DNA of 63,672 bases, the filler included, from Sphacelaria rigidula (Eukaryota): assembly GCA_964200075.2 (NCBI GenBank). It is 11 parts of 11 records of this genome, joined end to end, with 100 filler letters (N's around TTAATTAATTAA, not from the genome) between each part and the next. Parts side by side here need not be neighbours in the genome. Positions count along the whole stretch, not along the records: positions 57,976 to 63,672 come from CAXNAA020025172.1; 10 more parts are not named here. One strand, given 5' to 3'. Below, in pieces: positions 1 through 63,672 of the stretch. Under the pieces are notes generated by a model. The model did no database searches. It worked only from the letters and a program-made list of their open reading frames with translations, and was not told the DNA's origin. The stretch's first letter is position 1; each line of letters begins with the position of its first letter. Both the position numbers and the translations under genes were made by a program.

Positions 1-71
1 CGAAAGGGATGCGTGGTCAATGGTCAAACGACTAAGGCAAGCAGCAAATGAGTACGCACCCCCACCCCCCC
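1..71 (+). mobile_element. 3' end of oligo(C)-tailed LINE (tail family F1)
   Basis: GGGATGCGTGGTCAATGGTCAAACGACTAAGGCAAGCAGCAAATGAGTACGC plus C-run. Other F1 copies: 2191-2265(+), 5539-5607(+), 46386-46454(-), 48998-49080(-), 58607-59078(+). Confidence 0.8.
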
Positions 72-106
72 TTGAAACCATGAGGTTTTAGGGTATTTCG
101 TCTCAC

Positions 107-286
107 CGACCGGACGGCGGCTCGCAACTTCCGCGTGGCGTTGAAGACCTGAAACTGCTGCAAATTTTCCCCGAGGTCGCGCTCCGCTAGAGACTGGTCC
201 GCGGCTTGGAACCATGGGTGTGAAAATGCGCCATCCGCTGTCATTCGCCGCTCCGGATCCACCACCAACATCTTGCTGATCAAGTC
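107..286 (-). CDS. CaMK-family Ser/Thr kinase(-like), exon: subdomain XI plus autoinhibitory/calmodulin-binding segment
   Basis: AG..GT-bounded 180-nt exon, DLISKMLVVDPERRMTADGAFSHPWFQ...FQVFNATRKLRAAVRS. FNxxRKLR matches the CaMK regulatory segment. Phase 0 join to exon 1676-1834. Confidence 0.9.
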
Positions 287-402
287 CTACACTTCGCGGT
301 TTCCGTTAAGTCGACATGGGAAATCAACATTGCCCTCAAAATGTGATAACAGAATAGAGACCGCTTGTCGCCGTCAGTTTCCGGCTTGTGCACAGGCAGA
401 AT

Positions 403-480
403 GACCTCATCAGCGAGTTGTCAATGATGAATCCGCTGAGGCGCATGACGGCAGAAGGTGCGCGAAATTCCTCATCCATT
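403..480 (+). pseudogene. Inverted, degenerate copy of the adjacent kinase exon inside the intron
   Basis: Plus-strand translation DLISELSMMNPLRRMTAEGA vs minus-strand exon DLISKMLVVDPERRMTADGA. Confidence 0.65.
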
Positions 481-494
481 GTTAGACGACGATA

Positions 495-1600
495 CAGTGC
501 TTTTCATTGTCACTAATATGGAGGCGGTACTTTGGAAAGGTCGAGCGCCCAAACACAACGCACCTGGCGTTTGGTGAGGCTGAAACTTCACGTAAGTGCA
601 AGTTAAGGCAGCAGGTAGGTGTTAGGGCAACAATACCAGCGACCCGAGGCGTTTGGCGCGCTGCATGGATTGAAATGACGACTGTGCAAGATGCTGGAAC
701 TCTTTCGGACCATTCTTCACTCTCTAATGACAATTGTAGATGGAACGATATCGAATCGGCGCAGAAGCAGCGGCAGATCTTGCCAGCACAATCGTTTAGG
801 TCAGCCGCTTATCGGTTGACGCTTGCAGTAACACAGATAACAATCACCACTCAGAGCTCATCATTCATTTCAAGGTTGCTACCCCTGAGGTTTGTACGCC
901 GTCTCCCGCAAGACGCGGCGGTACAGTCGAGCCGAATACGACAGTATCTTCTACCAAGGACCGCTGTGAAGCTGTGCAGGAAGGGGGCAACATCTCCGTG
1001 TGGGAAGCACCAGCGCTTGCGAGTCCGACCTCACAACAGCCTGACGAAGACGGAGCGGTTGTTGTATTCCTCTTCCATCAGAATAAACCTGCAATTCTTG
1101 AACAGGGCGTTCCCACGTGGGTATCTTGGCCTTTCTCTGACTGTCGCGTGGTCAACCTTGGTACGGAGTTCTATTTCACCATTTCGCTTGGTTTCAGAAT
1201 AGGACAGAATGCAATTTCCAATTTCACGGGTGAATCGCAGGTATTCCAGCCCTGCCGAGGCGTGGTCCGCGTCGTTCAGTCAGTGCAGTACTTCTTCTAC
1301 GGCCGGCTCGAGGTACACAGTGCCAACTTTTGTCGTGCATTCCTACGCTAGAATACATTCAATGTATTGAGCGCTTCCTCTCTCCGCAGCGGCATGCATC
1401 CTTTGCCATGATGTTGATTGCATCGCCAGCTTGCCGTGCTGATGTATACACCCATTATGCCTCTCTTCCATGGACGGATGTTCCTCTAATCTCCGCACAT
1501 TTCACGCGACAGAGCATAACCGTTTCTAGTGTGTAACCCCCGCGTCAGAAATCAAATTTTCGGTACAACGCCTCCATATTTTGGAAAAGGAAAAACACTG
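495..1600. repeat. Old dispersed repeat in kinase intron
   Basis: Reverse-complement similarity by eye to 38560-39120 (e.g. aatatggagg.ggta, gctgaaacttcac, gcaggtaggtgtt) and 36780-37240 (gtattccagccctgc, gtgccaacttt). Confidence 0.7.
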
Positions 1601-1675
1601 AATGAATAGACCAGTGATTTCTACCGACCAATTGCAATTTCGTTTCTACCGACCAGATGAACAAAGCAAGATCAC

Positions 1676-1834
1676 CTTCGCGTTAGTCGACACGTTGTCC
1701 CAGCTGTGGGCCGAGAAATTGTACTTTCCCTTCCGGATATGGCGGAACATGGTGGACTGCCTGAAGGCCTTGAAGGGGAGGTCGCCGGCGAGGATTGTGT
1801 ACATGGTGACCCCCATGCTCCACATATCCACCGG
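1676..1834 (-). CDS. CaMK-family kinase(-like), exon: subdomains IX-X
   Basis: cag|CCG..AAG|gtgatc; PVDMWSMGVTMYTILAGDLPF...IRKGKYNFSAHSWDNVSTNAK (DxWSxG motif); 159 nt, phase 0. Confidence 0.9.
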
Positions 1835-2480
1835 CTGCCGTCACAACCAAAACCGTCGAGGTAATTAGACACACACACAAGATGCAGAAACCGAGAAAGC
1901 GCCGTGAAAAGTGGGAAAAGCAAAATATCGTTGGAATATGAAAGCAATATAAAGTCACCATTGAATCCCAATATATATATACACCAACTGTACGCGCTCT
2001 TCGACACGAACAGTCAGCAGGACGTGCACAAGTGACCCACGTCTCCCTCCGAAGGTACAGACAAAATAAATATTGGATGGCACGCATTGTGGAATGTCAG
2101 GCGGTAATTAAGTGGTGCGTCACTCATGTCGTCAGACCATCTCACCTCACGGTAGGGTGTAACGCGACTAAACAAGAACACCCCCTCCCTTGCTCCATCT
2201 CAAAATGGATGCGTGGTCAATGGTCAAACCATTAAGGCGAGCAACAAATGAGTACGCCCCCCCCCGCTACCACGGCGCTTACAGCGAGCATTTCCATCGT
2301 GTTCTGGAACACACTTACCCGAGAGGGTGGGGACGCACAGTCTCCACATGCAGGCTATACGTGAACGCACATGCAGGCTAGATCAGTGTCGCAACTCTTA
2401 TATTCCCTTACACTGCGACAACGAACTAAACGGCAGACGGTATTTGCTGGTATTTCTTTACCCACACACACACCATATAC

Positions 2481-2732
2481 CTTGCCGTAGGGCTTGGATT
2501 CCAAAACCTCCGGCGAGACGTAGTGCGGCGCTCCGCACTTGTCGTTGCGAAGACCGTAAGCCACGCTGCAGGCCTGCCCGAAGCCAGCGATCTTTATGGT
2601 ACTATTGTCGGCGGACAGAAGCATGTTGCTCGGCTGTAGGTCGCGGTGAATCACGTCATGGGCATGGCAGTGCTGAATGGCCAATAGTAGCGCGCGGCAG
2701 ATCGCCCTGACTTTCTGCTCATTGTAGCCTTC
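2481..2732 (-). CDS. CaMK-family kinase(-like), exon: subdomains VIa-VIII with altered catalytic motifs
   Basis: cag|GAA..AAG|gtatat; EGYNEQKVRAICRALLLAIQHCHAHDVIHRDLQPSNMLL...IKIAGFGQA...CGAPHYVSPEVLESKPYGK; 252 nt, phase 0. Confidence 0.9.
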
Positions 2733-2871
2733 CTGTTTTCGTGTTACGAGTCAGTTTGTTTGTTTTTTTGCGTCAGCGAGCATGCAGTTGTTTTCAGTGA
2801 TGGTTGTAAAACGAGGAAATCTCAACCTGTTGTAATCATCGGGGTGTTTCCGAGAGGCAGCGGCAGCGGCA

Positions 2872-3010
2872 GGGGAAGGGAAAGGGGGCGGTACTCATGG
2901 TATGGCATGCCGTAGTCACTAGACCACCGAGCTCGCATCACTACAAAGCAGGGACGAAACACGCGGGGTTTTCGCCCGACCAGGCTCGCCATGAATCGCC
3001 AACGCCTTTA
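2872..3010 (-). mobile_element. Oligo(C)-tailed retroposon, tail family F2 (5'-truncated)
   Basis: Reverse complement ...gatgcgagctcggtggtctagtgactacggcatgccataccatgagtaccgccccc; upstream part matches 48540-48615. Confidence 0.7.
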
Positions 3011-3305
3011 CTCGGGAAGTGCGCTCGCCAATACGTGATGTTGCAGTTTGCGACGGAGTCCATGCCCGCTTTTGGCTTGGGGTATCTGTGAGAGGCGATT
3101 GAGACAGCAAAGACTAGATGCCTTTACGCGAACTCAGCATTCCGAGAGAGGCGAGCATGTGGATGTTTTTTCCGACAATACAGGACAAGGCCATAACTGT
3201 GGTGAATTCACAGTCTCACTTGCGAAGTAGATAGGGTTAACGTTTCGTATGTGTGTGATTGCGTGAAAGCAATTGGGGTGGAAGCTTGTTCGTTTTCATG
3301 CCGCC

Positions 3306-3625
3306 GCGCCCCAGCGGTATAATAGTCCGATTATCACCATTAGGGTGGAGAGAACGAGGGTTCGAATCTCGATGCGTTGGGCTTTTTCTTTCAAGTATCT
3401 TATTTCCATCGTCGAAAGGGCGAATACGCAAGAAAAAAATACTACTTGACTGAGTTTGTTCGACGGAAGTTGACGCGGTGCGGGATTGCTAACCCAATCC
3501 GCGAGACCAGAATGCAAGGCGTGTACCGGGGAGAGGTGGGTTGATCCCTTGAGACCACGGACTTGTTCCAAGGAAGGAAAGGGTTCCAAAGTGCGAAGAA
3601 AAAAAAAAGAACAAAGAATAAAGAA
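3306..3625 (+). mobile_element. tRNA-derived SINE
   Basis: tRNA-like head with B-box GGTTCGAATC; body shared with 46500-46800 (ccaatccgcgaga..aatg.aaggcgtgtacc.ggga); A-rich end. Confidence 0.65.
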
Positions 3626-3891
3626 TGAATGACTCGATATACCGCAAAACGTGGACGCCCGGTTATATGTATGCAGTGTGCTTAGCAGTTGAAGCTTCCG
3701 TGACGACTACGCCCCCCTTGTCACGCCTAATGTTTGAGATATCATGTTCGCACGCTTCGCGATTTTGGTTCCTGCTTTGTGTCACATCCACTGCCGACAC
3801 ACTCGGGCAGGCGCATACCCATGACTATTTCGATCGAAACCCGAGCAATGTGAAAGGGTGGATGGATGTGACAATACTTCACAACACATAC

Positions 3892-4026
3892 ATTCGCGGC
3901 GATGTGGTCAAACAGCTCCCCTCCGGACATGTGCTCCAGCACTACGTAGTCGAAGGCTCGGTCGTCCTGGAAATACTGGAAGATCTCGACAACATTCGGG
4001 TGCTGGACCTGTCGCAGGATACGAAC
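3892..4026 (-). CDS. CaMK-family kinase(-like), exon: subdomains III-V
   Basis: aag|GTT..AAT|gtatgt; VRILRQVQHPNVVEIFQYFQDDRAFDYVVLEHMSGGELFDHIAAN (HPNVV, GGELFD); 135 nt, phase 0. Confidence 0.9.
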
Positions 4027-4615
4027 CTTGTGGTTCAGTGTGGCGTGGGGAACACGGACGGGGCAGGGGTTAGCAGGCCCATCGTGAGTAGCTTATAGAC
4101 CGATACCCGTATGAACAGGCGTGGATTGATTAGAGAGCGCGAGGTGAGACCCATGCTGTGTTTTCTGTCGTGATAGCATATTTTCCATGCTACAGCTCTC
4201 CACCTACTCACCCACACATGGAAAAAAAGGAGGGTTGTTACCGACGTTTTGAGGCTACTCATACGCAACCCAATTTTTGTACTGAAGTCACGATACAAAG
4301 AAACACCTCACGTGAAAAAAAACGCCAGAAGGCGAGAGAGCAAACCACACGTCAAGGGCAAGATACACAGAAGCAAACGATCAGATTTCCACACCCTGGA
4401 CAACAGAATACACAGTCAAAAGTGTACTGCGTACAGTATCGACTATTGCGCCTATTGCAATAGACAATATATTCCACACTGTACGCAGTATATTTTTTTA
4501 CAACAGAATCCATTGTCCAGGGTGTGCAGATTTCAGATGATGACGTTTATGAAGACGGAAGAGCAAGGAGGGCGCGCAATCACCCCCCCCCCTCGCCCCC
4601 CCCTCCCTTCAGCAT

Positions 4616-4663
4616 AGGTCAGTGGTCTTATGACTATGGCATGCAAGATCATGAGTATACCCT
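4616..4663 (+). mobile_element. Short F2 tail copy with degenerate TSD
   Basis: ggtcagtggtcttatgactatggcatgcaagatcatgagtataccc flanked by cccttcagcata (4605-4616) and ctcttcaggata (4662-4673). Other short F2 copies: 5799-5851(+), 11597-11656(+), 40425-40484(-). Confidence 0.7.
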
Positions 4664-4954
4664 CTTCAGGATATGGGATAGGCACGAGAGAAGTAAAGAA
4701 GGCCGTGAAGTCACGGTATAGTTTGTGCGAGCAAACAAAGTCTGTGTACTAATGCCCGAATGTTGTGCTCTGACTTATTGAACGACGCCCATGTTTTCGT
4801 GTGAAATGAAGCACGGGTGACAGCTTTCATCTCGAGATCTACACATGGAATAACGTTGTACAGAGGAACAAGAATGAGGGCAATCCTACCCCGCTACCCC
4901 CCTCCCCTCCAAAAAAACAAAAACCACAAGAATGAAAAAAACAAAAAAACTCAC

Positions 4955-5136
4955 CTCCTCCAACAACGCTTCGTTCTGACCGGAAGTCCTCTTTTTCACT
5001 CTCTTGACGGTGTACGTTTGACTTTGGGTCGATCCGTGGGGTGGTGCCTTCACCACCACATTAGGCATGGCTATCCAAAAGGTGATAATCCTTCCTTTTG
5101 CCGTCTGCTTGGTCAAGACATACATTCGTTCGAACT
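4955..5136 (-). CDS. CaMK-family kinase(-like), exon: subdomains I-III with degenerate Gly-loop
   Basis: gcag|AG..GAG|gtgagt; FERMYVLTKQTAKGRIITFWIAMP...YTVKRVKKR...EALLEE joins in frame to VRILRQ. Upstream exons not resolved. Confidence 0.75.
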
Positions 5137-5698
5137 CTGCACACACCACATCAAATATATGGGGCCAAAAAACACCGCACGGTGGGGCGAGGGCGGGATG
5201 GCGGGGTGGGAACGTCACGCACTAACGCGTAATGACTGGTTGCAAGGGTGCCGTTACTGCAGATCGAACGACAAGCTCAGCTTGCAAAATGAACGGCTGG
5301 GCAGGGTCTCTATCCCCATCCTCCCTTCCGCCGAAAAAATGGCAAGCTTGCGCTTTTGATGAAGCTGCTACTACTTTCTGGGTACCCGAACACGCCTATT
5401 ACTGGTGTTTCAGACTTCTCGACGGCGGATTCAAGTCCACTTGTCGGGGGTATGTCATCGGCCGTTGGATACAACAACGGGGGGTCCGATCGCAGGCAAA
5501 CACCAACTGAAGCTGTCTCGATCGCCCTTCCTCTGAAAGTTCTGTCTCGAAATAGATGCGTGATCAATGGTCAAAGGACTCAGGCAAGCAACAAATGAGT
5601 GCGCCCCGATTGCAGCGCCATATAAAGCTGTCTATCTCCCCCCACCCCCCCCCCCGGCGCCTCCCCCCGACCCGTGACGCCCCTGGGCAGGCAGGCAA

Positions 5699-5798
5699 NN
5701 NNNNNNNNNNNNNNNNNNNNNNNNNNNNNNNNNNNNNNNNNNTTAATTAATTAANNNNNNNNNNNNNNNNNNNNNNNNNNNNNNNNNNNNNNNNNNNN
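5699..5798. other. Artificial contig-joining spacer (first of ten)
   Basis: N44-TTAATTAATTAA-N44, with stops in all six frames. Also at 11497-11596, 17295-17394, 23093-23192, 28891-28990, 34688-34787, 40485-40584, 46282-46381, 52079-52178, 57876-57975. Contigs are 5698 or 5697 bp; 5x5698+6x5697+10x100=63672. Confidence 0.98.
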
Positions 5799-6227
5799 CG
5801 ATGTCAATGGTCTTATGACTATGGCATGCATGATAGTTCCGCCCCCCCCCCAAAAAAAAACAGCCCATAAGTGTCACGGAAGAAATGGTCATTCAGCGCC
5901 TGATGTTTGGGCTCAGGCTTCATGAATCACCTCATTTAGGCGACATTGGCGAGAACGAACCCAATTGTGGGAATTCCGAGCCGCTCATTGTGCTCGGCTC
6001 TCCCCATTTCGATTTACGTGAAGATTTTGCCTCCCCAAACCAGGCACGTTTTTGTTGGGAGCTATCGTAGAAGGCGTCGCTGCTTCCCGTCCACGTTCAT
6101 GTTCCTCTTGTGTTACTTTTACTTTTCACATGCAAGGTGCACGTTGCCGCCGTAGGATGGTGCACACTCGATATTGCTCTGTACGTTGAAGTATTTTATT
6201 GTGGAGACTTGTTTCTTCTGACCGCAG

Positions 6228-7502
6228 GTCTGCGAAAATGACTCCTGTGTAGATGAAAGATCCTCAGCAATGTGGCATTCCCTGGTTCAAAACGTTATCC
6301 GAAGAATGCGTGCGAAGTAAGCAGTTACGGTATCATTATTGTAGCTGTCTCCACCTTCATGACATACCGCAAGTCTCCGGTTCGCCCCTTTCGACCACGA
6401 TGCTCGTCCACGGCGTTAGATACTACCACTTGGTACAATGACTCTTTGGATAATTATTTTACTTGATTCAAGTATGAATGCCGAAAACAGAATCTTCAGC
6501 GGAGCTTGGGTCTCTAGTGCTGGTAGCTTGCGCAGGATGCGTTTTTTTTCGGCGCCGATTTGATGTATTCGAGATCTACCAACACTACACTTTGCCTAGG
6601 GGATACTTTGCAGCAGCTCCCTTGTCCGAGGATTCTCGTGTTCCTTGGTTGGCGTAGGGTCAGGGTTGAGCGTTATCTCTAAATCATTCTTCAAAGAGTC
6701 ATTCTACCAAGTGGCGGTATGACCTCGTCTACTTATGGTGAAAGTTTCTGCGTCGTATATTCCCTTGATGACCCTCCCGTTGCCACCGCCTGCTCACTGC
6801 TTGCCCTCTTGATGCCCAAGTCTTGTTTGCCGAAACGGGTGAGGGAAAACGTCAAGATGTTTTTGGCGAGAGTGCACGCGATGCTATGGGCGCGCGACGT
6901 GTTCGGGTCTCGTCACTCCTTCGACTTCGACGTCAAAATTTGGGGCACTCGGTCGCGCGCATGCCGCAAGAGGGATACTGCAGACTGGACCCGCTTCTGC
7001 TTCGAGAGGTGCTCGGACCTTTTGTTCGAAGCCATGAGGATTGGGATCTACAACGACAATTACTCAATTGTGTATACTTGCTTGCTGCAGACCGCGGAGC
7101 CGAGAAATTGGCGAAAGGTGGGAAGAGGTATCTACAGTGGGCGCTCGCTCGTCTTTATTTTCGAGGGGGAGATTTGCTGCATAGTCGCTATTGTTCTGTT
7201 TCCACTCTTGACATGGTGATGGCCTACCTGTTATGACGGCAGCGGCGGGCATGAGAAGTCGTGACCTAGACACACCTACTTGACAAATCCATGACGAAAA
7301 CTACACAAAGGCGGTTTGATGTTTCTGACTGTCACCCTTTCAACACATTACTCTTCGGGCGCAGGTATCCAGCATGATGGACGAGGAGTTGTTGGAGCAT
7401 TTCAGGTTTCAGCCGATGCCTGGTCATCTTGCGATGGCTGCTACTCTCTGCTGGAGAGCCGGTGCATATTCGCGGGCTGCTCGCCATTTGGATGAGACAG
7501 GG
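6228..7502 (+). CDS. Candidate upstream exons of the PPR-Smr-like gene (6228-6316, ~6700-7117, 7365-7502)
   Basis: AG/GT-bounded open segments with compatible phases (..RMRA aa|gtaagc; ..EPRNWRK|gtggga; cag|VSSMMDEELLEHF..HLDETG|gtgaga), phase 0 to exon 8082. Confidence 0.45.
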
Positions 7503-8081
7503 GTGAGAATCATCACTTGTGTGAAATGAGGGCACTACATTGGTGTTCATTCTGTGATGTACAGCACCCTCGGGTAGAACAAACAGGGCTTTTTTAATAC
7601 ATGAACCAATGAGAAAATAGAACCTCAGCTGTATATGTATACCTATATATACACTGCACAGGGGTGGTGTCGCATGGGGTTTTCTGGTATTCGTAGTATT
7701 GGACTGTAGAATCTCAGCGATTCGTCATAACTTGGACGCCATACGGTAGGCACTGCGGTAGAACAAGACGTTACCACATGAAAAACGATGATCCACCGAA
7801 AGGTATTTTCGAGCATGTTGCCACCGCTCTTACTCCGCTTGGGGTGGAGATGAGGATTCTGCAGTCTGTGTTTGTTTCTCGGTAACAAATGTGGATGGAT
7901 GTTGCCACGTTGGGGTGATGTACACGGGAAGGGTTACCAACGAGGTGAGTAGCTTGCCGCCGTTTTGTGCAGGAAGGAGTACCAACAATGATGTTTCTAG
8001 ATGGCGTGAATCGTGTGTCCTTGTCTCCGACTTCTCTAAATGTCAATTTGACCGAGAGTACTCCTCATTTGTCACAATCAG

Positions 8082-9635
8082 GGTGTTGAAGGCATGAGGA
8101 GCCTTGGAGCGTTTCAACCCCTCTGGCGGGCGTACCACCGCCGGCTGCACGCGACGCCAACGTACCAGGGCTGGCTATGGCCCAACCTCTTGATCGCGAT
8201 AGATATTTACGGTCGTGCTGGGCGCTGGGTTGAGGCAGCAGAAGCGTTCTCCACGCTCGCATACGGTGATGACTACGAATCTTCTCTCAACTCTCGCGGC
8301 GGAGCTAGCAGCGTAGGTTCGGTGGCTAGCGATGGCACCGGAACGATCGCCACCCCGCAGGCTGCATTGCATCCGGCGCCTCTAGCTCAAGCGGTAACCG
8401 CCTGTATTAAGCTCGGCCAGATCGAAGAGGCGGCAGCGGCGCTGTCGGGTATGCAGACGAGCCTTTGCTCTGACGCGGCTGCAGCAGGTCCCGGGGGCAG
8501 TGGGCGACGAATATCGCCTGGCGCAACGATCGGAGCAGCGCCAGGCAACGGGGGCGATGGGTACGACGAAGCCGGGTGGTTAGTTGCGGAGGAGGCGTTC
8601 GCGGACGAAGTAGGTGAGGACAGCACCGAGGAGTTTGTTTATACCGGGGGACAACCGGACGCCGCGTGGGTCGAGGCGACTGTCCGTGCATTCGTCGGTG
8701 AAAACAGGCGGGACCTTGCTTCCGCGGTACTCTCGCCCGAAATCTGCAAATGGACCAGCGTTGATGCAGTTGCAAGACAGCAGCTTCGACAGTACGCCAC
8801 AGGAAAAGATGGAGGGGATGATGTCCGATGGGAAACGGAAGGACCACGGCGACCGCTAGACCCACCGGAGAAAAAGCCCATCGCGACGCCGACGGCGCCA
8901 GGGATGACGGAGGGGGCCGAGGAGGCTAGTCGAGCGTTGGGAACAGGCGTAGAAGTAGCGGGCGCAGCACGGTCACTGTCTTTTGTCGATCCTTTAGCTG
9001 CTTCTACGGCACCAGGATCAGAAATCTCACGATCAGACGCCGAAGGCAGCGAGAACGTCCCGGGAGATGAGTACTTCGGGTACGATGTGGCAACGGGACC
9101 AGACACCACCTACAACGACGGTGCGAGGATAAGAAGGGAGCAGATCTGTGCGGAAGGGCTCCGGTGGTTGGCTTCATCGGAGGGCCAACCCGAGGCTTAC
9201 GATGTCGCTGGAGGCGCGTTCAGCACAGCATCTTCTGAACTATCTGATCCGCTCGCTCCAACCCCGCCGTTGCCGCCCACCACAGGATCCCTAGGAGCCG
9301 ACAGTCGTGCTGCCGGGGGTGCGAACCAGCTCCTCCGGTCACGCACCGCTGCTGTGTCCGCCGAGGTTATTCTTGCTGCCGCACGGCGTGCTTGGGCGTC
9401 GGACGCGTGCCGAGTGGAGCAGGCAACGCGAGATATCGGCAAGTGTGCGGCGCTGGCGCTGTACGAAGCCGGGGTGGAAACGGGAAGGCTATCGGCGAAC
9501 CGGCAGTGGGCGAGTATCGCCGGAGGGGTGGTGGACTTGAGCGGAGCTCATTTCTCGAGAAGCCAGGCAGTTGGAACGGGTGCCCTGAACGTCGTCCTCA
9601 GAGACATGCTCCGAAAGTACGCATTCGGCGAGGAG
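8082..9635 (+). CDS. PPR/TPR-like helical repeat protein with C-terminal Smr-like domain, large exon
   Basis: cag|GGT..GAG|gtgagc, 518 codons. PPR-like motifs LLIAIDIYGRAGRWVEAAEAFSTL and LAQAVTACIKLGQIEEAAAALSGM; Smr-like start ALALYEAGVETG...W...VVDLSG...ALNVVLRDM. Confidence 0.75.
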
Positions 9636-9860
9636 GTGAGCAGCGTTGAACCATGTGGCTTTGTTTCATGTATGCATGTCAGGGTTTTTGGATTAGACGC
9701 CAAAGACGTGTTTCCTCTCCAGAATTCCGGGGTCCTACTGGTTCTGTTATGCGCTCCATAGTGCATATACTATACTTGGCTACACTGCACTGCTGCCTAT
9801 GACCCACACATCCTCCTACCCTGCCCATATGACTTTTTCGCCGCTCCCACCCATGTACAG

Positions 9861-10283
9861 CTGGACAGACACGTGCATCACCCGGGGTCCGATCTTATAG
9901 TGATAGTCGACGTGGCAGTCTCGAGTGTGGCCGTTTCCAGCGTCCGGGCCATCCTGTGGCTGCTGGGGAGTGAGTTCAGCCACTATGAAAGTGGCGCCCT
10001 CAGCCCCCCGGAGTTGCTTGGCCTAACCCCCGCAATATATCCGACCCCGCAAGTGTCGAAACCACTACGGGATGTGAAGAGACAAATCATGGACCGACCA
10101 CGCAAGAGCGGGGTGGTGTTATGTCTCCCGCGGCTTCAGCTACAGAGATGGCTGCTGGAAGAGGGGCGGGCGCGGAGGGGTAGCGACGGCGTGGACTGGT
10201 CACCACCATGGTTGGAGTTGGAGGTTGATGGTCCACCGCTTTTGCCTGTCCATATGCAGTCGGACACGCGTAGTAGACGGTAG
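9861..10283 (+). CDS. PPR-Smr-like protein, terminal exon
   Basis: tacag|CTG in frame with previous exon; DLIVIV...SGVVLCLPRLQLQRWL resembles the end of Smr domains; ends in TAG. Confidence 0.7.
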   Translation: MDRHVHHPGSDLIVIVDVAVSSVAVSSVRAILWLLGSEFSHYESGALSPPELLGLTPAIYPTPQVSKPLRDVKRQIMDRPRKSGVVLCLPRLQLQRWLLEEGRARRGSDGVDWSPPWLELEVDGPPLLPVHMQSDTRSRR

Positions 10284-12000
10284 CAGTAGCGGTTGGCGTG
10301 GTGGTGAATCTAGTGACTGGTTGATTAATTGTCGCACTTCAGGCCTTTGGCTGCCAGGGCGAGCGATCTGGGTTTGTCATTTTTCATGTAACAATGATGC
10401 CGATTCAACAGATGAGCCGCCCTTGCGGTCAAAGCGGCAGCTTACCCGCTATGAATCCAGCCATGGTTACGAGAAGACAAATTAGACGTACCCAAGGTAA
10501 GTAAGCAGGAACATCAATAGCTGAATATATTTAGTCATGTTGTCACGGATTTTGTTGATATGATCTAGTTGTTCCCAGTGGCGGTTGTTATTTGCCCAGT
10601 AAGCGTGGTACGAAGTGTTTCCTGTTCTGAGGAGAAGCCCTGTGTAAAGCTAAATATTACTGATGTGAAGATCTCATCCCCACATCCTATTTTGGTCCCC
10701 CAAAACTGTTCAATAGTACTACATGTAATGAAGGCCAAGAAATTTCCGGGAAATTACCATGAAGAAAGTATGCCCAAACTAAGAAAATCCATCGCATGAC
10801 GCCGTTCATGTCAAGGTTCCATCACCCCAAAGGGTCGTGGATGATTTTAGCCGTCGACCATGGAATCTTGGTCAACAATACTTCCATGAATTTTATCGAG
10901 GCCAATGGACAACAGCGAGTCACCTCACTGATTGTTTCTTGCGTATTCGCCATGCACACGGTTTTCAAATGTGTTGCTCGGTATGCCGTGGCAACTCTCT
11001 TATTTTTTTCGAGCTGTCAACACGCACGTAGCGTAGGATCATACACAACGGGTGGCGTATCAATCGAGGTTACAGTAGATCCGAAATTGCATAGAATTTC
11101 CGCAACAATCAACCGCGGAATGCAAACAACAGCGTATTCGTGAGATGAAGAGTGACAAGCGGTCAGTTCGTGAATGAATCGTTTTGTTCCCGAAATGCCC
11201 CCCCACAAGACCCAATATGCATTCTGTAGTAGCTGGCCACTAAGGCCCTTGATATCCATGTGAGTAGGATATCGACGTGTAGCTGCAAGCACACGCAATT
11301 GATGAGGGCAAAGAAGAGCGCGCACGGAATAAAAAAATGGCTAAGTTGAAGCGAATGACCGAAGCCACCCTCAATCAGCGCTCGAACCTCAATATCACGA
11401 AAACGTTGTTGAAAGTATCGGTAACAAAAATAAAAGGGAAATATACAAAAAAGGGTACACCCTGGCGCTTTTGGAGCAAAAAAGGGTGGCGCATTTNNNN
11501 NNNNNNNNNNNNNNNNNNNNNNNNNNNNNNNNNNNNNNNNTTAATTAATTAANNNNNNNNNNNNNNNNNNNNNNNNNNNNNNNNNNNNNNNNNNNNAGGG
11601 ATGCGAGGTCAATGGTCTTATGACTATGGCATGCATGATCATGAGTGCACCCCCCGGAGGGCCGAAATTCATTTTATTTGTATTCTGTTTAAATATCTTC
11701 CCCTTGTTACCTGCCCTCTCAATTGGTGTGTTTACTGCACATTATCCCTCGAATACCTACTAGTTGGAAACACCTACATTCTGATTTGGTTGGCTTGGCT
11801 TCGCTTAACACTCGTGGGTAGAGACGACCCTCAACGAAAGCCGTCCGCAGCGACAACCTTGGACAGGAACAAAAAACAGCCACGACAACTTCCATCTGAG
11901 CGGTGCTACGGTACGGGTGCGCAAACACTTCCTGAGGCTCTTCACTCTGGGAGGCCCTCGATGACAAACATCTGGGCCCAATTGTGCAACCCCTACCCAG

Positions 12001-12245
12001 TGATACCGCGATAGCCCCCCTCCCCCGACTAGCCCGAAAACTGTCACGACAAAAATGGACATGGGGCGTATGATTGCTGGCTTCAGACGGCATGAAGCGC
12101 CTCACATGGGCGGCATTGGTTAAAACGATCCCAAGCGTGGGAATCCCCACCTGCTCGGTGTGATCGGCTTTTGTCATTTTGATTTTAATAAAGATTTTGC
12201 CTCCTCAAGCCAGCCATTTTTCTGGAGGGGGCTATCGCGGCATCA
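12001..12245. mobile_element. MITE (~245 bp) with 19-bp TIR
   Basis: tgataccgcgatagccccc ... gggggctatcgcggcatca (1 mismatch). Related copies at ~5850-6068 and 34592-34687 (shared aagattttgcctcc core). Confidence 0.75.
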
Positions 12246-15200
12246 GTCTACCGTGGAACCTCTCATGGAAGCTTGTGCAAACCGAGAAGAGTGAAAGAGA
12301 CTTACGATGAGCCTACGGCAGCGGTAGTGTCTAGAGGTTTCCGGCAAGATATTTCCCAACACTTTCAAATCGGTTTTGTTATTCCTTCGTTTTTATTGCT
12401 ACTTTTTTTTCATTTATCTATAGTTTATTTTTATTCTATGATTTCTTTACACCTACGTGTCAGGGGGGGTACGTAAATGCAGCATAGTTACTTTGCTTCA
12501 CCTCCAGTCAGCGCACGAAAATAGTGCTTATGCGTGAAACCGTACGGAGGACGAACGCCAGTTCTAACACTCACAACCGTGTTTGAGCTGTTGCGTTGAT
12601 CATCTCGAAAAAATATGTCTTCATCATCAGCCGCTAGCCTAGGAGCATCCGTCCACCTTGCGGGAAATTAGTACCAGTGGGCAATCTTCCTCTTCTTTCT
12701 GGAGACCATCAAAACAGGCGAACGCTCTGCTGACGTCAGGGAAACACGCATTTGACTTTGAGGTCCATCGTCCAGGGCCTCACGCCAACGTCGTAACCTC
12801 GGCTAGCCGACGACTCGATCACCAACGCCGCTGCGTCATTTATTGTGGGACCGCTTACCCCATTGCCCTTACTGTCGGTCACGGCCTTGTGGTTTAGGCT
12901 GTACGATAGGGCAGTAGTTTCTCCGAATGTGGAGCTTTTCGAGCCGGGTGAATGATACATGATCGACTTGAATTCCTTATTCTTATTCTGATTAAAACCG
13001 CATATCTCCGCCGGTTTGTGTTTCGAGGCGGATTCAGAGCAAGCCCATGTTGAGTTGATGTTAAGATAAAATGGAGCGGAGCATATATCTAGGTAGGAGT
13101 ATTACCAATGGGGCTGTTCTTTCTCCCTCAAAAACTCCGCCGGTTTCGGGGGGAAAACTTCTTCCAAAGACGTGATATCAGACATCCGAACCAGATCAAG
13201 CATAATAATTTCAAGACTGACTACAGATTGCCCCTAAAAATAACGTCGTTTTTTTGTGTCAACATTTGTTTTCGAGGAAGTCGGGGGAAATATCCATTTT
13301 TTCGGGAGAGATGGACAAAGCTCGAAAAAAAAATCCCGTTAGTGATAACCCTTACTAGCTGCGTGCGAGCAATTCTAGGCCAGCTTCCAACTATTCTGCC
13401 GTTCACGTTACCCTGCAGGGGTATCTTGAACACCTTTGATAATCTTGAACATCTTTAAGACTTTGAGCGTCCGCAGATGGGCTGAGACCGGCAGCCTTTT
13501 TTTTCGGAGAACAAGGTGCCGACTCGACAGATAGATATACCAGAACGGTCAAACGCTAAACAAGATCGAATTCAACCGAAAATCGAAGTACAAGGTAAAT
13601 GGACGGCTGTGATTAGTCAACTACCCTGAACCATAGCCAAACTGCTTTCGATGTCCGAGTCCTTGGAGGATGCCCACATTTACTTGATATTAAATGATGA
13701 ACACTTGGATATAGATTCCGGCGTGAAAAGCTTGTACAGTCATCAGTGCGCGTCAGAAGGCTGCAAGATGCAAACGTGTACCTCACCTAACATTTCAGGG
13801 CATGCAGCATCGCGTACAGACACCGGCAATAAAACGCACACAAATCCTCAGATAGCCCGAGTCCATAACACTACAAGGCGGTGTGGTCGAGTGCGTTTAG
13901 CTCCGTGTTGATCGCACATCAATGATGTGTGCAAGCAGTTCGTTTCGATTTTGATGAAAGTTTTTTGATATGTCAAGACACGTCCTCCTAGGGACATGAA
14001 AATTGAAAAGTGTTTTCTTCATCACCTAGAGCTCACGCCCAACTTCGGGTCACCGTCCGTGTAATCAACTGCAGGAGCCAGTTGAGTGTTCACATCGAGA
14101 TGTACCGTTCGACCGATCTTTGCGCCGTGCCTGCCCGTTCAGATGGAGCTGACCGTACACGCAATCAGGATCTTTTTTCCGGCGTTGATTCTGTCCAATT
14201 GAGCTTGTATCGCGATTGTAGCTTGTGACACGGAGGTGATGCAGTACGGAGCACCTGCGGTCATGTCAAAAGGGGATGTCTCTCTGACTTTACATTCTTT
14301 GACTGTGATCCCCCCCCTAGAACGTCTCAGATCGGCCAGGGACAGTTTGGGTTCGGAACTAATGTTTTCAAAGCGACACAGCAGGCTTCTTTGCATGACG
14401 GGCGGAATGTTGAGCATATGTATGCGGCATATGTATGGCGGATGTTGGACATACATATGTTAAAAAATAGTGGTAAAGAGCCTCTGACCGGTTTGAGCCA
14501 ACTCATGTGCGTGCACGTTTGCGCTGAGCCATTTTCGTGGGACGCATCCTTTCATGGCTGCAGGTGGTGCACGCTGACTACCACTACCACCACCACTACT
14601 TTCGCCGAATGCAATAAAACCACACTCTTTTCGTACGCTTCCGAAGTCTTGCTACTTTCGGGGCGGTGCTGACATACTCCGAGCATGTTCAGATTTTGCA
14701 GTGTGTATCATGTCGTCTCCGCTGTTCCGTCTTTGACAGTTGATGGCGTCCACCCCGTCAGACGTTTCTTTGCTTTTGTCATACTTTCGATCCCCCCCTC
14801 CCTCGGGACGTGTCCGAGTCGAGAGTCTTCGGGAGATCAAGTCATCAAGCCATCTCTCCACTGCTACACGCCTAACATATTCGGTATCACGGGTTTAGAT
14901 CAGTACTCCCGCATTGTGTCGACTCTCCTCAGATTGTGTTTGTTACTCATGTCCTCACGTTTCCGACGGGAACCTGATTCTACCGGAAACAAACCGTAAC
15001 CGTATACATCAGGACACGCACACGCGACCTTCCACCGTGGCTGGCTGTTGGCGATTGCTGTACAGTACCAGGGGCTTTCTATTCTTGATACTCATATCTG
15101 TCGATGTCCAACTTTCGACTGCAGCGAAATACGTCTTTCACCTTAGGTCCGAATCACCAAAAACACGATAGCTAACAAACTATATCATCCTCCGTCCTCC

Positions 15201-16439
15201 GCAGAAAATAGTGGCGGCGAGGAACCTGCAACTGGAGCGGCTGCCCTTCCGCGATGCGTATCTGTACCAATACGGCCTCCTTCCAGAGCAGTACGTTCCC
15301 CCAAGGTATGTCTAATGGCTAGTACCTGCGAATCGTCTGCATGCATATAATTCACGTATTGGCGCGTTGCTCGAAATCTTCTGTAGAGTTCGGCTGTTAT
15401 CCGTGAGTGATGGTGGCGACCAAGGCATTGACGCAGGGCAGCAGATCATCGGGGCTGTCGGTAAAGCTTGTTTTCGAGACAGGGTGGAGTCTACGCAATA
15501 AGACGGCTCATACTAACGATCGCGAAGGAGTGTCAACACCGATTTTACTGGGATAGCTCACGAATGCCCCCCCTTATGTTCGGCTCACGATTGACTAAAT
15601 GCACTCGTAGTGAAAGATGATCCCTCGTACTTGCGGATCTCTTAGGTAGCAAGCACAGAGAGCTCTCTTGCACCTGGCCGGGCCTACGGCTCGCGCCCCA
15701 AGATCCGATTGTACAAGTGACTGCCCCCTGACGCGCCTCTACTTTGCCTACCGCAGGGAAGATCGCCAAGTTAGTATTCATGTGTGTGACAGCGTGGATG
15801 CAAAACTGCCGGAGTCCCTGACGCAAAAGGTAGCAAGAAGTGCAGACCTTCCTCGATCTGCCAGACGCGAGGTACCCCCCTGGGATAGCACCATGAAGAA
15901 CGTCACCGCGCCAATTCTATGGCGAATCCGAGAGCCGCTATTCTGATGGACAGCAACACGAACGCACATCAACCAAACGCCATGTTGCGGTCGCGTCCGC
16001 CGTGTGTGAAACATGCGCATTTTATGTGACCTTTGCCTACTGTAGTCATTGTCACAAACCATGTATTATGTAATCCAGGCTCTTGATCGGCTACGGATAA
16101 CCGGGTGATCCTAATTTGTGGGCAGCCCCTCTGCACTCACGAGGACACGGAGCTACAATTTAATTTTCACAGTTACCTCTTGCAATCAACGGCAAACACC
16201 ACTGCTCCTTACGATGCATCCCTTGATCCCATTGGGGCGAACGTCCTCCATATTTCGTATGAAAGAGGGTCACACAGTCGAACCAGCACAATGTAAACAA
16301 GCGATTTACCTGAGAAACACCACGGACCAGGACATTGGAAACCTGGTACCCGTACCTTTACGTAGACAAACTTGCTCAGATTGATGAGGTGGGAATCCTT
16401 TTGAGCATACGCATCTGCACCATATACCTTTTTTCCCAT

Positions 16440-16960
16440 TTTCTTCATCAAGTTCATTTGAAAAAGTTCCACGATCGCACTTTTAAGAGGCTGAGTATTT
16501 CGTGAGAAAACACTACGAGCTAGGTCAGCCTAAAATAGACGTAAACTGTCGCAGTCATATCTTGCCGACGCAGACGAATTGGGCCGTGATCCGCGCATTA
16601 AAACAAATACATCCAAGGTGCAGATGCTCATCTACTCAACAGCCCGGCCAAATGCATTCTCCTTGATTGAATGCCGTGTCGAGTAGATCCCGTGACGTAC
16701 GGAGATATCTCGTACTAAAGTCTATGCGGAACCTCTTCACGGCTTTTCCAGCAGATGGCCCTGATCGTTTGGTGTGAAAATTTCTTGGGGCACGGGGAAA
16801 CAATCAATACCCTTACGTTCACTTAATTTGCTATCCATCGAGAGATATGGCGCACATAATATAAAAACAAAATCCAATATGTTGCGAGGAGAGGCACTGA
16901 ATGACTTGAGCATAATTTTAGCATCTCATTTTTGAGAGTTGTGCTTCGAGATCTGGTATG
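16440..16960. repeat. Old dispersed repeat, same family as 38040-38500
   Basis: Reverse-complement similarity, e.g. tacgagct.gg.cagcc, gacga.ttgggcc.tgatccgc, catct.ctcaaca, gagata.ggcgcacataa. Confidence 0.65.
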
Positions 16961-17394
16961 GAGATCGCAAGGGCACAAGGAAAAGCGTGCCGCGAGATAT
17001 TGATTTTTGTCTCATGGGCTAAAGACATTTCTATGAAAAGTGGACCTTACGCTTTATCCTCAACTCAAGAAATGCAAAAAAAAACATGCCTTCCAGAACG
17101 TTCATATTGTGTGTTGCCGTCCCATCTGTTCTGGGCGCCGGTCTACACCTTTCGGTATATGTGGGCGCACCAGCCGGGGTCACACAGGATGAAGGTCAAC
17201 ACAGGAGCTTTTTTTCATTTTTCGTTGTCTTTAGTGCCCCACCTTCTTTCTGCAGTGCTTGCCTTTCTTTTTTATCGCGAAAGGGGTGCAGCAGNNNNNN
17301 NNNNNNNNNNNNNNNNNNNNNNNNNNNNNNNNNNNNNNTTAATTAATTAANNNNNNNNNNNNNNNNNNNNNNNNNNNNNNNNNNNNNNNNNNNN

Positions 17395-17456
17395 AGCACT
17401 GTTTTAGGCTTGAACCTCATCTCAAAGTTAAACCTCAATTCGCACAATTTGTTGTT
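17395..17456 (+). repeat. High-copy element end found at contig edges
   Basis: agcactgttttaggcttg..cctcatctc.aagttaaacctcaatt..cacaatttg; also at 28996-29058(+), 23047-23092(-) and degenerate at ~37895-37926(-). Confidence 0.75.
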
Positions 17457-17838
17457 AATAGCAGAAGCACATATCACTTGTGCCTTCAAAAATAATCCAA
17501 GGGATTGAAATATTCACAAATACCTTGGAGGGCCTTAACATTAAAAAATCCTCTAGAGAATTACGAATACCCAAGAACCTCTAGGGGGGATTTCAAAACG
17601 GACGGAACCGAGGATGAAGTTTGGAAACTCCTCTACAAGCAAGGTAGCCGAATGGCCGCGTATATTGTTTTCTCCCTAGAGGGCCGCGCATCCCTCCGGA
17701 GGCATTTTGGGGTGTAGCCAAATGGCTGCGTGTGCCCCTCTAGTTAGGGTTAGGCAGTCTTATGCAAAAAAAAAAAGTCAAGTGCCAAGATGCCCGCATA
17801 CAAGAATTATACGCATCTCATGTATCTTTCGACGGTTT

Positions 17839-18291
17839 AAACACGGGATCTTACAAATAATTGGGGATGCATCTTCTATGGGGGATGAGAAACCCGGAGA
17901 ACTAAAATCTTCGTATCCACCCCAAATCTTCGAAATATGGCTCAATTTCTTCACCTACTGATAGCCATTGACAACTGCCACACGCCATAGAAATTTGGGT
18001 TTCGATCACCGAAATGTTGGGGTCCTAGGTGAAAAATCAATTTCGGAACCATTTTGGCGTCCGTTCGGACACCCGAAATTCCCCCCCCCTAAACAATTCA
18101 CTTAGGACCCCAAAATATCGGTGATCGAAATCCAAATTTGCGTGGCGTGTAACAGTTGTCAATAGCTATCAGTAGGGGGAAAAATGGAATCATATTTCGA
18201 AGATTTGGTGTGGGTACGAAGATTTTAATTCTCCGGGTTTCTCATACCCAATAGAAGATGTATCCCCAATTATTTGTAAGATCCCGCGTTT
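17839..18291. mobile_element. Foldback/MITE with ~195-bp inverted arms
   Basis: Arms 17839-18033 and 18097-18291 (cgggatcttacaaataattggggat / atccccaattatttgtaagatcccg), ~63-bp spacer. Confidence 0.85.
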
Positions 18292-21200
18292 TTCGCAGGG
18301 TTTAGTGCTGTATTTTCAGTACGAATCAAGTGTTACTTTGCTTGTGGATTTCTCCACCGTGTCTGTTCAAATCAGCCTGAAACTTGGCACAGATATAGAC
18401 CACAACACAGACAGCACATTCCCGGATCGGCGGCACGTTTTACGTGGTGCGCTGGACGCACGAAGCAAAATACAGATTTTGGGCAATCCCATCGATACGC
18501 CCTCAAAGCGCAGTCCCCTCGGCTCAGACTGCGTGAGACGTCAGTGGATGTATATGTTGACACGCAGATACGCTCACTTGCTGCTGGGTGGCTCCTGCCC
18601 CAGCAAACGAACACATCGATCTGTATTGGGCACACTCTACATGATGTCATTCTACGTGGTACCCCTCTTGGTATCGCCTGCAGTGGTGCTCACTTCAGGA
18701 GACACGGCCGTGCAAGCGCTGTCAGTGCTTTTACGCGCTGAAACTTCGACCACATGTCGTGTAAACAACAGACAACAACCTCATCTCGCTGAATCAGGGA
18801 TTGCGCGGCAAAGGCTATGACATTATACATGGGTAGTGCACTCGCTGGGATATTCGTCATCATTTTTACACAGAGACGGTGCAGTTGGGACTGTTAAAAC
18901 ATGACAATCGCATGCGGCAAGCACCGCAGACCGTGCGCCTAGTTGCACATCACATCATCAGCTAACGCCGCAGCACCATCGAACAGAAGAATGTGAGGAG
19001 TGCATAAGACTATCGCTACAATGTGTGGAAGCAACTGAGCAAGTGGAAACTTCTCAATACACCCGGTGAGTGGCAAGAGCGTTGCTTCCAGCGGCATGGG
19101 TATGCTCTACGCGTAGCAGTCTGCAGCCGCATACCCCTCGCGTGCAACCGATGTATTCGAGTTTCTTTCAGTGGGCCGAACACACGGCGGCCCCACGTGC
19201 TTTGTAATGTACTTGGCCGATGCTGTGCAAAGTTTGGGGACGATCGACCCGCGGTGCAGCGAGAACGGCGCGTATTATCTGCCTGAAACCCTGCAGGATT
19301 TTGCTGCACGCTACAGGACCCTGCAAAACGGTGAAACGAGTTGCCCCGACACCTGATGCGCTGTCTCATTGTACTGCACCTGTGTGCCGCCATAGTGTTT
19401 GTATTGCTTGTTACACACTTCATCTCCCCGGCGCCATCTTCTCGACAGTGTATACAAGTGAATAGCATATACACGGTGTGCGTTTTGCGCTTTACCTCGG
19501 GCAACAGCCCGACTCTGCAGTACAGTTGCACTGTACTGGACTGTTATCCCTTCTGCAGTACGAAGGCGACATCTCATTGGCCGGGATCGGGAGCGCCCTC
19601 GCCATGCGTTAATGACACGGTACCGTAGATGTGCCGTTGATGTGTTTTTTGCTGGCGGTCTCATCGCGTGAACGCCCTCCTCTGCCCAAACATGAATGCC
19701 GCAGGGTTCCTATTTTGTGCGCTGCGACTGTAGAACTTTCGCGAAGAAAGCCGCGGACACATGACCCATGTCCACGCCCAACACTCCGCGCGAAGGAGCG
19801 GCAACTAGCGCCGACCGCACTCGGCCAACGCCATGTACCAGTACCCGAAAGAGAGAGCCAGAAAAGAAGCGTATTCGAGGTTGCGAGAGGGTCGACTCGT
19901 TTGGGTTCGCTCGACAGGTACGCCGCTGCTAGGCATCAGCTCCGTAAGCCCGTTTGTTTTAAAACTAAGCTTCGTCTTTTTTTTAATGGGCTTTCCCTCT
20001 CTGTATTATGCCCCACTTCAAGCCTTCTTCAGCGAAAATATGCGTACTTTATGCGACCATTTCACGTCCTTGGTGTGGCGTTGTGGCAGTACCCCTTCAC
20101 ATGGCGCGCCTTCTAGCATGAGGAGAAGACGACAACTTGGGTATTCGAAGTTTTGAAAAAAAAAATTATCTGAAAAATATTACTTTTCTCGATCATTGAG
20201 TTTGAACGCCACCCCAAACGACCCATCTATCGAGACAATGTGTCCGCACTACGTACACTCATAATACATGGTGCAGCAGTGGGTCATTGTAGCATCTGGA
20301 CACAGGGTGATGCAGCCTTTCGCCTCTCGCCCGGCAAGCTTCAAGCTACAAGCTATCGCCCCCGCCCCCCGCCCCCCCATCATCTACCATCAGTCGACAT
20401 TTGAAATCGTGTAAAACTTCCGGCTCCGATTCTACCTGAGCATAACCGCGGCTTCGATCCGGTCACCTAACGCCCTCTCATGGCTGGGGTTTAAACGCCC
20501 CCTCAAAATAGAAAGCACTCGCTTCATTAACGCGGACCACGGCTAATTAAGTGCGATATTCATCGGCACGAGACACCAAGTGGGAAGCCTTTTTTTGCCA
20601 TCGTCCCAAAACGACAGCAAACCGTAATTTGAGTGCACTTAACCGCGACCAAAAGGTCATCCTTCTCGGACAACAGGCCCGTCATGACCTCGGGGGTCAC
20701 GAAGGAATAAACATTAAGCTGGCGGACCTTCTCCCCGGTGTGGCCTGTACGCTACTTGGAATACACGAAGTCGATGAGCTAACGCTGTAGGTTGTACGCC
20801 GTACAATGAGCAACGGGCCCCATGGCACAACTATTGTACAAAATATTATTTACATTTTCAATCCAACGCAGTATCAAATACGTAAAACACAAACAGAAAC
20901 GTTTTTCGGATCATACCCGCAACCATGGCAGTTTGGAGTATTGGTTATTGAAGCCTGTCTGGTGACGAGTAACGAGTCACAAGTCACGCCATAGGCCGTG
21001 GGGAGCACTTTCAAGCAGCTGATACACTGGCTACAGGAGGCGCATGAAAAAATACCGCAATCTTATGCGCGTTTCGAGCACATGATAAGCTTTTCAAACA
21101 TTTTGAGCTCTCTTTAAGCTTTTCGAAAAAATAAATATTAAGCCCGAAAACCCCAAAGTAAGCTTAACCTTAAGCGCGCTTACGGAGCTAATGCCTCGCC

Positions 21201-23192
21201 GCGGCCTGCTTGATTGACCACTCCCCCGCTTCACGACTCGGCTTGACTCCAGGTTGAAAGGTTCACGGTGCGGACGAATCATCGCCGGTTCCAACCACCA
21301 AATCCATAATTGTTCAGGCCTGATTGCTCGAAAGAGAAAAAGATGGGTTGACCGCTGGTCAAAAAGGTCTCCACGCAATTTTTGCGCCAGTCTACGTGCC
21401 TGGGCTGCACGTACCTGGCTTGCAACGCTGAAAACGACGCCTGGGGATTGTTTCGTACAGTACAAATTAATTACACTACAATAAGGTAATTTCGACACGA
21501 ACCAATAATTCGTCTCGTCCTTGAACATGTTGATCGGCGCGTGTCTGATGTGGTGTACGCGCAGGTCGATGATGGGCTCGATGTATTACCATTCTACCGG
21601 CGCCCGAACGATGGGCGCGGGCATGCTATAAAGTACCCCCTGTATCACTTCCTGCTCCACGCACCTCGAAACACAGAGGCGGATGTTCGACCACCACAGA
21701 AGATGGGCGGCGCGGTACGAGAATATTGGACGCAGTACGCCGCTGATGCACAGTCAAGAGGGCAAGGGGGTGTATTGGATGCACAAAACAACACAATATT
21801 TCGATGACTGCGCGGGTGATGGCTAATGTATTATATGGTTTCTTGGGGGGGGGGGGGGGGGGGGGGCCCCTGCGGTGCAGCCCCTGATAGCCCGCCTGCC
21901 GTTGAATGTGCGACGCCTGCGATGTCCTTCGTATGTGGATTTGCGAGGTCACTGTAGTGTGCGGTTATGGAATGCCGCGTGGCTGGGAATAGTTTGCCAT
22001 TGACCAGCGAGATCTGCTTCATCGTTGAGTGGGTTCGAGATACACTTCTATTAAATGAGGTCATGACATCGAGAAAGGGGCCATTGGGGTGCGATAGAAC
22101 GTTTATTTCAGGTGAAGAGTTGTCTCCTTCCGCCTAGAACATTTTGATATTTTGTTCATCCCAGCGACCTCGGCGAAGAAGGGAAAGCAGCGCTTTTTTG
22201 GTTCTCGCCATCAAAACAGATGGATTTTACCGCAGGAAAAGGTGCTGAGGTCCTCGAGGAAGTTAGATATCTGACTCATTCAGTATCCCGGGGTGCGCGC
22301 GCGATATTACATCCCGAATTTGCAAATAGTGGATGCCAACACCGGCCTAGGTACCGGCCCGCCTCATATTGTGCCAAAAACATACCGGCGCCGGCTGTCA
22401 CTCAAATATTTCCGTGCGAATGTCGGCGGATGGGCTTCCGACGTTGGCATGGGGAACGCACAACGAGCAATGCTACGGTAGGGGTGCACTTTTTTCGCGA
22501 AATTATGTCTAGTTCAGGAGCTCCTAACGATTCTAGATGCACAAAAATATGGGTCAGGGCTTCCCCGTTCACATATTATTTATTGGGGATACCCCCAGCA
22601 CATTGGAGTAGTAATCCTGGCGCACTTTCACATATTTTTTCAGGTCGTGTTTTGCATAAGGTTAAAGGCTCCTAACAACTCTAACCTCAAAAACTATTTG
22701 TACACCCCACCGTAGGATCACTCCAACACCGAGGGAAAAAATGTTTCAGGTCGCGAAGACGCTTTTTGAGGATGATCTGCAAGGATCTCAAACGTGAATG
22801 ATCTTCCTCTGCGCCCGAAGTGAAATCGACCATAATCATACGGACCCTTGACCGTGTCCACTGCCGCGGGCGATATATTTTTTTTAATCTTCGGGTTTTT
22901 TTTTATTTGAATCGCGTCTTCTTCTTCCCTGCTTGCTCAGCAGCCAGCGGGCGCGAAAGGCCTATAAACGATCAATCGACTCGAAAAATGGCCATATATC
23001 GGCCCTTTTCTGTAACGCAGGGAAGAACCCTGGGAACCCCAAAGAAGAGCAAATTGTGAGAATTGAGGTTTAACTCTGAATTGAGGCTCAAGNNNNNNNN
23101 NNNNNNNNNNNNNNNNNNNNNNNNNNNNNNNNNNNNTTAATTAATTAANNNNNNNNNNNNNNNNNNNNNNNNNNNNNNNNNNNNNNNNNNNN

Positions 23193-23202
23193 AGTAATAG
23201 TA

Positions 23203-23267
<65 letters not shown>

Positions 23268-24599
23268 TATACACGATTTCCATCCATGAGCCTGTTCGAG
23301 GTGTACGTGAACCCATCCAGTCCATCCCCAGAGAGAGAAGGAAAAACATTTTTTCTCGGTGGTAGGACCTGAACGTCCTCGCGATACCTCCACATGTCGA
23401 AGAGCATCACCATTAATCTTGGTTTTTATCAGGGCACAATAGGGACATAATTTCTGCACCTCAATGATTCTTCGGGAACATGTTCTCAAGGGCTGTTTCC
23501 TTCCCCCGTGTAATTCCTCGAATAACAGTGGATCCTGGAAAATGGCGTCCATCTCAAAAATGAGATTCAAGTGGCATTTCTTTTTCGCAGGGATCGCGCG
23601 AAACACTTGCGACCAAGCGAAGCCATCCTCCCCCCCAAAAAGCCCGCAGCAGTTAAGCAGCTGTGGCTAGGTGCACCTAACGAATGCGGTGTACACGGGT
23701 GTCGATGACGGTAGCACCAGAGAGATAAGCAACGGCAGAGAGGAAGCTCCTCGCCCGTGTCCTTTGTGTGTGTCCTCGCTTGGCAATTACCAGCCTCTCG
23801 AGACACTTACATCATCACTGTTACCAGCATGTGTTCATTTTTCCATGTGCCAGAACACCGAGCTGCGGAGAGATTTCATCTCGTCTCTTCTTGCCTGTCG
23901 AGCTCACGAATGCGAAGGCCGATTTCTCTCTGCCTCTCCTTTTGGACAGGACGCGCCTCTGTGCGCTGAAAAACATGTCGTTGAAAAACAGGGAAATACT
24001 CCCGTCATCGCTACCACTGTTTTCGGGCACACGCATGCTAGCAGGGGCGGTGGTGCGGCAATAACAAATAGATTCAATTTGAACTTGGGGGGTCTTATTC
24101 ATCGTTGATTTTACCCACATCTGACTCTCTGGGAGCCCGACGAGAACAGCCTGCCACACGCCAGGTGAGGTGGGTGTATGAGAGATCAAACACTTGTAGA
24201 GACCTTTTTGGCATGCGAAGTGAATAAGATACCTATGGTGGTGACCTAACTGTTGCTAGCGTGGCGTATAGGAGTCCGTCTATGCTGCAATCTAGTGCAC
24301 ACGCTGGTCGCGTGAACACCTCGGTACAGTACGAGTAGCTTTCCAGAACTATTCCGATGTGAGGAGGTCATGCATTACAAGCTGGGACGAGAGTGCTCTA
24401 CGATCAACCACTTGTCGTTGCATTTGAGGCCCACGCCATCAACGGCCGAGAGCAAAGGTCTTGTGGCTTTCACGCAAGGTTGTCGGTAGTACGGCAGGCA
24501 AACCCGATCACAGCTAGCTTTCGTTGCTCTACCGTACTTACTCCCGACCGAAGTTCGCAACGGGTATGGAAGCTAAACAGTTGACTTTTCTTAACTACA
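23193..24599 (+). repeat. Left arm of contig-spanning inverted repeat (1407 bp), starts in (TAG)n
   Basis: Reverse complement of 27484-28890, about 17 substitutions counted by eye. Mirrored ORFs in the ORF track. Confidence 0.97.
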
Positions 24600-24889
24600 T
24601 CGACCAAATTCAAACGACTCTCAAGACCTGAGGGAGGACGGTTTCCCTGCCCACCGCCAGGTAATGATGAAGGTCATAAGAGTTTTTTCGACCGAATAGA
24701 ACACTAATGGGGGTACTGACAGTTTCTTCTCCATGAAAATGCGTGTTTTTCAAGCTGCAAAGTGTTTCGTGCGCATTGTTTTCTAATACGCACGGTATCT
24801 TGTCGATTATTGTCCCGTTCTCCACGCACTCGCTGATGCCAATCCCAGAAACGTTTGGTATAGCTGTTCGACGGTGTATTTGCGTGTTT

Positions 24890-25981
24890 AGGCGAACCCG
24901 AGGGGGATCACTCCGCAGCACACGACGAAAGCCGTTGACGCGGCAATGCAATATGCCGCGCAGGCGCTCCGCTTTTGAGACGCTGAGGCTATTTGCCACA
25001 GCATCCGTCACGCTTTCCTCCAGCGCAGCCATTCGCGCGGACTCCTCTTCTGCCGGCTCATAAACATGTCGGGGCCACGCTCCACCAGGCGTTTCACCGC
25101 CTCACCCCGCTCCTCGGACACCTGCCCTCCCGCCTCTTGGAGGGCATCAACCGACAAGCTCACTCTGCGACTGGCCAAAAAAGTAAGCGTTTCGACACTC
25201 GAACCGGGCGACGGCATTTGCATTTTTAGGGACTCTAACAGCCGATCATACGGATCGACTCCGAGTCCCCGAAGCGTCGGTAAGCCCAACAGAACGACAC
25301 CATCCATCCCCGGCATGATCGCAAACGATATCGGGGGTAATTTCGCTGGCCCCCAGGTAGTCCTGAACGCCTGTAGGGGAATCGTACGCTCCGTGACATT
25401 TATACGTTGCCCCCATGCGGTGATGGCCTGCCGCGCCCCGAGCGAGAACGGAATGCTGATTTGCTCACCAGGGAGTAGACGCTCCAGCATCTCCACAATC
25501 AGCGCCGACACGCTCGTGAAATGGGCGCCTGAATCCAACACAGCGTTGATCGATATGGCTCCCCGCGCCCGCTGATTTGGGAGATATAACTCTGCAGGAA
25601 TATATTTGTCGTGATACTCGACCGGCACCCGCTCCGCCGACTGATTGGTCGTGATCCCCACTGACGCCACGGTTACGCGTGCGGCGCAGGCATAGATGCC
25701 CCCGCTGGGGTCACCGGCACCGGCGGCGGGTACGAAACCCCGCCCGCAGAACCAAATTGCAGCGGTGCTCCGGCCGACGCAGTAGCGGATCCAATTTTCA
25801 GCTGAAATCCGGCCGGCTCAGCAGCAGGCGTTTCGCCTTGCTCTGCTGCCGGCGGCGCCGGCACCGACCCCGACACTAGAGTGGTTGGTTCCATCTGCAC
25901 CGCCCGTTACGGAGCAGCAGCCCCTGCGGCTGAGCCGGACCCAGAACCGGACCCCTGCTGACGCCGCTGCCCCTGCTGCTG

Positions 25982-26030
<49 letters not shown>

Positions 26031-27480
26031 GAACTCGACTGTACACCTCCACTGCTGGAGGATCCGCCTCCGCCACCACCCCGATCACCTTTTCCTCCTT
26101 TGTGATTGCGAGGGCGCGCGGCACTCGCCTGCCCAGACTTCCCCTCGGAAGGCGTTGGGCACTTGCGTGCGTAGTGGCCTACCTGACCACACTGAAAGCA
26201 AGTGATATTGGCGGTGGCACTGCCTGCGGATTTTGATCTCGAAGCCTGCGGCAACGAAGTGGATGATTTCCCGAATACTCAAATCTTCCGCCATGCCCCT
26301 AAGCCTCAGCTCCCACGGTGCCCATAACTAAGTACGCGTCTGACTTCCAATCGGTTTCGCGCTGTAATCGCACAAGCACGGCCTATTTGAATTCCGCCGG
26401 TGCCAGACCCTCTACCATCGCTTCTGTGATCACCGCAGCGGACCCTGGACGGAATATCCCATCGCAGGAACGATTAACCATCTCGACGTTGGGATTTTCG
26501 GGAAAATATGTCTCCAACTTTCCCCATGATTGGCTCCACCCTCTCACGCATGGTCTTTCCCTTGTGGTTCATGGCAACAGCCTTCGCCACGGCCGCGGAC
26601 GCCTATGTTAGCTCTACCTCAGCGGCCGCCGCATGCCCTGCGGCGTTATTGTGTTCTTCTCATTGAATCTTCTCGCAAAAATGCGTTGGAGGGGGGTAGG
26701 CACGAGTTGCGCCATGGGAACCACCTGATGCCTTACCGCACCCCCCGCACTCGCATGCTCCACCCCCTTCTTGTATTCCACGTTTGGAGTATAAAACGAA
26801 CGAGAAGCACACTCGGAATACAATTTCCCGTAACTGGAAGGCCGCAACTCTTCTCTCAGAACAACTGGGGTTACGGTCGTCTCCGCTGGCTCTTCGGTCA
26901 GTACCTCCGTAGTCCACATTGCCGAGCGGACCTAATCGAAGGCTTGTGAACCTCCTTGAACTCCACAATTCACACCTGCCTTCGTCGCCGCACCACACAG
27001 CCGTGGGGTCCTATAAACTTCCGCTGCACGCACCTCCAGCAAGTAGTCTCCAGTCTGGATCAATCACGGGCCAGCCGCCTTTGCAGCTACCTCAGCTTGA
27101 AACCTCCTAACGCGTCCGTGAAGCAATATGTCCAAAGCTGTCCAGACTCCTCTCTGCTGAAATTTTTCCAGCAGTCACTAACGATAGCACTACTAGCACG
27201 ACTAGCACTAATACCGATATTGTGACGCCAGCAGATTGCTAGTACTGCAGCATCTAATGCTGCTGAGGGACTCCCCAGTTCCACTGACCTCAGTTTTCAG
27301 TTTTTAGGCTTCACAACATTTGTTATCATCACCCTGGAGTGCCACACAGGCCGCTCCATAAACCACATCATCAGGGTATCACCCCTGTGTCCATGTCATC
27401 ATCCATATCATCACTTCAGACCCCAAGTCATCATCCATAATATCACTATATTCTCAACGTCACGGTATGACTTTGTCACA
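24890..27480 (-). mobile_element. Ty3/gypsy LTR retrotransposon, decayed 5' half (LTR, gag, protease; RT/IN missing)
   Basis: Putative LTR 27221-27480 (TGTGAC..GTCACA); CCHC knuckle CFQCGQVGHYARKC at 26159-26200; aspartic protease AVLDSGA in ORF 25008-25670; stops and frameshifts; truncated after ..FRRVLRSDPP. Confidence 0.85.
25008..25670 (-). CDS. Retrotransposon aspartic protease (degenerate pol fragment)
   Basis: INAVLDSGAHFTSVS ... VVLLGLPTLRGLG retropepsin motifs. Confidence 0.8.
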   Translation of the reverse strand: MASVGITTNQSAERVPVEYHDKYIPAELYLPNQRARGAISINAVLDSGAHFTSVSALIVEMLERLLPGEQISIPFSLGARQAITAWGQRINVTERTIPLQAFRTTWGPAKLPPISFAIMPGMDGVVLLGLPTLRGLGVDPYDRLLESLKMQMPSPGSSVETLTFLASRRVSLSVDALQEAGGQVSEERGEAVKRLVERGPDMFMSRQKRSPREWLRWRKA

Positions 27481-27483
27481 GGG

Positions 27484-28815
27484 TGTAGTTAAGAAAAGTC
27501 AACTGTTTAGCTTCCATACCCGTTGCGAACTTCGGTCGGGAGTAAGTACGGTAGAGCAACGAAAGCTAGCTGTGATCGGGTTTGCCTGCCGTACTACCGA
27601 CAACCTTGCGTGAAAGCCACAAGACCTTTGCTCTCGGCCGTTGATGGCGTGGGCCTCAAATGCAACGACAAGTGGTTGATCGCAGAGCACTCTCGTCCCA
27701 GCTTGTAATGCATGACCTCCTCACATCGGAATAGTTCTGGAAAGCTACTCGTACTGTACCGAGGTGTTCACGCGACCAGCGTGTGCACTAGATTGCAGCA
27801 TAGACGGACTCCTATACGCCACGCTAGCAACAGTTAGGTCACCACCATAGGTATCTTATTCACTTCGCATGCCAAAAAGGTCTCTACAAGTGTTTGATCT
27901 CTCATACACCCACCTCACCTGGCGTGTGGCAGGCTGTTCTCGTCGGGCTCCCAGAGAGTCAGATGTGGGTAAAATCAACGATGAATAAGACCCCCCAAGT
28001 TCAAATTGAATCTATTTGTTATTGCCGCACCACCGCCCTTGCTGGCATGTGTGTGACAGAAAACAGTGGTAGCGATGACGGGAGTATTTCCCTGTTTTTC
28101 AACGACATGTTTTTCAGCGCACAGAGGCGCGTCCTGTCCAAAAGGAGAGGCAGAGAGAAATCGGCCTTCGCATTCGTGAGCTCGACAGGCAAGAAGAGAC
28201 GAGATGAAATCTCTCCGCAGCTCGGTGTTCTGGCACATGGAAAAATGGACACATGCTGGTAACATTGATGATGTCAGTCTCTCGAGAGTTTGGTAATCGC
28301 CGAGCGAGGACACACACAAAGGACACGGGCGAGGAGCTTCCTCTCTGTCGTTGCTTATCTCTCTGGTGATACCGTCATCGACACCCGTGTACACCGCATT
28401 CGTTAGGTGCACCTAGCCACAGCTGCTTAACTGCTGCGGGCTTTTTGGGGGGGAGGATGGCTTCGCTTGGTCGCAAGTGTTTCGCGCGATCCCTGCGAAA
28501 AAGAAATGCCACTTGAATCTCATTTTTGAGATGGACGCCATTTTCCAGGATCCACTGTTATTCGAGGAATTACACGGGGGAAGGAAACAGCCCTTGAGAA
28601 CATGTTCCCGAAGAAGCATTGAGGTGCAGAAATTATGTCCCTATTGTGCCCTGATAAAAACCAAGATTAATGGTGATGCTCTTCGACATGTGGAGGTATC
28701 GCGAGGACGTTCAGGTCCTACCACCGAGAAAAAATGTTTTTCCTTCTCTCTCTGGGGATGGACTGGATGGGTTCACGTACACCTCGAACAGGCTCATGGA
28801 TGGAAATCGTGTATA

Positions 28816-28880
<65 letters not shown>

Positions 28881-28890
28881 TACTATTACT
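27484..28890 (-). repeat. Right arm of contig-spanning inverted repeat (1407 bp), ends in (CTA)n
   Basis: Reverse complement of 23193-24599. Confidence 0.97.
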
Positions 28891-29319
28891 NNNNNNNNNN
28901 NNNNNNNNNNNNNNNNNNNNNNNNNNNNNNNNNNTTAATTAATTAANNNNNNNNNNNNNNNNNNNNNNNNNNNNNNNNNNNNNNNNNNNNGGGAAAGCAC
29001 TGTTTTAGGCTTGGGCCTCATCTCGAAGTTAAACCTCAATTCTCACAATTTGTTGTTCATTGCTCGTTGCAAAAATACTGAATGACTCGAGCACACGAGT
29101 CATGCTCGTTGTGTTTTCAAAGCACATGTACGAGTGCACTCATTTCGACAAGTAATGACTCGTCGGACGTGTGAGTAATGCCTTCGTACGACCGCGGCCC
29201 TAGACGTAGACCGTAAAGTAATGATCATGCGACGCTATGGCGTTATTCATACGACGGAATACGGTGATGGGCAGCCTACACCTGGCTCTGCTTTGATTTT
29301 TGATGGTCGTCAACGGCTG

Positions 29320-30825
29320 CATGCTCGGAATGCTCTCCCCGACGACGGTGCTGTCCTGCAGTACGTGCTCCTCCATGTGAGTGGCGAAGGCTATCTGTTT
29401 CTGGGTGGAGTGTCTACAAGCTGGAGGGTCCTCTGGTATCTGATGTGGGGGATCGAGTCCGGCTGCCGCTTTGGGGGAAAGGCAGCGAGGGATAGCGCTT
29501 GGAGCAAGATGGGCACGTGCCTTCTGGCTGCTAGAAACGGAGACATTAAAGCTCTACAGTACACCCGCCGTGTCGATTGTAAATGGAGCGAGAGAACGTG
29601 TCCCATAGCTGCCCAAGAGGGAGGCCTTGAGGTGATCCAGTGGAGCAGGGCTCACGGCTGCTCTTGGGACACGCTGACCTGTGCATGGGCTGCACGAGGG
29701 GCGCATCTGCGGGTGTTGCAATGGTGCAGGACCAACGGGTACCCCATGGAACGAGATGACCTGTGTCGGAGCTGCTGCAGGCGGACATGTGGAGGTGCTT
29801 CAGTGGTGCCGAGTCAAACGCCGTCTGTCCCTGAGGTGCCTTGACATTTGCCGCAGCAGCTGGGGCTGGGAATCTACAAGTGCTGAAGTGGTGCAAGGCC
29901 GACGGGTGCCCTCGGATCAAGTCTGGAAATCTAGAAGGGGGAAAAGCCTGCAGATCTAACCCCTACCAGTATGAATTTGTGGCGTGGCTTCCGCGCTTTG
30001 CCCGCAACAAGCGATCGCTTGGAGGTGCAGCCATCTGTGCTGCAGCCGCCAAAGAGGGACTCCTGGAAGCGCTTCAGTAGTGTAGGGCCAACGGTTGCCG
30101 TTGGGACGAGATGACGTGCGGGGTAACTGCCTCACGAGGACATTTGCAGGTGCTGAAATGGTGCCGAGAAATCGACTGCCTTTGACGCTTTAGCACGTGC
30201 ATCTACAATGCTCGAGAAAGGCACATGACTTTGCTGATTTGGTGCCGTGCTCGTGGCTGTCCCTTGGATGAAGCAACGTGCGAGGGGGCGGCTATATACG
30301 GGCACCTGGAGGTGTTGCAGTGGTGTCGTGCCCGTGGCTGCCAGTGGGATGGAAAGACATGGAAATGCGCTATCATGAACGGTCAGTTGCGTATACTACA
30401 GTGGTGCGGAGCGAGCGGCTGCCCGAGACCTAGGAGAACGCCTTGTACGAGTGTGAAAGTCTTGGTGTACTACGTTGGCCCCATGACAATTATCTGATTA
30501 GGGTGACCGATAGGAACATCGGGATAAATGCTTGGTGTAGTGCAGCCCGTTGGGGCAATCTAGAGGGGCTCCAGTGGCTCGGGGCCGAAGGGTGTTCAGG
30601 AAGCGAGCAGTTCACCCATTGAACCAGTGAGCGCTCACTGCTCGCTTCCTGGACAAAGGGCGCCCTTGGGAAAAGACGTAAAGCACGTTTGCGGCAATAT
30701 TTGAGCATCTCGAGTTACTAAAGTGGTGCAGGCAAACGGCTGCCCGTGGGATGCTGCGGAATGTGCGGTCAACGCGACATCAACTCAGAAACTCCACGTG
30801 ACCGGATGGCTACAGGCAAAAAGGT
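29320..30825 (+). pseudogene. Ankyrin-repeat protein pseudogene (giant-virus/algal 'WDExTCxxAAxxGHLExLQWCRxxGCP' type)
   Basis: Roughly a dozen ~25-aa repeats across ORFs 29221, 29681, 29841, 30225 and beyond. N-terminal F-box-like VLQYVLLHVSGEGYLFLGGVSTSWR. Several frameshifts, Trp->stop codons, no introns seen. Confidence 0.85.
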
Positions 30826-33011
30826 AATCCTTCCTCGCGCGTTTCTCTATGCTAGACCGGTCCGCGATGCTGGCTACGCTCCAGCACCTCCATACTTGCC
30901 ACGCTGGAGCTGGAGCTCATATTCGGTAGCCGTCGTTGTGTTCACAGGTATGCTAGGTAGCACATCCGGATGTATCGCATGAATTACCGTGGATACTGCT
31001 GTAACTGCTATCCTGAGGGAGTTCAATGGTACGACCTTTACGATTGGATGTTGCGAGGCATCTCTGTATATTGGCGCTGTACAACGTATCCGACACATGA
31101 TCATGTCGCCGAGTTGGATTGGGGCTATCCTGGTCTGTTTGGGGTTTCCTATGTGTACGCCCGGCGTCTGGTGATGAAAACGCTTGCAAGGTAGTCTCCG
31201 TAGTAACTCTCAACTCTCCATATTTTCGGGTGGTGTTGCGTAAAAAAATGCACAGAAAACATGCGTGCGCAGTTCTCCTCGGCTTGTAATTTTAGCTCTG
31301 GTTCTATCATAGCTCTGGTTGCCGTTCATCTTATGTCCTTGCTTTTCTCCTTGTATGTCGTGATTTTCATCTTAGTTCTTGCCATGCATGTTTCTCAGTC
31401 ACTTTTCGAGCCGGAGCATTCGTGTGCATAGGCAGCCAAAGGGGCACCTCGACGCACATCCTACGACGCTTCGGCGTTATCAGCGTGTGCACAATATCCA
31501 AGGACATGATTTTGAAGTTGTCAAATGCCCTCTCACAGCACATTAGCACCTTGTACACACATTGGTTATCACAACAAAGCATGGTGCACTGCAGTTCACG
31601 CTCCAAGGTACCCCGCTGGTTACCTGTCTGTATCGATTTTGTGCGGAGTTGGTTGATAGTTGTTGCCTAGTAACGCGGTCTCCAGATAGCGGACACATAA
31701 ACCGGTCCTACGACCTCGTTTTTTGTACGATCTTATGTTCAATACCCGGACGGAAGCCTGTCGGGGGTTATCGCGGGCCATTCATGGATCTCGCAGCGTT
31801 TCAGTATATTCCATTCGCTTCTGTTCTCCTCTCTTCTCGATCATTTTCCTCGAGTTTCCTATAGGGAGTGCCTACCTTTGCTTATGTTTGGGACGTGCGC
31901 TTCTTGCGACCAACGCAAGCCTCATGGCAGATCAGTTGATGCAGGAGGATCAATCAACCAATCGATATCCACACTCTTGACGTGTGGCACTTGGTGGGGT
32001 GTCATGACTCTGGGTACCACGTGAACGAATGTTAGTAGTCTTGATCAGCGGCATGCCCCGAAGTTTGGGTCTCACCCCGGGTCCGAATGTGTCCCTTGGT
32101 ACACGATCAGTTGTATTGCGGGGTCATGGCGGTGACTTGTGCTACAGATCGCAGCAGCAAATGAACGTCGCACGATTTGTAAGACCCTTCACCGGGCCTT
32201 GGGTACGATCGGTAAAATGCATGTTGACACCGGGACTGTGAGGAATTTTTCAGCTTGACGATCATAACGTGGGCTTCGTATCGATGTAGCATCCTGTACC
32301 GCGTGCAAGCGGCCATCTGAACACGACTTAGCATGGGCTTCTAAAGGTTCAGGGAAGTTGGGAGCCCCCTTTTATTTTTCCATGTGCTTTTGGAGCGCTA
32401 CAACATCTTTGCTTTTTGCTCGAACGAAATTTCATCATGGCCATCTCACTTGTCTTCCTGGGTTGTTCTCCTCCTTTTGTTGCTTATTTTTTGGGCACAT
32501 CCTTCCGCGGAGTAAGACTTTTTTGGCTGTAGGCTTCTGCAAGGATTATTTTTACTCCTTCCATTTGTGTTGTAGTCGTGTTCCCGTATAGGGTGCTCGT
32601 CGGCGTCTGAATCATCTACCGAGTCTACTCCTCCTCTTCGGCGCATCCCTTCCTCCGTTGGTAGTGTATTTGTATTTTCCGTCCTTGTCAGAGTGTTGCA
32701 TTTATAAAATTCCCAATTCGTTTGATGTGGGGCGATGTTCCTCTAACAGCCCGGATCCGTTTTTGAGGTTCAACATTTGGGTGAGGTTGAAGTTGCCATC
32801 GAAATTTCATTTGTTTCGCCCAGTAGGCTCGGGACTCGCAAGCGGTTTCGACCATGTAACTAGCCCTAACCCATAAGTTTCTGTACGGCAGCCCAAGCAT
32901 GATGGGCAGTCCAAGAGAAAAACCACCGTCATTGTGCGGCATCTTTTGAGCCGGACCTGCCTCTAAGCGCTACGGAACACGTAACAAAGCATGCTGAAAA
33001 CATACTTCTTT

Positions 33012-33405
33012 GGGTCTTGCTATTTACGTCAACGTTGACGTAATCTGTTACATCCGTCAACGTTCAGCGTCCGTCCCACAAGCCCCGCATGGACACAGCA
33101 ACACATGGAAAACACTCACACAGTCTCTAGCTATCGTTCAAGCCATCGCACGGAGCAAACGGACCCGTAACGGATGAGATACATGCTTGTCGCAGAGTGA
33201 GCACTCTTGTGGCATGCTACCATGCATCATGCATGTATCTTGTCTGTTACGGGTCCAAGTTGTTCCGTGCGATGGCTTGAACGATGGCTAGAAACTGTGT
33301 GAGTGTTTTCCATGTGTTGCTGTGTCCATGCGGGGCTTGTGGGACGGATGCTGAACGATGACGGATGTAACAGATTACGTCAACGTTGACGTAAATAGCC
33401 GGCCC
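33012..33405. mobile_element. Mutator-like (MULE) MITE, ~175-bp TIRs, 9-bp TSD
   Basis: TSD TACTTCTTT at 33003-33011 and 33406-33414; GGG..CCC termini; arms ~33012-33187 and 33231-33405. Confidence 0.9.
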
Positions 33406-33711
33406 TACTTCTTTGGACTAGTCATCGAGTTTTAGAGCGCCTCTTGTTGAGTATCTGAGACAGACTTCATACCGTTGCGCCGGCGGCGACCGCCGTCAGC
33501 GGAACGATCCAATACGGCCACAGACGCCAGCGATCTTCGAAACGCAGCATCATTCAGCAGTGTGCGGAGATATACCATCACCAGAGTACAGCATCACTAC
33601 AGTACAGTCGTCAGTTGGATAAAATGGATGCCCCACAATAACGCTGCATACACACACAACGGGGGTAAGGGTTAGTCCTACGCTTGGGGTTGTTTCGGCA
33701 GTAGCGCCCAT

Positions 33712-34429
33712 GCGAGGCGCTTCACCCAGTCTGAACCAGCTATCACGTCTTGTATGGCCACTTCCACTGTGGCTGTGTTGAGAACTGGTTTCGGGGTGGG
33801 GCTGTCGCAGGATACTGTAGTGCAACGCGCATGCGAAATTCGAGCCGTTTTTTTTTTAATGTAGAACCCGCGGTAGCTGTGGTTTGAATATCCCTCCTGT
33901 CGGTCCTAAAGGGGGTCTGAACTAGCGACGGAAAGTGCTGGCACCCTCTCCCTCAGATAGAATTCGTGACAACTATGGGGGTAATTGGGGAACATCGCTC
34001 GAAATGAAACATGTAGAAGAGTATTCAGGGGTATCGTGGTACATCTTTCCCTGTTAAAAATTGAAATTTCGTTGCTTCAACGCTTTATACCCGTTACAAT
34101 GAACTACTGCTTTCCAAGAAAACCATCCGTTATTTCAGGACTTCCCCTGGGCGCTAATCCTAACCCTGAGGTTGTCACGAATTCTATCTGAGGGAGAGGG
34201 TGCCAGCACTTTCCGTCGCCAGTTCAGACCCTCTTTGGAACCGACAGGAGGGATATTCAAACTGCAGCTGATGTGAGTTCCAAATTTTAAAAAACGGCTC
34301 GGATTTTGCAAGCACGTTGCGCTACAGTATCCTTCGACAGCCCCACCCCGAACCAGTTCTCAACACAGCCACGGTAGAAGTGGCCATACAAGACGTGGTA
34401 GCTGGTTCAGACTGGGTGAAGCGCCTCGC
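33712..34429. mobile_element. Foldback element with ~260-bp inverted arms
   Basis: Arms 33712-33973 and 34171-34429 (gcgaggcgcttcacccagtctgaaccagcta / tagctggttcagactgggtgaagcgcctcgc). Confidence 0.85.
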
Positions 34430-34485
34430 CTCCCGCACGCACCGCGGTCTGCACGAGCTCTGTGGTGGTGCGGCACACTGGGTTT

Positions 34486-34564
34486 TGTGACGGTTTAAGA
34501 GATAACCAACTAGACTACTGACCAGTCAGCAGTAGTCTAGCTGGTTGTCTCTTAAACCGTCACA
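34486..34564. mobile_element. 79-bp hairpin MITE, TGT..ACA termini, 4-bp TSD (Ginger/TDD-like signature)
   Basis: 35-bp arms with 2 mismatches, 9-nt loop, GTTT on both sides. Confidence 0.75.
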
Positions 34565-34899
34565 GTTTCCTTTCTTCGCCGAACACTTTCAACGATAAGC
34601 CCCCCCATAAAAGTGCATGGTTTTGGGAGGCAAAATCTTCACGTGAATCGAAATGGAATAAGCCGAGCACAACGAGAAGCTGGGAATNNNNNNNNNNNNN
34701 NNNNNNNNNNNNNNNNNNNNNNNNNNNNNNNTTAATTAATTAANNNNNNNNNNNNNNNNNNNNNNNNNNNNNNNNNNNNNNNNNNNNATGCCCTGGCGAA
34801 ACCCACACAAATTTTCAATACACAAAAACCAAGCGTGGGCCAGTGAGTGGCCTGCGAAATACTGTTCTGAATTTCTACCGATCCGATTCTTGAAAGGCG

Positions 34900-35165
34900 A
34901 ATGCGCCGGGCAATATTTAGAGTTGGACCCTGAAGTTTGGTATCGACAATGCACAGAGCATAATAAAAAATCGGGAAGAAGCACCCAAAGTATTTTTTTT
35001 GTTGTGAGTTAAGGGCAATAATCAGTTTTCAGGTTTCAGCAAAATGCCCTTAACTCACGAAGAAAAGAAGAAAAACTTCGGGTGCTTCTTCTCGATTTTT
35101 TATTATGCCTTATGCATTATCCATACCAAATTTGAGGGTCTAACTCCAAATATGGCCGGCGCATC
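34900..35165. repeat. Palindromic repeat with related inverted copy at ~37300-37700
   Basis: Arms ~34900-35020 and 35045-35165 (gcataataaaaaatcg.gaagaagcaccc / gggtgcttcttctcgattttttattatgc). Confidence 0.7.
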
Positions 35166-35476
35166 CGCCCGCAAACTTTCATGCAGCCTCTAGGCTGGCC
35201 CAGCTCGTACGCATACCACGGTATGGGATACCCCGGTAAATGCCGGGGGTACGCTTCGTACGGTACCTTACCTACGGTGTCTGTGCAATACATGGTGGGC
35301 TGCGTGACGCAAGATGATCGATACGAACACCGCCTTGCTGTACTAACTGACTGTTGTAGAAGTGACAGTTGTGCTTTTTCACTGCATGGTAGGTTGTACT
35401 TGACTGAAAGCACAGCACGGACAACAGTACACACAACAATACTGTAGTACTGTATTGTATGCATTGGCTGTAGTGA

Positions 35477-36073
35477 TGGCTGCCACCACAACTGCTGTCG
35501 CTGGTGCCCGCGGGCAGTCAGCGTGTTGCTTCATTGTCCTTCGCTTGCCAGTAGCGTGATGGCCATTAACCCCATGAGAATAGAACAGGGCAGGGTCGAT
35601 GACGAGTGCTGTACAGACACTCTGTATGTAGTTTGAACAGTATTGTAGCTCAGTTCAGGTCTGTGCATGCAGCGTGTTGTAAACAGCACTCGAATACAAT
35701 GCAAACTGCCTAAGCACCCAAGCCCTGTAGATACTACAACAGTAGCCTTCCTTACACTGTGGTCTTGTGTATACAGTCAATGCGGTCCTGTCTCTAGTGT
35801 GGTCTTATGTCTCTACAAGTCTTGAGTGCGTAGGCAGTCTGTACTTCATTGCGAGTGCTGCTCGCAGCACGCTGCATGCACACACCTGAACTGCGAGCTA
35901 CAATACTGTCTGTGCAAACTACATACGGAGTGTTTGTACAGCACTCGTCATCGACCCTGCCCTGCGCTTTTTTCATGGGGTAAAGAGCCACCATGATACA
36001 GGCGAGCGAAGGACAATGAAGCAACACGCTGACTACCCGCGAGCACCAGCGACAGCAGTGCTGATGGCAGCCA
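35477..36073. mobile_element. Foldback element with ~260-bp diverged inverted arms
   Basis: Arms 35477-35734 and 35809-36073 (tcagcgtgttgcttcattgtccttcgct; cagggcagggtcgatgacgagtgctgtaca). Confidence 0.8.
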
Positions 36074-36379
36074 AGCCGCCATGGCTGCTGTCGTGGACTG
36101 GAGGGTGTGTTGGCGGTGCGACGGGATTTCAAGCGCGTTTTCAATAACAATTTCCGATACCCCAAAGCTATCAGAAAATCCTGGTTTTCTGATAAATCTG
36201 GGCTATCGGAAAATGTTATCAGAAAAAAATCGAAAACGTTTTGAAAAAAATGCGTTTTCTGCGTTTTCTGATCATATAAGAAGTGGGTTTTTGGTAATTT
36301 ATCAGAAAACGCGTTTTTTCAATAGAGTTTTTTTTCAGACATGAGGAGTAGCCGATGGGTCACCGTCAGCATCACGTAC

Positions 36380-36689
36380 ACGGTAACATCACGCGTTACA
36401 CGACACGTTTCAACACCTTAAACACTGTTGAATGAGCCGCGACATGTACAGAATGAAACGTTACATTCGAACGTTACACGTGTCAACGTAACGTTATATT
36501 AGACGTTACACGTGACATTGAAACGTTTCATATAACGTTACATGTAACGAAACGTAACGTTAGTTTTTTTACGTGATGAACGTAACGTTACAAAAGTTTA
36601 ACGTGACATACGCAATGTAACGTGAACGCTGAAAAAAATTACGTGATGAACGTAACGTGAACATGTAACGTGTAACGCCTAGACCCCTG
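36380..36689 (-). repeat. Array of ACGTTAC/GTAACGT motifs ending in a CAGGGG terminus (hAT-like subterminal region)
   Basis: More than ten interspersed copies in both orientations; reverse complement begins caggggtctaggcgttacacgttac. Confidence 0.55.
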
Positions 36690-39600
36690 GAAGAATACGC
36701 ATGCAAACATACACTGTATGTATACGTTGTCTAACACCCCTCTCAGTTTTTACTACTTGGAAGCCACATCTCGGAACATTCAAAGAGAATTTCAGTATTT
36801 GGAAACGAGAACGCGATAGTTAGAAAATCAGTGTTATTCGTTTTTAACAACATGAGTATTTTTTTCCTAATTTTATTCAAAGGCCCAGGTTACATTCGAA
36901 ACGACCATGCTCCGCGGCGTGAAATATGCTGAGGTGAGAGGGGTACACGTCTTTGAAAGACAGGTAGTCACATCAGCACAGGAACCTGGCGATACAGACG
37001 CCGCTCATGACTGAGGCGCCCGGATGACAGGATGCATGTCACTGCGGAGGGATGGAGCGCGTAATACACGAGTTCTACGTTTCCAATCTAAATCAGGACA
37101 AAGTTGGCACAGGATGCTTCGAGCCGGTAGTACCGTACTGAACTGTACGATACGAACCACGCTCTGCAGGGCTGGAATACCCGCGATCCATCCGTGAAAA
37201 TTTCAAATGGTTCTCTGTCGCATTTTGAGAGCAAGTGACATGGTAAAAAAAATCCGCAAAAGTCGATTGGATGCGTGTACGAGGTATGCCAGCCGAGAAG
37301 CGAATTTGTAGTTTGCAGGCCCACTGTACGGCCAATATTGAAAGTTGGACGCTGAAATTCGGTATGGACAATGAATAGGGCATAATAAAAACAAAAACCA
37401 GTGGACACAACGTTTCTTTTGTTCATGAGTTGGGGGCATTTCACTGATACCTGAAAACTGATTATTGCCCTTAACTCATGGGGAAAAAAAAACCTGTGTG
37501 CACTGGTAGTAATTGTTTTGATTATGCCCTATTCATTGTCCATACCAGATTTCAGGGTCCAACTCTAAATGTTGGCCGTACAATAGGCGATTTAGTGACG
37601 GCGTCAGAATAAATTCGGAATAATATTTTGTAGGCCACTTACCGGCCCACGTTTGGTGTTTGTGTATTGAAACTTTGTGTGGACCGTGGCTAGGGCATAA
37701 GTGACGAAACAAAGTGGGTCAGGTTGATTTTTTTTCATTGTTCCACTGGTTAAGGACGATTTAGTATGGAAATCACCATTTTTTTACGAGAACGCCAGAA
37801 CCTCCCCCCCCCAAAAAACCTAAGGACCCATTTTTTTTATTCAGCATACCTCTGTGGTTCTTCGTCCTGAGTTTTGAGTTTCCAATTACAATTCTAATAA
37901 TTGAGATGAGGCCCAAAAGCAGTGTTCATTTCTCCTCAAAACTGCCCCAAGAACCCGAAAAATATGAAAAAGAAAACGAAAAAATTGGAAAAGCTGTGTT
38001 TTGAGTTGAATTATGCACTATAATAGCGGTTCTCCATACGAAATTTCATATCATAACTCTCAAAAACTGAGACGCGATATCCAGGTTTAATTAGTCTAGT
38101 GCATCTGCTCGTAATATAATGTTTTTAGTATGGAAACTTATGTGCGCCGTATCTCGAGATAGATTATGAATTAGGTGGAGGTGAGAGTACCTATCGTCTC
38201 CCCGTGCTCCAGGGAATGTCCACACCAAAATTCGTCGCCGTCCGCTGACTGAATCGATCGGGGGTTTCGTAAAGACATCTCCCTCACGTCTAGGAAGTAC
38301 TAGACATGGGGTTTACTTAACGAGAAAATATTGGCCCAAACTTGTTGAGCAGATGGGCACCTTCCCCTTGGTTGGATGATTGATACAATATGCGGATCAT
38401 GGCCCAACTCGTCCGTGTCGACGAGATATTGCTTTTGAGAGCTTAAATCCGTGTCTGGCTGGCCCAGCTCGTACGACAAAGCTCCAGATATCACGTGTGA
38501 CCAAAATCTACAAAAACTGCCAGTTGATTCTGACAACAAAAAAAAGTAATCACTCCCGCCGTGGTCAGTCTGTCGTGATGCTATACACACAAACCCTGGT
38601 GTCTGTAGGGCGATGTTGTCCCCTTCCCGAAGAGCTTCATAGCGGCCCACGGCAGAGTACATTCTTCTCTTCGACTCGGCTGTACGTACGGTCACGTCTT
38701 GCGTGAGACGGCGGATGAACCCCAGGGGCAGCAATCTCAAAGATATGATGAGGCCTGAATGGTGGTTATCTGTGTTACTGCGAGCGTCGACCGACAAGCG
38801 GACCGAATTAAGAGACTGTACTGGCAAGATATTCCGCAGACTACGTGCCGATTTCATTTCGTTCCCGCTTCAAATGTCGTTAGGAAGTGAAAAATGTTCC
38901 GAAATGAGTTCCAGTATCGTGCGTGATCATCCTTTCAACCCACGCGGCGCACAAAAAATTTTGTGGGTCGCCGATATTGTTGCGTCAACACCTACCTGCG
39001 GCCTTAACCTACTGTTAATACACATTGGTGAAGTTTCAGCATCATCAGTCGCCAGGTGAGCTGTGTTTGCCCGCCTAATCTCCAACACTACCACCTCCAT
39101 ATTGTCGAACAGGAATAACACCGCAAAATAATGGCAGGGGCGGCCCTGTCACGTGAAAAGAACATACTGAGCACGTTGATGTACCTATGTGCACATTAGT
39201 ATGAGGGCCATTATCATCGAAACGGGTGAATCGTTTTTCTCAGAATATTTTTTTCCCAAGACGGCCGGTGATTGGTCGCAGTCACAGATACCATCCTCTT
39301 GAAACTGTAAGAAGTAACCCCCAATCATTTGCGATGTTGTCAGCCCGAAGAACCCATTGCTCCCGCAAACCGAAAAACACGCAGCTCGAGCCGTAGATGC
39401 TTACCAGCCGAGCACGTTGTGCGACACCTTGCGCAATTTTGTTCGGAAGTCAATGAGAAACGATGATTTGTGGGAGACGCGCGCACAAAACACGCGCACG
39501 ATCAATCAGAAAGGGCAAGTTTCCTCATGTAAAATGGCAAGCGCGCTGCCGCCCTCCCTCCGACCTTGAACTGGCTTCCGGTCATATACTGTCGATGTAG

Positions 39601-39774
39601 ATGAGCAAGGGCTAGCTAGCGCTGGAGCTGATTCGTAATAGTGGTGAGTGTGTCTGTGCGTGCTCTTTCGGGGCTTGGTGTGTGCGTGTTGTGTTGCCTT
39701 GTTGCGCTTGTCTGTAGCAGTACAGAGATGTTGCATCAAGGATCACTTTGAGAACCGCCGTATTTTCAAACCTA

Positions 39775-39998
39775 GGATTCAGATCCGGGCTGTAATGCGG
39801 AAGCGGACGGCGTGCTTTTTGGACCGCATCGGAGTTCAAACACCCCTCTCGTCAGGGTTCGGGTTAGGGTCAGTGGGCGCGATCCCTGCAGGGACTGGCC
39901 CGAAAGGTCTTGAAAAACGTCGGTTCCGGGATGTTGTGAACCCCGATGCGGTCCGATAAGGACACGGTCCGCTCAGGCATCACACGGGCTTCGATCCG
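39775..39998. mobile_element. Degenerate MITE with ~70-bp inverted arms
   Basis: ggaccgcatcggagttca / tgaaccccgatgcggtcc; spacer contains gggttcgggttagggt. Confidence 0.55.
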
Positions 39999-40584
39999 GG
40001 CCTGTTGTTAGTAACCCTCGAACTGGTGGTCGTGCATACATTCTGCTTTTTATCATTGGTTGTGGGAATAACGATCGGTCTGTTTCTCTAAGGACCCGCC
40101 TGAGGGGATTCGGTTGCTGGGGGGGAGGGGGGGGTATTCTGCGTGTTTACTGTAAATTTCTTGAAGTTTAAAATTTCACGTAACCCCAAATTTACATGGG
40201 AACAGCTCCTGACTAAATACAAGACCCTACTTTCAACAAAACAGGGCAATTGACAGTACATCAAAGCCACACATGTCATTTGGCTTGTCGTGGTAGTGCT
40301 TATGCAGAGTGGCTGGGACGCTGACACTCGTGACCTTGCGATTAATACTGCCTATCCCGACCATGAGGGTCGAGAAACCACGTGAGACCCTTGAGGTCTT
40401 GGTGTTGGATTGATGCTACGATAAGGGGAGGGGGGGGGGTGTACTCATGATCATGCATTCCATAGTCATGGGACCATTGACCTTNNNNNNNNNNNNNNNN
40501 NNNNNNNNNNNNNNNNNNNNNNNNNNNNTTAATTAATTAANNNNNNNNNNNNNNNNNNNNNNNNNNNNNNNNNNNNNNNNNNNN

Positions 40585-43500
40585 TTGGTGGACGATAATC
40601 GCGCATGCGTTTTTGCCATCGGCGCCACGCGGGTTCGTTGTCCTGCAATTCAGGGTTCATGAGATCAAAGGCATTGATGCATGGACTGTCACAGTCGCGC
40701 ATGCTGTGGCCCTGAACACTACAGTTGATACAACTGTTGGCATGGCTGCTGAAGGCATTGCGTCTAGCGGAAGACGAAAGAAGTGGGTTCCACAAATGGG
40801 GGGTCATCGGTTATGAATGTCGTGGTTGAAGTCAGATAAACATCATCCCAAGTTTCCTCGGAAAACGGCCAACCGTCAAAACTCGCGCTAAATGCATCTC
40901 TGGTACTCTGAACATGCATAACTGAACCGGCGACTGAGTCGGGGGTCCATGAAGCGCGAGACGAGCTCGAATTCCTGCCGCGAGCCCCTTGGGCATGAGC
41001 GGAGGACACAACCGTAGGTTGTAAACGCGCAGATGTTGAAGGTTTGCCACGTATGGCAGGTGTTAGATTACTGTCCTGGTGTACAAAATCAGACCACATA
41101 GTATCAACGGAGGCGTAAGGCACCTCGCGAGGTGCCAAGACACCCGGAAAAAACGACCGCATCAGAGCCGGATACTGTTGAGCAACGCTATTGCGAACGT
41201 AAGTCTGACACATTGCATCGCTCGATCCATTCTGGCGTCCGACACCCGTCGTACCCGAAACCAAAAGCTTAAATTCCCGGAGATAATCCCCGAAGGGGAC
41301 ATCAGATGCGACGACAAAAGAGCTCAGCCTCTGGATGACGCTGGCTTGATCACTTTTATCAAAGTAGCCTATGAGACGCCTTTCGAAATCAGAGAGTAGT
41401 TGCGGGCCTGTCTTCCCTTGGGAACGATCCGGATCCATCTCGGCGAGGAATCCGTCGAGCACCTGCGTCAAAGAAGCAGCGACGTCGGGAGAGCGGCGGC
41501 TGATCGATTGATGCATTGCTTTGTGCAAGGGAGTCTGCCAGCCCTCTACCCAGTCTGAGTCTTCAAAACGTTGTGTGCCAGTCACATTCGCCAAGTGAAG
41601 GATGTTACAAACAGTGCGGCGGATGGACGTGATGAGGGCAGAAGTAAACTGGCCCGAATTTTCGTTATCCGCGGCAGGCATGGTTTTGATGTGCAAGAGT
41701 TTTTTCTCATCCATCTGAATATCCTGTCTCTGTATTGCAGTCACTCGGGTGGACTCAGCTCTATCGGAAGCTGCTTTTTTGCTAGCTCCCGAACGTTCTT
41801 TGCCAGCCGCGGCGGTTGCTAAAGCGCGGGCTGCAGTAGAAGACAAAGGACGGTCAGGTGTATCCGTATCGGACAAACCTAAAATGCGGGCCGAAACATC
41901 AGCCAACTGATGAACCACTTGCCTGGGGGTCTCCGAGCCCGAGGCGGGAAGAGCTGCACCGGACCAGTTCCAGCCCGATGCGGATGAGCCGGAAGAGTTG
42001 CCTCCAGCGTGCTTGCCTTTCGGCTTGCGGGGCGGGCGGTTCGGTTCGGAACTGCTTGAAGAAGATCCTCCACCGCCATGGCGGCGGCGTGAATTCCCTC
42101 CATCAGTATCATCGTCGTCGCGCTGGTGGTTTTCGTCTCCGTTGAGGGTAGCGCCGGGATGAATTTTGTAGGCCGCACGAAGCGCCGCATAAAGTTCCCC
42201 GATCGCTTCAACGTAAGTGTGGTGATGCGGGTGATCGCCAACGGTGGTCTGCAAAACTAGTTGACCCAAGGTGAGCACCGAGACGCCTTCCTTGGGGAGG
42301 AAGCCGTTCTGGTCGACATACACCCCAACCGTGTAAAACATACGTGGGGATATCAAGGCCCAGGCGGTTGGGGAGCAGTGCAGGTGGTTTCGCCGGTCAA
42401 AGGGACCGGTATAGGTCGACACAGGACGAGAAAGCCAATCTCGTTCGTGAGACACCGGTCGCAAGTTTGGCGAAGAAACTGTGTGCGGCACCGAGCTAAC
42501 TCCGTGACGCGGCGGTGTCGGAGGCGTCGTCGTGGCGGCAGCGGCCGCAGCAGGCGACGTCCTGTTGGACTTGCGAGGGATGACATACGACGCTCCGTCG
42601 GACGCCGGCAGGTGGGGCCTGAGCAAGTTGTCGGTGGAAAGCGGCGCGGCTTGATGATCAGCCAGGCGGGCCGCCGACGAGGCCGCTGCTTAGGCGGTCC
42701 ACTGGACACGATCTTCGAGATGACGAACCCGTCTTTGAGCCACCGTAGCCGCCGTACGGCCTTCGTCGAGCGCTCGTTGAGCAGCCGTGCTCGTGGATTG
42801 AGCTAGAGAGGCCTGCCGCTGGAGGTCCTTGAGGGTACTCTCGTGCTCCTCCAGAAGGAGGCGAGCAGCGGCGGCGTCGGCATCGCGTTGTTTACCGGGG
42901 AAGTTTTGCGTCAGCGCAGGCTCCTGCGACTTATTGTCAGCGATGAGTTGTTGCTGTTCAGCGCGTGGCCGGTTGGTAAAAAGGCGTAACAGCAGGCCGT
43001 TGAAGCAGTGCTCATCGCCAAGCGGAGGGAGAACCTCCACGGATGAGGGAGGGCGCACAGGAGCCGTGGTGGAGCCGCTATCGGCATCCGTGTCAATAGC
43101 AGGCGGATCGGCGGCCGTTGTCTGAGCCGGCGCAGGGGCGGCCGGAGGCGCAGCAGTCGCGGTAGCGGTAGCAGTAGCTGCGGGAGCACGAATGGTCTTG
43201 CTGGCAGTAGTGGTAGTGCGTTGGGCGTCCATAGTTACTGTCGCGAGTAGCCGTTCGAGATCTGTCAAACGTTGTTGCAGAGTACGAATAAGCGCAGCGG
43301 TGGGACGGGACGGTGGTTCGCGGTCAGTGCGTTGTCGTCGGTTGTGCGGTGAGGTGCGATCGGATCTGAAATCGAGGATTCCGGAGCCGGTGACATGTCC
43401 AAAAATATGTTTTGGATATCGTCAGCATGTACAGTGTTATCATTGCGTAAATTACGGTTCTGTAACAATGGCTGAGCAGTAGAGGTGCGCGAAGATGCAT

Positions 43501-44727
43501 GATCGGAATTGTTCAAGCGCGAGTTAACGCGCGAAGAACTTGATCGGGGCCGCGAGGCATCCTCGTGAGTACGGCCATGGTAAGTATTCACCGGGCGCTT
43601 AGGGGCGCGGGATGAATTGGAAGTATGGCGTGAACTATCTCCATATCTGTGTCCATCAGCGATATTCTTCGGGCGTGTGGAAGCGCGCAATGGATCCAAG
43701 CTTTGCTTGGAGTGACCCTTAAAACTGCTAGAACGGGAGACATGGTCATGACCAAGTCTTGGTGTGCGGCGCCTGTCAGAAGCACGAGTACGGCTCTGCT
43801 GCGACGTTGAGGAAGGGCCGGACTCGTGTTCGTTGAATTTATCATGAGTGACGAACGGAGGACGCGATGTCGCCGAACGGGTCGCCAGACGTACGGGTTT
43901 GGGCGTGGCAGGTGCAGAATCGTCATTGAATTGCACATGAGCAGACGCCGACTGGTCTTGGAGCGTGGCGTGGCAAAAACCGTAAATGCCTCGATGAGAG
44001 CTGGCGCTGGCGATGGCAATGACGCCGAGGAGGTGCGATGCAGAGTTTCCATGGCAGCATGCATGGCAGCATGCATGGCGGCAACTGCAGGTTCGACATT
44101 GGACTGCGCAGTAGGGCGCATGGGACTATCAAGAGTCGTGCGAAGGGAGTCCGTGACGGAAGCAGCCCGTGTGACAAAGTCTCTTGCTCCAGAAGCGATG
44201 CGCTTCGTCGGGACAGAATCGTCCCGAGAGTTGTCAGCCGTCAAGCGACGGGGTGCCACGGTTGAAGCAACCGTGGCAGGGGCGAGCTGAACACGTGTGT
44301 CCAGGGGCAACGACTCGACTGAGGGCACAATCCTAACTCCGGATTCCACGTTGGGATTCGGGGGAGCAGGGGCCAGCGAGGGGTATGCGACGGAATCCAC
44401 CGTTATGGGCTCAGTGACATGCGCGTCAGGAACCAATAACTCGGCCGGGTGCACTACCATGTTCTCTGAGTCCAAGTCGGAACGTGAGAGAACAGGTCTC
44501 GGCGTCAAAGTCTGGTCTTCAAGTGTTGAAGAACGAGCTTCGCTCGAATGTTGGTCTTCAGATCCCGAAGAACGAACAGCGCTCGCATACGTGCGGCGAT
44601 GTGTTGAAGGTGGCGTGCCGGTCATCTTGAAAGATTTCGAACCGCCAGTAGTAGTTTGACTCCGGGTCCGGCGAAGCGGTTGGGTTCCTAATTGAGGGGA
44701 AGAGCCAGCGTTATTTTTGTGTGACAT
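40585..44727 (-). mobile_element. Retrotransposon gag-like ORF chain (frameshifted), cut by contig end
   Basis: Consecutive intronless ORFs 43588-44727, 43265-43936, 42690-43268, 40764-42626, 40585-40807; capsid-like IQRLSSFVVASDVPFGDYLREFKLLV; CX2CX4HX4C knuckle CINCSVQGHSMRDC at 40691-40732. Confidence 0.75.
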
Positions 44728-46499
44728 GATGAGCGTACGCGGACTTTGTGCTGAAAGAGGAAGGTGTAGTATATCTGGTCTGCGGCTCTAATCAAAGGAG
44801 CGTAACATCAGGTGATGCTACGTGCAGAAGCCGGAGCTTGATCCGAAAAATACTGGATAATGAAGCATAATAGCGCCTGAGGGGACCGCAGGACCTGGTT
44901 TACTTGAGTAATTTATTGAAGCAAATTGAGGTTTGTAACAACTGTGCCCTGGTCTGATTAATACAACTTTATTCAAGTTGTGGCGGTAATAGCTAGCACT
45001 GGATTGTGCGCAGAACAGGCGTATGTCGCCGAGACAAGCGAAGACCCGAGTGTCTGTAGTGGCGCTGGTACGTGGAAGAACAACTTATACGTGTTCCGGA
45101 TGTAGCGCCACGGGTAGACTATAACTAAATGATCCCAGCGCAAGTTGAGGAACGACTGGCGGTGTGCAAATGAAAAGGACCAAAGATATAAATATATTTT
45201 CTCAGATGCGCACGAAACCTGTGCAGCGCAAGGCAGCACAAAGGCTTTTACACAGCTTCGGTTGTAGACCGCGAACTCGGACTGCGTAGTGCAGAGCGAA
45301 GGCTTGTTTTCCAACGAAGTTGAGACAACGTATATATGTGGAACAAAGGTGATGTGATGTACAACAGGGGCAACGCTGGGAGCGGGTGCCGAAAACTTTG
45401 TAGTGCACAAGCAAGGGGCACCGATTTCGAGTCCTGTCTGTTCAAATGAGCACGTAACGGAGGTTGAATTGTTTCAACCAGTAGTATTTCAACGAAACCG
45501 TCTTGGAACAATAAAGTTGTTAGTTCGAGAAGTTTTCAAAGGAGAAAAAACTCACAGTACGTTAAGCTGTGTAGTGCTACTTACCACGGTGATGTATCGC
45601 GTTGCCTTACAGCTGTGCGAAGTACACAAAAGGATTACAACAACAAAGTAGCCACAAGCAACGAAGCCAAAGCTACAACAACAACGAAGACGCTCGAGCA
45701 ACGAAGGTAAAGTACCGGAACAATCCAAAGTTCGGTGCAGACGTCCGTTATCATACTGTGTAAACACGGTCTGAACTTACTTCAGTAATTTCGTGAAGGA
45801 AAGAGACAACAATCGCGTACAATCGATACTGAAAAAAAAGAGCAGTAGCGTGCCAGCTTGGCAGGAGTTCGGGTTAGGAACAGCGGCTGGCTATGAAGAA
45901 TAGTGCGCCTTTGTGCACTGGTGTTCTGCACAAACCTGTAGTAGAAGACTTTTTTTGCAGAAAGAAAGGGGCCACAAGGCCAAATACACGAGCCAACAAT
46001 GTCGCGCCGGGCTGTTGAATCAAGAAAAGATTCAAAAGTCGTGCAGGCGGGACTGATATCGTTGGGACTTGTGCAGGTAATGTCAAATTGACAGCACGGC
46101 AAGAACAGCAAGCAGTGCGCGTTGACCCCACGTTGACCACAAAAGATGTGGCGTCGAACGCTACAGCAATTAACAGCCGATTTCAAATTTTGGGGTTCAA
46201 CACTAAAATGAGGCTGAAGTCGCATTTCTCTCTTGCAGGGAAGATACGAAAGAGTAACACAGAGCGAAAGTATCTTCCCCCNNNNNNNNNNNNNNNNNNN
46301 NNNNNNNNNNNNNNNNNNNNNNNNNTTAATTAATTAANNNNNNNNNNNNNNNNNNNNNNNNNNNNNNNNNNNNNNNNNNNNTTGTCGTACTCATTTGTTG
46401 CTTGCCTTAGTCATTTGACCATTGACCACGCATCCCTTTCGAGACGGAGCACCGAACAAGCAGAGGGGGTGTATCAGTAATAATAGATACGCCATGACG

Positions 46500-46800
46500 T
46501 TCCGATTCTCTAGTTGGTACAACTGACCCACCACTAGGTCGGAAAAACGTAAGTTCGATTTCCACCAGGTGAGTTTTGATTGATTTTTTTTTAGTGATTC
46601 TAGAGAGATGTGTGACTTTCTTCGCGGAGAGCGTGAAGACATAAATATTGAAAATAATTGCTCTACGAATGTCGTCACCGTGCGCGACTGCTGGTCATGA
46701 TCCAATCCGCGAGAACAAAATGTAAGGCGTGTACCAGGGAGAGATGGATTGATCCCTTGAGACTAGTAGATTACGGACTCGTCCCGGGGAATGGGAAGGA
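46500..46800 (+). mobile_element. tRNA-derived SINE (degenerate copy)
   Basis: GTTCGATTTC B-box-like motif; 3' part nearly matches 3494-3570. Confidence 0.55.
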
Positions 46801-48008
46801 TTGACATATAACAAGGGAAAAAATACTCATGTATATATGACAGCCTCCAAAATGGTCGATGTGCACCTTTTCCTAGAAATTCAGGCAAAGCTCTAGCAGG
46901 GAACACATTCCCGACCTTCAAGTAGTGAGACCAATCTATAGCATACTTTGGAAGCCCCCTATTTCGCACGCTACTGGTAAGGCCACCACAACCCGGTATT
47001 CAGAAAGCGGCTACGTCACGCTATTGTCTACATGCCCCGTACTAAGGAGTGTGTTGCGTACCGAGACCGCGGCTGAACGTTGACCTGCTTTGTGTACTGG
47101 AAAACTCGTCAGCGCATAAGAGATGGGGTGTGGGTAACCGATCTGCGTATACCATGCTACGTGAGCCACAGTACACGAATCTTCCAACACTGCTCTACAG
47201 AAACGCGCGTCTACATTGGGTGCAAACAGAGTCGACTCGACTAACTACTTTGCCACCGAATAGACGCTGGAACCCTGATATCTAAAACACACTGATGGCC
47301 GGAATATAGCCCATGTGTGTAGTGGGAAAAGACCTGGCCCGAACAGACTACGCGACAACCGTATGAAACGCTTGAAATCCCAGTGAACGCGAGAGTATTT
47401 TGCATTTTAGAGCGTGTGCAGCCATTCATCTGACAAGTACAAGATGTGGAACATCGCTCCGGAGCACAAAACAGCAGCCAAAGGATGGTACCCGCGTGAG
47501 CCTTAGCGGCGAGCCCGCGTTCTCATCACCTACACGATTTCAGCGGTGTGCAAGCAGATGTAACGTGCAAAACGATAGCTACAGCTTTGTATATACTGCC
47601 GGTAAAGGCCCTTGCTGCAATACGATCGTCTACACTTCACGTTCCATTTCAGGGCTCTACGTTCAAGTGACGCACACGGCAGCAAGGAAACACTGTTGAT
47701 TTCGGTAGATACTCTCATTTGATGTTTTACTGCAGTCATGATCCAGTAGGCAAAGTTTGTGCGTCGTCACTCAACTCCAGCAATTTTGACGAGCGATTAG
47801 GGGTTCTGCACCCACAGCCTCATGATACACACACAAGGAAGGAAGCAGGGGACCCCTCTACCCGCCAAGCCTTCGACGAACCCCAGTCGGTCCTCACATG
47901 AACTGTGGCTTGAAATTACTTCAACAATCGAAACGAAAAAAAAGAACTGTGAGAATGGAAAACTCAACACAAGAAAAAGAGCTGCATATTTTTAGTTCAT
48001 TTATGCAC

Positions 48009-48158
48009 CTGATCTTGAATCCTCCTCCCCGCGACATCCACAGGGGCCGTGGTCATCGCCGTGCCGTCCGCCAGCCCTCGCTGCCCGAACACGTTCCCGC
48101 GGAAATATCCCACCCCGTTACGCTCCACAACTTCTTCCCACTCCTCCAGCACCGGCGG
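48009..48158 (-). CDS. Orphan exon of unknown protein
   Basis: tttgtcag|CCG..CAG|gtgcat, 150 nt, GC3-rich: PPVLEEWEEVVERNGVGYFRGNVFGQRGLADGTAMTTAPVDVAGRRIQDQ. Confidence 0.6.
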
Positions 48159-48479
48159 CTGACAAATAACGCAAACAACGCAATGTAAATATGAGACAAC
48201 GCTCAACACAGAGCCCAAAAAAAGAATAAACACAGGCATCCTACGCCGCTGCGCCCCTGTGATGTAAATGGTACGCCAATGACGAATGAAGCGGGAAGGT
48301 TGTGGATCTGAAATTCTGACAGATGCAGTCTAAAGTCCTCTTTACAGAAACTGCTTTCCGTCGGTGAAAGTGAGGGGAGGTGAGCAGCAACAACAAAATC
48401 GACCGGAGTTGCGAAAGAGCTGATCCGATCCTCGATAACAACATGGCAGGCGTGTACTGTGCCGGGAGGGGGTGTACCA

Positions 48480-48955
48480 GGAGGGGGGGGAGGGGGAAGG
48501 GTGTATATGATCTTGCATGCCGTAGTCATATGACCATTGACCTCGCATCCCCACAAAGCCGGGGTGGAGCACGCCGGGTCTTCCCTGGACCAGGCTCGCA
48601 ATCAATCTCCAAGCGCGAAGCTCGCATGAAGGGTGAGCTGCATCCTGCTAAGGTGTTCGGGCCGAAGCGTACTGATCATTTTGCATATGGATGGCAACCT
48701 CCAATGGGTTGCTTCATTTTCTCGGGTCGCCACTCCAAGAGACAGCCATGGGTTCCGCACTACGTCATGGGTTTCCACCATGTAAATACTACAGTATGTA
48801 GTATGATCATCCCCTTTGCGCGAAATTGAGGTTCTTCCACCCCGCACGATATAATCCAGCTTGATCACCATCATGGTTACTGCGAACGAAAAACGCAAGC
48901 ACCCAAAAAAAAACGGCAACCTGCTTGCCTAGCTTACGCAGTAAGTGGCATGTTT
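48480..48955 (-). mobile_element. Long F2 oligo(C)-tailed retroposon copy
   Basis: Colinear similarity with 54935-55389; ends gggatgcgaggtcaatggtcatatgactacggcatgcaagatcatatacaccc plus C-rich tail. Confidence 0.75.
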
Positions 48956-49544
48956 TACAGTGTCATTGCCAACCGACACTAACCCAGGGTTGGGGACGGG
49001 GGGGGGGGGAGGGGCGTACTCATTTGTTGCTTGCTTTGGTCATTTGACCACTGACCACGCATCCCTTTCGAGACGGAGCATATTTTTTGGGGGGGGGGGG
49101 GGGGGGATGGTTGATCAGAATACGGACTATATTGGTCCCCAGGAAGGGAAAATGGTTGAAAGTGTGACAAGAAAATACATATATACACAAGAGTTTCGGC
49201 GGCTATCGCCGCCAGGCTCGTGTATCGACAGGCAAGATACATGAGCAACGGTGCTGATACTCATGTCCGTTGCGTAATGGTAAAGGTCACAGTTTGGCAA
49301 AGCCGTAGTACCAGCTAGCTTATGAGCTGAGCACGTTGTTCGAGGCCTTGCGCAAATCTTTTCAGAATTCCATGAGAGAATGATTTGGGCGAGACGCGCG
49401 TCCACCACACAAAAAAAAGGGTCAGCACCTGTAACATATATATAAAAATGTGTATATATATATACAAGGTTCCCCTTCGGGAGGTTGGTACAGGCCTCCC
49501 GGGGGTGACGCAAGTCGAAAATATGAAACATACTTTGTGCGAGT

Positions 49545-51283
49545 ATGCCTTTTCAGTGCGCTGCAAAAGAAAGCGTGGGGAAGAATGCCTTGCTGGCAGA
49601 GAAAACTCGGCAAAAGTGGTGAACATGTGAAATGATACATGTACATGATACACATGGGATGAATGAAGGGAGAAGAAGTGCGCGAGTCATCGCTTTGTCC
49701 GCTTCGATTGAGCAAGTATATATTGCCCTCCGCGAAAAAAAACAGACGTGGACAAACAAACACAACTGATGAGGGAGCCTCCAACTACATAGGACGATGT
49801 TTTCGTGAGATTGAGAGTAGAGGATACGGTTGAGAAGGAAAAGCGGTCAAATAGTGATTTAATCCTTTCACTTCCGAAATATGCCTCCGCGAGGCCCTTA
49901 CCGAAGCAGCGGGCTACCTCACAGTTATTAACCTGCGAAGCACCAAGACAGAGATGATCCTGTAAAGTCAGTGTTTCGCCAAAGGCAAAAAAAAAAAATC
50001 GGAACAAAATCTTACCGTTTTGCCCTCTAGTGCGCACTGCTGCAGCGCAAAGCACCAGGCATAGCGACTGGGAACTGTTGACTGTGGTTTGCACAGCCTA
50101 TGAGCGATGTTTCAGCGCCTCGCAGCGGCTGCAGCGCGCTTAGGGCCGTGCGCCATGAAGTATGCAGCTCAACAGACTGTATGCCGATCGGTGCACTACA
50201 GATGGTTATGATCCAGAAAGGACCGCAGTAAAGACCGGTGCCGGTTTGCTACCGCGTCGGCCGTCCAGTCGCTCCACATGTCTAAGTTTATGCATCTGCG
50301 CATGCATATATGCATTCGCCTGTAGTGCGACACTGGTAGACCTAAAGAAATGTACATAAACAACGATTGATACTCGATTTGACTTGGTTTCAGGCTAAAG
50401 AAAGTTCTGAGAAAAATCATGATTTGGGGAAGGTGAGCAGGTGTGAGCAGTAGAACCAGGTCGTCCAGAACGTGTTTTGGTCCAAAATCGGCTCAAAGGC
50501 GTCGATTTGAGCTCTCGAAAGGCGTCGATTCGACTTCTCGTAACGCACGCTCTAGGTACGAAACTGCACCCCCCTTGCCCGAGAGTTCTCGGTATGCCTT
50601 GGTCGATGTTAGTGCTAGGGTTAGCGTTAGGGTTGGTGGCATCTCCATAGCACCCAACCATTGTTTACGTACATTTCTTCAAGCCCCCTCGGTGAAGTAC
50701 TGGTGCAGGGATGCACCCCTGTCACAAGGACATTCTTGCGCCGGTACTTCACACAGGAGCATCCTTTGAGGGAACTCTCTGTTACGGGTTGCATGACCAC
50801 AGGGATTTGGTCACCCCCCTGCGCTTGTCGAGCACAGCTGACCCACAGTGAGGACGTTTGCCCACGTGTATACCTTGTTCAACTTGCCAACGGCTCATTG
50901 CACGATCTTGGTTTTGCTGGTGACTAAGGCCAAGGCACTGTTCAATTGTTTTCAACTGCTTTGCTTTCATCTTCTTGTGACATTCGCTACACAATCGCTG
51001 TCTTCGTACTCCCGAATCAACGAGAACGCAAAGAAGTACCCCGCCATGAACAGGCTTTTGTGGTTCGGGATCGACACCCCGCAAAAAAGAGCCAGTGTGG
51101 ACGACTTTCGATGGCCAGAACACGCGCCACAGGTATCAGATGACACCCAAACCTGAAAGGTAATGTACCGCTGCACCTTCTTCGTGCACTGCATAAGAAA
51201 GCGCGTGATAAGATACCTTGCCGCCTGAGGAAACTCGGCAAAAGTGGTGGAAAAAGTGAAATGACACATGTACATATATATAC
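49545..51283 (+). repeat. Direct repeat pair (~110 bp) at 49545-49650 and 51175-51283
   Basis: Shared aaactcggcaaaagtggtg.a.a.gtgaaatga.acatgtacat. Confidence 0.7.
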
Positions 51284-52761
51284 GGAGGGAAAAACACTTT
51301 GAATCATGGGCAGCTACACCGACGTACAGTGGCGGTCAACAAAAATCCGGATCATTTATTGTCTTGAGCAACGGCGGATCAAGACATATGCGTATGTGCG
51401 CAGAGAAAAACGGTTCGGAAATCGCAGGTGCGGGGATTATCGTTGTACACAAAAGGGGGACCGTCCAACCGAAGCACGGACCAGGAACTAGTGTGGTGAG
51501 GCGATCGGGGTAAGGATCAATCCTCACGTAGTGCTCTTGAAAACTTCCCCTCTTCAAGCGCCGACGGCTGCCGGAGAATAAGACATGGAGGTCCGAAAAA
51601 ATCGGGTATTGAGCGATGGCGCCCCTGTGTTTTCTCCGAAGTTTTTCACTACGACGGCGTCTACGTGTAGGAAAAAATACGCGAACATGACGCGGCATGG
51701 ACGTCGGACGCCCGTGATATCCATAGAGTTTCCTCCGATACCTGCGGGGTATCTAGAGGCTCTGCCAGCTACGAAAATTTGCGGACTAAGGCTGAGCCAA
51801 CTTTACTTGATGATTGGAGCACTTCTGGCATCTTAACTTCTTTGATTCAGAGTGTCTTCACCTGCCTCATTAGCTAAACTCAACATTGAGGGCATGATGC
51901 CGACTATGATGAAAAAAGACCTCCTTGAGCGGGCTAATGTGTTTTCAACTTTAACCCTTTTGGGACCGGACTCCTACTAACACAGGGTCAACCCTGTGTT
52001 AGTGGAATAGTAAAAAATAAGTCTTCGAGCGACCTACCCAATCACAGCGAGGCGAATTTCATCGACCAGACCCGAACGNNNNNNNNNNNNNNNNNNNNNN
52101 NNNNNNNNNNNNNNNNNNNNNNTTAATTAATTAANNNNNNNNNNNNNNNNNNNNNNNNNNNNNNNNNNNNNNNNNNNNCGAGTCAACTTATTATACTAGA
52201 ACCAAGTAATTTCCTGACGAATCATTATTTGTCCTAACCGTGTAATGTTTACCGCGAAAGGTCCACTGTGTGTTATCATTGGGACCGTTGGAGTTGGGCA
52301 TACGCTTGCTGAGCAATATGTTGAGCGCGTTTGCTTGTCGGGAATGTGTTTCTCTGCGGTACTGAGATTCATGTGGCTTGCACTTGACCTATCTTCTGAC
52401 ACGCTTACTTCAACAGCCGCAGTTGCTACGGTTCGCGTTCGAGTCAATGTTAACCTTCGGACCCTGCGACACTTCACAAGCTGTCGTTTTCATCCTTATA
52501 TTCCTCTTCCTGTTTGTTTTCTTATCTCTTCATTTTTCAAGCGATGTGTTGAGAAAATGCTTGCACTCGGAACCTCAAATCGCCACGCACCGTGTACCTT
52601 CTTCCCCCCCGTCCTCGGGGACGTTGAGCTCACGTGACTGTCCCGCCATACTTGCATAATACGTCACAAACTCTTCACACGGAATTCAAGTCCATGTATC
52701 AACTCGATAACATCATGCTGTCTTTTCACGTGTCTCGTGTTTTTGTGCATGGCTGCCACAG

Positions 52762-52901
52762 TGGGACACCGCGGGGCAGGAACGGTTCCGCACCATCACG
52801 TCTTCGTACTACCGGGGAGCCCACGGAATTATCGTGGTCTACGACGTGACGGACAAGGAGTCGTTCAACAATGTGAAGCAGTGGCTACACGAGATCGACA
52901 G
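52762..52901 (+). CDS. RAB1: Rab1/YPT1 (RabD) small GTPase, internal exon
   Basis: cag|TGG..AG|gtgata; [47 protein letters not shown] (G3 box, Rab1-type [12 protein letters not shown]). Confidence 0.95.
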
Positions 52902-53597
52902 GTGATACGAGTTTCTTTTAGTGATTATTTTTTGTGTTTCGTTTTGTGTGTTTGTTCTCTGTCCTGAAAACATCTTGCCGCTTACCTTCTTTTTTCGTGA
53001 AACGCTCTTCTCAAGTTGATTTTTTTGGCATTACTCAACAAGGATTTTACCATACCCTCCTCTAGCTGACCTTCTTTATCACGTGGGTTATATATATATA
53101 TCCATGTTTGCCCCTTGGACAGCGAACCCCCCGCAGGTGGACTGAGTCAGACTATGTTTTGTTTGGGGTTCAAAACAGCTCTTTCCGCGCCACACGCAAC
53201 ACATTTTTTCATGAACCCGTGGATGCCGGACATGTATGGAGAAAATAGTTCCGAAGAACCCCTGACCGGTTTTGGCCCTGCAGGCAAAAACGTACAGAGT
53301 CAGTACGAGTATGTGCGATATGTCACCGCTGGATACAGCGGCAAAAAAGAGTCAGCCCGCGATTGCTCTCCACTGAATACAACCTGCTGCATACTGCTGA
53401 TGCCTCTGCTTTGTGTTCAACATAACTTTATCTTACAGTGTGAAGCTATGCTGGCAACACCTGAGGCGCCTGACAGGCGTCACAAACCTCTAGTACCAAA
53501 CGACTTATTTATTCCATGTAGTCTATGGTTGTAATGTCCTCACCGACATGAGAATTACACGTAGACAGCGAAGTAGTCCACCTTCAGGGGAACCACG

Positions 53598-54309
53598 TGC
53601 TCATCTTGACCACCATGGTTGATTGGAATGGTCATTCCGCGCCCCTCGGGCCTCGTCCCTGGGTTAGAATCTTCGGTGGGAAACTGTTTAACACACACGG
53701 TTTACTTGGTGAACTTTTCGGCTGCTCTGCGGACAAATACCCTTCCCCCCCGGCATCTGAAAACCCTCGAATGTCTGTGGACTGTCAGCCTGTGGAACTG
53801 CTCCGAGGCGACGCTTGCTTTCGAAGGGTCACCACTGCAGAAGTTGGCCCTACATCAAGTGAAGAAATGATGAAACACCTCATTTCGATGCTAGCTACTC
53901 CTTCACTCAATTTCAATAGCGACATGGAGCTTGTTAACATGGCCATACCGAATATACCCGTATGGGATTACCTCCTGGACTGACTTCTTCAAACCGACAA
54001 TTTGGTGAGGGACGAACAACCCTTCTGTGGCACACGGCTGTTCATCGGTTGGCGATGACACTGTCAACCCTTGGACGGCGAGCATCGCCTCGGAACAGTT
54101 GTTCAGGCTCACATTCCCGAGACATCGGGGGGTTTCCAGAGCTCGGGGGCGGTGGTTTTTGAGAGGAGGAGTGTCTCTCCGCGGAGAATCGGAGAATTCA
54201 CGGAGTCAACCACGTGTGTGAAGAAGTTTCTCGCGGAAAATTATGAGCCGTGCACGAGGTCCGAGAGGCGTGGGTTGACCATTCTGACCAATCACGGTCA
54301 ACATGAGCC
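53598..54309. mobile_element. Old foldback element in Rab1 intron
   Basis: Diverged inverted arms 53598-53832 and 54063-54309 (gctcat.ttgacc, gaatggtca, aactg.tccgaggcga.gct). Confidence 0.7.
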
Positions 54310-54934
54310 CTCTTGCTCCGGTAGTTAGACAGCTAATGAACACCTCCGTCGTCTACCCTTGAATCTCATTTTGATCATCCGAAATCAACCGTAGATTATA
54401 TAACCACAAAGCAGGTGTTCGAGCATCTTCGGTACACTGTGTTCAGTACTGCCTGAGCGTCCAGCCGGCTCCACATCTCCATCAAGTATAAAACGTCACG
54501 GCGCAACACGCGAGCGGCGGCCACGAGTATCCTACGCACGTAAATGTAGACGAGTCGACCGCAAATCGCCGAGGAAATGCTTCACGGTAGTCAGGGGTGT
54601 TCGCTGTGGTGGTCATGGTGCTATATCCAAACGCACGCTGCGTACACTCGGCACGTTCAACACTGTGAGATCCATTACGCTGCAGACCGCACAGGCAGCA
54701 GCGGCACGATACACTACAGACTGCACAGCAAAAACACGAGGCGTAATGTGCAGGTGGTCGACAACCACACCACCGTCTGGGTCATGACTCTCACAACTAT
54801 GTGCCTCTTATGCACTCCCGGTCCCTTCCGCCTTGGAGTAGGCGTTTCAAGTTGTGACAAAGGAATGATTCTGAACCCAAAAAGTGGAGTGTCTACCTCG
54901 GTCTACCAGTGGGGGGGTCGCTGTCTAAGTCTTG

Positions 54935-55389
54935 AACATGATACTCACTGCGAAAGCTAGGCAACGAGGTCACCATTTTTTCGCGCAATTGCGTTTCTTT
55001 TGTCTGTAACCATGGCGGTGGTCGAGCTAGATCATGTTGTGCGGCGTGGGAGAACGTCAACTCCGCACAAGGGGGGTGATCGTACTACGTAGTGTTTGAA
55101 TAGTGAGACACCCATGAGGCAGTACATAGGCCGTGGCTGTCTCTGGAAGTGGCGATACCACAAAATGAGGCAACTCACTGTAGGCTGTCATCCGAATGCA
55201 AGATGATCAGTAGGCTTCGGGCCGAACAATCTTTAAGCAGGATGCAGCTCACCCTCCATGCGACTCGCCCAACACACCACGGCGCTTGGCGCTTGGTGAT
55301 TAAGTGCGAGCCTCGTCCGGCTTTGCAGGGATGCGAGATCGATGGTCTCATGGCTACGGCATGCATGATCATGAGTACGCCCGCCCCCC
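54935..55389 (+). mobile_element. Long F2 oligo(C)-tailed retroposon copy in Rab1 intron
   Basis: Similar to 48480-48955; ends gggatgcgagatcgatggtctcatggctacggcatgcatgatcatgagtacgcccgcccccc. Confidence 0.75.
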
Positions 55390-55470
55390 ATGAGCTTCCA
55401 GGTACACAATCCCTCACCCCGTCATGACAGTTGACCTTTTTCTCATGTACTCGCCCCTCGCGTTGACAAG

Positions 55471-55558
55471 GTATGCGTGCGAAAACGTGAACAAGTTGCT
55501 GGTGGGAAACAAGAGCGACCTTGAGGCTAAGCGCGCGGTGACCACAGAGGAGGCTAAG
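55471..55558 (+). CDS. RAB1: Rab1/YPT1 small GTPase, next exon
   Basis: aag|G..AAG|gtgagc; YACENVNKLLVGNKSDLEAKRAVTTEEAK (G4 NKxD); phase 2 join to previous exon. Confidence 0.95.
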
Positions 55559-56405
55559 GTGAGCAACACCTTTGGTCCAAGGGAAATATGTATGAGTGTA
55601 CTCGTACATTGGACGTGTGCAGGGGTGATTCAACCCTCAACTGCTATCAGTGATGATGTTTGTGCAGTAAGGCGGTATTCGGATCACCCCCTCCCCCTTC
55701 CCCCTCCCACAAGTCGCCATGAACCTTCTCGTGTGTTTTTGTATCTTCGTTATATCTATAACCTTCGTACAAAGAACATGCACTGACTCGAATGGGACCA
55801 TGATTACGAATTGAACCCGTGCGGGTCTCGTTTTGGCGAACCCGAAGTATTGCGGGTCCGCCTTTTTGTTGGACTCATGAAGTCCCAGCCCCAAAGACAT
55901 GCATACCGTGAACCCTCGTGCGCGCCGGGGGGGGGGGGAAGTGAGTCCACACTAGCTGTAGTCACAGTGCCAAGGTTACAATACTTGACGTCCAAGAAAA
56001 TAGTGAGCCTGTATAGGTAAAATGGGATTGTCAACATAGACTGCTTTGAGGCCACAGGGTGAACGTTCCTGTTTCATATTAATTGCCTATCGCAGTGATC
56101 GGTGGACAAGGCGGGAGCGGCGGGGGCAACACTTGCTGATCCTCGAAATCACGCACTCATCCCCAGACGGGAGTTATTGTGTGTGCGTGGAGGATACTCA
56201 TGATGTTGCATTCCGTAGTCATGTCCGTTGGCCTCGTATCCCTACAAAGCCAAGACGGAGCACGCCCGATTTGCACCGGACCGCCGGAGAGGCGGGGGGG
56301 GGGGGGGGGGACACAACACCACCAACACAACATACGACACACCACACCAGACANNNNNNNNNNACACGAACAAGACCGGGGGCGGCGCCCCGTGAAGGCG
56401 CCGGG

Positions 56406-56437
<32 letters not shown>

Positions 56438-58329
56438 GTAATATAAGGAAAAATGTACTCCTACACCATCGCTCAGTTCAACGTGTGTAAGAAGAGTCGG
56501 GATAAATGCCCGTATACCCTGGAAGTACCGCCCGAGACTAGTTCATTTTGTTTTCGCCAAAATTCGAAATTTCGACATTGTGACGATTCTTACCGTCCGT
56601 GACTAGTACATGTTGTTTCCCCCAAAGTTCGAAATTTCAAGATCTCAGCGATTCTTTTTCCACCGCATACTCTCGAGGGAGTCTGATATTTTCCACGATT
56701 CCAGCGAGATGTTCGACAAAAAAAAACCCTCGTCAGCGCATGGCAGCTTCACACTTTCACTTCACGGCAGCCGTCAGCTATTTCGCACACGGCATGGTTC
56801 TCACCTGTCTACTGCATAATATGCTGAAAGCTGCATGTAGACTGGTTGAATATTCTTCGCGACGGTACCATCCCTGCAGTCCTGTACACTTGAGAACGAT
56901 ACCGCCGGGGATGATGTGAAACCAACGGTATATTGACCATGTTGTCGCCACAGCGTATGTATTGCCGGCCTGTGTTTTTTAGTTGACTGTTAAGGCCGCC
57001 ACGGGTTGCCCTCACAAATTCAGGTGTTTGTAAGAATTCCATTTTCTTCACCTCTACCTGATGCGAAGTGCTCACAGTGCGCAGCAACGTGTTGAACACT
57101 ATACCTGTTTATGCCACGAGATTCCGGGTAAATTGCTCACTGCTCCTCGGCATTCTGCTTTGGTGCTCGAATCACAGCTGCACTCGTACAGTTTACGGCA
57201 AAGCGAACGGCACTAATGGGGGGATCCCGCGCCCTCCCGGTTCGGTAGAAATCAGTGGCAAGAAGCCTATACTTTACCTAGTATACTTTTTGTCGATTGC
57301 ATCTGTTGACCATATATTGTCCAGGCCGTGACTTGTTTTGAACTGCTGTCTCTGTCGAGTTTGTGATCGTCCATCTAGCCGGCAGTATACATTGCCCGTA
57401 TTAGAAAGCATCAACCACGCTTGAGTGGGACCTCCCCTACTGTGTGTCGATATGATGGAAGATCAGACTCTTCAGCACACCTGAACCAAGATTTGGTGTA
57501 TCTTCGGAACATCGTAGAGTCCTGAAAATGATGTTCGAGTCGGGCCGCTTTATGCACCGACACGTAGTCCGAAATGGCTTGCTGGTCGCGATTCATTTAG
57601 TGTGTGAGCACAGTCAGGCCAGGGGCATGAACTGAGTTCGAGTTGCCTCTTGAGGGCTCTATATCTGTACCCTCGAAATCTCTCTCAGCCGATACATTGC
57701 ACCCGGTGCGGGGCATATCAGGGTCGTCCGTGATTGACTTGCCATCACTATAGCTGTAGCCTTTCTCATCGTGGATGAATCCTGTAGTAACAAAAACACT
57801 TTTTTTTGGGGGGGGGGGGGGCGGTCCGTTGTACGGTTTTCTGCTTTTTTTGTTTTTTCTTACCAACCACACTTGNNNNNNNNNNNNNNNNNNNNNNNNN
57901 NNNNNNNNNNNNNNNNNNNTTAATTAATTAANNNNNNNNNNNNNNNNNNNNNNNNNNNNNNNNNNNNNNNNNNNNCCTCCTAACGTCCTTATCCATCTGA
58001 TCAGGGGGGTACCTACCCATCCAAAATGAGTCCCCCCCCCCCCCACCCGTCGCCCAGAATAAAGTTTTCGGGAATCGGGGGCGGTGAATAACTTATTCCA
58101 GTCTGTGAGGCCCCTTGACCCGAGACATGACAACACTCAAACATTCGCTGAAGAATAAAATAAGAAACAGAAAAAAGGTAGAACAGAACAAGAGAGTGGC
58201 CTACGAAGAAAAAAAAAAGAATGACCGGCCTCTGCCCCACGGGTTCAGTGGGAAAGGTCTTGCGCAGAACCACACTCTCATACCCAGTCGTAGGAAACAA
58301 AATGCCATGGGAAAAGATTGCGGCACAAT

Positions 58330-58566
58330 TATTATGGCCGCATGATTTGGAGTATTGACTAAACTCCCGTACCGCATCGACTGTCGTGCAACAAAGTCGC
58401 CCAAGCGTACTCTTTTTCCTGCTCGCGTTCTCGTGCTCCTAACGACCCAACGACGGGAATCAGATGTTCCTTAGCAAAAAGCCAAACCAGGCGCACCCGG
58501 CGGGGATCGAACCCGCGGTTTTCCCGCACTAATGTCGTCAGTTGGGCCGTTAGACCACCGGGGCGC
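58330..58566 (-). mobile_element. tRNA-derived SINE (best-preserved head)
   Basis: Head 58566-58491: A-box TGGTCTAACGG, perfect T-arm GCGGG-TTCGATC-CCCGC, acceptor-like pairing, no canonical anticodon arm. Body similar to 3380-3490. Confidence 0.7.
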
Positions 58567-58606
58567 AACGGCTGCGCTGCCTATATTTCCCCCTCCTGTA
58601 TGTGTA

Positions 58607-59073
58607 GAAAAATTTGAAACCGCAATATCGGGTGGGAGACCTGGACCTGCCGGAAAGAAGAAGGAGATTCACCAGTAGTCGAGGAGGAGGACGTAAATGC
58701 ACAGAAGTGCCCCTGTGGCAAAGCAATAGAGGGCAGAGGTCATAGAGTGGCAAAATGTGAGTTATACAAGGAGGAACGGGACGTGCTAGAGGGGGAAATG
58801 CGGGACGTGAACGAAGGTGGCATGAAATCGTTTGATACATTAGACAGTAGGGAGAAAACCTCGGCTATACTAGGAGATAGATGGTGGTCACAGACGGTGA
58901 ATTAGGATGGAGATGAGATATGTTCAAGGTTTTTGGGTAGTGTATCGAAGAAACGTATTGAGCACCTAAATGTTGGAGGTGTCTCTGTTAGGAGTAGGAA
59001 CGGTGCTCCGTCTCGAAACGGATGCGTGGTCGATGGTCAAACGACTAAGACAAGCAACAAATGAGCGCCCCCC
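58607..59073 (+). mobile_element. 5'-truncated LINE (ORF2 C-terminus with zinc knuckle), oligo(C) tail, 18-bp TSD
   Basis: LKPQYRVGDLDLPERRRRF/fs/EEEDVNAQKCPCGKAIEGRGHRVAKCELYKEER...LGDRWW...GCVVDGQTTKTSNK*; TSD CCCCCTCCTGTATGTGTA at 58589-58606 and 59074-59091. Confidence 0.88.
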
Positions 59074-62000
59074 CCCCCTCCTGTATGTGTATCGTGAAAT
59101 CATCTCCGTGCTTGTACATTATCCCCCTGTACAGCGTTCGAAATATTAATTTATCGTTACCCTGACGTTATTAGTAGGTTTGTTGCTGTGGTCAGAGGCT
59201 TTCAGAAAATCGAAACACTCCCGTTGGCGAATTTCAGGGATCTTTCCAAAATCCTCCAAAATGCGAAATGTGGAGGGATTTACTTTTTTTCTCTGTTTCC
59301 CTCGTTTTTTTAACACCAACTCTATCGCCGGAAAATCCTGCATTATTCGGAAAGTCTTTTGACCGTTCATTGCAGCTTCAACAAAGAACTATCCGCGATG
59401 TTGGGGGGTGACGGAGCACGTGGGGAATTGTTCAAGACTCTGCCCGCACCACTAGAATTGGTCGAGTTGAGGCTACCTACGTGGTGACGGTAGGGACAGT
59501 AAACTCGTGGGTGTAGACGGTGAGCCACGGGGACGTAGTGGATGTGTGAGTGTGTGCGAGGGCTGGGGTAAGGACGAGAGCAGAGAAGTGGAATGAACTG
59601 ATGGCGGGGACAGGTGAGGTGTGTCCCTCATCCAACATTGGAGTATGACGACACTCCGGTAACGAGAATGAACGATGACCCGAGGTCACAGTACGTCCCG
59701 TCCACGAGAAACATTCGAAGAAACATGCGGGGGGCAGATAGCTGTGCTCCGCATGTCTTACGGAAACTCTCGCCGAAGAAAAGTGAAGAAAACGGAGAGG
59801 TGAAACAGACAATGCAGAGACGAAACGTGTGTTCCAATCATGTTTGTGGGCAGAGCGGATGGGGCGACAAGAACGCGATTGTACCATTTTCATGTGAACA
59901 AGATCGTTTTTCAGGGTCAGTCGGACAATATTCAAACTTGTGACGGAACAAAGCACGAAGACGGTGACGACCTGCTGGTTTGTTGAAATGTTTGAATGTG
60001 GGATTCAGATGTTTGAATATGGGAGTGCACTTGTGATGGTAGTAACCTCTGATCCTGTGGGGTGTTGAGTGTTTCAAGCAACTTTACCTTTTTACACAAA
60101 AGTGGTAGATGTGCACTCGGTGCTTCGGCCGAGGAAAACAGAGGCGTTGGGTAACCTACACGTGCGTTTTGTCCATCCGTTTAAAAATCAGGCTCGTTTA
60201 GCATGTAATCATTGGTTGTATGCTTCTTCACCCTTCCGGGCCTTCGCGGTGTACATTTCAGATGCTACCATCCATGCTATCACCTCGACACAAGTGGGCA
60301 CGCGTCAAGGGTAATGTCGAGTAGTGACACAAATCATTCCGTTATGTTCGTCTTCATAGAGTATGCAGGTTTCGCAGCTGCAGTTTCGTCAGAGCGAGTC
60401 CTGTATTGTCTTTCTGTAGCTGCGGGTGACGGTATCTCTGAGGAACTCACTCGCGCCGACACCTAGACCAGAAGAAAGCACTACGCGTCCCCGCTGGACC
60501 AAAACATGATGCCTCGCCGTGTATTTGGAATAAGAGAACGCCATTTATTTATTCACCACGTGGAGCCACACAAACACAAGTACAGGGTACAGATATTCGA
60601 TAAGTACTCATACTGCCACTGAGTGACCGTCTCCTGATACTACAGGGTTCTCAGGTAGCTGGCAACTGTTGCCCTTTCTGGCGATGCAGAATTTGCGGGT
60701 CACCTGATGTATGATTTTTGGTAGTCACCTCCATCCAGGTTCTGGTTTTCGCGGTGCATGTGGCCACTGCTGTTCAGGCTATGTTTCAAAACAGAAATGA
60801 GCAGCATGCAACATAACGGCAAGATATAGTGCACCATGTTATTCTAGTCCACCAACAGCGCACACGTGTGTTTAATCCGAAGGTTTTGATGTGTACTAGT
60901 GTCACCCATACACGATGTCTCGGACTGTATAATAGTATCGCGGAGGTTGGCAGAATAATCAACACAGTACCGTGCAGTCGATACGCTACATCTGCACTCT
61001 ATACTACGGTACAAAACAATACATGGAAAAAAAAATCGCCCGGTTGCTGCTCCCTTGATCCTGTTTTACAAATGATGAACGATGCTACACAACAATATTA
61101 AACATACGTACAGTACCACACCGTGCTTGATGACTATTCCACGAATTGTGTGTTCAGTTCCATAGCTTGCAGCAGCCCCTCCTTTTGCAGTACATGTACG
61201 GTTCTATGCTGATTATATATACTCCGTGCGGTGAAATCGGTTGTACTGTAATCCTCCCAGGAGGTGTCTGATCGTATCTACCTACCAAGCATGAGTCTCA
61301 AATATCCGGAGCCATACTCGTGATCCTCGTAACACAATGTTCGTGCTCATAAAGTTTCGACTCCAAACTTTAGCGCTTGAGAAAGCGTTATCCTCCGTCA
61401 AAGCTTCGGTACCAACGTACGACAAGCTCGTAGCCAACGCGGCATGAGCAGCAGGGTTTGTAGCGGAGTGAAAAATCCTGTTGTTCAACGACGTACTACT
61501 GTAGCACGGTACGGTGCACAGATTTGCTTGAAGAATACTTATCGTTGTCCGTGCAATCCCACGTTCGCTTCAAGCATCGGCCATCGATCTCGTAGCGAAT
61601 ACGGGACAAATCAGAAGCTACTGAGAGTCGAAGGATACGTTAAATCGCTGTTGACGTCGTGGTCAGATTGGCACCGGTTTGGCAGCGTGAAGTTGAGTGC
61701 AACCTGAGAAAGTTGGTAGGGCACCCAGGCATATGTGAAAAAAAATCACGTTGTGCGCTTTGTATTCCTAGCTAACACTGAAGAACTCTCTCCGCAACAA
61801 AGCTGACTTCTATGTGGGAATATTGGTGCACAAGCAAGCGCCGAGATCGCAAGGAGCTCGCCCCTCAGTGAGCTCCTTGGCAGATCTCCACCCGTTGAGT
61901 GATTTTCTCTTGGGCCTAGCGCTCAAATATTGAAAAACAATCGCCAATTCCAGGCAGACAGGCAGACGGGCAGGCTGACAAACAGACAAGATAGGCGGCG

Positions 62001-62722
62001 ACGTTTGATCCACCTCCCTGGTGAAAGATGCGTACACCCTTGATTTCGTCATGACCCGTTAAGAATGGTACACGTCGCTCCACTCGGGTTTCGTCCTCAC
62101 AAGCCGAGCAAGGGGGAGCTGCGCGGGTGCGTCATCAAAATAGTCCATGGATAGCACACTCTAGAACTGCGTGGCCCTAAGCACACCCCAAACCCAAAGT
62201 CAAACCTTGCGTAGATCGAGAATCCTCGGGCAGGGGGACTTAAGAGGATCCCTTGGGTAAAGTGTGCGGGGGGCGGTTACCCTGGGCGAACTGTGTGTTA
62301 CGACAGCCTGGCGACGCCGATTGAAACAAGTCATACCGTGTAAGCTGGCGAGCACTCCGGACTGTCGGTTCCCGCAGATCCGAAAACCGGTGTCAACACT
62401 AACATAATTGTTTTTCGAACGACGACGACGACCTAGGGTGGGAATGTCGGATCTTGAACCGATATAAAAAGAAGCCGGACCCCATCGAGGAACATGCCGC
62501 CGCTGGTATGGTCAGATCCGTGCTCACAACACTCGTGCGCTCTAATCGGCGCGCACACCATGGCAAAAGGGGTGCGAGGGTTGGTGTCGGTGTTAGGGTT
62601 CGTATCGGTCGTGCTCGACCCATGAGGTCTCTGCAGCTCATCAAGCTGAAGTCGCGGCATGCTGCTTCGAGCAAGCGCTTGATGATTTTCACGTGTGCGC
62701 ACGCACATGCCCTCCCGACCAG

Positions 62723-62848
62723 GTTGTGTTTCGCGGCGAAACTGGTGCTGGCGGCGGTAGAGGGGCGAGACGCCGAGAGTGCCGTCGCCATGGCTGTCGT
62801 GAGGGTCGAAGGCGGCTTTGGCAACCCGCTCGCGCATCCATTCTACAG
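62723..62848 (+). CDS. Two-pore-channel (TPC)-like cation channel, N-terminal exon
   Basis: ccag|G..AG|gtgaga, 126 nt; LCFAAKLVLAAVEGRDAES...PLAHPFYR resembles the TPC pre-S1 helix (AAxxIxxAxxxR). Confidence 0.6.
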
Positions 62849-63071
62849 GTGAGACGGGCAGAAAGTACCAAATTCGCATTGTCGTCGGCACATGAGGGGG
62901 GGGGGCACGTTGAGCTACGGAGCACTTTCGGACTAGTTGAGGTTACGTTGGTGTTCTGCACTCAGGAACGTGAACGGCATCCGACAAGTACCTGGAAATA
63001 TGGTCCGTTTTCATCACGTCGCACGTTTTCAAAGACTTCTGGTCGATGTCTGTCTCATGTGCAATTTCTAG

Positions 63072-63242
63072 GCACTGGCTAGTCTGCGTCATCCTTGGCC
63101 ACCTCGCTCTGGGGTTTTGGGAGGGGGGCAATTCGCCGTTTCCGCTGTCCTTGCCTGTTTTGGCGGCGGAGGCTTTCATCTTCCTCTGCTACACGACAGA
63201 CATGGTGCTGAACTTTTGGACGTTCGGCATAGCGCAGTACAG
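63072..63242 (+). CDS. TPC-like cation channel, S1-S2 exon
   Basis: ttctag|G..AG|gtaaga, 171 nt, same phase; HWLVCVILGHLALGFWEG...LAAEAFIFLCYTTDMVLNFWTFGIAQY has the S1 LxFxE and S2 E-x9-D pattern of voltage-sensor domains. Confidence 0.65.
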
Positions 63243-63672
63243 GTAAGAGGGCGAGAGTATGCGGTGCCATGCTCAGGCTCTTCAGAATAGGGTGGTCGCG
63301 TCGGACGGCTCAAGAAACGAGATCGTGCAGTGTCCAAGAAATTGACTTTTGTCGTCAAATTGACACAGCGGGGAGTTTCCACAAACTATCATCCAGCAAC
63401 ATGCCCTACAGTCTTTTTACGTTGTCCTCTGTGCATGCCGTGTATTTTGACTGGTTTGTTGGACACCATCATGTCGTTTTTTGAGCCCTTCATCGCGATC
63501 GCCCTACAATAGTATGCCACGTATGTGCGACGTTTTGTTGGACGTGAAATTGCAATAGTGTATGTCGCTCTAGCTCTCGGTGCTGAAGGCACATGGAACA
63601 CGAAAATGTGTATTGATGCCGGCAGAACCCCCCCCCCCCCCCCCCCCCCCCCCCCAACGATACCACACCACC

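Follow-up and report, generated by a model that had tools for sequence, protein, structure and literature searches.

The window that we analysed, 63,672 nucleotides from the brown alga Sphacelaria rigidula, consists of 11 pieces of about 5.7 kb each, joined by N44-TTAATTAATTAA-N44 spacers; as it is not a single locus, the LINE copies named here stem from different places, and several of them are cut by piece ends. A Pfam scan of the 13 long ORFs of the window found no reverse transcriptase (RT) or endonuclease domain, and a full-length copy of the LINE family is absent from the window by the same scan. One clean insertion lies at 58589–59091, with the following features:

58589–58606, plus strand: upstream copy of the target site duplication (TSD), CCCCC followed by TCCTGTATGTGTA (exact repeat)
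58607–59067, plus strand: body of a single-ORF LINE of the APE type, truncated at the 5' end (homology to full-length copies)
58618–59064, plus strand: C-terminal ORF remnant of 148 codons (one reading frame between the repeats)
58708–58758, plus strand: CxCx8Hx4C zinc-knuckle-like motif, CPCGKAIEGRGHRVAKC (kept in relatives)
59004–59067, plus strand: highly conserved 3' module, TGCTCCGTCTCGAAA...AAATGAG (alignment of copies)
59068–59078, plus strand: C11 run, the oligo(C) tail (at least six C from the element)
59074–59091, plus strand: downstream copy of the TSD (exact repeat)

The repeat CCCCCTCCTGTATGTGTA is present exactly twice in the window, at the two flanks of the insertion, and no further match with up to two mismatches occurs in the window; two matches were found in none of 100 shuffles, the chance expectation being 0. 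At the target site it is preceded by ...TATATTT and followed by TCGTG..., and the T in front of the upstream copy implies that the site had exactly five C before the insertion. The downstream copy has six more C in front, giving a run of 11 whose last five (59074–59078) are common to tail and TSD, and the duplication is a perfect repeat of 13–18 bp. The sequence becomes homologous to full-length relatives at 58607/58608, right behind the first repeat, and ceases to be so at the C-run; the body comprises the last ca. 460 nt of the ORF plus 3 nt past the stop, is 80–85% identical to the 3' ends of three full-length copies (L001–L003, below), and the insertion covers only the last ca. 470 nt of an element of more than 5 kb. 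The remnant ends in ...GQTTKTSNK and a TGA codon (59062–59064), followed by GCG and then by the C-run; it contains a single in-frame TAG (58903–58905) and, near 58608–58700, a frameshift with respect to its relatives, of which P0153, P0159, P0151, P0001 and P0160 conserve the CxCx8Hx4C motif. The locus thus combines 5' truncation, a C11 simple tail and a perfect TSD of variable length, as LINE insertions do. This bears out what a sequence-only reading had described here: a perfect 18-bp TSD starting with CCCCC, a 5'-truncated LINE ORF end with a knuckle, and a C-run within a few nucleotides of the stop that leaves almost no 3' UTR.

Both insertion junctions were found in each of four public runs and, among the joints listed for these runs, no contig joins 58606 to 59092, as an empty site would. 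Depth in the runs is 27–67 in the flanks, versus 10^5–10^6 inside the element, placing the clean insertion in unique sequence, and no recognisable end of an element stands in front of its C5. A tRNA-like stretch at 58490–58570 (minus strand) was also considered and rejected: ARAGORN made no call, other than a forced pseudo-model with a 74-nt 'intron', and Rfam returned only an unrelated sub-threshold match, so that we do not claim targeting of tRNA genes.

The external loci, two plus one from metagenome and genome-contig scans and all of them repeat-sized contigs, supply the parts that the window lacks. The full-length relatives have a single ORF with APE endonuclease and RT and end in ...ATGAGTACG(C)8-13. 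For instance, the 5110-nt contig of L001 contains a single ORF of 1425 codons (in a stop-to-stop frame of 1426 codons, 712–4992), with matches to Exo_endo_phos (E 6.7e-13, residues 234–460) and RVT_1 (E 1.1e-30) and no second long sense ORF, and it ends in ...AAATGAGTACG plus C10; L002 and L003 show the same ending, with tails of C8 and C13. No TSD was found at L001, the ORF of L002 reaches the start of its contig, and a search of the whole metagenome-assembled genome behind L003 gave no contig other than that of L003 itself. Likewise, P0153 (1360 aa) contains PF03372, PF14529 and PF00078, and the closest solved RT in a PDB comparison was L1 ORF2p (8uw3, E 6.6e-21). Through these relatives, the family is recognised as an APE-type LINE, with a non-LTR RT and an APE-like endonuclease N-terminal to it, although the truncated copy in the window has no RT domain of its own.

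The named relatives come from Sphacelaria rigidula and Ectocarpus sp., both brown algae, and the Ectocarpus protein P0160 aligns collinearly with the full-length relative as far as the C-terminus, with 54% identity over 963 aa. The LINE family is very high-copy: in the four public runs, 15,645–31,308 contig pieces per run map to the 1.1-kb stretch with the insertion. A first scan of viral contigs yielded no match to the element, and the one locus from a second scan (L005) proved to be a chance match within unrelated coding sequence and was rejected.

In this family, copies terminate 3–5 nt past the stop codon in oligo(C), not in poly(A), and the element has neither a 3' UTR nor a recognisable polyadenylation signal. 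A run of at least four C stands directly behind the conserved end in 11 of 13 window copies; the other two are B1, with only CCC, and A5, where ACAA is followed by the end of the piece. Oligo(C) tails also occur in the three external loci and in all four public runs, where 62–79 contig ends behind 59065 gave the consensus TACG plus at least 14 C, and predicted proteins that read past the stop run on as ...SNKYAPPPP or ...SNKCVPRPRP. Tails measure C4–C17 in the window, C8–C13 in L001–L003 and 14–24 in the consensus of the contig ends. The oligo(C) tail is, therefore, a property of the family.

The last ca. 60–75 coding nucleotides vary hardly at all from copy to copy or from assembly to assembly, and four short window copies begin no more than 6 nt from 59004. 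In a consensus fold, the 3' module could form a small hairpin (TGGTC-loop-GACTA; −4.0 kcal/mol) that is conserved apart from its variable loop, which is suggestive only, no compensatory changes being seen in it. The B copies at 54936–55389 and 48953–48483, of ca. 460–490 bp, have no match to ORF2, and all that they have in common with the autonomous family is their last ca. 55 nt plus the C tail; they are old, ca. 70% identical to each other. We also found units arranged tail to head, namely A6 and then B7 at 49080–48483, and C10-TCG-C8 before B1 at 4583–4612, and contigs from two runs join a tail to 59003–59005 of another unit after 5–23 letters.

On the target side, the sequence-only reading had placed C-runs shortly before the 5' junctions of other copies as well. 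Those that it named were found at 2181–2185, at 4583–4592 and 4596–4603, and at 49089–49106, and the one on the minus strand lies at 46465–46469, one base off the 46464–46468 claimed. A run of at least five C occurs within 30 nt upstream in five of eight assessable 5' junctions, versus a background of 0.029 for random positions (binomial tail ca. 1e-6). The 5' ends of B4 and B7, whose positions are approximate, lack any C-run in the same 30-nt range. When we looked for exact upstream repeats of at least 8 nt, one of 11 motif-anchored ends had such a repeat, and scanning 139 runs of at least five C produced two hits, one of them a low-complexity match between C-runs; no TSD of at least 8 exact nt was found in the window for any copy other than the clean insertion. 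The TSD of B1, the copy at 4616, is degenerate, as previously described. The short copies A2, A3 and A6 are C-rich upstream, but the non-C part of their putative TSDs is not repeated behind the tails. The idea that TSDs start with a C-run is thus partly borne out: like the brown-alga RTE-X families, the clean case combines a (C)n 3' terminus with a TSD that begins with C5, and this may be a more general feature of the copies. Some upstream C-runs may be the tails of older insertions and not naive targets, as with the tail of A6, which lies ca. 45 nt upstream of B7.

Altogether, 58607–59078 is probably a dead, 5'-truncated copy of a high-copy LINE, inserted by target-primed reverse transcription (TPRT) with the oligo(C) end of its RNA primed on a G5 run. 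The bottom strand would have been nicked where the complementary G5 run ends, and this run would then pair with the 3'-terminal oligo(C) of the RNA and prime cDNA synthesis; the top strand would be cut 18 nt downstream, and reverse transcription would halt after about 470 nt. Because there is virtually no 3' UTR, the signal recognised by the RT should reside in the last ca. 60–75 coding nucleotides plus the C tract. The C5 at the tail junction is what one would predict from an oligo(C) RNA end paired with a G-run of the nicked strand, and the interpretation of the sequence-only reading is partly supported. Annealing of C-tail and G-run in TPRT, as proposed before, is plausible: five C stand in the target where the tail abuts and the tail is family-wide, but there is one clean TSD only.

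The C5 could be a coincidence of the target, with a TSD limited to the 13-bp TCCTGTATGTGTA, all 11 C contributed by the element, five C upstream by chance, and an endonuclease without preference for G-runs that needs no pairing. The single clean TSD, the C-run-less junctions of B4 and B7, and a genome so rich in C/G runs (139 of at least five in 63 kb of window) would fit this account. However, at least five C within 30 nt upstream has p = 0.029, direct abutment is rarer still, and such runs recur at five of the eight junctions; moreover, the curated Ectocarpus annotation, which is independent, terms the TSDs of (C)n-tailed RTE-X elements 'C-rich' in its table, and we consider coincidence unlikely. 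The tail might instead be made at the target, if the RT or another polymerase extended the nicked bottom strand with untemplated G and only then engaged the template at ...CGTACTCAT, the C-run being a by-product of initiation and hence variable in length. The spread of tail lengths is indeed wide, the absence of a 3' UTR and of a recognisable polyadenylation signal suits this idea, and untemplated addition by retroelement RTs is established. It is nevertheless improbable, because the clean target already has C5 at the junction, which pairing predicts and untemplated addition does not require; because the non-autonomous B copies have the same end and tail, suggesting that the C tract is part of the recognised signal; and because every genomic copy carries the C-run, which would therefore be part of any read-through transcript from a master copy.

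A third account, which we regard as very unlikely, is that new copies land preferentially in or beside older C-tails or, independently of the endonuclease, at fragile G/C homopolymers, in which case the association with C-runs would reflect piling-up at old tails and not endonuclease specificity. The tail-to-head pairs of A6/B7 and before B1, the contigs that join a tail to another unit, and the remark in the Ectocarpus table that RTEX-N1 'can be present in tandem' all agree with it, but the clean insertion lies in unique sequence, with no element end in front of its C5. Besides, landing in earlier tails would be a special case of pairing between tail and target, and not an alternative to it.

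Beyond the insertion by C:G priming described above, it is possible, if doubtful, that the last ca. 75 nt of the ORF plus oligo(C) constitute a self-sufficient retrotransposition module, with endonuclease and RT tuned to G/C homopolymers. The endonuclease would nick the end of a G-run, where the C tract would pair, and the enzyme would often copy the 75-nt module only, stopping at, or jumping from, a fixed point near 59004; repeated insertion into existing tails, or template jumps from one C tract to another, would then build tandem 3' units. If so, this would be a natural case of TPRT with a C:G priming homopolymer instead of A:T, and with a tail that does not derive from polyadenylation.

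Pairing of tail and target in TPRT is best documented for the poly(A)-tailed L1, and in human L1 the poly(A) tail pairs with the T-run of a nicked TTTT/A site. The Sphacelaria family resembles human L1 in its APE-type endonuclease and RT, in its 5' truncation, and in a TSD, here of ca. 13–18 bp, whose first bases are the tail homopolymer. Unlike L1, it has no 3' UTR, and L001 has a single long sense ORF and no separate ORF1; its tails are oligo(C) and not poly(A), so that normal polyadenylation cannot be their source. Also unlike L1, a conserved 3' coding module is common to the Sphacelaria family and to non-autonomous elements, which would point to stringent, and not relaxed, recognition of the 3' end. 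In this respect it approaches LINEs tailed with short repeats, such as CR1/L2-type elements, which have stringent 3'-end recognition and whose tail repeat can pair with the target. The tail is likewise a templated simple repeat, and a conserved 3' end is common to SINE-like partners, but the repeat unit is a single C, so that tail and C-run target blend into each other just as poly(A) and A-runs do.

Among the elements of Ectocarpus tabulated in the supplement of PMC12477816, RTE-1/2_Ec32 have (CAA)n tails and CRE-1_Ec32 a (CA)n tail, whereas RTEX-1 is described as 'single EN-RT ORF; (C)n 3'' and RTEX-2 as '(C)n termini/TSD', the TSD being entered as 'C-rich'; RTEX-1a measures 5867 bp and RTEX-2 5582 bp. 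By these table descriptions, RTEX-1_Ec32 and RTEX-2_Ec32 share with the Sphacelaria family a brown-alga host, a single EN-RT ORF, a '(C)n 3'' end, a C-rich TSD, high copy number, and non-autonomous partners that have the last 60–100 bp in common and can be in tandem, although they belong to another species and a diverged lineage. The B copies of the window, which retain only the final ca. 55 nt and the C tail, similarly match the description of RTEX-N1/N2_Ec32. The layout of L001, with its single EN-RT ORF in 5110 nt, is also close to that of RTEX-1/2_Ec32 (ca. 5.5–5.9 kb). These shared features and the Ectocarpus homologue make it most likely that the Sphacelaria family is a member of the RTE-X lineage known from the Ectocarpus catalogue.

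A (C)n-tailed LINE in brown algae is not, therefore, a new idea at the descriptive level and, since the curated Ectocarpus library already holds the descriptive facts, the value of our results lies in their confirmation in another brown alga and in one exceptionally clean insertion. The accessible text of PMC12477816 gives no mechanism for (C)n tails, nor does 'C-rich' appear in that of its main part; our literature search on the mechanism of poly(C)- or oligo(C)-tailed LINEs, or of RTE-X tails, found no paper, only this supplementary table mentioning the feature. If this very successful family works with an oligo(C) end on C-run targets, the pairing step of TPRT would be generic and independent of polyadenylation, raising the question of how the RNA retains its C tract, be it through read-through transcription, through slippage or through untemplated addition. 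Many of the long C/G homopolymers and short 75-bp repeats of brown-alga assemblies, which break short-read contigs, probably represent tails and 3' stubs of this LINE family.

The 18-bp sequence CCCCCTCCTGTATGTGTA occurs exactly twice in the window, at 58589-58606 and 59074-59091; the window holds no further match at up to two mismatches, and none is expected from 100 shuffles, confirming the perfect target-site duplication (TSD) described in the sequence-only reading. Because the upstream copy is preceded by ...TATATTT, it has exactly 5 C, and 6 extra C before the downstream copy produce an 11-C run at 59068-59078. Between the repeats lies a single frame (58618-59064), open apart from a TAG at 58903-58905, which holds CPCGKAIEGRGHRVAKC and ends in a TGA stop (59062-59064), with the C-run 3 nt further on. 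The earlier description of a 5'-truncated ORF end with a knuckle, whose stop adjoins a C-run merging into the TSD, also stands: the window copy aligns, from 58607/58608 up to the C-run and with 80-85% identity, to the ends of full-length or near full-length relatives found on three external contigs (L001-L003), and its C11 overlaps the TSD. In these relatives the stop lies 5 nt from the C tract, and the element thus essentially lacks a 3' UTR.

When the 148-residue ORF remnant (X for the stop) was used to query the whole library with HMMER (E ≤ 0.001), 821 protein matches were retrieved; the 150 of them that were listed are all shorter than 240 residues, except for one of 598 aa (P0108), whose match is confined to its first 71 residues. 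Searching for longer proteins yielded P0153, of 1360 aa, with PF03372/PF14529 (APE-type endonuclease) and PF00078 (reverse transcriptase, RT), and also a Sphacelaria rigidula protein. The RT region of P0153 matched proteins from Ectocarpus sp., and one of this origin, P0160, is collinear right to the C-terminus, knuckle included, and is 54% identical over 963 aa; among RTs of solved structure, human L1 ORF2p comes closest. L001 contains one 1426-codon frame with Exo_endo_phos and RVT_1, and the 3' ends of L001, L002 and L003 read ...AACAAATGAGTACG followed by C10, C8 and C13, respectively. Judged by homology, the domains of its relatives and the shared 3' end, the window copy is a dead, 5'-truncated copy of ~470 nt from a brown-alga, APE-type, single-ORF LINE. 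We provisionally assign it as RTE-X-like on its single ORF, size, (C)n end and Ectocarpus homologue.

The window contains 13 recognisable LINE 3' ends, six of the autonomous type (A1-A6) and seven of a diverged type (B1-B7) whose similarity to the former is confined to the last ~55 nt and the C-rich tail.

Short A copies and copies of the B family in the window
2191-2265, short A copy of ~75 nt
5541-5607, short A copy of ~75 nt
46454-46386 (-), short A copy of ~75 nt
49080-48998 (-), short A copy of ~75 nt
54936-55389 (+), long B copy (~460-490 bp)
48953-48483 (-), long B copy (~460-490 bp)
2884-3002 (-), other B copy
4612-4662, other B copy
5799-5851, other B copy
11597-11655, other B copy
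40484-40425 (-), other B copy

At least four C directly follow the conserved end in 11 of the 13 copies, the exceptions being B1, with CCC only, and A5, with ACAA and then the piece end. Likewise, proteins predicted through a mutated stop continue as ...SNKYAPPPP or ...SNKCVPRPRP. Comparison of four public runs with a 1.1-kb stretch around the insertion gave 15,645-31,308 matching contig pieces per run, and summed depth, which is not a copy number, reached 10^5-10^6 within the element versus 27-67 in the flanks; the LINE family is clearly very abundant. In all four runs, 62-79 contig ends per run continued behind 59065 with the consensus TACG and then 14-24 C. The oligo(C) tail is thus a feature of the family. 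Copies hardly vary over the final ~65-75 nt (A5 matches both L002 and L003 at 100% across 69 nt), a stretch that includes a small conserved hairpin of variable loop, in which the aligned copies showed no compensatory changes.

Elements of this description have previously been catalogued in a sister brown alga, as indicated by the available entries of the curated Ectocarpus table (PMC12477816, Supplementary Material 3): RTEX-1_Ec32 is described as 'single EN-RT ORF; (C)n 3'', RTEX-2_Ec32 is annotated '(C)n termini/TSD', and all RTE-X families there have a 'C-rich' TSD. In the main text RTE-X ranks first in abundance among LINE groups, and the accessible part of that text contains neither 'C-rich' nor 'homopolymer' (PMC12477816); an RTEX-1 element is also listed in the accessible text of the Saccharina genome paper. 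The LINE is an RTE-X-like, oligo(C)-tailed brown-alga element of an already known kind. The value of the present case lies in one unusually clean insertion, in which a C5 target run merges with the tail.

Full-text searching found no literature discussing oligo(C)-tail priming; that a C tail primes on a G-run would be a natural inference, and this interpretation from the sequence-only reading is partly supported. In the clean insertion, at least 6 C come from the element and 5 C from the target precisely at the tail junction, so that the TSD measures 13-18 bp. Counting all 5 C as part of the TSD would place the first nick on the bottom strand, where the complementary G5 run ends, and the second on the top strand, 18 nt downstream. 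This would be the nick geometry of human L1, but with C:G instead of A:T.

All the C-runs named earlier were found, one of them shifted by one base (46465-46469), and the degenerate TSD at the copy near 4616 (B1) was recovered as a CCCT(C)TTCAG duplication. The 5' junction could be assessed in eight of the 13 copies, because A1, B2, B3 and B6 are cut at piece ends and the boundary of B5 is unclear. The proposal that C-runs precede the 5' junctions held for A2, A4, A5, A6 and B1, where 5 or more consecutive C lie no more than 30 nt upstream (5/8; random-position rate 0.029, binomial tail ~1e-6); it failed for A3, with only a C-rich stretch upstream, and for B4 and B7, with no such run within 30 nt of boundaries that are approximate, being taken from homology to each other. 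The non-C part is not repeated after the tail in A2, A3 and A6, which argues against a simple TSD reading, and some of the C-runs upstream may stem from the tails of older insertions; the A6 tail lies ~45 nt upstream of B7. Searching upstream within the same piece for the sequence following each tail found just the TSD at 58589-58606 (1 of 11 motif-anchored ends), and scanning 139 C-runs of 5 nt or longer for a duplicated flank gave two matches, one of low complexity. The window copies make a weak case for generalising the TSD or the C-run target.

The four short A copies begin within 6 nt of one element position (L001 4929-4935, equivalent to window 59004), and contigs from two public runs connect a tail, across 5-23 letters, with another unit at its position 59003-59005. 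This marks the ~75-nt 3' unit as discrete and often arranged in tandem; its fixed 5' boundary could possibly reflect a site at which the RT stops strongly, an RNA end, C-tract template jumping or serial insertion into earlier tails. The two long B copies are ~70% identical, and the B family has no match to LINE protein. Probably this family is a non-autonomous partner comparable to the Ectocarpus elements RTEX-N1/N2, which the available table describes as non-autonomous, with the last 60-100 bp in common, and 'can be present in tandem' (PMC12477816).

The window is a composite and not a single locus, with 11 pieces of ~5.7 kb separated by N44-TTAATTAATTAA-N44 spacers (5699-5798, 11497-11596, ... 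57876-57975). The studied insertion is in the last piece (57976-63672), and several of the other copies cited earlier sit in different pieces, some cut at piece ends. Five piece ends (1, 5799, 11597, 40484 and 46386) fall within LINE 3' ends, as expected if the LINE repeat breaks contigs. A 1.4-kb inverted repeat of 98.8% identity (23193-24599 and 27484-28890) bounds one whole piece, and could be either an artefact of fold-back assembly or a genuine palindromic element. Dispersed repeats between pieces, with 67-73% identity and unrelated to the LINE, pair 515-997 with 38609-39103, 16514-16964 with 38031-38473, and 34803-35210 with 37277-37682.

Near the insertion, a tRNA-like stretch at 58490-58570 (-), 20 nt from the site, shows a well-formed T arm (GGTTCGATCC) and is closely followed by a T-run; with no tRNA called there by either ARAGORN or Rfam, the stretch could represent a pseudogene or the head of a SINE. 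Some 550 nt upstream of the insertion, AAAATGAGT followed by C13 (58026-58044) may match by chance or represent a minimal stub of this LINE 3' end. Pure G or C homopolymers of 14-30 nt also occur at 21845-21866, 56294-56310, 56407-56436, 57808-57821 and 63628-63655, with no recognisable LINE end adjoining and no motif common to the upstream flanks of these five sites; these may represent expanded targets or the tails of elements that escaped recognition.
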